Part shown: in pieces, positions 1 to 64,000 of the stretch
Position numbering within the stretch: the stretch's first letter is position 1
Layout: each line of letters starts with the position of its first letter
Assembly: GCA_040954595.2 (NCBI GenBank)
Contig: CM082582.2
Location: 9,167,483 to 9,231,482, forward strand
From: Balanoglossus misakiensis
Lineage: Eukaryota > Animalia > Hemichordata
Direction: 5' to 3'
DNA: 64,000 nt
Notes under the pieces: model-generated
The model's database searches: none
What the model saw: only the letters and a program-made list of their open reading frames with translations
What the model was told of the DNA's origin: nothing
Translations under genes and position numbers: made by a program

Positions 1-7169
<7,169 letters not shown>

Positions 7170-10100
7170 TGAAAGCAAACACAGAGGACGGCACGATGCT
7201 CGGGGGGCGTGTCTTTGTTGTTGTTGCCACTCTGTGTACCGGTCGGCAGTGACTGCTGCTCTTGATAACCTGAAAACTGAGTTCGATTTTTTTACATTTT
7301 CTGCGTTTGCGTGCTTTCATTTCTGTCTCTCCAAAAGCCTGGAACTAAAAAAAGTATGGGTGTTGTCAATGATCTTCACGCGTTAAAGTTAGCTGAAAAT
7401 AGCTGAGCCGATGTCATGGACTTTGTCAAGCCGTCCGGTGACTTTCACATACCAAGTCTCACTACTGGATTGCTAGCGTGTCTGCACACATCGTCCTGAA
7501 AACGTTGACCCTCGATGCAGTTTCTGAGTAGCCCATGTGGTTTGCCAAATATTGAGATGGATATGTCAAAAGCCTAAAGTTAGCTAACAAGTGTGATCAG
7601 TATGTGACAAAATAATCTGTTCTTGGGGGAGGGGGTGGCAAAGCTGTGGACTTGTAAATGGTATTTTGCATAAAGTGGGTTTTTTGTTCATCGGTACGTA
7701 TTATTTTGAAATATCGCAGTTTCTTCATATACTGAGTGAGTAATATTTTGAACAGAAACATTTCAAACATTTCTCTCTCAAGAATGCGCGATTTCTTATA
7801 TCGTTTTCACCCTGAACATAAAGCAAAATATCAGTTTATTTTAAGCCAGGGCTATATTAAGATTTATTTTCATAATGGTATAGGTGTATCATACAACATT
7901 ATTTATTCAGTGTTAGTTTTGTAATTGCGACAGTTTGACGAATCACTCGTTTCCCCTGTGAAAGGGTACATTGTGTTTATTTCGCTACCGTTACATTTGC
8001 TGAGGGTGAAATACTGGTGACTGAATTCATTTTTTGGGGTCTCATTTTGTCACCATACACCTCAGTAGTTTTTTTCCATAAAACATAAAAACTTTGAAAG
8101 AAACTTTGAAAAAATTTGAAGAAAAAAGTGGCCAAAATCTGCTGGAACATATTTGCGGGAACATATATACATTGTACACACACATAGGTGCTCCAAAGTG
8201 ATTTGTTCATCCGTTATGGTCGGGATCGTGATATAATGAAGATGAGGTTTTATTTGCTTATGTCAAAGACACACGGCAAGTGATTAATGTGAGAGCTGGT
8301 GATTCTGGATTTTCAGTCATTTGGTGCAGTTGACAAACACAACATGGCCTCCTTGATAAGTTTGTGGTTGAAAACTTGACGATTTCTCAGTGAGATCATT
8401 GCCATTCTACCAGAGACAGGGAAGAGGGAAATCCACTGTCTGTGGTTCTACATGGATTGCTGAGAGAGAGAGACAGTTTTTACTGTGTCGACACTAGAGG
8501 GCGCGTTACCCTTGGATACAGTCCTTCAGAGGGCATGTCATTACTTGCGGCTTTGCTTGGTTCATCAGAAACATTGGATTGTAGTATCTCAAAATCTAAG
8601 AAGGAGAGTATTACCGAATTGTCTCGAATTGTAAAGTTTATTCACTTTCAATGAAATTGATAATCCGTGATGTGCAATGAAAGCGTAGACAACCCACAGC
8701 TTGGACAGCATAAATAACTTGTAGCTACTTACAGTGTGAGGGTGGTTACCCCCTGGAAATAACACACCAACATTTTCCCACCCACCAGTTATGGCTAAGG
8801 TTTTCAGTGTCCGAGTCATCCAGGGGGGTGACAGCCCTAGAACCTTCCTTAACATTCTCACATGTTTTACTTTGGTTAGCTTTTGTAACTGGAAATCTTA
8901 GAAACCGACTGAAATACCCAGATTTTTTGTGCGGATCTGTGTCCAAACCGCTGCTGAACATTGTGAGCAGGAATTGGTATTTTTGTTGAGGACAGAATGA
9001 GTAGAAGGAAATATTTCATAATCAGTTAATTTATTCGTGTTGCTTTGTACATTTTAGCCTGTTATGTGTAGATTGTCAGTGTTATATTTCAACTTAAAAG
9101 AGGGTCTCCTGGTATCATTTTGGTCCGTCACATTTATATTCCTGAAAACGATGGACGTTCCCACTCCCCACTGGGGGCGCTGTTTTCACGCGGACCATTA
9201 ACCCAGCTATTGCTTACTACACTTGCATGGTGGACAATAACTGGATACACAATTTCATATCTCAGAAAAACTGTATGAAACTTAATGAAATTATTAGTCA
9301 GGTCCTTCCGGAAAGTAAAAGTATTTCGTAGAAGACATGAGCCACCGTATTATTTGCTGAAGTTTTCTTTGTCACAGAAGACCATGTTGCCATTATAACA
9401 TTAATTAATTTACTAGAATGATATTAAATATGAAATAGTGTCGATGACTGCATAACTATTTCTCTGTGATAATTTATCTATTTTATGAATTTATACACAC
9501 GAAGTTGATGGAATTGTAAAATGTTTATCAAACAAGTGGAAGCTTTAACAAAGATGGAACATGTACAGTTTTACATATCTTCTGTTAAGATTTTTTGAGA
9601 AAACCTCAGATTGGCGTTGTGTTTGGTATTTTTGTTGCTTCTAGTAGATATTGAGAACTTGTTAAAATGACAACTGGTTGTGTTCATAAAATAATTTTAT
9701 AAAATGTAATAAATGGCTTTGGTGCCCGACTTATTCCGATAGATTTTTTGTTTGTCATTAACTCGATATCGTGACGCAGCGTTATACCTGCTACACCCAC
9801 TTCGGGGCAGTAATAAACTATGATCCAATATGAACCCAAGTGCTGACAGAAAATGGTGGTTCTCGCCTCGTGTGGAAACGACATCGGGATTGCTTATTTG
9901 TGGGAGTGGAAAACATCCAACACTTCTGTACTTCCAAACAGCACGTAGGATAAATATGCTTCACAAAAATAATGTTGATTTAATGTACTTTTGAACATGT
10001 GCCAAACTCTCCAGAACTCTCCTTCGACTGTGAGAGTGCGCCACCAAGAGCTGAAAGCTTTCATCCTCAATAGTAATATGCGAGACAAAGCAAGTCATCT

Positions 10101-10335
10101 TGGGGAAAATAATACATTTATTGAAAACTGAAGGGAGAAACCTCGACGTGCACAAATATGTAAATATATATATACGTGACGTGTGCATATATAACATGTC
10201 GTGAAAAAGTACAACTTAAATAACTTTAAAATTCAATTTGTTCGCACTCAGAAAGACTGTTTGCCAATGAAGTTCCTTTCCAGGTAAAATGTGATCCTTG
10301 ATATAAAATAATATCCATCTGTAGAAATGTGAGCT

Positions 10336-10740
10336 CTATCTCTCTACAAAGTCGTACGCTTGGTTCCCTAGGTTGTACACGTCAGAACACGGCCGGCAAA
10401 AGCAATCCTTGGCTGCGTGAGCGACGACCGCTTTGGACGTCTTGAGATAGGGGCAGCGGAGCACGACGGTGGTGGCGCGCTTGCTGAGCGGCGCGCAACA
10501 GGTGCAGTCCTCGCGGTAGATCAGGCCTTGGTCGTAGTTGCTCCAGAAGGGTTCGCTGCGCGACGGACACGAGCCGCGGCACGCTGTGGTTGGGATGACC
10601 CGCGGGATGCAGCCTGGGTGACTGACGACCATCTGGGCCATGAAACGACGACACTCCGCCGAAGATGACTGTGGGTATATCACCATGACGACAAGCACAA
10701 CCGAGAGAATCCTCTGCGCCGACATTGCGTATTCCCCCAT
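10336..10740 (-). CDS. Secreted cystine-knot hormone, bursicon-alpha/Norrin-like. 134 aa from ATG 10740 (alternative ATG 10725); single coding exon; probable 5'-UTR intron 10797-11610
   Basis: Hydrophobic signal (RILSVVLVVMVIYPQSSSA), then 11 Cys in the pattern C-13-C-9-CxGxC...CxCC...C...CxCxxC. PGCIPRVIP and CFCRPC resemble bursicon-alpha. Minus-strand acceptor tttttttcag at ~10797, donor gtaagt at 11610, polyA AATAAA at ~10117-10122. Confidence 0.85.
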   Translation of the reverse strand: MGEYAMSAQRILSVVLVVMVIYPQSSSAECRRFMAQMVVSHPGCIPRVIPTTACRGSCPSRSEPFWSNYDQGLIYREDCTCCAPLSKRATTVVLRCPYLKTSKAVVAHAAKDCFCRPCSDVYNLGNQAYDFVER

Positions 10741-12239
10741 CTGGGTTTCTCTTCTGTCCAGTAATATCAGCAAGGAATATTTTCTCGGCGAATATCCTGA
10801 AAAAAATAATAAAGGCAAATTGAGCACGCTTGTACTCAGTGAAAAAGTCACACAAATCCAGCTGAGTGCCCGGGGGTAAAATTTTCGTTTTGAAAATTCC
10901 AAAGACGACCATTGGCATTCCCGTTGGACAAATGCACGGACCGCCATTGGGCCCAAGATCAGTAAATTTCTGGTGCAATTGTCCTCCGCCGTTTTAAACA
11001 CCCCAAGGTGCTTGTTCGACTTTTTTTTCACTCTGGTGGTATCAATGTCATTGGAGCGGCATGCGTACTTGTTGAACGCCGTACACGCACTGTAAACTCA
11101 CGCATTCCACACGGACTGTCATAACTACAAGGAGCTGTTATTAAAACGGCAACGGTGAATCTGTCTCTTTCGCGTTGAAGGCGACACGAGCTATATGTGG
11201 CGCGCATGCAGCACTTGAATTAGGCTTATCCACAATTTTCACAGCCACTTCAAACGACCTCCGGTACATTGACGCGAGATGGAAAAGAAGACCCGGACTA
11301 GCTCGAAAGTAACGTTCTGGATACAAGTAAGACCGTGACTTTCCCACCACGGCACCAACACGCAAGACCTAACGAATTTTCTCAATACAGTCAGTGAAAC
11401 TTCCTGGCAGCAACGCGATTACTTGATCCTAACTTGACGCAAAAAAGGAACATGATGATCACGAAAGCTGTAAGATTATTTTTTCTCACTATTTCAGTTC
11501 AATTTTGCGCTTCTGACATCTACAGGCGACGATCAACGCTTAGTAGCGCATACATTTCCGACGATACATTTTACCCGGTTTTCAAGCACTGCTGTAGAAA
11601 AATAACTTACCGTTGCAAAGCAGTGGCGTGCCAAATGTCGCTCCTATACTAGTTTAAGACAGTTCAGTGATGTGACTCAAGAAATGAAAACTGTCAACTT
11701 GGTTGAGTTGCAGTCCTGCTATAAACGATTCCGCGAAGAACCGCCTCCGTTTGGCTGCAGTGACGTACGTGATGCCCTGCGTCTGTGGGCGTGATTGACT
11801 TGGCAACGGAAGAAGCTAGTGCCATGGCAACAAACATGTTCATCACCCACTATTTTCATCCCTCCATCTCTCTCTCTCCCTCCCACCCCTCTCTCTCTCG
11901 CTACCCCATGTATGCAATCATGCATACATACATTTGTAGTTTAATACTTCATATTGTGTTTTTAGAACACTGGTTGGTAGACTAAATGAACAGATCCCAG
12001 CGACGTCACGACCACGGCCAACAACATGCAACGTATGGTTCGAGTCAAGCGCATTAAGTCCTCCCCGACTCCGTCCGCGTGGAACATCCGGAACTAGGAA
12101 TCGACAGCGATAAGCACGTTGCAATGTTTTGGACCAGTATCTGGGCATTTGTTTGTAGGCTTTGAATATTAACTTCTTGTAATCAGCGATTTTCTCACTG
12201 ATTGCTCGAGGGGCGGGCGGAAAGATAAATATAGCGCAA

Positions 12240-13040
12240 GGCTGCATTCACAAACACCTCTGGAGGGGGGGGCGGGAGAATTCAATTTTTTTTACCGCTA
12301 ATTTTCACATGCCCCCCTTCCGAACTGCCAATATTTTCAAATCCCCCCCTTCCGAACTGCCAAAATTTTGAAATCCCCCCCCCCATTGTCTTTCACAGAG
12401 CAAAACACATCACCTATCTATCTTGTAAAAAGAAAAACAGCGCTCCCATGAAAAGAATTTGAAACTGATGTTTCCCCTCATCAGTGGGTATTAAAACTGA
12501 ACATTGTTTTTATTTTTTAAGTACATATATTTGTATTCTGTGTTTGGAGACTTTGTAAACCGAGAATTGAAGGGGGTGGGTTTGGGAGGGGGTGTCCCCC
12601 TCCCACGTAAGAAAATTTTCTAAAATACAGAGCTCAAAGCTGCATTTTAATGAACCCGGCAAAAGCAAATTAACTCAACTACAGGTATGTTGGGGAGGAC
12701 AAATTTAACCGTCGGCACTCAAAGTTATCATGGGGTGGGGCAAGTCCCCTGACCTGGGACACTAGATAAACCAGTCAATGATTGAAAGGTGTTGATGAAT
12801 GGAGGGGGTGGGTGTGGGAGGGGGTGTCCCCCTCCCACATGAGAAAATTTTGTAAAATAAAGGGCGCGAAACTGCAGTTTTGTGGACTCAAAATAAATAT
12901 TTAGTCGTTAAAGTTTTCAAGTCCCCCCCTTTCAGTCCCTAAATTATTTCAAATCCCCCCCCTCACATACCCTCAATTTTTTCAAATCCCCCCCCTCAAT
13001 TCTCCCGCCCCCCCCTCCAGAGGTGTTTGTGAATGCAGCC
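12240..13040. mobile_element. Non-autonomous DNA transposon (MITE), PIF/Harbinger-like, ~800 bp
   Basis: ~43-bp terminal inverted repeats (GGCTGCATTCACAAACACCTCTGGAGGGGGGGGCGGGAGAATT and its reverse complement ending at 13040) flanked by a 3-bp duplication CAA (12237-12239 and 13041-13043). Internal direct repeats; no transposase ORF. Confidence 0.88.
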
Positions 13041-14748
13041 CAAAATAGATAGAAGGCCAGGAAACTCGCTAGATGACACCCGCACTCTCATAAGTTAGAC
13101 CATATCCATGGTCAGATGGTCTTGTTAGGCACGGGAGGGATAGCCACAACATTGAATGACAAACTCGCCTCCTGTAATTACGCATCCTTGTTGTAGGCCT
13201 AAAGGACGCGAGTTCTATTTTTGGTCAATTTTCACATCTTCAGCGTTTGCCAGTCTGCCCTTGGTTGATTGCCACTACAAACCCGAAGGCGGTCAGCAAC
13301 TTGTGATTCACAGCTCGTTGACGATTCTCGCCCTCCGCTGGGAAAATAGCCATCTAATGACGCGATACATTCGGGGCATAACTCGAAATGAAACCACAGC
13401 GACCCATTTGTGTGATTATAGTTATTATTGCATATTAAAAATCATGACGTGTTTTTCTACGAGCATTCTAAATTTAGCCATGTCCTTGTCGTGGCATTTT
13501 TCACCGTGTTTGTACATCGAAAATATTGGGATAGCGTTCGTAAAATGATTAAAGTTACATCTTACAGCCGTCTCTCTCCCCTTTTACATACTAATGGTGT
13601 AAAAATCGCATACCACATACCCTTTGTATGTCTCTCTTGTTCAGCCGTTGTTTCCACGGATCTTTATATTTAATATATCTTTCTACTAACCACGGTCACT
13701 TCACAAACCACGAGCCATTGAGTCGCAAGGTGTTGACGAGCAGTTTCGTTTGGTGCGAAGCGGTACTTTGTTGATATTCAGTTTTGTTTGTGACCTCTTG
13801 TAACATGTGCAAAATATTATTGTGGTTAGATCGAGTGCGCATGTTTGTTCGAGGGCCACAGCGCTCCCCCCTTTTTCAGACGTCCCCGTATAGGCGTAGA
13901 CAGCCGTGTTGTCAAGGAAAACATTTAAATATCCTGACGATGGGCCTGCATGCTGTAGCAAAGATTGACCACGTGTCTTAAATCAACAAAACAAATCTAG
14001 GTTCAAACTTTTTTAGGACAGCGAGCAATTCTATCACGAATTTGCCAATGTCGATAAAATAGTATAATGAATAGTAAAATAAATGTCGAGTATAGGCTGT
14101 TTCACAACAGACAGTGAATATCATATTGAACAAGCCCAGCCTGTTTTACTTTTCAAAGCGATTTTACTACAACCTGAGAAGCGTGTTGAGCTACAACTTG
14201 AACACGACAAGGCCAAGTAGATGGACGAAACACGTCGAAAACAATGTGATGTTTAGCACATGGGTTAATCCATCGTATCTTATCTGCAAGGCATGCCATC
14301 ACTTGTCAAAAATCAGGAGTCGCGCCATGTCACATCATACTGTCTATGGTCACATGTTTTGTCAGCAGTTTCTATTTAAAGACAAACAGAAGTATGTGCC
14401 GATGTGAGGGCCAACCATATTATCATTATCACCGTCGTCGCCATTGTCATTTAAAATGTTAATTTAAAAAGCAACAACGGTGTTTGGTTCACGAGAGTCC
14501 TACCAACGCTAGCGATAGACAACTATCGCGGTGTATTTTAATTGACTACCTGTTGAATGGTCGCCACCGAAGGATGATGTTTAGCCGGAATCATGCTTTC
14601 CGCGAGTGAGTCTTATATCGCTATTTCAGCATCGGCAACAATCACGGCTTTACGCTGAACAGGAGTTCAATTTCAATCACCATGTGACCTGCTATGACGG
14701 TACTGATCCATTTTTTGCAACTCTTCGACCGGTGGCAAGACACGAGTA

Positions 14749-14830
14749 TGTCTGTCTGTCTGTCTGTCTGACTGTCTGCCTGCCTGCCTGTCTGCCTGCC
14801 TGCCTGCCCGTCTATCTATCTGTCTGTCTG
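14749..14830. repeat. Compound (TCTG)n/(CCTG)n microsatellite
   Basis: tgtctgtctgtctgtctgtctgactgtctgcctgcctgcctg... visible directly. Confidence 0.9.
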
Positions 14831-15929
14831 CATGTGGATATAAAACTGGTCGGCAAACATGTTATTTTGTCGCAGTTATTTTATTTAATTGGGCAATATC
14901 GGCCACGGGGACAACGACTGTAAATGCTGAGCTCAGCTAAACAGTTGCCAGTAATTGGTTCGAAATGCGAAACGAGTCGTCAGTTTACGTTATTGTGTAT
15001 ACTAGTACGTAGTGTTAATGAGCATGAAATATCATATTTGTCCTCGAATTTCTTGTATATTCACGACCAGGGTCGATTTCTCGTACATGTAGTTATACAG
15101 CACCTACAGAGTATCGTGTAGGAATTGGCTATCCGAGAGTAATGCACGTTAAAGTTCAGTCGAATGTGGAGTACGTAGCACAAGGATTCATAAAGAAAAA
15201 ACAACAACGGAAAACGGGACAGCAGATAATTGGCGGGAAGCCCCCGAAAGCGACAGGGAAATGAGAGGGAAGCAACAAAGGTGTACCACCATACTGCCTA
15301 CACCCGAACGCTATCAAACTCTTCAGAGAGCCCACTGCATATCACACTAATTATCCAAAATTTCGGCTTTTCTTCAGTTATTCGAGAACATAGCCGACTA
15401 AACCATGGAAACTTGAGGCAGAACTTTTCTGAATGAAGATAGGCACAGTGCACATTTTGTTCGATATGTCGGATAATTTTAAAAGGCATCGGAAATGGCC
15501 ACGTGGACTGATCTGTGCAGCTTTCGGAAACGGACGCAGAAGGGAAGGAAATAAATGGCTAAAACAGGCCGAGTAGATTTTAATAGGGCTTAGGATGCGC
15601 ACATTCGACACAAGAACTAGTACCGTAACAACAATCTTGCAGTTTACAGAAAGTAATATATTTATTTCGTCAGGCGAACAGAATAAGGCAATCTCGTGAA
15701 AATGATACAATCGTTGAAAAACGTGTCCGGTGTTTTAATCTATTCAGATCATTTCTAAGATAGAAGAGTAAATGCTCCCTTATAAGGCAAACAAGAGAGA
15801 TCAGCACTTTCATATTGGAAAGAAATAATAACGGTAGTATATATTGGGAAAATAAATGCTTGAAATGATGCGGGGTTGACGAATCGCCTGTCCTCTTCTT
15901 TCCCAGACTGCAGTGGCACAAATTGTCGG

Positions 15930-16547
15930 TTAAGACCCTGGTCCATATGTGTAACCTGGGTTAGCAAAGGGTGCTGGGAAAAAGAAGAAAGCGACGTGAT
16001 CAGTTAACGAGGTAGTATTGCAAGACGGAGCATGCTGGGTAATAGATATAGCGATAGATAGATAGGTATAGCGTCACTATGTTAAAGTGGAGTTCTGGCC
16101 AATCACAGATTATCACTGGTGGCCTCGCAAAATAAAGTGCGTCACCACGTAGCAGTAAGAATACTCGGACACGCCCTTTTAACCATACATTGGCATACAT
16201 GTACATGTACGTGAATTAGAGGTGAATATATCCCTTTTAAACCACATAAGAAATTTTCAGTCTGGTCTTAATTTGTATCATGATTCTGCATCAACTCAAA
16301 CTGTGTTACTACTTTTAAATGCCGACATATCCATATGTATAACAAAATAATAATAAATACCCCCCCCCCCCCAACAAAAGAGTACGTGCTTAGCCTCACC
16401 GTCACCCCCATCATCCCCGTCATCCGCATGATCAGAAAATGTTTGTGGAGCAGCCATAGCTCTAGCCACTCTGTCGTCTGCCGAGCCAGAAGTGGCCGTG
16501 ACGGTCAGGAAGACCAACAGCCCGAGAACCAAGACGTGTTTCCACAT
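15930..16547 (-). CDS. Small secreted peptide precursor A, 63 aa: MWKHVLVLGLLVFLTVTATSGSADDRVARAMAAPQTFSDHADDGDDGGDAPFANPGYTYGPGS. Coding exons 16547-16400 and 15973-15930
   Basis: Signal peptide. Donor G|gtgagg at 16399 and strong acceptor ctttcttctttttcccag at 15974 (phase 1). The spliced frame ends in TAA and its C-terminus matches paralog B. Probable 5'-UTR intron 16577-16687; polyA AATAAA at 15661-15666 (minus). Confidence 0.8.
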
Positions 16548-19428
16548 TGTCACTGAAACTTGTCGAATCCTGAAATCTGCAAAAGATGAAAATGTTTGTG
16601 AGAACGCACCCAACATAACGATACGTCGTGTAAAGCATGACACACATCGTTCCTCCGTACGTTTGCGTGAGATAGCTGTATACTCACTATGTTGGCAGAT
16701 TTGTCCACTGTCCACTGGTGATTTCCTCTGAGACCACGACCCATTTTAAGCTGAATTTTCTATGACGTGAAAAAAAATTCAAAGCGACGCAAAATAAATG
16801 GATCAATTTGTAATATTACACCAATAATATTTTGCTTCTCTTTCATCACCTATGTAGTTTTCCTGACTCGCCTTAATAGTATTTGCATACCACCTTAAAA
16901 ATCACAAAGGGCTTATTTACTTTTGGCGGATATAGCGCTATATTATTTTCACATCATTCATCCGAAATGAAGAAGAACTTCGCAATGAAATTGATAAACG
17001 CATGCCATACAACAACACACCATTTCCAACTGACGAAAAAAAAGTTTTTATATAACCAACATGTGAGTATCAATTTGTGACTGTTCTTCCCCTCAGGACA
17101 GTTCTAATGAGTGACTGTGTGGTCAGACTCTCGTGGCACTTTGCCGTTTCCATTGGAACTCATTAGTGCACGGAAGATGGGGGGGGGGGGGAGCGATCAA
17201 CCGCAAATTCGGCGGTTTCGTCCGTGGAAACGTCGTTTCTCTCGATCGCACTTCCATACGACCACTCAACGCTAAAAGACAACTTGTGCGTTTGGCCCTC
17301 GAAAGTGACGCCACTCTATGACGACCGTGGTTTGACGAACGCGTCCACGATTACTATAGCAACGCACGCACTAGCGTCCACTTCAGATCACTTCTCTCGA
17401 AAAGGGACCGTTTTCCGCCCCTCTTATCTATATTTCATGAGTTGAAAATACCCTTCGGCGAAACTCAAAAACCCAGTTGAACTGTCGATGTTGCCTACGA
17501 GGCTGACATTGTGTATACTCTTTGCATGCGACCGTATATCTGTAAAGTCGAACTTCGGTTTGTGCCGGATCGACTTTGGGCACGCATGAGTTGTAGGTAG
17601 AAAACATGCTATATAATGTGGACAATTCGATTTTTAAAAGTAGGGCATGAATTCGAATTTGCTAATCCTCGGAAACGACAGTTTTCTAGGCACTTAGCCT
17701 CCCACAAGTATGGCGAGTCAATTAGAAGCTTTTAAACGTGGCAATCGATGTATCTCTGGTCGCTATGTTAACCAGCGATACGCCGTTTGTGCGTTGCCTT
17801 CTAATTTGATTCTGATCCATGAAGACAACCAGATGATCAGTAAGTGGAAAGCGGTCAATTTTCTCCTTTTTTTCTGGTAGCATTTAGCAAACGAACAATG
17901 ATTGCCGGAGAACAGTGGGAGGTTAGAAGTGTGAATCTATTAGATGTGTTCCAGTCGAACGACGGCGACGGTGTTATCACCAAAGGTGATAAAAATGCAT
18001 TATGACAGCATCCGTGATATTAATAGTAGGGCAAGTAACGAGTAGAAAGCAACTCGATAATAACTGACGTCATCGACGTGAGAATCAAAACCACCAATGA
18101 TACATGCAGGTGACAGTGATTTGTCGATTAGAGGACCAGAAATACAATGGACGTACAATTATAAGAAGGTGAATTGGGACTTGAATGTCTTGAAATAAAA
18201 ACTTAGAAGCGAAAAGTATACGCAGAGACAATTATTTTTTACAGCCCCTCTCATGTGCAAACCTTTTGTTGTGGTATGAACCATCTGTCTGATTCATTGT
18301 GATGATATACATTTTGGATGGTTCAGCCAGTACTTTGGTAAAACATCACGTGATATGAAGAAAGACGACACTTTTAATCTAACATAAAGAAATCAGAAAA
18401 AATGCAAAACTCCATCGCAGTACTTGCCAATTAGTAGTTTTTGTTTGGAAAACGAGTAATATATGATAATAAAATGCGATTTTATTTTTTTAATATCAAG
18501 ATGTAAAAGAGGTTCATTAAATACAGCGAGAAATAAAATTCCCTTTAATGATGCCGATTTCAATGGTTTTCATGGAAAATACATAGCTACCCCGTTTTGC
18601 GCACATGGCGATGTGTATTTCTAACATGCCGGACATGTAAGAAGACATTGTTATAGTAAAATCGCTTGTCTATTGGAATAATATTTAATTAGAAGGTTTG
18701 ATATAAACCGCCAATAGAACAACAGAATGGGAAACATGACGTAGACGCTTTAAGTTGTTTTTGATAATTATTGTTCAAAATGATCAAAATGTTATCTCCG
18801 TAGTGTGTGTTTCGTTAAACCAATAGTTGGTTACTGTAATCGTTCGGAGCTATTTTAGCAAATCCTCATTCAATGTCTTTCTATTGATTGAATGATCTGT
18901 GAAAGTGGTTGTTTTTGCAAAGACGTAAGAAATTGCCGCGTTATCAGTTTATGGTCAATAGAAATACATACTCTCTAAACACGCGCTCTAATGCAAAGGG
19001 AGAGATTCGCTTTGATTTTGAAAGACGGGAGTCGCTTTTGCATAATATTTTGCCAAGACAAAACCATGTATTCACCGTTCCGGAGACCGCTTGTAATTTT
19101 ATATTTTGTTAATTCTGAGAGTATCGCACGGGGCGTGTGCAAAAGGACTGGAATTCAAATAAAAAAGGGGCATCGAGAAAGGGGGAGTGATCATTTTTTG
19201 ACCTACCAAATCTGGTGACTAGTTGACAGCCGAAATAAGTAAGTACCATAAAGTATGTCACTGTTGCATGTAGTATGTAGTTATAGTTAATAACTGGCAT
19301 TTCCCAACCACCACTTTAGGGATATGGTAAGGGTCAGTCCAGGGGTGGCCCTCCTATGAACCAATCGAATGTCAACTTCAATCGATTTTTGATTGCGAAA
19401 ATGTCTCCATTTGTTGTGAGGTGGTAAA

Positions 19429-19980
19429 ATGTGGAAACCCCTGGTTGTGTTTGGACTCCTGGTTCTGCTGACAGTTGTAACTTGTCGAGAAGATGATGCA
19501 AGGGAGGCCAGAGCAAGTGAAAAGACTGATAAAGGCGGGAAAACGGGCGTCGGGCGTGTTCAAGGTGAGGGCAAAGTTTCAGTCTGCATTCAAGTGAACT
19601 GCAGTTTCAGGGCCGTAGACTGTTGCGGCGCGGGGAAGGGGGGGGGGGGTATTACATTTCGTTTCTTGAATCGTGCATACTTATAAAAAACATATGCTTT
19701 TGCTATTTTGTACAAAACGTTATGGAATATGGTTTTATATCTCCTACCAAATGTGATGAATATCGGGTCAACTTGCAATAAGACACACCCCGTCGGGGAC
19801 AGATTTTCGGAATAATGATAGGCCACCAAACCTTTCAACCCTGGCTTGAGCCAACCTAATACGTTTTGCCAATAGTAGACAGATTTGCAATTATCGACGT
19901 CTATTTTATCTTTTTATTTTACAGACGATCCCACACTGGAGTTTTACAACTCTGGCTTCACGTATGGTCCATCTAGTTAG
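19429..19980 (+). CDS. Small secreted peptide precursor B, 63 aa: MWKPLVVFGLLVLLTVVTCREDDAREARASEKTDKGGKTGVGRVQDDPTLEFYNSGFTYGPSS. Coding exons 19429-19564 and 19925-19980
   Basis: Signal peptide similar to A (MWK..V.GLLV.LTV). Donor G|gtgagg at 19565, acceptor tttttattttacag at 19924 (phase 1), stop TAG 19978-19980, polyA AATAAA at ~20170. Confidence 0.8.
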
Positions 19981-22900
19981 TTGCCAACTATAGACTGTCG
20001 GCACACCAAACGGATTGTAAAATTTAGCCTATAGCCTGTTGCACGAAATGGTGGATTCAGACAGAACTGCCTCAATCCGGACGGCGTTCTTGTTCGCATC
20101 GTCATGAATGTGGGGGTGGTGCAAAACGTTCAAGTCCGTGTAATTTTCATACAGCAGATTCACCACAAAAATAAAATAGCACTTGTGTACTTCTATCAAT
20201 CGAATTTAAGACTCTTGTGTGTCATCATTTTAAATGTCAATGTTTTGAGACATCATTGAGGTATTGACCTGTCAGTGGGTGTTTCGGCTTCGCATACATA
20301 CACATTGTAAGGATTTAATTGAATTATTTACGTAAAAAAGACCTTCGTTGCGAAACAAACAAGGTAAAATTATAAACAAATAAAAATAGAAGTAAAGCAA
20401 ACGACCATGAAAGAATCAATGAAGGGTAAGGTTGACAGGTCGTATGAATTTGCATATTACACGTGCTGCATCTGTTGTTTGTGCACCAATCAGCGCTGCG
20501 GTTGTAAAAAGATTGGGTATCCTGGATGGTGAACGCGTATTTTCTGCATACCTGGACATTACAAGTCAGTGTCTCGCGGTCGCAGTTTCTGCCAGTGTTC
20601 AGAGTAGCTTTGACTCGTGTATATAGATAGTCACCGTTCTTACTAGTCCGTTGTTGGACCTATCAACGTGCATATCAGTCAAGGACGAGGTTCATCATGC
20701 CCAGTGCCAAAAGCAAGTAGCCAATGTCCACGAAGCCGGCCATTAAGGTACTCACTATGTTTAACATCAGCCAATTTTCATTTGCTCCGTCGCCATTCTG
20801 TTGGAGACTTGCGAGTTTGCACTTTATTCAGAGGTTATAAGCGGCAAGCGATGGTAAAATATTTGAGTGTGGATACAAGATCTCTCGGGTGAAAATAATC
20901 ATTTACAAGTACGTTTTAAACTGAATCGTTGTTGATTACAAGGAAAAGTAAGAAATGGGAATTTAGTTATTTTTATGTTTCAGGGTCAGAGGTGAAATAG
21001 ATGATGAAAATATTGCATCAAAAGGCATCCTTACTATAATGTAACATCACGTATCATTTCTAACAGTCACGAAATTCTGTTATTTTTAGTTAAAAATAAG
21101 TCAGTAATTGTTGAAGGTTCCAATCTGTTGGCAAATCGTGACAGTTTTTTTTTTTATCACAGAACAAAAATAACATAATATAAAGCGTACAGTAGGTAAA
21201 ATCATTGAAACTGAATCGCAATCTCTGTCAAAAGACACAAAAGATTGCCGATAGGCGAGGAATTAGTCAAATCCATAAAAAAATGATAAATATCCTGAAG
21301 ATTCTCAAGTAGATAAGCAAACACCCCTTCAAACCTTTCAACGACCTTTTGTAAGCAGTGGAATACAAGAAGATTGAAATTTTGACCTTTTCCGATATTG
21401 TTGTCTAGGAGATGTGCAGATTCTTCAATAGATCGGCAAACTTTTGAAGTGCTGAGAGAATGAGTCATTCAAGGTTTATGACATTTCATAAGCTCTTGTT
21501 ACGCCTACCCCGATATGGTGGTTTGCAAGATCTTCACTTGTTGGGCTCAAAGTTTCGATAGATAAAATGACGACGCAGAAGATATTAAATTTGAGCATTT
21601 CTAGAACTGCAATATTGCATGATATTGATTATCATTAATGTTAACATTAATTTACCCTATTTCCAGTATATGGCTTCCCCCTAATCATTTTTCATAGCCC
21701 CTTTTATGGGTTTCATGCAAAGATTATAAATCTGACCATTTCATCACAGAAAGCAAAGTTACAGTGCGCGAAAAATCACAGCCAATTGATATCAAAACAA
21801 AACAGGAAATTCACCACCATACTAGTAAGTTGCTTGCTTGGGCTAGAGAAAAATAGTATTCCTCAGTATTTGCAAAGCAACAGAAGTAGCAAGTAAAATG
21901 TTTCTGTTTTTTAACCAGAGAAATTGATCAATGATTTCATGACACTGAATGCTTGGTAATTGCAATGAGAATAGACGCAAACACAAAATATTTGATCAAG
22001 AAGATTCTAAGGTAGTTTGCACCTCCAAAATCAGTCTAACACTTTTAAACAGGTGCCATCTATCGATGACATAAACATGAAAACAGTGCCATTTTGAATT
22101 GGAAAAAAAAATAATTGGAAGAAGTAGACACAGTGATCCGAGGTACTTTGTTTTATATTTTATTTTAAGACGCATCTTGAAATTCAAGACTACATGATTG
22201 TGGACATAGACATACATTGAATTTGTAATATTGCCACACGACTCTTGTGTCAATTTATTTTTCTTCTTTAGTCGGGTGATCCAAGATGGCCGCCCTTTGC
22301 CCACAGATGGTCACATGGTCATGGCAGACTGCAAAGATCAATGGCTGCAATGGCGATTATGGTGGAAAAGGGCAGGAAATGTATGACAAGTGGTATATTG
22401 GACAAAACAAAACTGAAGAAATTAAATTCTATGAGGATATACAGTTGTATATCGCCCTGAATTACAAAATAGAATCTTTCATACGACACTACCGGTAATT
22501 ATGTCAGCCGTTGTACCAGACAAAATTGCACTTCGTGTGGGGAAATCTATTCCTTTGTTATAGTGTTAATGTCTTCTAATTTTGTTAAAATCACAGGAGT
22601 TAGACTGCAATTACTCTCTCCCATGGATGGCACACATTTAGTTTTCTTGAAAGGCAGACTCTATAAAATAGAATTCAATTAAATCATATATTTTTCTCTT
22701 GAAATTACATCTCCCAATATTTTAATCAATTAGGAAAAAGCCAAGTTACATTTAGCTGCTGGTATGGTCCAAAGTTTTCTGTCAGAAAGACTGAATTACA
22801 CACAAAAACAAATTTCTTAGGCATGGTTTTACTTGCCTTTAATTGAGAGGCTAAGGAGTCTCAATAAATGCTGGTCCCAAACGGCCACTATTGAAATTGG

Positions 22901-23133
22901 GTGAAATTGCCAGATAATTGAGTTCAATGACACGTCTGGAGAGCAATTATTTTTTCCCCTGCTAAGGAAAGGATAAACAGGGATTCAGGATGTACATAAT
23001 TAACAAAAATAAAATCATGAAGTCGAATAATGAGTGAAATCTTGCAGTCAAAACCCAGATGTTGACTATGGGTGGGCCGTCAGGATAAATGCTCTTCTTC
23101 CAACGGCAGATGGCGCTGTTTTGTTGAAGCTGT

Positions 23134-25915
23134 TTAAATATCTGGGATCTGTTATAGAGAGAAACAAATGCATTAATCGTTCACTTCTTGACTTCTTGGA
23201 GCAGAATTATATTGCATTGAGAAGGCACATTCACAATTTTTTCTTCAGAAGATAAAATTCTTGATAAAGCCAGACCGCGTTCAAGTTTGCAAGTAAACGC
23301 ATGAAATTACTGAACATTAAAGACTGTGATTTTGATTCATCAACTCACAGCTGCTGCCAAAGCTTGTTCCAAATCTGCAATCAGATCTTTACTACTCTCA
23401 AGCCCAATGGACAGTCGAACCAAGTTGTCACCAATGCCAAGATCAGCTCTCTCTTCAGCCGTCATACCATCGTGGGTCAGGGTTGCCCTGGCAACAGAAA
23501 CATGCATGTCCACTGGTATGAAGTTGCCTTCAGTTATGAAGATTTATCAAATTCATAATGCTTATTCAAAAGAGGCCATCATATTTTCCTGTGGGAGACA
23601 ACCTCCTGCACAGAATATGCCAATAGTGGGTTTATGTCTCTGAGACGGCATGCATGCACAGAAAATCTCTCACGAATGGTGCAGAACAGAACATTCCATT
23701 CTCACAACTTACGGGTGTTCGGCGAGACTGTGGGTTCCACCAAGACTCGCGGCAAAGGCAAATATTTTCAGATTTCTGAAGAAGATCTTCGCTTCCTCCA
23801 GACCTCCTTTCATCCACATGGAAATCATTCCACTGAATCCGCTCATCTGCTTCTTGGCCAACTCGTGCTGCGGATGTGACGGTAGACCTGACAGGGAAGA
23901 TGGAAATTGTGCCGGAGTGGAAAAGAGTGGTGTCAAGTGTACTAGCAATAGCATACTGACATGTACTGTATTAGATATTGGTCTTGTAAAGATCAGCTAG
24001 TTACCCCACATGAACCCAGTCCTACCCTGGAGCCTGAACAAGACATGATGTGGGAAATGTAATGTCATACAATGTAGCTGAACCAAATCAGTGAGGGAGA
24101 GAATTTCCCCATAATGCTTAACCATATTTCAAAGCAGTTTGGTAAGGGATCCCTTTTACTTTGCTCGTTTGCTTGCATTATTTTCTGTGTGAGGGCGCTA
24201 TTCACAAAATAATACACAGACCTGGCATAACCAAGCTGGAATCAGTTCAACTAAAACAGAGAGATGCACCTTACCAGGATAGAGAACTTTCTCAACACGC
24301 GGATTCTCAGAGAGAGCCTTGGCAACCGCCATGGCATTCTCTTGGTGTTTTTCCATTCTCAGCGGCAACGTCTTGACTCCACGGTTGGCAAGGTAACAGT
24401 CAAAGGGTGACGGCACAGCTCCAATCACTTAAAACAGGAAAGATGGAGTTACGCGTTGACCAAAACACAATTATTGTTCGTCTGACTGGTGTCAAAAGAT
24501 GCCAGGAGTTTTTCTTAAAACCTGAGTGACTGTAAACTTACAGAGCTGAAAGTTCCTGAGTTTTTCATTGAAGTCATCTCTGTTCGTGCACACTATACCC
24601 ATGAGTACATCAGAGTGGCCATTGATGTACTTGGTTACTGACGACATCACCAAGTCTGCACCAAGCTTCAGTGGTTGCTATGGCAAAATGGAATCATGTG
24701 TGAGTGCCAGGCTCATTCGAGAATTTGCATCAGTTTGACAAGTACATATATGATCTGTGATTACCATGATAGATAGGTAAAAAATCACATAACATGACAA
24801 ACATACCTGGAAGTAGGGAGAACTGAAAGTGTTATCAACACAGAGAAATGCTCCATTGTTGTGGGCGATCTCTGCAATGGCGGCAATGTCTGAGATACGA
24901 AGGCCAGGGTTGGTTGGTGTCTCCATCCAGACCATCTAACAGAAGAAATATGGTGAAACAAAAATCATTTCTATCAGTTATGTTGTTATAATATTGCAAA
25001 AACCTACAATTCTCAATGGATCTGGGTAGATCATAATCAAGAATAGTGTAGATTCACCTTTGTGTTGGGTCTCATGGCAGCTGCGACATTCGCAGGATCC
25101 CGCGAGTCCACAAACGTTGTTTCAATGTTGAAATTGCTGGTGATTTCCTTCATTTGGTCACTGCATCCGCCGTAGAGTTCATTGCCACTAACGATATGCT
25201 CGCCCGCTTTCACCAGGTTGGTCACACAGAAGAGTGTTGTTACACCAGATGAAAAAGCGATCCCTATGGACAGGGGGGAAAATGGGTGACCATGTGAGCT
25301 GGTGTGTAGTAGCCCAGGGTTCCATAGGCAAGGAGTTTGAGGCTGCGTTTGTGTGATTGCTTCTTCTATGGCCTCCCACACTGTGGTGAAGGGTCGTCAC
25401 ACAAACGTAGCCTCATAAACTCCTCGCCTATGGAACCCAGGGCTAGAATAATGGTGGAACTGGACCTCACTTCCAAGTACCATTAGCTGTATAGTTGTTG
25501 TCACTTTTTTATTTTAGCTCACCATGTTTGGCCCCATCTAAGGCTGCAATGCATGCTTCAAATGCATTTCTTGTAGGATTGCCGCAGCGGGCGTATACAA
25601 AATCCTGGAATAGTAAACAAGAGGTACAGTGATTAGGATCATAGCAGCACTATTGTCTGGTCAAAATAACTGTTTCAAATTCTCTTCCTATAGGGCAATG
25701 TGTAACAGTATAAAGCTTAATTATGACTGCTTGCTTACTCCACTTTTCTCACCGCGTACCCCGGTTTTTCCGAGCTCCGGCAGCCGGAAGGTGGTGGAAG
25801 TCACAATCGGAGGTACCACTGCGGAGTCGGTCGCCCAAAACTTGGGTGCCTGGCCTGCATGCTGTACCACTGTCTCCATATCATAGGCATCCATGTCAAG
25901 AGATTTGTCAGCCAT
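23134..25915 (-). CDS. Cystathionine gamma-lyase-like PLP-dependent enzyme (Cys/Met metabolism family), 9 coding exons, divergent substrate pocket
   Basis: Spliced motifs AVVPPIVTSTTF, YARCGNPTRNAFE, AFSSG, LYGG, VWMETPTNP, CVDNTF, SVTKYINGHSDVLMG (PLP lysine), PSPFDCYLANRGVKTLPLRM, YPGLPSHPQHELAKKQM, SLGG..SLAEHP, LVRLSIGLE. Final mini-exon IPDI* at 23148-23134. Symbol withheld because orthology to CTH is uncertain. Confidence 0.9.
25310..25445. mobile_element. Short palindromic (hairpin) MITE in intron 2 of the CTH-like gene
   Basis: ~47-bp inverted arms tagcccagggttccataggcaaggagtttgaggctgcgtttgtgtga ... tcacacaaacgtagcctcataaactcctcgcctatggaacccagggcta, with a ~40-nt spacer and TA at both ends. 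Confidence 0.75.
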
Positions 25916-27222
25916 GTTTGTAGTTGCCCTGGTGAACTGGCTGAGCTGAAACTGTTTTTTTATCAAGGCAGGTGAGCTATACTAGTGGATACTCTTGATT
26001 TAAAAAATCCTGTTGGAAAAGTAAACATATCAGCAGTGTATAAGTAGATTTGAGATAAAATTGCCCCATATTAAAATTAGAGGTGACCAGTGTCTGATTT
26101 AGACAGGGGTGGCACCCCCTGTTGACATATTGTAACACACCTGGATAGCTCGACCGGTCCCACTGCCCCCCCCCCCCCCGCCAAAAAGGTTGACCGGTGT
26201 ATGTGTGTGTTTTTTTGGGGGGGACTGTCCCCCCACCACGCACACTGGTCAGCATTTTGGCGGGGTGGGGTGGGGCAATGGGACCAAAGTCTCGAGCTAT
26301 CACTCGTTACCAAGGCAATATAACAACTGTGAGTTGGATCCATATGGACGGTTCTAGTTTTGCCATTCAGCCCGGCTCCCAGGGAATCCCCTCCCCCAAG
26401 TTCGCGTGCACAGCAGACTTGGACCCCATATGTATCATGTGTGGTGGAGTGAGCGGCTATATAGTACATGTACTGTGACCTGGGCCCATGGGGCGGGGGC
26501 TCCCGTGATCGCGCGATACGCGTATATACGATGCATAATATTATGCAAGAGACAGGGAAAATACTCACTCAACTTTTGGCATATGTGTGCAGGAATCTAT
26601 GCAGATTATACGAACGGCGTTTGATAGTTAGGATTCATAAGACATTGGTGATAGATCGGGTGACAAACCAGGTAGCCCCGCGCCAATTAAGGGAGAAACC
26701 AGTGTTTCATTTGGGGTGGGCTACGGTTGCAAAATGTACATGTACGGTTTAAAGGGCGTGTCCCCGGGGGCGTGTCCAAGTCTGGGAACTTAAATAACCA
26801 GTGGTGGAGCACTTTTTTTCGTGGCAGCCCAAATCAAAATCTGTCATTGCCCCGCCACTCAAAATAAGCAGGCTTTCTCCTGGATCATATCAGACATCTC
26901 TTCGCGCAGATTACCAACAATTCATTGTGCGTTTATTTTACGATAACCAAGTCCAGATATGTCTTGATAAGAGTACTATAGTAGGCCTACGGTATTTTGT
27001 CCTCTTGGAAAATCGCTACGTAGGCCTACAGTGTACTATTAGATCCACCGAACCAGAAGTACAGAGCATTTACTTTCGTACATTCAAGTATTGTCATGTT
27101 TAATGTTTTGAAGTCGTAAGGCCGACTTAAAAAAGAAAAGTGCTGTTCCTTATACTTGGTATCTTGTTACCATGATAACAGCTGGGTTGTGTGGCGCCAT
27201 CTATCGTTGGCATGGCAGAGAT

Positions 27223-27241
27223 TGACGTCAAGATGGCCGCC
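27223..27241 (+). promoter_or_regulatory. Full CRE palindrome (TGACGTCA) abutting a YY1-type CAAGATGGC motif that overlaps the NOP9 start codon
   Basis: attgacgtcaagatggccgc at 27221-27240. Function not demonstrated. Confidence 0.45.
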
Positions 27242-30200
27242 CCCATGGAAAGGAAACGTTTCCAGAAACGGGAAGGAAAAGGACCGCATTCGGACAAGCA
27301 GACGGAAAGGCCAAAGACCGGGCGATTAGACGAGGACACTATGGGTTACTACAGGAGGGTTTCGGATACCCTTGCCGAAGGATTCGAAAATGTTGATGAT
27401 AAAGGTAGATATGTACATATGTGTACCAGAATCCGTTTTAGAAACACGTGTACTGTACGCGTACACGTGGGTCACTGGAAGGTCCAAAGACGAAGGGATG
27501 GTGGGATGAGTAATTGTTCGTGTAAATGTTTATTAATTTCGCAGAGCTCTTCGTTCAGAATGTGTTCGCGCAGACTGAGAAGGAAGAAATCAAACTGTCC
27601 CAGAACCAAACTGTCAGCCGAATATTGGAAAATCTCATCCGCAGTGGCCAGCAGAAAGAAGTGAGGAAGTTTATGACAGGACTGTCAGCAGACTTCCACA
27701 AAGTTTGCTTTGACCGTTTTGCTGCCTATGTATTGCAGACCATCATCATCCAGATTCCGAAATTTCAAGAGGAGGGTGGCGAGGCGCAGGAGGATGCGGG
27801 GGAGGGAGAGAATCCCCCATCCTTTGAATCTTTGCTCTTGCAGTTGTGTGATCTGTTTGTGGATCAGTTGACTGATGTTTTGCACGACACGTATGCTAGT
27901 CACGTGTTGAGGACTGTCTTTGAAGTTCTGGGTGGAGTGAAGGTGATGGAGGTTGTTGTCAGGAGTCGGTTGTCACGGGAACAACAAAACAAAGGTGAGT
28001 TTCTCTTTCTGTGGTTGTACATCTGGACTTTAAATTAGACTGAAAGATCAGTTGACCCAGTCAGATAATAAAAATATTTAGGGGTGTCACAGGGTCATTT
28101 TGTGTCACACCTCAAAGCCCAGTCTTCTCCATTTGCATACACTCAGATACTGCAAAGCAGCATGAACAGTCACTACCACTCAAAAGCAAACCAAGAAAGA
28201 AGTTCAGGAAGAAACTGAAAGAATTCACAAAATTAATCCGAGGAAGGGAAGACATGCATGGTAAGTAATTCATTAATCTGCTGTCACTTTGCCACTCTGT
28301 TCCTTCTTATCATCAAATTATGTACCTTTTAACCCTTTCACCACAATGGTTTGGTCGATAGCTTTAAAGGGCTCAATGATTGATCAATTATTTTTTTCCA
28401 TACAGATTTACTCTGTCATGTGACATGTTGTCCAGTCATACAGACTTTACTTCTCGTGTTGCATCAAGTGAAGAAAGAGGAGTGTATGCAGCTTTGCGCC
28501 GTTGTCATGGATGCAGCGCAAGAGAGAAGTGATTCAGACACAGAGGAAACAGACAAGAAAAGGTATTGTAAACTGAAATGAGAAAGTTACTTTTGAAAGA
28601 GAGAGCATAAGAAAAGATTGTGATGGAAGGAAGTTACATTATTCAGGCAAAGACAGTGACCCTGTACTTTTGAAAGGGGAGTCAAACATTTGATAGAGAG
28701 TGTTTTAATTGAACTCTAGTTCATTTTGATCATTTTACTAGGTTACCAGTCATATTGACACATGCAGTTGGCAGCCATCTTGGTGAAGTTCTACTCCAAA
28801 TAGCAGATGAGGAGACACTCACAAAACTGTACGAAGAACACATCAAGGGGAATGTACTGCAAATGGCTTGCCATACCTCAGCAACATTTGTGCTTCGGAA
28901 GTTTCTGACAAATGTGTCAACTCTTAGTCAAGTGAGTGAAACATATTTTCAAATGATGTTGAATTCTGTATACTAGTATGGCTGCCATGCCAAAATGTTC
29001 AAAATAGGTTAAAATGGAAATATGGCTCAATAACGCATTTTAACCACTGAGGAAGATCACAAGTCATATCCCTTGCAGGCAAAAAGTTAAATTAATATTC
29101 TGTCTGTTTTAACTTGAATTCCAGTTTGAGGGGGTATTTGATGAGTGTGTTGTGGGCATTGAAGACATACTTGCCCACAATCATATTGGTGTCATCACAC
29201 AACTAGCAGAAGCCTGCATCAAGCACAACATTGGGCAAAGTAAGTTTTAGATTTCTTCCTATATTCCCAAAACTCGCTTTGTATACTTGAAGTTGGTGTC
29301 CAAAGCCAGTCAAGGGATAATAGAATGGACCTTCATTGTGTATTTAATAGCAATATTTAAATCAAGTGCTGTGATTTTTCTCTTCCAGGCAAGCTGCTTA
29401 AGGCCTTGATGCAGGCATTCCATTGTTACAAACCCAAGTCGAGACAGAAATGCTGTGTCAAACTGTTTGCTTCATTCGCCACCTATGAAGTTTTCTATGA
29501 TGTGAAGAAAGAATCAAATGGTCTGAATGAGACTGGTGGAAAGGTAATGTGTCGTCACTATAAGCCTCTCTAAGTTGCCAGGTAGTCAATAACTTAGAGT
29601 ATGATTTCCTCAAGCATTTTCTAAATCTGTTGTTCCAAAGGACCTTTTTCATACCAAACCAAACCCACGTCAGTTAATGCTATACTACATCTGTAACATG
29701 TTCTCTGCAGGATGAGGACACAGGTGCAATCCCTGATGGTGAAAACCTCCAAGCCAAGCTATCAGAGATCAATCTGCAAGGCTCTTTACTGCTTCAGAAG
29801 CTCCTCAACTTCAGCGACTGCAGCAAAGTCGTCAACAGCCTCCTGGAAACGTCGGAGGAAGAAATTTTCAACATGTCGTGCGACCAATCGGGAAGCCACG
29901 TCGTCGGAGCATTCTTCAAGTCGAACACGGTCGGCGAGAAAAAGAAGGAACAGCTCATTGAGAAACTCAAGGTGGGGGAAAATATTGTCGAAATGATGTT
30001 TATTTTTAATTGTAGAAAATGCATTGAAAATTGTGACACTGTTGCGACATTTTTTTGTTCGTTTGGTTTTAAAGGGATGGTACGTTAAAATGGCATGCAC
30101 CAAACATGGCAGTAGAGCAGTGGACTCCATCTGGAGCAACGCCACTCTGAAGGTCAAGTTCACAATCGCAGAAGAGCTTGCCAAGAGGGAGGCCCAGCTC

Positions 30201-31044
30201 AGCCAGGACAGGTTCGGGCAGTTCGTGCACAGAAACTGTGCCATCGGACACTTCAAACACCGGCAGAACGACTGGAAGTTTATCCAGAAACGGGACGAGA
30301 AGAAGCGCAAGATGTTTTCGGATATCCTGGGGAATGAATCAGGTATGCCAGGCCATAGGTCAAGTTTTATAACATCACCCCCCCCCCCCCCAAAAAAAAA
30401 ATACATATGTACATATGTCCCTTTAATCTCGCTGGTACTGAAATTGTTAGCGTGCCAGATGTCAGACATACCTTGAAACTCACATCTCATCAACATGTTT
30501 ACTTTCCACCAGAGACTTCTCCAAAGAAGGCAAGAACAGAAACAGAATCCAAGTCAAAGGCTGATGTGAAATATCAGCGAGAAATGCAAACGCTGGGGTT
30601 TGATGATTCTGTAGACAGGACATCAAACAAGGTACGTATATGTCAATCCGAGTGTCAAAATATCCTTGGAATAGCATGATGTCGATGTTTATTTCAAAGA
30701 GCAGTGGAAATGTACGAGACTTTCCATGGCTATTCGGATTTCATGACTAAGTTATAAGTTTTTCCATTTTGTAGGGACCACAAGGTGGGGAAGAGGAGGA
30801 TGAGATTGAGGCTCTGTTCAAGAGAAAGTCGCAGTCCAAAAGTGCAGCTGTCACCCAGATCCAAAATGAGCGGGGACACGTGAAGGGCAAAGAGAAGAAA
30901 GTGTCACAGAAGGCGACTGTAGTCACCGATATTGGAGATGGTGATGGAACAGCAAAGTCAGAGAAAAGGAAACATCCTGGATCGACAGGAAGCTCAAAGG
31001 TGTCGGGAAAGAAATTGAAAAAGAAACATGCTGCAGGAACTTGA
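27233..31044 (+). CDS. NOP9: Nucleolar protein 9 (Pumilio-repeat rRNA processing factor), multi-exon
   Basis: N-terminal TMGYYRRVSDTL; PUF-like repeats DRFAAYVLQT, DTYASHVLRT, HAVGSHLGEVLL, CDQSGSHVVGAF, ACTKHGSRAVDSIW; C-terminal DRFGQFVHRNCAIGHFKHRQNDWK and a Lys-rich tail. GT-AG introns; stop TGA 31042-31044. Confidence 0.88.
28329..28377. mobile_element. Truncated copy of the ~95-bp piggyBac-like MITE in a NOP9 intron
   Basis: ttaaccctttcaccacaatggtttgg... shares its terminus with the copies at 5259 and 43658. Confidence 0.5.
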
Positions 31045-31193
31045 TAATGAAAGTCAATGCATCCGACGATTGACATTGTAAATTTTAAGTTTTAATGAAA
31101 ATATAGCGAAAGGAAATTTTACATTGTCTGTGTCTCTTTATGCACTTTTTTCAAGTCATATTACAGAGTAGAATATATGAGAATAATGTGAAG

Positions 31194-33834
31194 CTACTCC
31201 ACACTAGAGTCATCTTTCTGTAGTTCTTTTCCATCCCCTATTGCATCATCGTCCGTCTCATCCAAGTACTCCCAATAGTCTATCTGCACATCAGTTTTTC
31301 CGTACAGAGTCTGCAGGATCTTCAATACACTGTGTTGGATGAGTTCCACTTGTTCCTTGGGACAGTAATCATCATAGCTCGACCTGTGAATACACGATAT
31401 TTATGCTTACGGAACTGATAAAAAAAAACTATGGCAATGATGCATTTCAATTTTTTTAAATGTAAAACACCCATCAAAATCCAATTTGAACCACTTTAAA
31501 TCAATTCTTACCTTGCTATAGTAACCATCGTTGGCTTTGGTAACCCTGACAACATTGTCTCCATAGCAACCATCAATGCCCGGATTTCATCCTGGTCGCT
31601 GACGTGGGACGGCAGTTCATCGTTATCATCACAAGTCATTCCAGCCTGATGCAATAAGTCATAGTCAATGTCCTTGGTTCCTCCACTGGATTTTACATCA
31701 TTTATTAAATCTAGAAACTTGACTAAACTGTTAAAAGGGAAAAAAGCACAAAGTGAAGATCAGAAACATTCTGTCTGGCAACTTTTCAGAATTTTCATTT
31801 GAAAGGAAGCGCCCTCGGTGTTTGAAATGTAACATGGCAACACTACAATTTCCTGAAGAATTTGTTCTGTCCCTGATACAAAGTAAAACCTAAACTTGAG
31901 ACTTTCAGAGGAAACCTACCTTGGGTTATCTTTCAGTTCCTCTGGGCTGAATTCTTTTCCTGAAGACAACTCGCGTAAAATCTTTTCTAACGCCTCAAGT
32001 TGCTGACAGCGTTTCTTGGTACATTCCTCAAGACATTTCAAAGTATTGTTGCTCGGTCTTTCATATCTGTAGAGATCTTCAAGTAGTTCCATCTGCCTCT
32101 GTAAACAAAGATCAACACTTTATAGGGGTGCAAAGAGTCTTTTTCCCAGTTTCTTCATGAATGCATTTGTACTTGAAGAGCAAATGGATGACACTGTTAA
32201 CATACTGTTTTGGATAAGGGGAGAACCATTTGATTTCTGGGGGGGGGGGGGGATTCCAAGGACCTTACATTACCTGAGAATACACATCTTTGAAAGGATT
32301 CTTTGTTGAAAAGAAATCCAAGTCCACATCCAGCAGGACTGCTTTCCCTTTCCCAACAGCCTCTTCCAATATCCGTCTGACTTCATCAAAAGACGCAAAT
32401 TTTCCACTGTACTGGCTGCTTGATTCAGAAGTACTTTTATCGGATGAAGATATGGTCCCAGAATCTGGATCTAGAAGTGGATGGTCCTTCACTTTCTGAA
32501 ATGTCCTTCCTTGGAAAGATTCCGGCACTAGCGTCACTACACGGAATGTAACTGTTTTGGGGTTGTATATTGGATTGTCAGTGTCATGGCCAAGGTTACA
32601 TTCCGGGGCCCACAAGGTGTCGCTTAGAAAGTAGTCCTCTGAACACGTAACCCTACCAACAGAAAATAAATGTAAAGCCAGACAAAAGTGAAACCTACAA
32701 ACCCAGTTTACAAAACAAAATTACCATTATTCACCAAAAAACATAAAAGAAAAGAACTCTTTGTTTTGGACCAATACCTAAGTTTTCCACTGTTTTTATG
32801 CTTTCCTATCTGGAAGATGTACTCTCCATCTTCAAACTGGTTGGACCACGGTGGTTTGATCCAAACAATGGTTGAAAAATGACCGGCATACGCTGCTGGT
32901 AGTATCCAGTTTTCAATGCCCAGAGTACTGTAATGATACAGGGAGTGTTATATCTTCAGCCATTAAAGTATCTCTGACATTTCCCCAAAAGTCTCTCTCT
33001 TGCTGCCCTTTTTCCATTAATTATATTTGATACAAGACAGAGTTTATATTATTCTACATGTCGATATATAAGGAATCAACGTTCAACCACACAAAACATC
33101 CATCCAACTTGTAGACACAAGAGTGAAAAACTCGCCTAAATGAATAATCAGTGTTTACCATTTATTCATTTTGGCGGGATTTTTACTATTATATCCTACA
33201 AATGGGATGAAAGTTGTGTGTCGTTGAATGTCTATTCTCTATATATCAACATGTAGAATAACATGACCAGTGTCTTTTATCAAACATAATTAATGAAAAA
33301 AGTCCTGCGAGAGAGAGACTTTGTCCCTTTAAGAGATTGCACTCACATTTATTGTTTGACATCTCAAAAAAGTATGCCCTTGGTTAAAAAATAAATTAAT
33401 ATTATTTTTAGTACCAATTAAAGTCTTAACATGGTGGAGCGCTCTCACCTGAACAGTTTATCTTTTTCAAATACATCTTTAGCTGACATGTCAATTGGAA
33501 TGCACAGATCCGGATGTGAATCAAAATGCACCAGTGTTATTCCTTCCATGGGTAAATGTCTGGACCCAATGCCCCTGTAGATGTGCGGTAGAACCTGTAA
33601 AAGGTGTGTATTAAAATTTGTACATGTGTTGGAGTCATACAGCTTGTAAATTTCCAAGTTACTTGGATATGTACATGTATCATGTATTGGGTGTGTGAAT
33701 GAATTTCAACGTTCACAAGTTGCGATTTAAATTTGAAGGTTAAAATTGCCGATGACACTTACGTCATTATGGCCTTCTACAATCCACACTGGTAAATCTT
33801 TGTATTCTCTCAGACCGGAACTGTGGTTGGCCAT
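31194..33834 (-). CDS. C5orf22: UPF0489 family protein, C5orf22 homolog, multi-exon
   Basis: [11 protein letters not shown]|[69 protein letters not shown]|[11 protein letters not shown] at 33834, stop TAG 31196-31194. Confidence 0.88.
32963..33332. mobile_element. Foldback/palindromic MITE (~370 bp) in a C5orf22 intron
   Basis: 32986-33323 is an imperfect palindrome centred near 33158 (aaagtctctctct..cattaattat..tattctacatgt.gatatata..aatgaataa / ttattcatt..tatatatc.acatgtagaata..ataattaatg..agagagagacttt). Outer ends TTAAAG and CTTTAA. Confidence 0.75.
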
Positions 33835-34317
33835 TCATGAAAATGACAACATGCATGAGTGATGAAGACACAAATACTAGGAGCAGTGCAAATGGTGATC
33901 GCTTGTTTTTAAGTTATTGCCAGGGCAATTTCAGTTACAGAAATTTCACGGGGTTATACGATAACGCATCGGCTACCCAAGAGTTCTCGTTGTCATGATC
34001 GGCTACCCTTTTGGGGCTTCTCCAGCACGCAGAAACTCCATCACTGATCAAACCTCTGACTTATGAATGAGAACTCCTCCCTTTGAGACCCCCTAGGCCA
34101 ACGAGTTTTATGCCATAAAGATTGATATGCAAAAGTTTTCCCACAGTTGAATTTTGTCGCTTAATTCTCTATAACGAATTCAATAGATGTAAGCAATGGG
34201 GGCGCCGTAATTTAGGACACCGTTTGTCAGAATCGTGGCATGGAATAAAATATTAATCGGGTTAGACAATGCTCATTTTAATTTCCTAGGGGGCCCAAAC
34301 GAGGGGTATTCTCCAAG
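33835..34317. promoter_or_regulatory. Probable bidirectional promoter shared by C5orf22 and PRMT5
   Basis: Divergent ATGs only ~480 bp apart. Direct repeat atcggctaccc at ~33968 and ~33998; YY1-like CAAGATGGCG over the PRMT5 ATG. Confidence 0.6.
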
Positions 34318-37300
34318 ATGGCGAATAACCAGCACCATGTGTCGTGTGGTCGAGATCTCCACTGCGTTCCTGATATTGCAGACTCGACGCAGCTTGCCTC
34401 GGTTGCCGGGTAGGATAATTCAGTTTATATGGCACTGACTTTTGTATTGTCTATGATTCGTTTAATTTGTTTGCGGCATTGGAAATGACTAGATTCGGGT
34501 GATGAGGATGGGTGGATAGGCCGGTCGGCCGGACCGTGGTCTGTCAATCTATGATGAATGAAACATGCATGGGATATATGAGGAGCGAGCGCTCACTTTT
34601 GAACTCGCAAGTATTGTCAAATGCCTTTACTGTGTACTTGTTTTCTACCAGTTTATTTATTGATTTATCGTTTGTATTAAATTTGTTTTGCTCCTCGGTG
34701 CATATTTTAATCATCTACACAAGTAATAACTTCCTTTGGTCATATGTATGATTTCAAGTCATGTCAGCAATCCCTGTCTGAATCAGTATTGTAAAATCTT
34801 TTGCTTTACATTTTGTTCAAAAGTGTTTGGTTGGATTGTTTTGCCACAAGTTTTAGATTTAATTATGTGAAAATATAACCACACTTTTCGGATGAATTAA
34901 TGAATATAAACTCATTGTTACAAATATGTGTATCTTTTAGTTTTTGACTAACTGACTTTCTATGAAAGATTTGCATTATTGGAGTGTTTGACTGAATAAA
35001 ATATCCTTTGTCACTAGTATGTTGTCTCTAGTACATCCATAGTTGACTGAAGTGGTTGAACAGATGGAGTCTTGCTCATCTCTAATTGACTACGAAATAA
35101 TCATCCTTGAATCCTCTTTCGCATGTGTTTCACATCACTGAATTGCTGCCAGAGCTTAAGTACAATGCCATTACCTTGCTTGACGTGTTTTCAGATTGAT
35201 GGTTTACCCTGCTGTGTTAGTGCCCAGTTTAGAGCGTTTTATCACGATGTGGTTAGGTTTTCTCAAAACTGAAATGAACATTATCCTTGCAAGCTCACAA
35301 ATTTTCCGGAATTTTCAGACTGTCTCCAAACAATAAGATGGTCACCGTATATACATGTATTGTCAGTATGCTCAGTCTTGTAATTCTCTCAACCCGAATC
35401 TGTATTTTTGACTTTGTGTCACTAGGTTTGACTTTGTAGCAGTTCCAATCGTACACCCGCGATTCAAGAGGGAACAGGTATCTGGCCAAGCTAAAGACAG
35501 ACCAGGTGCTTTCACGCGATCGGATATGCTACTCTCCAGTCATGGTAAGTGACCGTGTTTCATTCATTCATTCATTCATTCATTCATTCATTCATTCATT
35601 CATTCATTCATTCATTCATTCATTCATTCATTCATTCATTCATTCATTCATTCATTCATTCATTCATTCATTCAGAACAACTAGGATAGCCAACAAATAC
35701 ATGAAGCACAGTAACGAACAACATATTTTAACGCATCAAGTCAGAAAAATTCATAGTATCCACTCTTGAATTTGTACAGTTTTGATTTACACACATGGCT
35801 TTGTCATGTTTCTTACAGATTTTTCTAAATTATCAAATGCCAATATACCAAACAGTCAAAAATTCACATTCAGCTAATCATACCGCTGTGATTTTCTTGG
35901 ATGATAAATTGTGCGTTAGGGTGATGATGTGATTATTCCCACTGCATGATGTTTTGATTTATTTATGTATGCATATCACACCACAGCAAGAAGTGTGACA
36001 AAGCTGAGTCCCCAGAATTAAAGATCTGCGCATCTGTATCAAGTATACATTTTCCCAGTTTTTTTCATCTTGTTTGATAGATACCTCTGTCTGCGTGCCA
36101 TTCATGTTAACAGTTCTTATCTTGTGAAGACATACATTTTCAATAGCGGCCTGCAACGTTCATTGAAGTCGTCATGGTAACAGGTGTTTTTGACAGGTGA
36201 TTTCCATCTCCTTATTGACTGCATCTGATTGTGCCACACATCCACACTGGGAAGCGCACTTCTGATTTTTGAGGAGAGGGGTGTTGGCGTCATTTCGAGT
36301 GAGGGCACGTCACGACATCATTAAGCAGCCTGTAAAAAGATTTCCAACCTTTATTTTCCACATTCCAAACGCAAGCAACTCTATGAAATTATGTAGGACT
36401 AGTATTGAAATTCCCAGATACATGCGGGATACCTGAGTATAAGACAGACCGAGACTGAAACATTCAAAAGCAGACATGTCTTGGGAATCCAGTACAGAGG
36501 ATAAATTTTCGAATACCTTTAATAGGCGTTTCCCTTACAACAGACATTCTGTAGACATCTATAGAATTCTATAGATTTCTTTTTTGTATTACCATCTTCC
36601 AGTGATGCCAGACGATGTTTTAGTTTTGCGTGTGGCTTCAACATCTCAGACATGTTGACAACTTCGCAAATTGACTCAAAAGAGACAAGATGATTGTAAC
36701 CTGTAAGAGGGAACACGCTGTCAAATTGCGTAGTGGACTGGAAAATTGGCAATCAACTAGTAGCTAAAAATAAAACGCAAACACTGTCAGATGAATAAAC
36801 TTCAGACATCTCTGATGATGGACGTGTTAAGATATTTTCAGTATGGCTAGGTTCCAACTGCCTGATACATGTATGGACTTTTGTATGTTGATGTAATAAT
36901 ATACACAAATGTATTAATGTGTATTTACATGTATACTTGTATATTCAATATGGCTAAGTTCCATGTGTCTGATATAGACTGTATGGAATAAGTGGTCAAG
37001 ATCATGTACACAGCGCAAGTACCGGTACATGTATTTACTGGTTTTTGACTTGCCTTGAGAGTGGCCTCCCTGCGAAAGAGAGCCATGTTTATTAATTGCG
37101 GTTTTACTTTTGACAGCGCCCCGCATATCTTCATTACGGGAGACCCACCTGAGTGCAAATTGCACCGTTAATAGCATTAACGGATTAAGAGTGTTGCGTG
37201 TGCGGATACGCCCCTGATTCACCCCGACCCCCACTGCAGCGTGTTTCAAAAAGAAAAAAAAACATTAGCTTGAAAAAGCCTCCTGAACAAAGACGTGGAA

Positions 37301-40300
37301 TAAAGTGAGTTGGGAAAGAAAACGGAAAGGCTGTCAAAGTATCAGGGATTGAAAAGCCCGGCTGTCAGTCTCCGGGAAAGCAGAGCGAGCTACCAATGTA
37401 CGTATAACAGTGCGTGAATAGGCCGCAATTTACCGTACTGTCGTCTAGCGAGAATTTGATTTCACTTCAGTCTGAGCTCACTGAATGTCTGATTCGTTTT
37501 CCTGATGTGGTTTGATCTGTTGCCTCACTGTTTTGACATATTCAACAAATGAGTTTCTTTGAGGTTTTCTGGAAGACTGACACCACATACCCACTGAATT
37601 AAAAGCGATTGTACCAGATTGGCAGATTTCTCAGAGAACATTGCCTAAATTATCTGTTGACCATTTTCATGAGTTAAATTTTTTTAGCCCTACATTATTC
37701 ATAATTATTCAAAATCTTCATACATATGAAGTATTTAGAAGAAGCAACCTCTTATTTCACTCTCAAGCAGTTGGCTTAATGAGCTGCCACTTCGCCAAGA
37801 CTAGATTAATGGATTGGTGGAAATTGCATTGATTGACAAAGCAAATGGAGATTTCTCAGAAGCTCAGATTCTAGAGGAAATTGTTGTGCATGCCATATGG
37901 ATATAAATATTCCAAACAAACGTGTTAAAATTTATTGGTGTGGCAAAGGTTGCGTATAACAGTTTATGTAGATGTATTGTTGCTTGCCGAATGATACCGT
38001 AAATCAAGATTTTTTTTAAAAATTTCATGAATATTGCAAGAGCCCGAAAAAAAATCTAAATCATCGTGACTGTATTTATTTCCTGAGGTGTGTGTGATAT
38101 ATTGAGGAAATGTCACACAACTCTATAGTTTCTGTGTTTACTGATGCATGTATCACGGTTACCATGCATGTATGAACTGCTTAGATTTGAGGAACAAGGC
38201 AAATACTCTCCTTGATGATATTGCAAACAGGAAATTTTTGCTGGATTGCCTTGGAATGACAGATCAATATATAAATTAATCGGAAAAAACCTCTGTTAGA
38301 TTTCCAGGTTTGCCGGACTATACAAAAAGAGCATTGATGCAATAGAAAAGCAAAATACAAATGAACGAAAGAAAAAGGTCAATCTATGGATTCCTTGAAA
38401 TTACAAATCCGTGTTTCCCCAAAGGCGGTGATGCCAGGTTTTGCATTTTCCGTCGGGCAAATGTGGGTTGCAGATTGCCAACAAACGTGTGCAGGGAAAG
38501 TTAATTCTGGGTGGAATTGAAGCAGTTGCCATGGAAACAAACTGCAAGACTTGATTCAGCCATGTGAATGTCTTTTATGCTCTTGTAGACAAACACTTAC
38601 ATTTCTTGTCTTGAATTCTTTTTTTTGTATGCATCAAAACATGTCAAATCTAAATTGTGCTGGCGTATTAAGGTAAACACAGAGTACATACTAGCGATCT
38701 TATCAGGCGGAAAACATTTATGGCTAGATCTGAATTTGCTTTTAACAAAGAATAGGCATTACATTACATAGTTTGTCTAGAGTGCACTGCATGATTGGTG
38801 TAAGTAGACAACATTACCCTCGTAATATTAGTCTGCCGTCCAATTATGGACAGATTTGTTGGGAGAAAGAAATGGACATTGTATTAAATATCAGAAAAAT
38901 GCCTTGTTGAATTAAATTATATGTTGTCTGTAGGATTTGAAGGGGAAACTGACTGTCATACTAGATATAGAAACAATGGCTAATATTGAAGGGCCAGTTG
39001 CTGTAAACTCTTGATTTCAGAAATCACAAACGATATTGAAGTAGTATTTTAGCCAGTTTGTGTTTAGAACTTTGCAAACTTAGCTGTGTGGAAAGCTCAG
39101 GTGTACTTTTATTACTCTTATGAACGTATCGACACAGAATATGGCATATAAAATAACCTCTCTGTTCGACAGCACACACACAGATTGTGGGGGTTGCAGA
39201 TGGGACATTGTATCATTGAAAGTATTTTGTGTTAAGCTCAATTTTCATTTCAGAATATTACAACAAGTGACATTTCAGAACGTTTCTTACAATGTATCAT
39301 CTTCGGCTTTTGCCCATTCAATGGAGCAATTCACGTCACTCAGGCTTTAAAGATGCAGCTTACACAAAGCTTTTACAAAGCTGACATTTGAATCCCTTCT
39401 TCTGTCAACAGACTGGAGCTCTCTTGTTGTCGGCAAGACATCGCCATGGCTACAGCTGGATTCACAGGATGAGATTCTCAGGAAAAACTCAGAGCTGGCT
39501 TTGAAGCAAGAACTGTCGTATGCAGGACACCTCAGCATGCCAGCCGTTTTAGTGAAATTGTACAGTGGCAACTGCAGTAATCTCGGCCGGGTCCTGCTGA
39601 GTCATATGCTAGGGGGTTTCAATCAGCAGGTAGGCATATTGATGGGTTGGTTGGTTGGTTGGTTGGTTGGTTGGTTGGTTGGTTGATTGATTGATTGATT
39701 AATTTAATGTTGATTGGTTGATTACATATTGGGTTGGTTGGTTGTTGGTTGGTTGGTTGGTTGATTAGTGGTTTGGTCAGTCTGTCATTTATTTGATTAT
39801 AAAATCATTGACTGATTGATTGATTTTTCTTTATATACAGCTTTGGATTCACGTGCCAATGGCATCGCCCTGCACGACCAGAGACAATCTTGTAGACTTT
39901 GACGGTGAACCTAATAATGTGGACGAGAAAGAGAAAAAAGAAGTCGACACGTGGCAGTGGTGGAACACATTGCGAACTATTTGCGACAGCCACAAGAAAA
40001 TTTCTTTAGGTAAATACAGATTGTGATCCCATTGCTTTCAGTGGTGGTGTTCTTTTTAATGTACAAAGAGGGGAAAATAGTTTTTGGCATTGCATGTCTC
40101 ACATGTAATTAGATCAACCTTTACATCACTGCAGTTGTCTGAAGGGGCAAAATCGCTCGGAATTGGACACCGAAAACCATTTTGAACTCGATACTTTTCC
40201 ATTGAGTGTTCATTGATGTCTCCTGTTGAAAAAAACAGCAAAGAAGCGTGGAATTTTAAACATTGCTTTTCTATAGTTTTCTTTTATATCCTCCAGCACT

Positions 40301-43300
40301 TACCTTTACGGTGCAATTCTGATACACGATACGTATTACATTACGCGAAATCACCATCACAGTAACAGACTTGGTAACATTATCCGCATCCTCGCAGAAT
40401 AATGTAAAAAAAAATGGCAACCAAGATCAAGTTGCCGAGATCACCCTTCATTGTCAGTTCCAATGATAAAGGCATGCCAGATGCTCCTTTCATTAAGGGG
40501 TCACACCTATGCAAATTTAGCCACAGTTACCATGGAAAGTGGAGATCTAGCCAATCACCAATTTACAATTGGTGGCCATGCAAAAAACAGACCGTCACTA
40601 TGTTCTTTAGAAGACTCAGACATGCCCTTTTAATATGGGTTTATGTAAATTAGAGAGGTGATATGTATTCCTTTAAATTTCAGCTCTTGAAGTATCACTA
40701 GATTTGCCATCCAAGGCTTTGATTGACAGATGGCTGGGCGAGCCAATCAAATGTGCCATCCTCCCGACCACCATCTTCTTGACCAATAAGAAGGGATATC
40801 CAGTCCTCTCCAAGTCCCACCAGCAACTCGTCATTCGTTTGCATAAGGTAAGTGCAAGAGTGGGATCATTCTTAGCTGTGTCCCTTTAATACATTTATGG
40901 AGAAATAAAATATCAGTTATGTATTTTATCTTGAGCTAGTTTGAAATATTATAACTCTAAGCTTATACTGCAATGAATCAAATTCTTGAAACAAAATATT
41001 GGTGAGAATTGCACTGCAAGGGAAGAGATTTTTTCTGTGAGTTGCCTTTTAACATAACTGGATTTGATAAGATTCAAGATACTGGGTTCAGTAATAATAA
41101 ATTTCCGCTCTAGATTTTATAGAGTGATATTCAGGATGCAAGCTTTATCTGCACAACACGAAAATCCAGCGGGAAATGTCATGTTTATTCCCAAGGGGAC
41201 AGATTTCACTGGAACGGATTTGCAATTTTGTCTCCAGTATTTGATTAAAACGGAAGTCATTTGTTGGTATTAATCCTCCCTGGCAGCCAGCAGTATCGGT
41301 GTCCAGTGCATTAATGTGTCTTCGTTGTCATGCAAGTTTTTTGTTGATTTTCGTGTGTTTTAGTGCATTTTCATGCATTTTGCTACAATATCAAAACAAC
41401 TCAACCGAAGTTGCAACTTTCCTGAAAGCTATATATAGTGAATCGCATTTTCGTCTATCTATCCCTCAATTGTGCAACGTATTAATTGCTATTTCCATTG
41501 AATCTGTTGAGTCATCCTGTAAATTGTTCTGTCGGTATATATAAAGCGCTTCTGGCTGCATTGATAGTCATTATCGTATCCAAGCTTGTGTGTAATCATT
41601 TTGAAATCCAGTCATTTTGAATTCCATGCATGTATTGCATCATCCAACAGATAGTTAAACTGCACATCTGCAACCAGAGAAAGAATTACAACAAGAACAG
41701 TTTTTAAATTGGATTAGAAAATAGGAGCATAATCATCCCAGGCAAATCAGCAAATAGTTAGATGTTATCCCATCAGTTAACAGCATTTGGTAGCCATGGT
41801 GATTTTAAACAGAAAAAATGTTTCTTCTTTATCAGATAAAAGTCCATGTGTATTATGTTACTGAGTACAATTACAAATGGAGCAGTTTAGATTGAAAAGT
41901 GGGAAGGTTATGTAGGATATGGCCAGTAGCCACCGACTCCCCCCCCCCCCCCCCCCAACAAACTGAGCATAAGATTGCTGGCTGTGAAAATACTTGTTTG
42001 TTGTAAAAATCCATACTTCGTGACTGAACAGCATTCTTTGGTGTCAGCTTGATAACACCATTACAAAACTTTGCGTGATTCATAAAGAAATTGTTGTTTA
42101 ATTCAATTTGTCGTACGACCACCTTTAGTTAGCCTTTCAGTGACTCCTGCGAAATTGCCATAACCCTTTGTGTTGGCGTCTAGATGGGCTTGTTAACAGT
42201 GTTCTGCCCTCTATCAAATGCAATCTACGAGCTATTTTGTGGTAATTTGGAAATTTGTCGACATTTCCCTGGTTTGTCTGTGTCGTACGATTACACGCGT
42301 AAAACAAGCAATTTTCTTGCGTCATGGAAAATCCAAGCTATCTCCCGCACAGGTTTAGCTGGCACTTTGACTAACAGTGTGGAACGAAAATAAGTGACTA
42401 TTAAACATTTTCACAGCGGTAATGCAAAATATGGCATAAAATCTGTTTTTGATGAGTTGTGTCTTTTTTCGTCGCATAGCTCGACGTACAGATGATGATC
42501 ACCGGGACGAACCGGCACCCAGACAAAGGCATCAGAGCCTATGTGCAGTACATGGATCACCTGTATCAGGCACAGCCTCCTATGTCCGGATTAGAGTCGT
42601 TTGCCAAGGGATACGAGGATTACCTGCAGTGCCCTCTTCAGGTAAATGCCACAGTGCCATTATCTCTTTTTGAAATCCAAGTAGCTCCACCTACTCATTG
42701 CGGATTAACTCAAATGTCGGATTTCACTGAGGCTGTGCAGGTTTTTTATCAGGATTTCAGAGCAGTAAATTTATAGATTTTAACGTTGCTAGAATTGTTG
42801 GTGTTTTGTAATCCATCTCAATTATTCTGTTTTATAAGAGGAATTTTATCATGTACATATGCAAATATAAATTGTACGAATACACTCATACGTACAAGAA
42901 CATATAGAGATTGTACCAGAAAACTTTACTTTGATATTTACTTTGTTTCAGCCATTAGCAGACAATCTAGAATCACAGACATATGAAATATTTGAGAAGG
43001 ACCCAGTGAAATATGCACAGTACGAGAAGGCCATCTACTATGCATTACTGGACAGAGTTCCAGCAGAAGAGAAAAGTGACACTACAGTGTGAGTTGATTC
43101 AAATATTCAATCTGCAGCAATGAAGTGGTCAAGGAGTTTATTGCTAGTAATCTCAAACGTGAGTGTCATAAGAATAATTGGTTCATTAGATAAAGAAAGT
43201 TGAATTGAATTTGTTCGTCTGTGTTCCCCAACAGGACGTTGATGGTACTGGGAGCTGGCCGAGGACCACTCGTCAGGGCCTCTCTCCAAGCCGCAAAAAA

Positions 43301-45991
43301 GGCAGACAGACAAGTCAAAATTTATGCAGTTGAAAAAAATCCAAATGCAGTTGTCACGTAAGTAAGATGTAAAAATTACAGTGATATGTGAAGTTACAGT
43401 GAAATGCTGCAAAGACCCTTTTCCTGGGGGTATTGAAAAAGCTTGGAGAATTTGGCACAAAATGCAAGAACCTACCTCAGAAGCAGCTGAAATATTTCCA
43501 TGTACCCCTCTGAAGGGAATTAACCCACCCGCTGCCTTAGTCTTCTTTAATCTTGTCTCTGTCAATATGGATCCGAGTATTTGCAAAATGGGGAGACGAT
43601 GATTGATTTCAGTGTTAAGAGTTGACGTTTCAATTAGTGCCTCTGTGCTTCAGGGCCTTAACCCTTCCTCCCCCCGCATCCCTCTGGAGAGGTCCAACAT
43701 CGCCACTGAGAACTATAGGAAGTTGGGTCAAACCATGGTAGTGAAAGGGGTTTTAAATTTTCTCTCCATTGTCAGATTACAAGCGTTTCAAGACGAGATG
43801 TGGGGAGACCAGGTGACGATTGTGTCCAGTGACATGAGGCTTTGGGAAGCGCCCGAGAAAGCCGACATCATCGTCAGTGAGCTGCTGGGTTCGTTTGGTG
43901 ACAATGAACTTTCACCCGAGTGTCTAGACGGGGCAGAGCCCTTCCTCAAAGGTTGGTATTTGATCTGCTCTGATCTGCTTTCTGGAAACGCCCATCTCAA
44001 GGTGGAGTTCCATGATACCTGTATTAATTAAAATGTATTTCTTATCAAGGACAGTGTGGGTACCTCCACAAACCATAGGTTTTCACAAAGCCCGTGTATT
44101 CGAACATTTCTCTGAAGTGATGTAAAGCAAAGAAGCTGTGTAGAATGGCATAGATATTACACCATTGATTCATTTGATCTTATTTTCCCCTGCTACCAAT
44201 CACTGTTTCTCAGTCATGAAGGCAACCATGTTGCCGTGTGAAAATTCATGCGAATTAACTGTGAGGGCGCTCTTCATCACAAGAGGGTTCACATCCTTGG
44301 GCAGTTTATAACCTCCTGCATATTTGCAATTTGTCTCCATTCTGTTTGCTCAGACGACGGCATCAGCATACCAAGGCAGTACACTTCCTACCTATCACCA
44401 GTTTCTTCACATAAATTATACAATGAAGTCAGATTGTGCAAAGACAAGGATAAGAATCCTGATGTAAGTGTTTCTCTGAAGCATTTCGTGAACAGATAAT
44501 TTTTGTTCTGGTATAAAACCATCATTTTTTATTAAACACATCAGATAGTTACATGTGTAACTTTTTTTATCATCGTACCTTCATGCAGCGTTTGGTGTGA
44601 TTAATAATAGGTCGTTGATAGCCAAGGGCGATACACGACGCCAGCCCAAATGTCACAACTGAAAAATTAATCGTGTCACGTGTTTGGTTTCCCAGGCACA
44701 CTTCGAGACGCCGTATGTGGTACGTCTGCACAATGTCAACACGTTCGCAGAGGCCGTGCCCATGTTCACGTTTGCCCACCCCAACAAAACACACAGGGAG
44801 AACTCGCGGTTCAAAACGGTTAGCTTTGATGTGGACATCGACACAGTATTACACGGTTTCGCTGGCTATTTCGATACCATTCTGTATGGCGATGTCACCC
44901 TGAGTAAGTAAATCCATCATTTCTGATTACTGTTCGTGCAATATATTCCCTTTTGTGTGTCCTATCTGTGAAATTCCCTTCGTAATTGGTAGCCTTGCTG
45001 TATGAATATTTTTCTGTTCCTGTGGGTCAGGAATTTTTTTTTCATTGTCAGCTGAGCTCATCCCAATCTGGTTCCAATGAAGAAATTCAATATATGCCCT
45101 ACTTTGAAAACAGGCATACATAATTCGTATTTTAGACTGTATAATGTCCTGGTTTATTCTCTGAGCCGTGGTAGTAACTGTCAGGTTGGATTTGCTCTTG
45201 CGGATCACTAAAGTTCATCAATATCACTCATGATTTAATACGCCTAACCAGCTTTGAGCTCATGGATAGATGACTTTATACTTTACAAAACCTTGTTCCA
45301 GATCTCTTAAATTAAAAGATGACTTGGAAACAATCTTTGCATTTTACTCTACGACCCTTCCCCCAAAGGCCCAGATTCCGTCCTTCAGAGAATGGAGATT
45401 TCTCAACAACTTCTAGTAATCGCTGCCCGTAGCAAGCGTCCCAGCTGTCATCATTAGATAACGGCAACCCTTGGCATTTATTAAGAATGCATTATTTTGC
45501 CACCAAGTGACTTAAAATCTATCCATCCACCCACTCTCTGAGATCTACAGTTAATGCCCCCGGCTGCTGTTGTGTGGCATCCGGATCCGAAACAGTTTGG
45601 CCTGAATTGTTTTTCCTGACAATTCCATGCTGCTTTATTCTTCTCCGTAGGTATCTGTCCCAAGACGCATTCAGAGGGAATGTTCAGCTGGTTCCCGATC
45701 TTCTTTCCAATCAAGGTCAGTTTGTGCCAGAGTTTCTGTTTTCGTCTCCTGTTTGTGTGTTCTTGTTTTGTGGGTGCAACCATTTTCTGGTTTGAATTCT
45801 GGGTTTCACCTTATTCATTGCAATTCATGTATTTGCAGGAACCCATCTTTTTGAGGAAGAATGACAAGGTCACAGTGACCTTCTGGCGTAACTCGACAGC
45901 GAAGAACGTGTGGTACGAGTGGTGTGTGACAGAACCCATCATCAAGGCAGTCCACAACCCCAACGGTAGATCGTACACTATAGGACTGTAA
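34318..45991 (+). CDS. PRMT5: Protein arginine N-methyltransferase 5, 13 coding exons (approx. 34318-34409, 35426-35544, 39412-39629, 39841-40009, 40684-40847, 42480-42641, 42951-43088, 43235-43357, 43775-43951, 44354-44463, 44696-44903, 45651-45715, 45838-45991)
   Basis: [138 protein letters not shown]. Confidence 0.96.
35559..35674. repeat. (TTCA)29 microsatellite
   Basis: Perfect tetranucleotide array starting 14 nt into PRMT5 intron 2. Confidence 0.95.
39645..39765. repeat. (GGTT)n/(GATT)n compound microsatellite
   Basis: Visible in PRMT5 intron 3. Confidence 0.88.
43658..43757. mobile_element. Near full-length copy of the ~95-bp piggyBac-like MITE, opposite orientation to the 5259 copy
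   Basis: ttaacccttcc...gtgaaaggggttttaa; its reverse complement aligns with 5261-5350. Confidence 0.62.
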
Positions 45992-48433
45992 CGTTGTCTG
46001 AAAAAGAATAGTCCGTGTGTAGTCAGTGTATTGGTAACCGTCATTTCCTGTGTCCTGTAACTTTTAATAGCTTATGTTCTTTACAAGGGAAGAAACTCTC
46101 AGTAAGGGATAGTTCTCATGTCTTCATCGATGTCATAAACTTAAAGTCTTTATTGTTTTTGAAAGTTTGCTATGCATAAAAAACGTTTACTCTTTTTGTC
46201 AATAGTTCAGATAATTCACCCACCAAGTCAGCATTGGCCTGCAATATTACATTACAGGGGTACATATGAGGGTTTATGTTTCATAGCTTTGCTCACCTGC
46301 CAGCCCCAATTTTTTTCTGGCAGTACAGAATGTCGCGGGGAGTTGTGTGTGAATGGATTTAGGCTCAGCACATGACAGCACAGACAATCAACAAAGAACA
46401 CAAATGTCCCACCTACTACAAACCTAGGCTTGACAGTGTATTTAGTTTCTACTGTCATATCTGTTTATTTTTCTTTGGTACCGTACTTACTATATAGCAT
46501 GTTTTTATTTTATTTTATACAAGACAAAAGGATGGTTTCTGCTTACAGTTTTCCTTCAACATTTGTTGGCTTTTTTGCGGCCTATTATACGACTTAAAAG
46601 CTTACTATATCCTTTGAAGGAAATCCGAGAATTTGGACCAATAAATATTGCATGCATGACATTTTGAAAAGCGCAAGTATTTTGAAATTCAATCTATCAC
46701 TCTGAAAAGTGTAATGATAGTAGGTTTTATTTCTGGAAAATTCACTGCTTGGAAAATTTTCAGCTGTTTACAATCAATGTCATGCAAAATATTTGTTGTT
46801 GTTGTCAGATTGTCTTTATAAGATGTGCGCCTGTGTGTGGGCTGTGTGAGGCTGCTTAACTCAGTGGTGATTCATAATGCTGTTTGTGTGATGACAGAAC
46901 ACAAAAATGACTGCTCTGTGAAAATTGGCCTTAACAAGTCCCACACTAAACAATATGGCATACCACAACAATATCTGGTTGTATAAACAGATACACCATA
47001 CAGTTTTCAACAAAAAAATAGTATGAGTGCGACCATACAAGCATGACGTTAATCTCATTCTTTAGCCCGGCCATGCCTGTGTTTAAATTTCTTCTTAGGA
47101 CTGCAGGTTAACAGAACAGACATACAGAGATATCAACTCATGATTTCTTTTAAATTTAGAAATACAGTTTAGTAGAATAATTCTGCATATTCTCAAGTGG
47201 TTCTATTCATGACTTGGTTTATATGTAACTTATACACTATTTCATAAGAAACAATTATTTGTATTTTTACGAGGATTTGTAAATTCAAAAAAATACTTTT
47301 GACAGATGGATTTTTTGGTAAGGCAGAAGAGGACAGAATGGGTTTAAAAAAAACTTACCAAGAGATTAAGTTGGTGATTTTTTTCATTTTAAGGACAATT
47401 GTATACACTGTATATTTTTTCAGAAAAGTTAATTCTTGGTAATTATTATGATATATATTTTTGGTAAAACATTACTTGAATTACTTATGGGGCTGGGATA
47501 TGCCCGTTTCTTCCTCAGTTTGTGACAAGGTAAACTTGACAGGTGATCAGGTGGGATTTGCTGTTGTAAGTTGTGATTACAAATAGGATGAAGGCAGTTG
47601 CCCCACCCCCTTCAAGACACAACTGAACTGATTGGAGGGAGAGTGTGGGTAATGTTTACCTACCTAAGGAGTCTGACCAATACTGAACTCCTTAGCTAGG
47701 TTAAAACTATCCACATGTCCAGGGGGTGACTGTCCTGACACTGTATAGTTGAGGATTGTAAAGGTGACTTGTTTGTGTGTTATTCATGTCTTCATTTGGT
47801 AGATCCATACACAAGTCTGTACTTTAATTCAGTGATGGCCAGAGCCTCATAGGAATGCTTTAGATAGGCCATAGTCGAAGACAAAAAAAGCTTAGCAACC
47901 AATTATCCCTTGTTGTGAGTGACCACATGAATAACCAATCCCACTGAAATACTGAGACTGTATTTTGACAGTTGAATACTGACGTGCAAGTTCTAAGTTT
48001 CAGGGTCAAGTATAGTGCCAGATTATAATCATCTGATTATTATTCGATAAACCAAGCTAGATATTTTGGGATTTTTTTTATGTTCTGCCAGTAATTGTAC
48101 AAGGGTGCTGATGATCTTCCCTGTCTATGTGACATTGTTGTTCCTCACGAAACCTTTTGAAGCATAATCATGTAATTGTGGAGTACACAATATGCAAATT
48201 ATTGTGATTTTTGGGCAAGTCTTGAGACCAACAAGATGAAAAATAAATGTTTCCTTCAAATAAGGAAAACAGGAAATGTCCGTGCTTGTTTTTGTGTTGT
48301 GAGAATCCAGTATGCGATACCATTACTGGTAATTAGCCATAAAGCCCTTGATGACATCCTGTGCACTTTGGTCAAATAAGAATATGACATCAAAACAGCT
48401 CCAGTAATCATTATCGTTCAAGGCAACATTACC

Positions 48434-48488
48434 AATAAAGCTGAAGTGATGTCACAAGACAAACATTGCATGCAAACATCATTTTATT
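48434..48488. terminator. Facing polyadenylation signals at the probable PRMT5 / VAT1L 3'-UTR junction
   Basis: AATAAA on + at 48434-48439 and on - at 48483-48488. By eye, strand composition switches from T/G-rich to A/C-rich here. Confidence 0.5.
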
Positions 48489-51400
48489 CCTGAAACTTTG
48501 GACTCCATAGTTGATCTTGGACGCCACAAATAAACTTTACAAAACAAAGTACACAAATTTACATGAAACATTCGATACATGTCAAAATATAGTCTTTATA
48601 CAACAGGTCCTAATCTACAATCTCTGAATAATCTAAATATATATATTCTACATCTTTCTTGAGTTACTTTGACAAGTTTTCAATGTGGCGTATGTATGAG
48701 GAAGGAATGCAAAAATGATGCCACGCATACTTAATGAGGCACAGTGAATTCAAGATGGCCGACGTATTATTTGTGGTGACACAAATTATCAGCATAGAAA
48801 TCAAGATGGCTATGATACATGATATTCAATGAAGAATTTCAATGTTGCAGGAGAGAAACTTTCCAGTATTTACCAGGAGAATTTAGCTCAGAATATGCTG
48901 CTTTGTTGCAAAGAATCAAAATGAACTAATAGAATTGATACAGAATATTTATATGCCAATTGAACCTATTCATAAATGTACAAATTTATTCAATGACTAA
49001 CTTACAATAATCAAAGGGAAAAGTGGTTTCATCCATAATAGTTTTGAGGTTATCAAACGTCATAAAATAAACCTGCTGTTCTAGGAGACATTTGGAAAGA
49101 GATTACTTGTATAGACGTCTTGAAAGGGGATCTATTTGTGATTGTAGTAACAGTAGCTGTCAAAGGGTCACACGCCATGATTTTCATAACCTTACAATAT
49201 TGTCAGTCAAAGGAAATTTTAACAATCCAGCCTCTGAATTGACATTTTTTCCTCCTCAAGATCACACTATTCACATTTTAGATGAATTTTATGACATCAA
49301 ATACAAATCAGTGGAGAAACGGCTTATAGGTCCTTGTGGCATCATTCTGTGATTTACAAAAGCTGGTGTGTCATTTTCTTTAACATATCAATTTTCACAT
49401 GCGCCTTCAGTGGTTCCTCAATCCCCCAAACTTGCCTCAAATAAAGCCATTTCTGCAGTGTTTTCTATTAGTGTTTGAATTAAAGATCATCTTGTAAACC
49501 TATGATAATGACTGAAGAAAACTGTACATTAAGAGGCTGCATTAGTAAAAGGTTTGACTTCAAACATTTTTTTCCCCACTTTCTTTCCGCCTGTCATGGG
49601 GTGACTGACAAAAAAATTATCTCAGTCTTTTATCTTGGCTCAAATAATGACATCATAGCTGCTGTTGACAATTCCCTCCATGCGGCAATGTCGCTCTCAA
49701 TTCAATACTTTTATATTTTTGGACCACTTGTGATGAGGGCAAGGCATGCTGTTGATATCACAAGAGTCAAAATCAATATGGCTGCAGGGAAATTTCACAC
49801 TATGCAATCCGTTTATAATTTTTTCTAAAGGTAATCCCACACTTAACCAATATTGGGCCTGTGCGTGGGGGGTGACAAATGATGAAGATTGGTACCTCGT
49901 TGCCTAGATACAGCATATCTGGCCACACATCTCAAACAGAAAATACCTTATTTAAAACCATACGATGGCTATGTTATTTTCCTGACAATTTTGTTTGAAG
50001 GAAAACTAAAATACAATATTACACAAACATAATACAAAAATATATGGTGATTCTGAGGTACCATACGTAATGGACACAATATGATGGAACATCAATAATT
50101 TATGACACAGTAAATGTACAGTAAAATATTAATACATTTATAATTCATCTCCAAGGCATCAAAGCACATGTGCTTTTGAATGTGTTATTCCACTTAGTAA
50201 AACAGGGAGCAAAAAAAATTCCATTCAGAGGAAAACTTTTAGCGCCAGACGTATGCTCCAATATTTCCACTTTAACAATTTCAAGAGGAGTAACTGTGAA
50301 AATAACATTTTCTTTGCCAGTTTTAATTGAGTAGGAGTGAAATGGTTTTAATAAGTGGCAACAACCTTAACATATATTGTGAACAAAATCTAAGTGGCAT
50401 TTAGAGACATTCTCAAAAATGATACTGTCTGTATTTGATGTGAACTCATCCAGAATAGAAAAGGACAATGCAATGAAAAGAGATCATTATCATACAATCA
50501 CCATCCATGTTAACGAATAATACAGTTCTGTGCTTTGATGACTTAAAGATATTAATACCATATCTTATATATTTTGAATGGACATGACTTAACAATTAAT
50601 TTAGATTCAACATACAGTAAATTTCAGCAGGTTGACAGTAACCATATAATCTATATATAATTTCTACATCTCAATTCCTATATCATCATATATGTATATA
50701 TTTTTTTATCCTTTGAACCATTCATATATTTCAAAATTAAATACTGTCATTCATTGGATGAACTCAAGTCTCAAAATGGTAAAGCACTGTGACTGTCTGA
50801 GTATTTAGTTGTGTAAGTGGAAATAAATACTAGAGAAGTATGTCATGTTACATCTCTACGCGAAAAAATGAAAGCTAATGCCCACATGAAATTTTCATGT
50901 CTGAACAGTGCGGTCTTTAAGCGTTAATCCCTTAGAACTGTGACCTTGATGCAGACTGTACACTCATGACCTTCTGCCCAAAAGCAAAAAAACATCGACA
51001 TAAGGAAAACATCCCGTCATTTTTCTTGGAATTCAACATCAAAACAAATCACCTAATTACTATAACTGCTGTTCAGCTGGGTGGTCTATATTTGTTAGGC
51101 ATCTCTTTGGATCATTTCCTTAGCAACCATTGTCAAGCAATCTTGAATACATCAGTGTCCCCTTAACACAAGTACTTATATACTAACAGCATTAATGTTT
51201 ATTATTAAAATGAAGTTCGCTTTTATATATTTTTTTATATTTGTATATACTGCTAAGACAGCACCATGCAAGGTTTAATATTTCATGGGGATTTTACAGT
51301 GAAATTTCTACACGATACATTTTCATTTTTTGGTGTCATTTTTGCACTAAGTCTACATTTCCATCAATTTTGAGATCTGTTCAAAGTATTCTAAACAAGC

Positions 51401-51696
51401 AGTTGAATCTGACATCCATCTGAAAGTTGCCTCGGTTTAAATTCATTGAAGATCAAATTTGGGGGAATTTATTTCAAAACAGTTGTTATAGTCTTCTGTC
51501 CTTGACAGATCTGATATGGTATTCCTTCATCGTAAGTTTTCTCTCTATCTGAAAAAAGAAACATGTGATGTTATTAAAGAGGCAAGGATGCTCACTTGCG
51601 ATGCAAAGCTTTGTGGGATAGCTCTTCTGCTAGATATGTTGACCGCCCTTGTAGATTTGCGTAATGAACAACTAGATGAATACACACAGTCATCAA

Positions 51697-52201
51697 AGGC
51701 ACGTAAGCTGCAACTGGATAAAAAAATTAAAGTTTTAAATAATCTCATGTATACTTTTAATTATGTCTATTAAATGATATTTCATGATAATATATCAAGC
51801 TCAACACTTATTTATGACAAAATGGCCAAAAATTAAAGAAAAACGAAAATTCCTGCAATTTTAAAAAAAGTGCAATATTGCAATGAAAAATGAAAATCGG
51901 ATGTCTCAGTGGTGTACATTTACTTCCATGAGCTCAAGTGGATGAGATCATGTATTGTCTATGAAGTTTCACAACCGGAAATGCAACATTTTCATTGTTT
52001 CTTGCATTTTCCCACGGTGGCGGCCATAATCGCTTGCGGCAAAGCTTTATTATTTATCTGGTTAAAACTTGCATATGCACTCATATTTAGGGTTTATAAT
52101 GCTTGTGTATTGTTCACTGCCTTCATCTGCATGGACTAATGGTAGTGCAGTTTGAAACAAAAATTATGAAAATTATCCCAAAAGTTACAGCTTACGTGCC
52201 T
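51697..52201. mobile_element. Kolobok/T2-type MITE, 505 bp
   Basis: 19-bp TIRs AGGCACGTAAGCTGCAACT and AGTTACAGCTTACGTGCCT (1 mismatch), flanked on both sides by TCAA (51693-51696, 52202-52205), a TTAA-like 4-bp target duplication. Confidence 0.8.
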
Positions 52202-52361
52202 TCAAGGGAACTGAATTTCATTTCAATAAATTAATTTCGGAAGTGAAATGTAATTTTGCCATTTTTACAATTCAATTAGAATTGATTGTTTTGCAAAATG
52301 TGTGGGTGGGTGTACTGTAGATAGTTGGATGGATGGAAGGGAATTGATAGACCCTCTCACT

Positions 52362-55300
52362 TTATTTCTTTTCTTCTTTACTTTCATTCTCCGCGTTTCC
52401 ACCGGCGGGACTTGGGGTATCTGCGCTATCAGCAGCCTTTTCCTCCTGGAAATGAGATCACAAATCAATCTGAAAGAAGTTCTGCAGAGTGTATCGCGTT
52501 TCAGCTGAACCACAGGCATAGAGACAGGACGACTATAGCTGTTTCATTTGCAATTTCAAAAACATATATGCCTACAGCTGTGTTTGCAGATTCAATAGAG
52601 CATTATCTACTCTGAAAATTAAAAGAAATCTATTTTAAGGCAGTGTTTATCAAAAACGCACACGCTAAGAGTGTTCTTGCCATATGGAAGCCATAGTGCT
52701 ATTAATAATAATGCCCTGGCACCAATCCACTGTTTACTTTTTTCGCAAAAACATTCAAACACAATTTATGTTGATGAATCAAATTATTACCTTTGGTGCT
52801 GGTTCCTTAAGAGGACTGAGCACAACTTTTCCAATGTTTTGTCTGTCATGCAACTTCTGCATAGCAGCACCAATCTATGGGAGAAGAAAAATTCCAAAAT
52901 TCAGATATCTTGGAAGATTTATTTTTCCCCAATGATATGCGTAGGTTGACTAGCACATTTCAAACAATTTAAATCCTACAGAATGTTCTCAAAGAAAACA
53001 ACAAACAAACAAGAGTGCTACTCACCTCTTCGAATGCAAACACAGAATCGATTACCGGTTTGATTTTGCCAGCTTTGAACATGTTGGTCAGTTCAGCCAT
53101 CACTTCTCGCAGGACGTCCACACGACCTTGGGCGAAGATGAGGTTTTGCAGCATAAAACCCGAGATGGTTTTGTTCTCATCGTACAACTTGATTGGGTTG
53201 ATCTTGTCAACCTGCCACCACTGTTGATGAAATAACGAATGAAACAGGATTTGAATTCACATCTCACAGGAAATGCTGGCAGATGTCTGCATATCATTAG
53301 ATTATAGACTACACACTTTATTTTGTAGGAATTTACAGCATCTCAACTATGATTGTGTGACTTTGAAAAAAGCAAACTTACTGCTTTGGCAAAACTGAAG
53401 AAACTTCTTGTCTCCCCGGTAACAACATTGGAAGAACCTGTTCCAAAGAAAAGACAATTTTACTTGGCAAAATTTATAATAAAATTTGGAATTACATGTA
53501 CTTAGAGATGTAAAGTAAATTTGTACCATAAATTGATCAAATACCGCAGAATTTATTTCATCCACTGCTTCCAATAAATGATCAGAATTTCTGTTTCTAT
53601 TTTTTGATTTGTTTAAAAAAGGAACCACTCAGAATACGTTCTCTTCCTCCACTCCTCGCAAAAGGAAGAGAGGAACGTTCATCAATGATCAAGGGCAAGT
53701 TGCCGTGAGGCAACACCCGAGATCCGCTTCGCGCTCAGAAGAGAACGTTATAGCTCGTCATCATGGTTTTGGGTGCCCCCAAGTTTATGGGAAACTCAGA
53801 GTGGATACATACTATAGAAATGATCCCTAAAAGTATGATCTTAATTCCAATATGGCGTTTCATAGCTTAAATAGCAGGAGCTAGAAACATTAACTACGGT
53901 TTGATGTCAGTGAGCTAATGTGGTAAATATAACTCTCCTGACTAATTTATTGGACTATAAAACGTCAATTTTCGACTAAAATCTAATTTATAACTGAACT
54001 CTTATTATTTTCTTATCTGACCCTGAACCATAACATCGATGTATATGTCTTTTTCGGTCATTTTTGCACTCCTAGCAGGATATTCAAATTTATTTAAAAA
54101 TACGCAAGGTCATGAGTTCACCCTTTAACCTTGTTCACGTGACTTGTCAGCTGATCGGTAAACAGACTGTGCTGCATGCCCGACTACTGTACCACTAGCT
54201 TCTACACAGAATCGTGACTGTCTCCGTGTGCGTAAAACTATATTTACAGGTAAGACACATTTATTAACGTCGCAGTCGCTTGGGAATTGAATTGTATACA
54301 CGGCAATCGCGCCTACGACTTAGAAAAGTGTATCTTCATTTATTCCACGGTCGGTCCGTTGTGGAGTGACCGTGTTTATACTGAGCTAAGTTTTGAAGGA
54401 ACTGTGATCTGACCCTAAAACCGGCCCCATCTTCTCAGTTTTCGCATGCCTTAAGGTCAGTCATGGAATTTATTTTACCACAGTTGCACCCCTATGGTTC
54501 AATAGTGCTTACTGTAGCTTGATGCAGGGGCAGCCCTCAGTAAAGGGTGCCACGCCCCCCGGCCTTAGAGAGTGTGTCGTTTTTCACATTTTCAAAACCA
54601 ATAGTCTAAATCTACATCGCTGAAAATGCACGATCACTTCAAGAAATGCAACTGAGGCCTCTCTATAATCAAGTGGTCTATCCATTAGGGGTCATCCAAT
54701 TAACCCCGTTACTCTAACTTTGCCATATTTTCAGTGCACTTTCCCATGATTCCTTGGGGTATTTCCATCCTTGAACGAAGTCTTTAATACTTTGTATATA
54801 TCATATTTCTACACAAAAGCAAGACTGCCCAAAGAATGTATTGTCTCTTGTGTTTCAATCACAATTCAACGTTTAAAATGTATTGGTGCTGATTGTAGAC
54901 CTGCAGGTATAAGACCAACAATAGCAAAATGGTATGGTGTTGACTGATAAGTTTCAAAGGGGGAACAGTACCGTGGGTGTAGAGTTTCTGACATGCTATA
55001 AGAGATAACCAAAGTAGGCTTTCTTTTTATGATGGTCAGTGACATCTTTCCCCTCAAACACATCTTTCTCAGTTCTATACATTCATTGTGATTATTGTCC
55101 TTTCATTTTGTATTCAGTTGGTATTTTCTCCCAAATTTTCCAACACACATGCACAATATACTTACCAAAGAGAATATATTTGCCCATTGGTTTGAGCAGG
55201 CTGATTCCTTTGTTTGTATCCTCGCCACAGAGACAATCAAGAACAAGGTCCACGCCTTCGGGTGAGATTCTGATGAAATTTAATTAAAAAATCACCGGAA

Positions 55301-58300
55301 TCTTTGTCAGACAAGGAGATCTTCTTACAAATGTGTCACATTAGTCAGTCGGACAGTCAAGAAGCTAAAAATTGTGTCAGTATTTTATTTCATTACAAAA
55401 TTATAATCATTCAGAATTTAATTTTAAACAATGATTAAGTACAAGTGGTCCCAGTACCATTGCATTGAAAAGAATGTAGCTTATATGTCTCAACCATATC
55501 CATAAACATCCTTACTTTTTCACTTCCTGGTGATAATCTTGGACCTCTCGGTCAAATAAGTGCTGCCAGTTGTCCTTCAGAGCTTCGTGTTTGTGAGCCG
55601 ATGCTGTTCCAAACAGAGTCACGTTTTCTAATTGTTTGCACAGTTGAGCCACTGCAGTTCCCTGGCGGAGGTGAAATTGAACAGTAAAGAATTCCCTTCT
55701 GCATTAATACTCTATTCCATTTCATGTGTTTAGACTACGATTGGAAAGATTAGCTGCTATAGAAAAAGAAAATTTCTGTACACCATACACAAGGCAATAC
55801 TATGCATAGTTTGTAAAAACCAATATAGGATGGCAATTTGAAATAGACCTGGCTATTTTTTTCTCTCCTTCATAAAATGTGAGATGCTTCACTGAGGTAT
55901 TGCTGTGTTCATTATGTATCCTCTCAAATCATTCCTTTCGCTGGCTTGCAAGTATCATTTTTCTGTCTGTGTTTTGGGGGGGGTGGTCGGTTGGCTAATT
56001 GGCTTGTCTAGTGGTAAAATTGATATCCGCTTTGTTTCTGGAGGAGAATTAATAACGTCAAGTTTCTATGGCAACTGTTCATCAGTTGTTATGAACGTGT
56101 AGAAATGACCAATCAGTTTTATAGAGATCAGTACCAATATGTGGTACTTGTTGGCCCCTAAGGATTATTAGAAAAGTTCCGTACATCTGCACCTAGTTTC
56201 CAATTTCATCTTTCAATCAGAAATTTCTGAAAAAACATCAACTGTTCAATCATCAACGCTTTCCAAAATACATCAAAATGCTCTTCCCTTACTTACCACT
56301 CCTCCCCCTGCAGAATGCACCAGAAGAGATTTCCCCTTTCTCAAATTGCCCAGTTCGTGCAGTAATATATGGGCCGTGGTGTAACTTATTGGAAGGGCAG
56401 CTCCATCCTCAAAGCTCATCCCATCCGGCATGTGGAAGCAGAATTTCGTTGGCACGGTAACAAGTTCGGACCAGGCTCCATAGTTGGTAATCGCAATGAC
56501 ATTATTTCCAACCTGTAAAGATGCAATTTATCTGTTCAGATCGATATTTACATTTTAGCCGGAAAAAATCAATAAAAATCAGTTCAAGTTGAAATCATGT
56601 TTGTTTTCCTCTGATACAAAAAGCATTATCTCGAAATTGAAAAAACTGCATGATTGGCCCTTCATCCAATTAGCATTTCCCATATGCAGAAAGCAGTCAG
56701 TGAGTATTCCAAGCACTTGTAAAATCCTCTATCTACATGTAGCAACAGTAGACATTTTGTTCTGCTCGAGCTAGTTTACAAAAAAATCACCTAAAGTGGA
56801 CAGAATTCTAGTGTTTCCTCTTTCACATCAAATACATTCTCAGTGTCTAGCGTTTTGGTTAGAAATGATTATATATATAAGAAGAAGCTTCTTGTCCTTT
56901 GAACTGTGCAACTGAAGTCTTGAATCTAACGCACAACATGAGTTGAAGTTGCTGTTGAATTATGGCATGCAGTGCTCGGCCGCTGTACATTTACATGTAA
57001 TCGTTTGGAACATAAGAGTGTCGTAAATCAACAGGGCCCACTGTGATGTGGAATGTTCATCGCAATTTCCGCTCGTCCACAGCGAATTTTATCAGCGGGG
57101 ATAGTTGTGTGTCGACTGCATGTATATTCAAGAGAGGCGGCGACTTAAAAGATTGCTTTGTTGGGGAGAAATTCACATTGTGCGTTCCTTGTCAAACAGA
57201 TCAGCAGTACAGATATAAGGGATGAAAAGAAAAGAATCTATTTGCGAGTGGAGAGTGGGAAAAACGATTGTGCCTCAACTCGTCCAATCCATCAAACAAG
57301 TGGCCTGTCGGTCGTTCTGAATGGTAACTGACACAGTTCATCTTGATTCAATTGATAAAGCCAGCCTTCCATTCAAGTCTCTTATTATGAACGTTTGCAT
57401 ATACACCCGTGTGGTGTGTATATTTGCAGTAAATACAGAGTGATTAGCATTATTAAAATTTGAGGCAATTTTAACGCTTCAATATTTGCAACAAATCAGA
57501 AAATATAGACTGCTGCACATTATAGTCTGAGTGACAAAATTTCTGGAGATCTTAATGTGTCTGGTGTTAAACTCAACTGACATTGTAAAGGAAAAAAAAC
57601 TCTCCAGAGACTTTGTAATGATTTTCTGCTTCAAGTCAATTTGTTATTCTGTGATTTCCATGTTAGTTTCTTGCGGTCGTCCATTGCAACTAACGTCAGA
57701 TGTTGTAGAAATTCGAGTCGTGATCGCTGCGATGATGAGAAGGGTTTCACACACTTCAGAAATCATTTTGTCTGACTGAATGACGCATGCACTTTTCGGT
57801 CACCTGACCGAATTACCCATTTCTATATCTCCGAGTTGAACCCGGAGTCAGAGACGCATCCCACAATGCAACAGGTCGCATTTCCCCCAGGTCCCACTTC
57901 TGAGCAATATATATGTACGTGTGAAATGACAAAATTGATGCGACGCTATCCTCCAAGATGAGTTTTCGAGTGACACTTCACCTGAGAGATCCTGGGCTGA
58001 TTTTCACTTGTTTATTTTGCTCTCTTGTCGTCACTTCTGAAGCAAAGAAACATACTGGGCTCTTGCGCATGCCCTCAATATTGTTTGATCTAAAAAGCGC
58101 AGGTAACATGAAACCAGCAACCCATGCATATCCAGCCCGCAGTGTACAAAAAAACAACACGTACTGAAACTACATCTAATGGAATTTTTAATGTCCAAAT
58201 GCATATTACATACCTGGAAATCAGTGACTTCTGCACCCACAGCCTCCACCACTCCAGAACATTCAAATCCTAAAACTATCGGTGTCTTGGGCGGGTTGTC

Positions 58301-58343
58301 AACAGCACCTTGTCGCACCATTAAGTCGTAGAAATTCAAACCA
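52362..58343 (-). CDS. VAT1L: Synaptic vesicle membrane protein VAT-1 homolog-like (MDR/quinone oxidoreductase family), 5'-partial. Exons approx. 58343-58214, 56512-56296, 55661-55516, 55270-55165, 53437-53382, 53220-53026, 52874-52791, 52445-52362
   Basis: GLNFYDLMVRQGAVDNPPKTPIVLGFECSG, MSFEDGAALP, LVHSAGGGVGTAVAQL, ISPEGVDLVLDCLCG, GETRSFFSFAK, WWQVDKINPIKLYDENKTISGF, AMQKLHDRQNIGKVVL. First coding exon not found before 64000. Confidence 0.9.
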
Positions 58344-61300
58344 CTGCAAAGAGAGGAAGTGGAGCATGGTGACACTGTAGGCCTGAGAACAAGATGTTTT
58401 TTTGCAAAACATCCCATTGATGTCACCCATGGTTACCCTCTGTGACAAGCTTAGATGAACAGCAATATAACTGATATATTGCCGAGATTGACACTGTTGC
58501 AGCCACCTTAATGGCATAGAGCATAAACCTCCATCAGCCTCCAATCATTTGCATTTACTGTCATGATTTTACTGTCAAAAATGAATTTACCGGTAGTTCA
58601 TAGAGATGGATTTATTGGGGGAGGCACATAAAAGTGACATTAACCAGTGACTGCAAGATAATAAATAAGGTCTGGAGACTAAGTGGACTAGACAATTAAC
58701 ATAATTTGGATTCATATTTATATAGCAAGTCACTTGGCTCTGGTGATATATTATACACACTCTTTTTTCAAAAGCTGATATTCTCAACCCACACACATTC
58801 TTCATCATTGAAATGCGGTATTTTAGAATTCTGGCGCAAACATGGAAATCGGTGCAGTGACAATAATATCCCAGTGAAAATATCCATTGAGGTCAGTCTT
58901 GTTGAATGAATTCATAGCAACAAAAGAGTTGCTATTTTCACATAGAGTAGAGCACACGCATTCAACAGTTTTATTGTGAGTTGCTGGGTTATGTCTTTTG
59001 TCATTTCTCTGGCTGCATTTATATTGCAATCACATTTTCTTGTATTTTTTGTGTGTGTGCGTGCAAACCTCTGCTGAAAGGGCCCTCTTGAGTAATAAAC
59101 TCAATTCTCTGTGTCCTTTATCTTAATTTCTGATCGACTACCACAAGTATCCTCTCTCCCTTTGATTGACAATTACAGACACGGCCGCCAGTGATGGCTG
59201 ACATGGCAATTTCCAATTCTGTCGAAAACAACTACTTGAAACGTAATTAACCGTGATTTCGCTGAACGTCTCGAAACGTCTTGTTTTGAAGAGAAACTGA
59301 TATTTTGTGAAGCTGTGAATGTGGGAATTATACATACAAGCATCCTGAATCAGAATGTAAATTACATTTTAAATGACCAGTATTTGCAATACACTTCTTG
59401 TTAGAATTCCTGCTTTGGAAGGGATGAGTGTAGATCCCTGGCTGATCGCATTTTCGTCATTGAAATTGTTACTTCACCCGATTGTATGACATTTTCTCCT
59501 CTGGTCTTAATCTACTCTTTGAATTTGACATTTTTAAAACCGTGTGTGTGAGGGGGGGGGGGGGCACAAAGGGGAGACAATTTTGTTCTAAATCTCATTT
59601 GACCAGTCAAGTGAGGTCATCCGGAAAAAAAAAAACAGAATTCTGATCCTTGTAATGAAGTACTGGTAATAATCGATTCACACATTTTACACATTATGTT
59701 ATGCACATCTCAGAAAGAAAAGAGATTATGGAAAATGAAGAAATGACTGAATTATGTGCCACGCTGCTCTCTCTCTCTCTCTTGGTGTTGCCATGGTAAT
59801 TCCTGCCAGTAGTAAAGATCAAGGTTCTAAGATCTTCACAAGGTTACCGTTCTATGACCCCACACTTGTGTTTTTTGTGTCACGGGGAAAATATAACCAC
59901 ATAAAAGTGAAAACTGGATTTCATGGGAACACGGCAATATCACTAGGCGGCGAAATACAAACACTCCCGCCCACGCACACACTTGGAGAGAATGATGGGA
60001 GCCATTGGTTGCCGTGACAACAGTGATGCAGGCACGGATGACGATTGTGTGTGCAAATTGTGCTGCGCATCCGTGTGCAATATTAACCAGCTTCCTAATT
60101 TGGGTCTCTGTGCCTGCTGTATATCTAACTTATTTTTTTCTGTCTGTGCAAGCTAATAGTGTGACTGTCTTTACGTGCGAATGCCCTGGCTGTGACCTTT
60201 CATATTGATGCAACTTAGCTTCCATCGTTTCAGTGCTCGTTTGCAATGGACACACTGTTCAAATAAAACATCAAATTATGCTCACTATAAAAAAATACAG
60301 ATGCTGAAATTTGTTAATTAGCAACGTCCCCTCGTAATTCTTTATTTCCCTAGGATACGTCAGCTGAACTTACTCCGTCTATTGATCAAAGACTGCACTG
60401 GGGGTAATCGAGCAGAGAGAGAGAAAGAAAAATTGCCACAGCCGAGTCTTATTCCATTCCCAGAACGAAATCGGCCATCTTGATTGAAATCTCCGGTTGC
60501 ACTTCAGAGCTGTGTACACTCACAGATGCAGGTAATTTTCTTTTGATTTGCCAACTCACCGTTCTTTGATTTTGTAATTTCTCAGGAGAGCTCTGAACAG
60601 AGAACGATGAACTTCAAAGCGGTGGACAAGAAGAGCTCAGTTTACTGTTTCTGTGATCAGAAAAACTGAAAAATTTGTTTACTGTCCAAATGAAGTGATT
60701 TTCACACAAATGCTGATCGCTGTAATTGACATTAGTCCTGTATTGAAGCAATTACTCAAAAGGTCATGAACATAGCATCATCATTTTCTATCATTCATTA
60801 AATTATCTTAAATCTTTTTTGAGATATTTTATGGCAACTGCATGTATCAATATTCCTGCAGTAAAATTAATTTACATTCAATTTCTTGAAGAAACCAGTA
60901 GATCATTGTCTCCTAGCAACTATCAGTGTCACTTCGATAACAGTTATGCTAGCAGGAGGAAAATCATGTGATGTCTCGCTGACAGAATGTGAAAAGAAAA
61001 ATCACGAATCAATCTTCAAGCACCATTTGAGTAAAGTTAATAACATTTTAGAAGCGTGGCAGATGAATATAGTGTAATAATCGGAATGAATTAAATTCAG
61101 GTTTAGAGTAAAATGCCATGCATGGCTGGATTTTCCTGTGTGAAAAGGCAACGTTATTAAGATCAATGGAACGTCAGATAAATATCTAATATAGTGGCGG
61201 CATAATCTTGCGCGACTGTGCATGTGTATTCGTGAAAATCTTTCTCCCTGCCTGCAGAGCCAGCCAATTGGGGCCAAAAGGTCGCAAGTTATACAAGCCT

Positions 61301-63326
61301 TACAGAAACACGTATTAAGAAATACGAACATGCATAAAAAATGGCCGGGATGAAAGAACAATGTCAGATATTAGCTATTACTTTAGGTAGCAATACAACT
61401 TTCTTATCAAGTTGTCTCAACTCTATGTTTGTCATCATCGTTGTACCATCTGAAGAGATAAAAAATGAAATAAAAATAGAACAGATCTAGAAACTAATTG
61501 CGGCTTCACACACGGTGATTTCGTTGCGAAAAGAGGCATCAAGGCGCAGAAAGTCAGGCTATTTGTTCAACTGCCACTTAGCAGCACACAGCGCTCGACT
61601 AATGATACTGGTCACCATGGCAACCAAGGAGCCTGTTCCTTGTATCGGGTATTGGTGCGTATATACCAGGTATATGCAGTTAGCTCCCCAATAAATTTAA
61701 ATTTATCTAGTTTTCATGTCAAAGTAAGCTGCCTCCTGCAAGTGTGGGACGCTGGAAAGCTGACGGATTCGATGAAATGACAAAACCATGGGTCTTTCGT
61801 TTCTCATGAATTTTTTATTCATGGTGATGATGCTAACGCCATTGATCCTCTGCAAGGAGGAATAACATTGTCCTGTCTTACAAGGGAATGAAGCTCTTCA
61901 TGTCTTGATTATTCTTTAACACTTTCACCCCCAGTTTCCTCTTCAGAGGTCCAACCTTCTCATAGAAAACAATTCAACAAGTTGGTGACTGCCAAAGGGG
62001 ATGGCAACTGTTCACGATCAGATTTTTTGTAGAATTTCCCAAAATAAAAAGCCAAAAGGGAATAAGTGACTTTTAACGCTCAGTTCCCGTCTGTTTCGTA
62101 CAGAAATCAGGCATTTCACCATATGAACCCTATTATCATCAATCAATTTTTTTCCATTCACTCTTATTAACAATAACATGCCTATGTGACTCGAATGATA
62201 ACAATCATGTACTATACCTCCAGCATCGCGGCGAGGTTATACGAGGTTTTTTTCCTGGCCTAAGAGAAACTGCTGATCGACCAAACTGATTCAAAAACTT
62301 AGATCCTGTTGATAATAAACGCAAGAAAAGCAGGGCCCATCTTCTTTGAAGCTTTAGATTCCAAGCGAGATGCGAATAAAAACACTTTTCACACTGCTAA
62401 AGGCACCTATGATCTGTTGAACAGCTTCTAATCTCGATGTGGGAGATTAAATGCAAATTAAGCAGTGTCAGCAATTTATCGAGGAGGCCTTCTAAGGCTC
62501 TGGGTCGTATAAGAAAGATCATTACCAACTAGCAACATTCACCATTCAGATTGTAAAATCCCAACGAGCCAAAATGCAAACATAATGTCTTTCTTTCAGA
62601 GTGATTTGCACTGCCAGCTGTGAATTGCCCCTCCGCCGGAAAAATTCTTGACGTTTTCCGACTGAGTATGATTGAAGCTGATATCGAATTTCAAAAAGCT
62701 AGGTTCGATGGCCGCACAGATTTTGCAATGGGCGAACAGCGAGATAACAGTATTGGATTCACATGTTGCCATGGCAACTGGGAGTGATGAAAAAGATGAT
62801 CTGACCCAGCCGGTGTGCGCAGCATTTGTATTTTCTGTTAATTTATAACAAAACAGTCAAGTTCGCAAATAGGTAAATACGTGATTGTGTGATGAGATGG
62901 AGGTACCTATGGTATTGAAATATTAACTGCTGATTAATATATAATCCCTGCCATTGTAATTATCACACGAATATTTTACTGATTTTTTTTATTTCATTGT
63001 CAATCATTATTCGGGATCAATTTCTGTGAAATGTAGTCAATTAATTAATATCTTTTTTATTTCCTCAAAGCTGTTCATGACATGTGGATTTATTTAACAT
63101 GTGTGGCTTGTGTGTGGGTATAATAAGCGTTTATCCGAATATGACATTCTGTGAGAGACACTGCAAGTTAATTATGGATGCGTCTAAAAATATGATCTCG
63201 CCTATTCAGACATCGATTTAAACATGGCGGGGTTCAATGGACTTTTCTTCTTTGCTGTGTATATATGTGTTAAAATCAGAATTCCTTTTGAAATTTCCTG
63301 TTTTCACCAAGTATTACTCATGAGAA

Positions 63327-63490
63327 AACAGCCAACCAGTGACAGCTCGTAAACAGCCAGTCCGTGTGGGCTCCTAATTAAGCAGCCAATCGGATTGTAC
63401 ACAGCCAATCAATAACAGCTTGTGAACAGCCAATCAGCAACGGTTTTAGAACTGCCAATCAGCAACGACTTTAGAACAGCCAATCAGGCT
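63327..63490. repeat. Degenerate tandem array of CAGCCAATC (CCAAT-box) units, ending in ~24-bp repeats
   Basis: cagccaaccag, cagccagtc, cagccaatcgg, cagccaatcaa, cagccaatcagcaacggttttagaa, ctgccaatcagcaacgactttagaa, cagccaatcagg. Confidence 0.75.
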
Positions 63491-64000
63491 CACAGAGAGA
63501 GAAGATAGATAATGCACACAAGCAAAGACAATATCCATCTTTTTGTAATTGATTACATTTTTCCTACGCAAAAATAGTACTAGAATATTACAAAAAAATT
63601 ATGGCAGACGTAGCCAACACTGAGAATTTTTCCCCAACTTGTTGATTAAGCTAGGCACCCTCTCCAGGGGCTACGGATTTTGCTTGTCATACTGTCACGT
63701 GACCTATTACGCCAATACGGGTCGTAAGATGTTGGCTTCCAAAAGCTGGAAGATCTGTATTCAAAAGAAAGCAACCTGAACTCTTATTTTTGAGCTGTAT
63801 ACATGTACATTTGTGTTCCAACGAGATTGAGTGATATACGTTTATTTTCATTAAAATGTATGCAAGTGACCTCACTAGAGACCTTGATGTATCAAGGTCA
63901 CGAAATCATTTGCCAATAATCAACAAAATCAGCGAATAATCAAATCCTTCGACTCATTCATTTGTTAATAACAAAACAATTCAATTATTCTTCATTCGGC

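Follow-up and report, generated by a model that had tools for sequence, protein, structure and literature searches.

A divergent pair of predicted 63-residue secreted precursors with a shared C-terminal tail: a candidate signalling-peptide family in an acorn worm

Most of the ambulacrarian neuropeptides described in PMC4772807 and PMC10508912 (in part) come from precursors with a dibasic site and an amidation signal. In hemichordates, which express PC2 as well as many neuropeptides (PMC10508912, in part), the neuropeptides have mostly been found via similarity to known families or via repeated dibasic sites. Orphan lineage-specific candidate precursors are commonly reported in ambulacrarians, as in the Arnp series of starfish and the 20 precursors PCNP1-20 of crinoids, and specialists have named acorn-worm orphan peptide receptors as a gap (PMC9400282 and PMC5818035, in part). 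The closest architectural analogue of the genes described here is the Drosophila pair sex peptide/Dup99B, two paralogues with a diverged first coding exon that contains the signal and a short conserved second one; the second exon of sex peptide encodes the receptor-binding part, and the last residues of the mature peptide of about 36 residues bind a GPCR (PMC11017328, in part).

In a window of 64 kb of the Balanoglossus misakiensis genome, the whole stretch of DNA analysed here, we found two genes, A and B, that resemble sex peptide and Dup99B in being a paralogue pair with this two-exon layout and in the predicted length of the mature peptide. The pair differs from them in showing no sequence similarity and no W-x(n)-W motif, in having introns of 360-426 nt as against 51-75 nt, and in carrying a pro-piece with R-x-A-R. 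Sex peptide/Dup99B is an architectural analogue only.

Anatomy and surroundings of the two genes

Genes A and B are divergently oriented, with 2,882 nt from ATG to ATG. The first coding exon of gene A, read from the sequence of the minus strand (16400-16547, ATG at 16547), is 148 nt long, ends in phase 1 and contains the signal peptide, an acidic pro-piece, R-x-A-R-A and a variable acidic region. It is followed by a predicted GT...AG coding intron of 426 nt (15974-16399, phase 1) and by the last coding exon including the stop (15930-15973), in which the conserved 12-residue tail occupies 15968-15933. On the plus strand, the first coding exon of gene B (19429-19564, ATG at 19429; 136 nt, phase 1) precedes a predicted GT...AG intron of 360 nt (19565-19924, phase 1) and a last coding exon including the stop (19925-19980) with the tail at 19942-19977. 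Both introns are multiples of three in length, and each predicted splice product is 63 residues long. The acceptor used in the model has the best polypyrimidine tract among the candidate acceptors listed in either gene (18/20 pyrimidines, nine candidates, in gene A; 16/20, eight candidates, in gene B). An alternative in-frame acceptor of gene A, at 15956, would give 57 residues and retain only the final eight residues of the motif.

The arrangement, the 2.9-kb distance and the splice models given in a preliminary description of this DNA were reproduced from the sequence. Its proposal of a 5′-UTR intron in both genes stands for gene A, which has a probable, well-formed intron of 111 nt (16577-16687, minus strand; predicted from sequence), and is ambiguous for gene B, where a possible intron with its donor at 19239 may end at 19319 or at 19420 (19239-19420, plus strand). 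AATAAA does follow both genes as it had noted, as candidate polyadenylation signals 264 nt past the stop of gene A (15661-15666, minus strand) and 190 nt past that of gene B (20170-20175, plus strand, with another at 20379), and adds little because the hexamer is common in this region (14 occurrences on both strands in 5.3 kb around the genes).

The N-termini of both precursors are signal-like, with a hydrophobic core (best 10-residue mean 3.4) and no acidic residue among the first 15. The predicted signal peptides, placed from hydropathy with the cleavage point judged by eye, span approximately residues 1-23 of gene A (16479-16547, minus strand) and 1-19 of gene B (19429-19485, plus strand). 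The window holds 527 frames that start with ATG and reach 35 residues or more; four of them are signal-like and only two, genes A and B, also contain R-x-x-R; the signal criterion is a hydropathy filter whose thresholds were chosen knowing the two genes. The predicted convertase sites R-x-A-R, at which cleavage is inferred, lie at residues 26-29 in gene A (16461-16472, minus strand) and 25-28 in gene B (19501-19512, plus strand). Neither precursor has a dibasic KR/RR site or an amidation signal, unlike most of the ambulacrarian neuropeptides cited above.

The neighbours in the window are a C2H2 zinc-finger gene, a single-exon DAN/cystine-knot gene and genes with Cys/Met-metabolism, NOP9, UPF0489, PRMT5 and GroES-like dehydrogenase domains. 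We noticed no gene for a receptor in the 64 kb. An exon of the NOP9 gene is 71% identical to that of Ptychodera flava, 70% to that of Glandiceps talaboti and 64% to that of Saccoglossus kowalevskii, and 40-44% to those of amphioxus and sea urchin (8 matches among 464 candidates). These values point most likely to an acorn worm (enteropneust hemichordate) other than the three annotated ones, as none of the matches listed was identical.

Several other features of the window are recorded here in their own right. The single-exon secreted cystine-knot gene (10339-10743, minus strand), 5 kb from gene A, matches the Pfam families DAN (1.8e-08) and Cys_knot (1.2e-07), and its nearest solved structures are NBL1, Norrin and Gremlin; no homologue was found at E ≤0.001 among four candidates from a collection of 5.8 billion. 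The gene may therefore have diverged or have escaped annotation, and may be hormone-like or BMP-antagonist-like. Divergent from it is a frame of 66 codons (11452-11649, plus strand) with a moderately hydrophobic start, RRR and CC-x6-C-x4-C, which has no Pfam match, fails the signal-like filter and may have arisen by chance. A signal-like ATG frame of 42 codons lies at 53863 (minus strand), and an open frame of 681 codons (250-2295, minus strand), antisense to a GC-rich zinc-finger exon, is likely a shadow of codon bias. A palindromic CRE is located between genes A and B (18065-18072); the window contains two such sites, a number near chance.

Selection on the pair and the search for relatives

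Global alignment of the two proteins gave a BLOSUM62 score of 96, the maximum in 5,000 shuffles being 20. Their last 12 residues are identical at eight of 12 positions (score 47), whereas a score of 28 is the next best that any of the 71,313 12-mers from all six reading frames of the window attains. The 64-kb window showed no third copy.

Codons were compared in three ungapped blocks covering 41 of the 63 codons; picking these blocks on the protein alignment depresses pN to some degree. Differences reach saturation at silent sites (pS 0.76) but not at replacement sites (pN 0.25; Fisher p=1.3e-6 against silent sites), identity at codon positions 1, 2 and 3 being 30/41, 30/41 and 16/41. Even within identical residues, 11 of 14 fourfold sites differ. 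Shuffling the 5′ and 3′ flanks gave scores as high as the real ones in 167 and 76 of 200 cases, so that the flanks carry no similarity beyond chance, and the conservation of the coding parts is therefore not due to recent duplication. Taken together, saturated silent sites, held replacement sites and unalignable flanks indicate that the duplication is old and that selection has acted on the protein. Purifying selection has kept three places, namely the signal peptide, R-x-A-R-A (conserved despite the silent-site saturation) and the last 12 residues, while the middles of the precursors are unrelated in sequence; this is the pattern that the preliminary description had reported, and both the alignment and the codon comparison bear it out. 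On this sequence evidence, A and B are real, old and selectively maintained genes for small secreted precursors, with predicted splicing.

The only similarity between the two introns is a 16-nt element, G12-TATT, identical in intron A (16356-16371, minus strand) and intron B (19638-19653, plus strand) and lying 27 and 73 nt past the donors; its score was reached by none of 200 shuffles. The two elements are two of the nine long G-runs in the window. They are identical although silent sites are saturated, and are possibly a retained intronic splicing enhancer.

Searches of protein collections gave no relative. A word-index protein search with the gene A exon returned no candidate, and a HMMER profile of both first exons had no match at E ≤0.001 among 1.84 billion proteins, a collection of annotated proteins that takes in Ptychodera, Glandiceps and Saccoglossus. 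In simulation, this profile search found 198 of 200 relatives at 70% identity, 157 at 60%, 59 at 50% and four at 40%, and at the same library size full-length A and B match each other only at E ~0.2. With a sensitivity reaching to about 60% identity and annotated proteins only, the result speaks against a close relative that has been annotated, and leaves room for one that is distant or lacks annotation. Neither tail had a match in Pfam or PDB at E up to 10. The Pfam model DUF4576 (PF15144) was rejected, as it reached 17.7 bits against a cut-off of 27 and aligned, within the signal region, with the exon of gene B but not with that of gene A. The ESM Atlas gave no usable match for the gene B exon or the gene A tail, and Rfam none for 14.5-21.5 kb. 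A degenerate DNA motif had two matches in JGI metagenomes, neither of them behind a signal-like start or resembling the present genes in shape, and these were taken as chance.

In the literature, seven-residue pieces of the tails were absent from open-access full text (figures outside the search), and shorter pieces retrieved only papers unrelated by title, which were set aside. The tail motif was absent from the supplements of PMC10508912 and PMC9793003, had partial matches only in the consulted portions of the supplements of PMC6188537 and PMC5627052, and was not found in the texts and supplements on starfish and crinoid orphan precursors. As far as sequence can tell, the pair thus matches no named family in the collections and literature searched, in agreement with the initial impression. 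The best reading is that the pair is probably lineage-restricted, the word family resting on two paralogues in one genome.

Proposed function and alternative readings

We hold, with a little better than even confidence, that A and B are two 63-residue secreted precursors of non-amidated peptides of 34 and 35 residues, whose tail probably contacts a receptor at the cell surface, a GPCR being the most likely one. Both genes would be transcribed and spliced in neurons or gland cells, and the signal peptide would send the precursor into the ER and the secretory path. A furin/PC-type convertase would then cut off the short acidic pro-piece behind R-x-A-R, a sequence in line with the minimal furin/PC site. 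A cut after the second Arg would release a Cys-free peptide with a free C-terminus, of 34 residues from A and 35 from B (the latter counted by hand); these counts agree with the lengths first proposed. Peptides as short as these are likely disordered. The conserved tail, in which Gly and Pro accompany two or three aromatic residues, would be the receptor-binding part, although it could instead bind a non-receptor partner. The middles are unlikely to be the binding part because they are unrelated and differ in charge; they may set stability, range or receptor preference.

To judge from their sequence, A and B most likely form a family that is new although genes of this general type are familiar, and work as a signalling-peptide pair. 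Single-copy, non-amidated, intron-split precursors of 63 residues would slip past gene predictors and past both filters by which hemichordate neuropeptides have mostly been found. Two short synthetic peptides would suffice to screen the acorn-worm orphan peptide receptors. If the pair is limited to acorn worms, it adds one more orphan lineage-specific peptide; if it is active on a receptor that is conserved, one gap in the table of bilaterian ligands and receptors is closed.

It is also conceivable, and we regard it as unlikely but worth serious weight, that the genes are real and secreted and that their products are exocrine, serving in mucus, in defence, in the gamete coat or as pheromones and acting externally or on a non-GPCR partner. 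Exocrine peptides too may have a short acidic pro-piece, a single R-x-x-R and no amide. Fast-evolving defence families are unlike a pair under strong purifying selection with only two copies in the window. A membrane-lytic antimicrobial function is at odds with the net charge (-6 for A, -1 for B), the lack of Cys in the predicted mature peptides and the lack of an amphipathic stretch. What speaks for gland products is that the hemichordate epidermis is highly secretory (PMC13554239, in part) and that sex peptide, the closest architectural analogue, is itself one (PMC11017328, in part).

We consider it quite improbable that A and B, rather than being the signalling peptides of a new family, are strongly diverged members of the galanin/allatostatin A, GnRH or calcitonin/DH31 families. 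Shuffle tests of the tail gave p=0.025 for its resemblance to galanin 1-13 and, for that to starfish GnRH, p=0.003 when both paralogues are summed and 0.024 when the weaker one is taken; these values fail multiple testing because the motifs were picked afterwards from dozens of families. In brittle stars, precursors that we read as calcitonin-type have a Cys pair behind KR and end in Y-G-P-G followed by basic residues (PMC5627052, in part), and receptors of the AstA/galanin type have been reported in hemichordates (PMC9263205 and PMC4489612, in part). Against this, the tails of A and B score 47 with each other and only 20-34 with these families, neither tail has a Pfam or PDB match at E up to 10, and the defining features fail in each family.

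The boldest version, which we rate as very unlikely, is that A and B are the missing ambulacrarian ligands of the hemichordate galanin/AstA-type receptors, with a galanin-like core moved to a free C-terminus. We keep it in view because hemichordates are reported to have receptors of this type and the word galanin is absent from the main text of the starfish, crinoid and Saccoglossus inventories; if true, a deuterostome invertebrate would connect the galanin of vertebrates with the allatostatin A of protostomes. Least probable of all is that details of the models are mistaken or that one of the two genes is dead, with other acceptors used or the genes unexpressed: the introns are multiples of three, alternative acceptors exist and the upstream exon of gene B is ambiguous, but two independent best-tract acceptors open into homologous tails ending at stops, and neither frame is broken although silent sites are saturated.

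Comparison with known peptide systems

The tails of A and B contain N, G, an aromatic residue, G and P in the order of galanin residues 5-13. Counterparts of the galanin pharmacophores Asn5, Gly8, Tyr9 and Gly12 may be present in order in the tails, but the stretch from Asn to Gly is one residue shorter and the shuffle p of 0.025 is a value before correction; at the place of the pharmacophore Leu10, both tails have Thr. The active motif of galanin has to sit at or near the N-terminus and to include Trp2 and Leu10, and GALP carries the galanin motif behind an extension (PMC3516677, in part). In A and B, the motif instead forms the C-terminal last 12 residues, with no Gly1/Trp2 start and no Trp in the tail. 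The tail also fits the aromatic-x-aromatic-G of allatostatin A, which needs F-G-L/I-amide (PMC12509031, in part); A and B differ from allatostatin A and buccalin in having no L/I-amide and ending in aromatic-T-Y-G-P, two further residues and the stop.

With starfish GnRH (ArGnRH1), the gene A tail shares six identities over 11 columns with a two-residue gap; gene B matches far less. GnRH, an amidated peptide with a pyroglutamate at its start, directly follows the signal (PMC4772807 and PMC4923880, in part), while A and B, unlike GnRH and corazonin, have neither the position next to the signal nor the pyroglutamate, the amide and the dibasic site.

The predicted length of 34-35 residues and a tail near Y-G-P recall calcitonin/DH31. 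A and B end in G-P-G-S-stop and G-P-S-S-stop, not in Pro-amide with basic residues; the middle of gene A is Asp/Gly-rich, and the predicted mature peptides have no N-terminal Cys pair and hence no disulfide ring, in contrast to calcitonin. To our knowledge, DH31 has no such calcitonin-type N-terminal ring.

Motilin, osteocalcin, chemerin and pedal peptide were rejected with matches of three to five residues in the wrong place. In echinoderm bombesin-type precursors, the peptide lies beside the signal peptide and contains PRxN and RIFGPxx-amide (PMC12002301, in part); these defining features are absent in A and B, and starfish bombesin gave a shuffle p of 0.11. The LWDY peptides of acoelomorphs come from a multi-copy precursor with a Trp-Asp-aromatic motif (PMC6188537, in part), and with some of the copies in the portion consulted A and B share only a trailing Y-G-P-S.

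The Arnp and PCNP precursors that we read carry dibasic sites and Cys or an amide, unlike A and B. What the pair has in common with them is its standing, as lineage-restricted candidate neuropeptide precursors without known relatives.

Follow-up and report, generated by a model that had tools for sequence, protein, structure and literature searches.

The acorn worm Balanoglossus misakiensis encodes a protein of the cystathionine gamma-lyase (CGL) family in which the PLP-binding and catalytic core is intact and the contacts to cystathionine are replaced; judged from its sequence, it is probably still active as a gamma/beta-lyase but has lost the recognition of cystathionine. Cystathionine gamma-lyase performs the last step of cysteine synthesis and is a major source of H2S in animals. 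The protein (WIN) is the product of a CGL-like gene in a stretch of 64,000 nucleotides of B. misakiensis DNA (the window), and together with its enteropneust relatives it forms what we call the variant clade. The initial annotation had proposed a non-canonical animal lyase. That proposal stands as regards an enteropneust member of the CGL family with an intact core and replaced cystathionine contacts, but it overstated the weight of one replacement, E59V (human CGL numbering here and below).

The gene lies on the minus strand (25915-23340) and is intact, with eight exons, a CDS of 1185 nt and a product of 394 aa; the frame is open through all eight exons and all seven introns are GT-AG (Table 1). 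The start is the first in-frame ATG past a stop, and exon 1 has a GT donor. The gene thus falls inside the span 23134..25915 first given for it, but the left limit of that span is 206 nt past the stop codon. The three motifs on which the proposal was built are present on the minus strand, in exons 2, 3 and 7 of the gene model. Exon 1 includes the equivalent of an N-terminal loop with which human CGL covers the active site of the neighbouring subunit. Searches by tblastn with P0001, P0025 and P0030 matched this single gene and found no second copy within the window. The PF01053 profile (Cys/Met-metabolism PLP-dependent enzymes) matches three single exons with E values of 2e-16 to 4.5e-15, which places the protein in this family, and the Ptychodera flava orthologue P0001 is annotated with the same domain.

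Table 1. Exons of the B. misakiensis CGL-like gene, in window coordinates, with the residues each carries; human CGL equivalents follow the equals sign.
Feature	Position	Strand	Content
Exon 1	25760..25915	-	ATG 25915-25913; residues 1-52; N-terminal loop remodelled, Q49->L, P52->L
Exon 2	25523..25604	-	D-F-V-Y-A-R-C-G-N-P-T; V55 (= human E59) codon 25598-25596; Y56 = Y60, R58 = R62 kept; C59 = S63
Exon 3	25058..25263	-	S-G-V (= S89, G90, L91->V); L-Y-G-G-C-S-D-Q; Y110 = Y114; PF01053 match
Exon 3, pocket residues	D115 (= human R119) codon 25159-25157	-	Q116 = Y120
Exon 4	24807..24935	-	E-T-P-T-N-P, V-D-N-T (= E157, N161, D187), all kept; PF01053 match
Exon 5	24542..24677	-	S-S-V-T-K-Y; Schiff-base lysine K207 (= K212) codon 24632-24630
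Exon 6	24275..24427	-	starts L-I-G-A-V-P-S-P; L236, L237 at human N241, S242 (partners of R119)
Exon 7	23713..23887	-	F-A-A-S-L-G-G-T-H; A334 (= E339) codon 23750-23748; S335, L336 kept; PF01053 match
Exon 7, H340 (= E345)	codon 23732-23730	-	
Exon 8	23340..23487, incl. stop 23342-23340	-	A-T-L-T-H-D-G; L-V-R-L-S, R370 = R375 kept
Exon 8 replacements			I353->T, M354->L, A357->D, S358->G; T355 kept
3' flank or UTR	23134..23339	-	without coding sequence

Human numbering was anchored by a HMMER alignment of P0001 to PDB 6ovg, the chain of the engineered methioninase hMGL-4.0 and the second-best PDB match of P0001. In this alignment all eight substitutions of hMGL-4.0, as published (PMC7293657), fall at exactly the expected columns. 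The earlier alignment had put V, D and A at E59, R119 and E339, and MAFFT alignments with 18 and with 118 relatives, as well as the HMMER alignment of P0001 to PDB chains, upheld it; in the same columns E is found in 105 of the 114 canonical animal sequences, R in 112 and E in 113. Animal CGLs (CTH/CGL/CSE, EC 4.4.1.1; PDB 2nmp, 3cog) belong to the same PF01053 fold family and are 50-54% identical to WIN over the full length; human CGL chains match P0001 at E ~1e-128, and their PLP-binding and catalytic residues are identical to those of WIN.

The equivalents of Y60, R62, Y114, D187, K212 and R375, already described as intact, are all kept in WIN in a MAFFT alignment with 114 canonical sequences, as are S89, G90, E157, N161, S209, T211, S340, L341 and T355. 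Residues K207, D182, S85-G86, Y56, R58, Y110 and R370 of WIN align with columns that are invariant in the 114 sequences; we take them to be the Schiff-base lysine, the aspartate at the PLP pyridine nitrogen, the Ser-Gly pair and the Tyr and Arg that bind the phosphate, and the arginine for the alpha-carboxylate. Part of these functional labels comes from PMC10641705. At the 18 PLP and catalytic positions checked, WIN and the other three complete members of the variant clade all retain the residue; the Saccoglossus model P0028, which is truncated, departs at T355 and H356 and is without R375. This model has 373 aa and an odd C terminus, probably an annotation fault, and we therefore did not rely on its last columns.

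The distal pocket, in contrast to the core, is replaced, and this together with membership of a long-stemmed clade found only in enteropneusts distinguishes WIN from animal CGLs. According to the literature, cystathionine has its distal carboxylate hydrogen-bonded by R119, which also contacts S242 (PMC10641705), S63 is anchored by R119-N241 and P52 of the lid loop is contacted by I353 (PMC7293657), and the cysteinyl moiety is coordinated by E59-E339 (PMC6073527, PMC10053738). The role in the distal pocket that the initial annotation had assigned to E59, R119 and E339 agrees with these accounts (PMC10641705, PMC6073527, PMC10053738), and all three residues are replaced here. The pocket differences between human CGL and WIN are E59V, S63C, L91V, R119D, Y120Q, N241L, S242L, E339A, E345H, I353T, A357D and S358G. 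Where canonical CGLs have the Glu pair E59/E339, WIN has V55 and A334 (V and A/V in the variant clade), and in place of R119 and its partners N241, S242 and S63 it has D115, L236, L237 and C59.

These replacements are not private to B. misakiensis. The variant clade comprises five proteins from four species: WIN, P. flava P0001 and P0025, Glandiceps P0024 and Saccoglossus P0028, the last four being the closest to WIN among the best 120 of 7,996 scored candidates (84.8%, 76.8%, 78.1% and 64.3% identity, respectively). No member from outside the enteropneusts was found among these 120 or among the 150 best representatives. Common to all five are V59, D/E119 (D, D, D, E, D), A/V339, Q120, H345 and T353, which allows chance or sequencing error to be discounted; S63, L91, N241 and S242 are likewise replaced in the clade. 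In total, 21 columns hold a residue that is shared by at least 90% of the 114 canonical sequences and replaced in the variant clade. Since the clade spans the split between harrimaniid and ptychoderid enteropneusts, dated to ~373 Ma in PMC4729200, the new residues have been maintained for a long time. The pocket is, however, not tightly fixed, because the positions of S63, T117 and N118 differ among the members. A canonical E/R/E enzyme is present beside the variant in two of the three named related species (Saccoglossus P0143, Glandiceps P0030); for P. flava, the 120 best hits to the canonical enzyme of Glandiceps include no canonical CTH.

The phylogeny that had been suggested as a check set the variant clade apart: two quick trees give it SH-aLRT values of 100 and 99 and stem lengths of 0.83 and 0.61 changes per column. 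When unconstrained, the quick trees place it either outside the metazoan polytomy or within it. A tree that groups all seven hemichordate sequences was better than the free tree by 3.36 lnL and was not rejected (p-AU 0.578); this joint grouping with the canonical enzymes would make WIN a paralogue, not an orthologue, of CTH. We infer that the variant clade is a duplicate of animal CTH that would predate the crown enteropneust split (at least 370 My ago), diverge fast and then be conserved, a timing that depends on an AU test that fails to reject the grouping. That the clade is instead an ancient paralogue or was acquired horizontally, a question of origin only, is unlikely: one free quick tree makes it the sister group of the 34 canonical metazoan sequences taken together (SH-aLRT 90), but, besides the better likelihood of the constrained tree, identity peaks with animal CGLs and falls to 47-49% for bacterial relatives and 44% for methionine gamma-lyase (MGL), the gene carries seven spliceosomal introns, and no member from outside the enteropneusts is among the best 120 of the 7,996 scored candidates or the 150 best representatives. 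A search with exons only gave mostly bacterial matches at ~50% identity; a bacterial origin drawn from it was rejected, because full-length queries rank animal CGLs first and the bacterial matches are an effect of the short query.

The positions changed in the variant clade overlap with those that protein engineers have changed. As the initial annotation had stated, E59N/R119L/E339V (hMGL-1.0) turns human CGL into a methioninase (PMC7293657) and E59T/E339V into a cyst(e)inase, and both are in print; according to PMC7293657, methionine is degraded by hCGL-E59N/R119L/E339V and not by wild-type hCGL. The later hMGL-4.0 is E59I/S63L/L91M/R119A/K268R/T311G/E339V/I353S (PDB 6ovg). At six of these eight positions (59, 63, 91, 119, 339 and 353) the variant clade also differs from human CGL, and five of the eight fall in the 21 changed columns, an overlap with a chance of 1.3e-5 (hypergeometric, 21 of 394 sites). 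The residue type is the same at 59, 339 and 353 and partly at 63. At position 59, human CGL has E, hMGL-4.0 has I and the variant clade V; at 63, S stands against L and, in the five variant members, C, C, W, L and Q; at 339, E against V and A, V, A, A, A; and at 353, I against S and T. In other respects the natural and the engineered proteins part: the engineered enzymes have Ala or Leu at 119 where the variant clade has Asp or Glu, K268 and the Ser at 311 of the variant clade represent the ordinary invertebrate CGL state, unlike hMGL-4.0, and the invariant Q120, H345, L354, D357 and G358 of the clade are absent from the engineered methioninases.

Bacterial MGL (EC 4.4.1.11; TIGR01328) resembles the variant clade in its apolar residues at 59, 63 and 339 and a small polar one at 353. 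Our representative, P0278, which passes the TIGR01328 equivalog cut-off and is 44.3% identical to WIN, carries I, L, V and S, respectively. In the variant clade the residue is apolar in 5/5 members at 59 and 339 and in 4/5 at 63, and position 119 is D/E in 5/5, as against A in P0278 and hMGL-4.0. MGL carries a Y-G-C motif, the Cys of which is out of register with the variant clade, where Y-G-G is followed by C, S or I. P0001 scored 371.7 bits against TIGR01328, a model built for prokaryotes with a cut-off of 549.7 (control P0278, 598.5), and passed no NCBIfam cut-off. In the NCBIfam scan of 22 proteins, cut-offs were passed only by the controls (P0278 for MGL; P0005 and P0020 for O-succinylhomoserine sulfhydrylase; P0017 for O-acetylhomoserine sulfhydrylase).

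The change of the carboxylate-binding Arg to an acid and of both amino-group-binding Glu residues to apolar ones would abolish the normal docking of cystathionine, and would leave a largely hydrophobic pocket resembling that of natural and engineered methionine gamma-lyases. The external aldimine would still form, and from the lost docking and the hydrophobic pocket one would expect alpha,gamma- (or alpha,beta-) elimination on another sulfur amino acid, one without a distal carboxylate. Methionine, homocysteine, cysteine or an S-alkyl derivative could be the substrate, and ammonia, a 2-oxo acid and either a thiol or H2S are the predicted products. The conserved acid at position 119 is the one feature that a plain methioninase model leaves unexplained.

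This acid is the starting point of another reading, which we regard as rather unlikely, namely that WIN is a lyase or gamma/beta-replacement enzyme for a substrate with a cationic distal group, bound by Asp/Glu119 instead of the lost Glu59/Glu339. S-(2-aminoethyl)cysteine (thialysine), S-methylmethionine, S-adenosylmethionine or a guanidino-oxy compound such as canavanine would be candidates. At this position all five members of the variant clade have an acid instead of the Arg, natural and engineered MGLs have Ala, and the invariant Q at Y120 and H at E345 suggest a specific polar site, not merely a greasy pocket. The family also offers a precedent in canavanine gamma-lyase, for which the available part of PMC9533460 reports no turnover of methionine or cystathionine, and the same text lists other members with different gamma-chemistry; the pocket residues of canavanine gamma-lyase, however, are not given in that part of the paper. 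Proteins with Asp or Glu at 119 (P0247 and the representatives P0317, P0334, P0335, P0347, P0358 and P0363) pass no NCBIfam cut-off, so these representatives give no functional precedent. Alternatively, with the R119-N241-S242 contacts gone, the function of the Asp may be structural. Moreover, none of the candidate substrates is known from enteropneusts in the literature searched, where we found no paper that mentions both cystathionine and hemichordates and, among the best-ranked papers, none pairing cystathionine gamma-lyase with a hemichordate name and nothing relevant on animal MGL or CGL-like paralogues. A more specific conjecture, which we think unlikely, is a natural animal gamma-lyase in which Asp/Glu119 would read a cationic leaving group (for example a sulfonium, as in S-methylmethionine or S-adenosylmethionine, or an amine, as in thialysine), CGL being repeatedly re-tooled in animals (enteropneusts, birds, flukes and insects). 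If true, animals would reach volatile sulfur compounds, or a secondary metabolite, by a PLP route known to date only in microbes.

WIN could also have remained a cystathionine gamma-lyase, or a CGL that produces H2S in general, with an altered mode of cystathionine binding; it would then be an isozyme with no new activity, which we consider very unlikely. The fully kept catalytic core fits such an isozyme, and E59 is dispensable in other CGLs: V occurs at this position in 3 of the 114 canonical sequences, including lemming (Lemmus) CGL, and in PDB chain 8j6n, and Toxoplasma CGL, with S at 59, is active according to PMC6073527. Valine or serine at 59 is thus tolerated in active cystathionases, and E59V, which the initial annotation had treated as unusual, is on its own not diagnostic. 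Furthermore, the failure to find a canonical CTH of P. flava among the 120 best hits means that the variant copies of ptychoderids might be their sole CGL-type genes. Against this, R119 and E339, each all but universal in canonical animal sequences, are both replaced, R119 by a residue of opposite charge; so are N241, S242 and S63, the partners of R119; hMGL-4.0, with a milder set of changes, already has 15-fold lower activity on cystathionine (PMC7293657); and Saccoglossus and Glandiceps have retained a canonical copy beside the variant. That WIN is a decaying or non-catalytic duplicate, with pocket changes due to relaxed constraint, is highly implausible: the long stem, the variable positions 63, 117 and 118 and the lower identity between the Glandiceps and Saccoglossus variants (65.6%, where the canonical enzymes of the two species reach 73.0%) would suit it, but the eight-exon open frame with canonical splice sites, the core residues kept in every complete member and the conservation of V59, D/E119, Q120, H345 and T353 themselves over the enteropneust split all speak against it.

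The three distal-pocket residues that nature has changed, and kept changed for more than 370 My, are those that engineers alter to obtain therapeutic methionine- and cystine-degrading enzymes. The variant clade is thus an evolutionary experiment to set against the engineered proteins, may provide stable animal-derived scaffolds with new specificity, and would point to a further step in the way sediment-dwelling acorn worms metabolise sulfur amino acids. The enteropneust case is not unique, since CGL paralogues have been rewired independently in other animals, with I/E/F at positions 59/119/339 in the 'CGL-like' protein P0247 of the canary Serinus canaria, N/V/V in P0250 of the fluke Calicophoron daubneyi and V/E/E in P0083 of the cricket Anabrus simplex. 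By tree placement and residue comparison their origins are independent of the enteropneust clade: none of the three groups with it, their residue sets differ, and the bird protein falls inside vertebrates (support 97), the cricket protein inside arthropods (99) and the fluke protein, with weak support, among lophotrochozoans. These independent copies suggest a recurrent, unstudied class of CGL-derived enzymes.

The cystathionine gamma-lyase (CGL, or CTH)-like gene lies on the minus strand at 23340-25915 as a single gene of eight coding blocks, as delineated from stop-to-stop frames and inspection of the sequence. The initial annotation had spanned 23134..25915, of which 23340-25915 stands as the gene, while 23134-23339 proved to be 3′ flank. 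Joining of the blocks at GT-AG boundaries gives a frame of 1185 nt (394 codons) starting at the ATG at 25915, the first in-frame after a stop, and three of the exons individually matched Pfam PF01053 (Cys/Met-metabolism PLP-dependent enzymes). tblastn with three relatives as queries detected no second CGL-like copy within the 64 kb.

When used as the sole query, the largest exon retrieved a 'cystathionine gamma-lyase-like' protein of Ptychodera flava (P0001; 85% identity). Among the matches listed, a search with full-length P0001 gave four proteins above 60% identity besides the query, all of them enteropneust hemichordate models, including Glandiceps talaboti P0024, Saccoglossus kowalevskii P0028, and P0025, a second P. 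flava protein encoded on the same 42-Mb contig as P0001. After splicing, the protein encoded by the gene shows 84.8% identity to P0001, 78.1% to P0024, 76.8% to P0025 and 64.3% to P0028, and 50-54% to canonical animal CGLs, which carry E/R/E at positions 59/119/339 of the human enzyme. The database model of P0028 (373 aa) stops early, leaving the C-terminus without alignment; annotation probably overlooked its last exon.

We aligned the window protein by MAFFT with 18 and with 118 relatives. V55, D115 and A334 fall in columns where the 114 canonical animal sequences have Glu (105), Arg (112) and Glu (113). Human numbering was anchored independently, by HMMER alignment of P0001 to PDB 6ovg, the chain of hMGL-4.0, a human CGL engineered into a methioninase by E59I/S63L/L91M/R119A/K268R/T311G/E339V/I353S (PMC7293657); the chain reads I, L, M, A, R, G, V and S at the expected columns. 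Since the two alignments agree, the replacements E59V, R119D and E339A, as assigned in the initial annotation, are correct. The equivalents of Y60, R62, Y114, D187, K212 and R375, likewise listed earlier as intact, are all kept in the alignment with 118 relatives, as are those of S89, G90, E157, N161, S209, T211, S340, L341 and T355. The alignments show, at the level of residues, a complete PLP catalytic apparatus combined with a remodelled distal pocket.

At 21 columns the five enteropneust variants depart from a residue that 90% or more of the 114 canonical sequences have. E59 became V and E345 became H in all five, R119 became D, D, D, E and D, and E339 became A, V, A, A and A; S63 is replaced by C, C, W, L and Q, L91 by V, V, V, A and V, and N241 by L, L, Q, K and L. 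T117 and N118 are replaced variably within the clade, and the changes further include M354L, A357D and S358G. The N-terminal lid loop is altered too, by Q49L and by replacement of P52 with L, V or I. Y120Q, S242L and I353T also occur in all five variants, outside the 21 columns because the canonical residue is below 90%; at 242 human CGL has S, most canonical animals A and the clade L. According to published work on CGL, the cysteinyl moiety is coordinated by E59 and E339 at the mouth of the pocket (PMC6073527; PMC10053738), R119 is bonded to N241, which anchors the S63 hydroxyl, and I353 contacts P52 in the 50-56 loop, which I353S frees (PMC7293657). The 21 columns, out of 394 sites, take in five of the eight hMGL-4.0 positions (hypergeometric P = 1.3e-5); since these eight positions were themselves picked from the active site, the overlap shows that the replacements are aimed at the substrate pocket, but it does not make the enzyme a methioninase.

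PMC7293657 describes wild-type human CGL as having no methionine activity, which is gained in E59N/R119L/E339V, and hMGL-4.0 as having 15-fold lower cystathionine activity; E59T/E339V is described as 'cyst(e)inase' (PMC11340627), and a preprint on yeast methionine gamma-lyase (MGL) presents the R119 and E339 equivalents as likely selectors of methionine versus cystathionine (10.1101/2025.07.27.667015). A representative MGL, P0278, exceeds the equivalog cut-off (TIGR01328, 598.5 versus 549.7 bits) and has I59, L63, I91, A119, V339 and S353, a type of pattern that hMGL-4.0 copies at these pocket positions. The clade is alike in kind at 59, 339, 353 and, partly, 63, but differs at 119 (Asp/Glu versus Ala) and additionally has Q120, H345 and D357. 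In a profile scan P0001 scored above no NCBIfam cut-off. In a comparison alignment (proteins of 300-520 residues, drawn from 378 fetched), 211 proteins have E/R/E. Asp or Glu at 119 also occurs in representatives P0317, P0334, P0335, P0347, P0358 and P0363, none of which is above an NCBIfam equivalog cut-off, so they provide no functional precedent. In the comparison alignment, P0353 and P0300 alone among proteins outside the clade have His in the E345 column; P0353, about 42% identical to P0001, also has V59, Q120 and A339 in common with the clade.

Judging from the Lys, Asp, Tyr and Arg residues kept, the enzyme would bind PLP and use them to form the external aldimine, and then perform alpha,gamma- or alpha,beta-elimination. 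Cystathionine would no longer fit the pocket: Asp115 would lie opposite the distal carboxylate, and the distal ammonium would be left without either of its Glu partners. The likeliest substrates would be sulfur amino acids lacking a distal carboxylate (Met, Hcy, Cys, S-alkyl derivatives). We somewhat favour the prediction of an active lyase other than a cystathionase, acting on a small or apolar substrate. The main alternative, to which we give a minor chance, is that the substrate has a cationic distal group, predicted to be held by Asp115; interest in the enzyme would grow if assays revealed such a substrate or an otherwise new one. Retention of cystathionase activity appears improbable.

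Two quick IQ-TREE trees united the five variants in one clade (SH-aLRT 100 and 99) with a long stem (0.83 and 0.61 changes per column). In the free tree the clade fell outside the canonical metazoan sequences, with support of 90. A tree holding all seven hemichordate sequences together was 3.36 lnL better and was not rejected (p-AU 0.578), so a duplication of animal CTH within the enteropneust lineage and subsequent rapid divergence fits at least equally well. Glandiceps and Saccoglossus also possess canonical E/R/E enzymes (P0030 and P0143, respectively, with 73% identity between them); none from P. flava was seen among the best 120 of 7,995 scored candidates (those sharing most words), which is weak evidence. 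A dead duplicate is very hard to credit, because the new residues are common to both sides of the split between the two main enteropneust lineages, dated in PMC4729200 to ~373 Ma ago, and so were maintained. Glandiceps-Saccoglossus identity, 65.6% for the variant pair versus 73.0% for the canonical pair, indicates somewhat faster evolution and no decay.

The initial annotation had read the three pocket replacements, with intact catalytic residues, as the mark of an altered enzyme, a reading that is supported in part. The combination itself holds, but E59V alone says little, as three of the 114 canonical sequences, Lemmus CGL among them, and PDB chain 8j6n have V59 too; nor is the case unique. 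In CGL-family paralogues of other animals, positions 59/119/339 read I/E/F in the canary Serinus canaria (P0247), N/V/V in the rumen fluke Calicophoron daubneyi (P0250) and V/E/E in the cricket Anabrus simplex (P0083), the bird and cricket proteins also having an acid at 119. In the tree P0247 falls within vertebrates (97), P0083 within arthropods (99) and P0250, with weak support, among lophotrochozoans; none groups with the enteropneust clade, indicating independent events. By these comparisons the acorn-worm variant is one among several independent CGL rewirings in animals and, as far as the databases show, is restricted to acorn worms. Our literature search returned no paper pairing 'cystathionine' with 'hemichordate'.

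The neighbours of the gene are ordinary animal genes: C2H2 zinc-finger, DAN-domain, NOP9, PRMT5, U3 snoRNA and an ADH-like exon. The DAN-domain frame is a candidate secreted BMP-antagonist-like gene. The NOP9-like gene is head-to-head with the CGL-like gene, and a region of ~1.3 kb may serve both as a divergent promoter. The intergenic sequence immediately upstream of the CGL-like gene contains an inverted repeat that may represent a small repeat element.

Features of the CGL-like gene and its surroundings (window positions)
Feature	Position	Strand	Details
Large C2H2 zinc-finger gene	1-5070	+	G+C-rich stretch (0.53-0.60)
Open frame with many C2H2 zinc fingers	1-3297	+	extends past window's left end
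Additional zinc-finger frames	4295-4669, 4741-5070	+	
DAN / cystine-knot domain frame	10339-11097	-	E 6e-8
CGL-like gene, exons	25915-25760, 25604-25523, 25263-25058, 24935-24807, 24677-24542, 24427-24275, 23887-23713, 23487-23340	-	
Inverted repeat	26156-26285		31 nt, 90% complementary, 68 nt apart, long C and G runs
NOP9-like PUF repeat exons	27179-30473	+	
PRMT5 exons	39351-45988	+	TIM-barrel, methyltransferase, oligomerisation domains
U3 snoRNA gene, full-length	53624-53842	-	Rfam RF00012, 180 bits, model positions 1-219
Exon-sized frame, alcohol dehydrogenase GroES-like domain	58034-58432	-	E 2e-8
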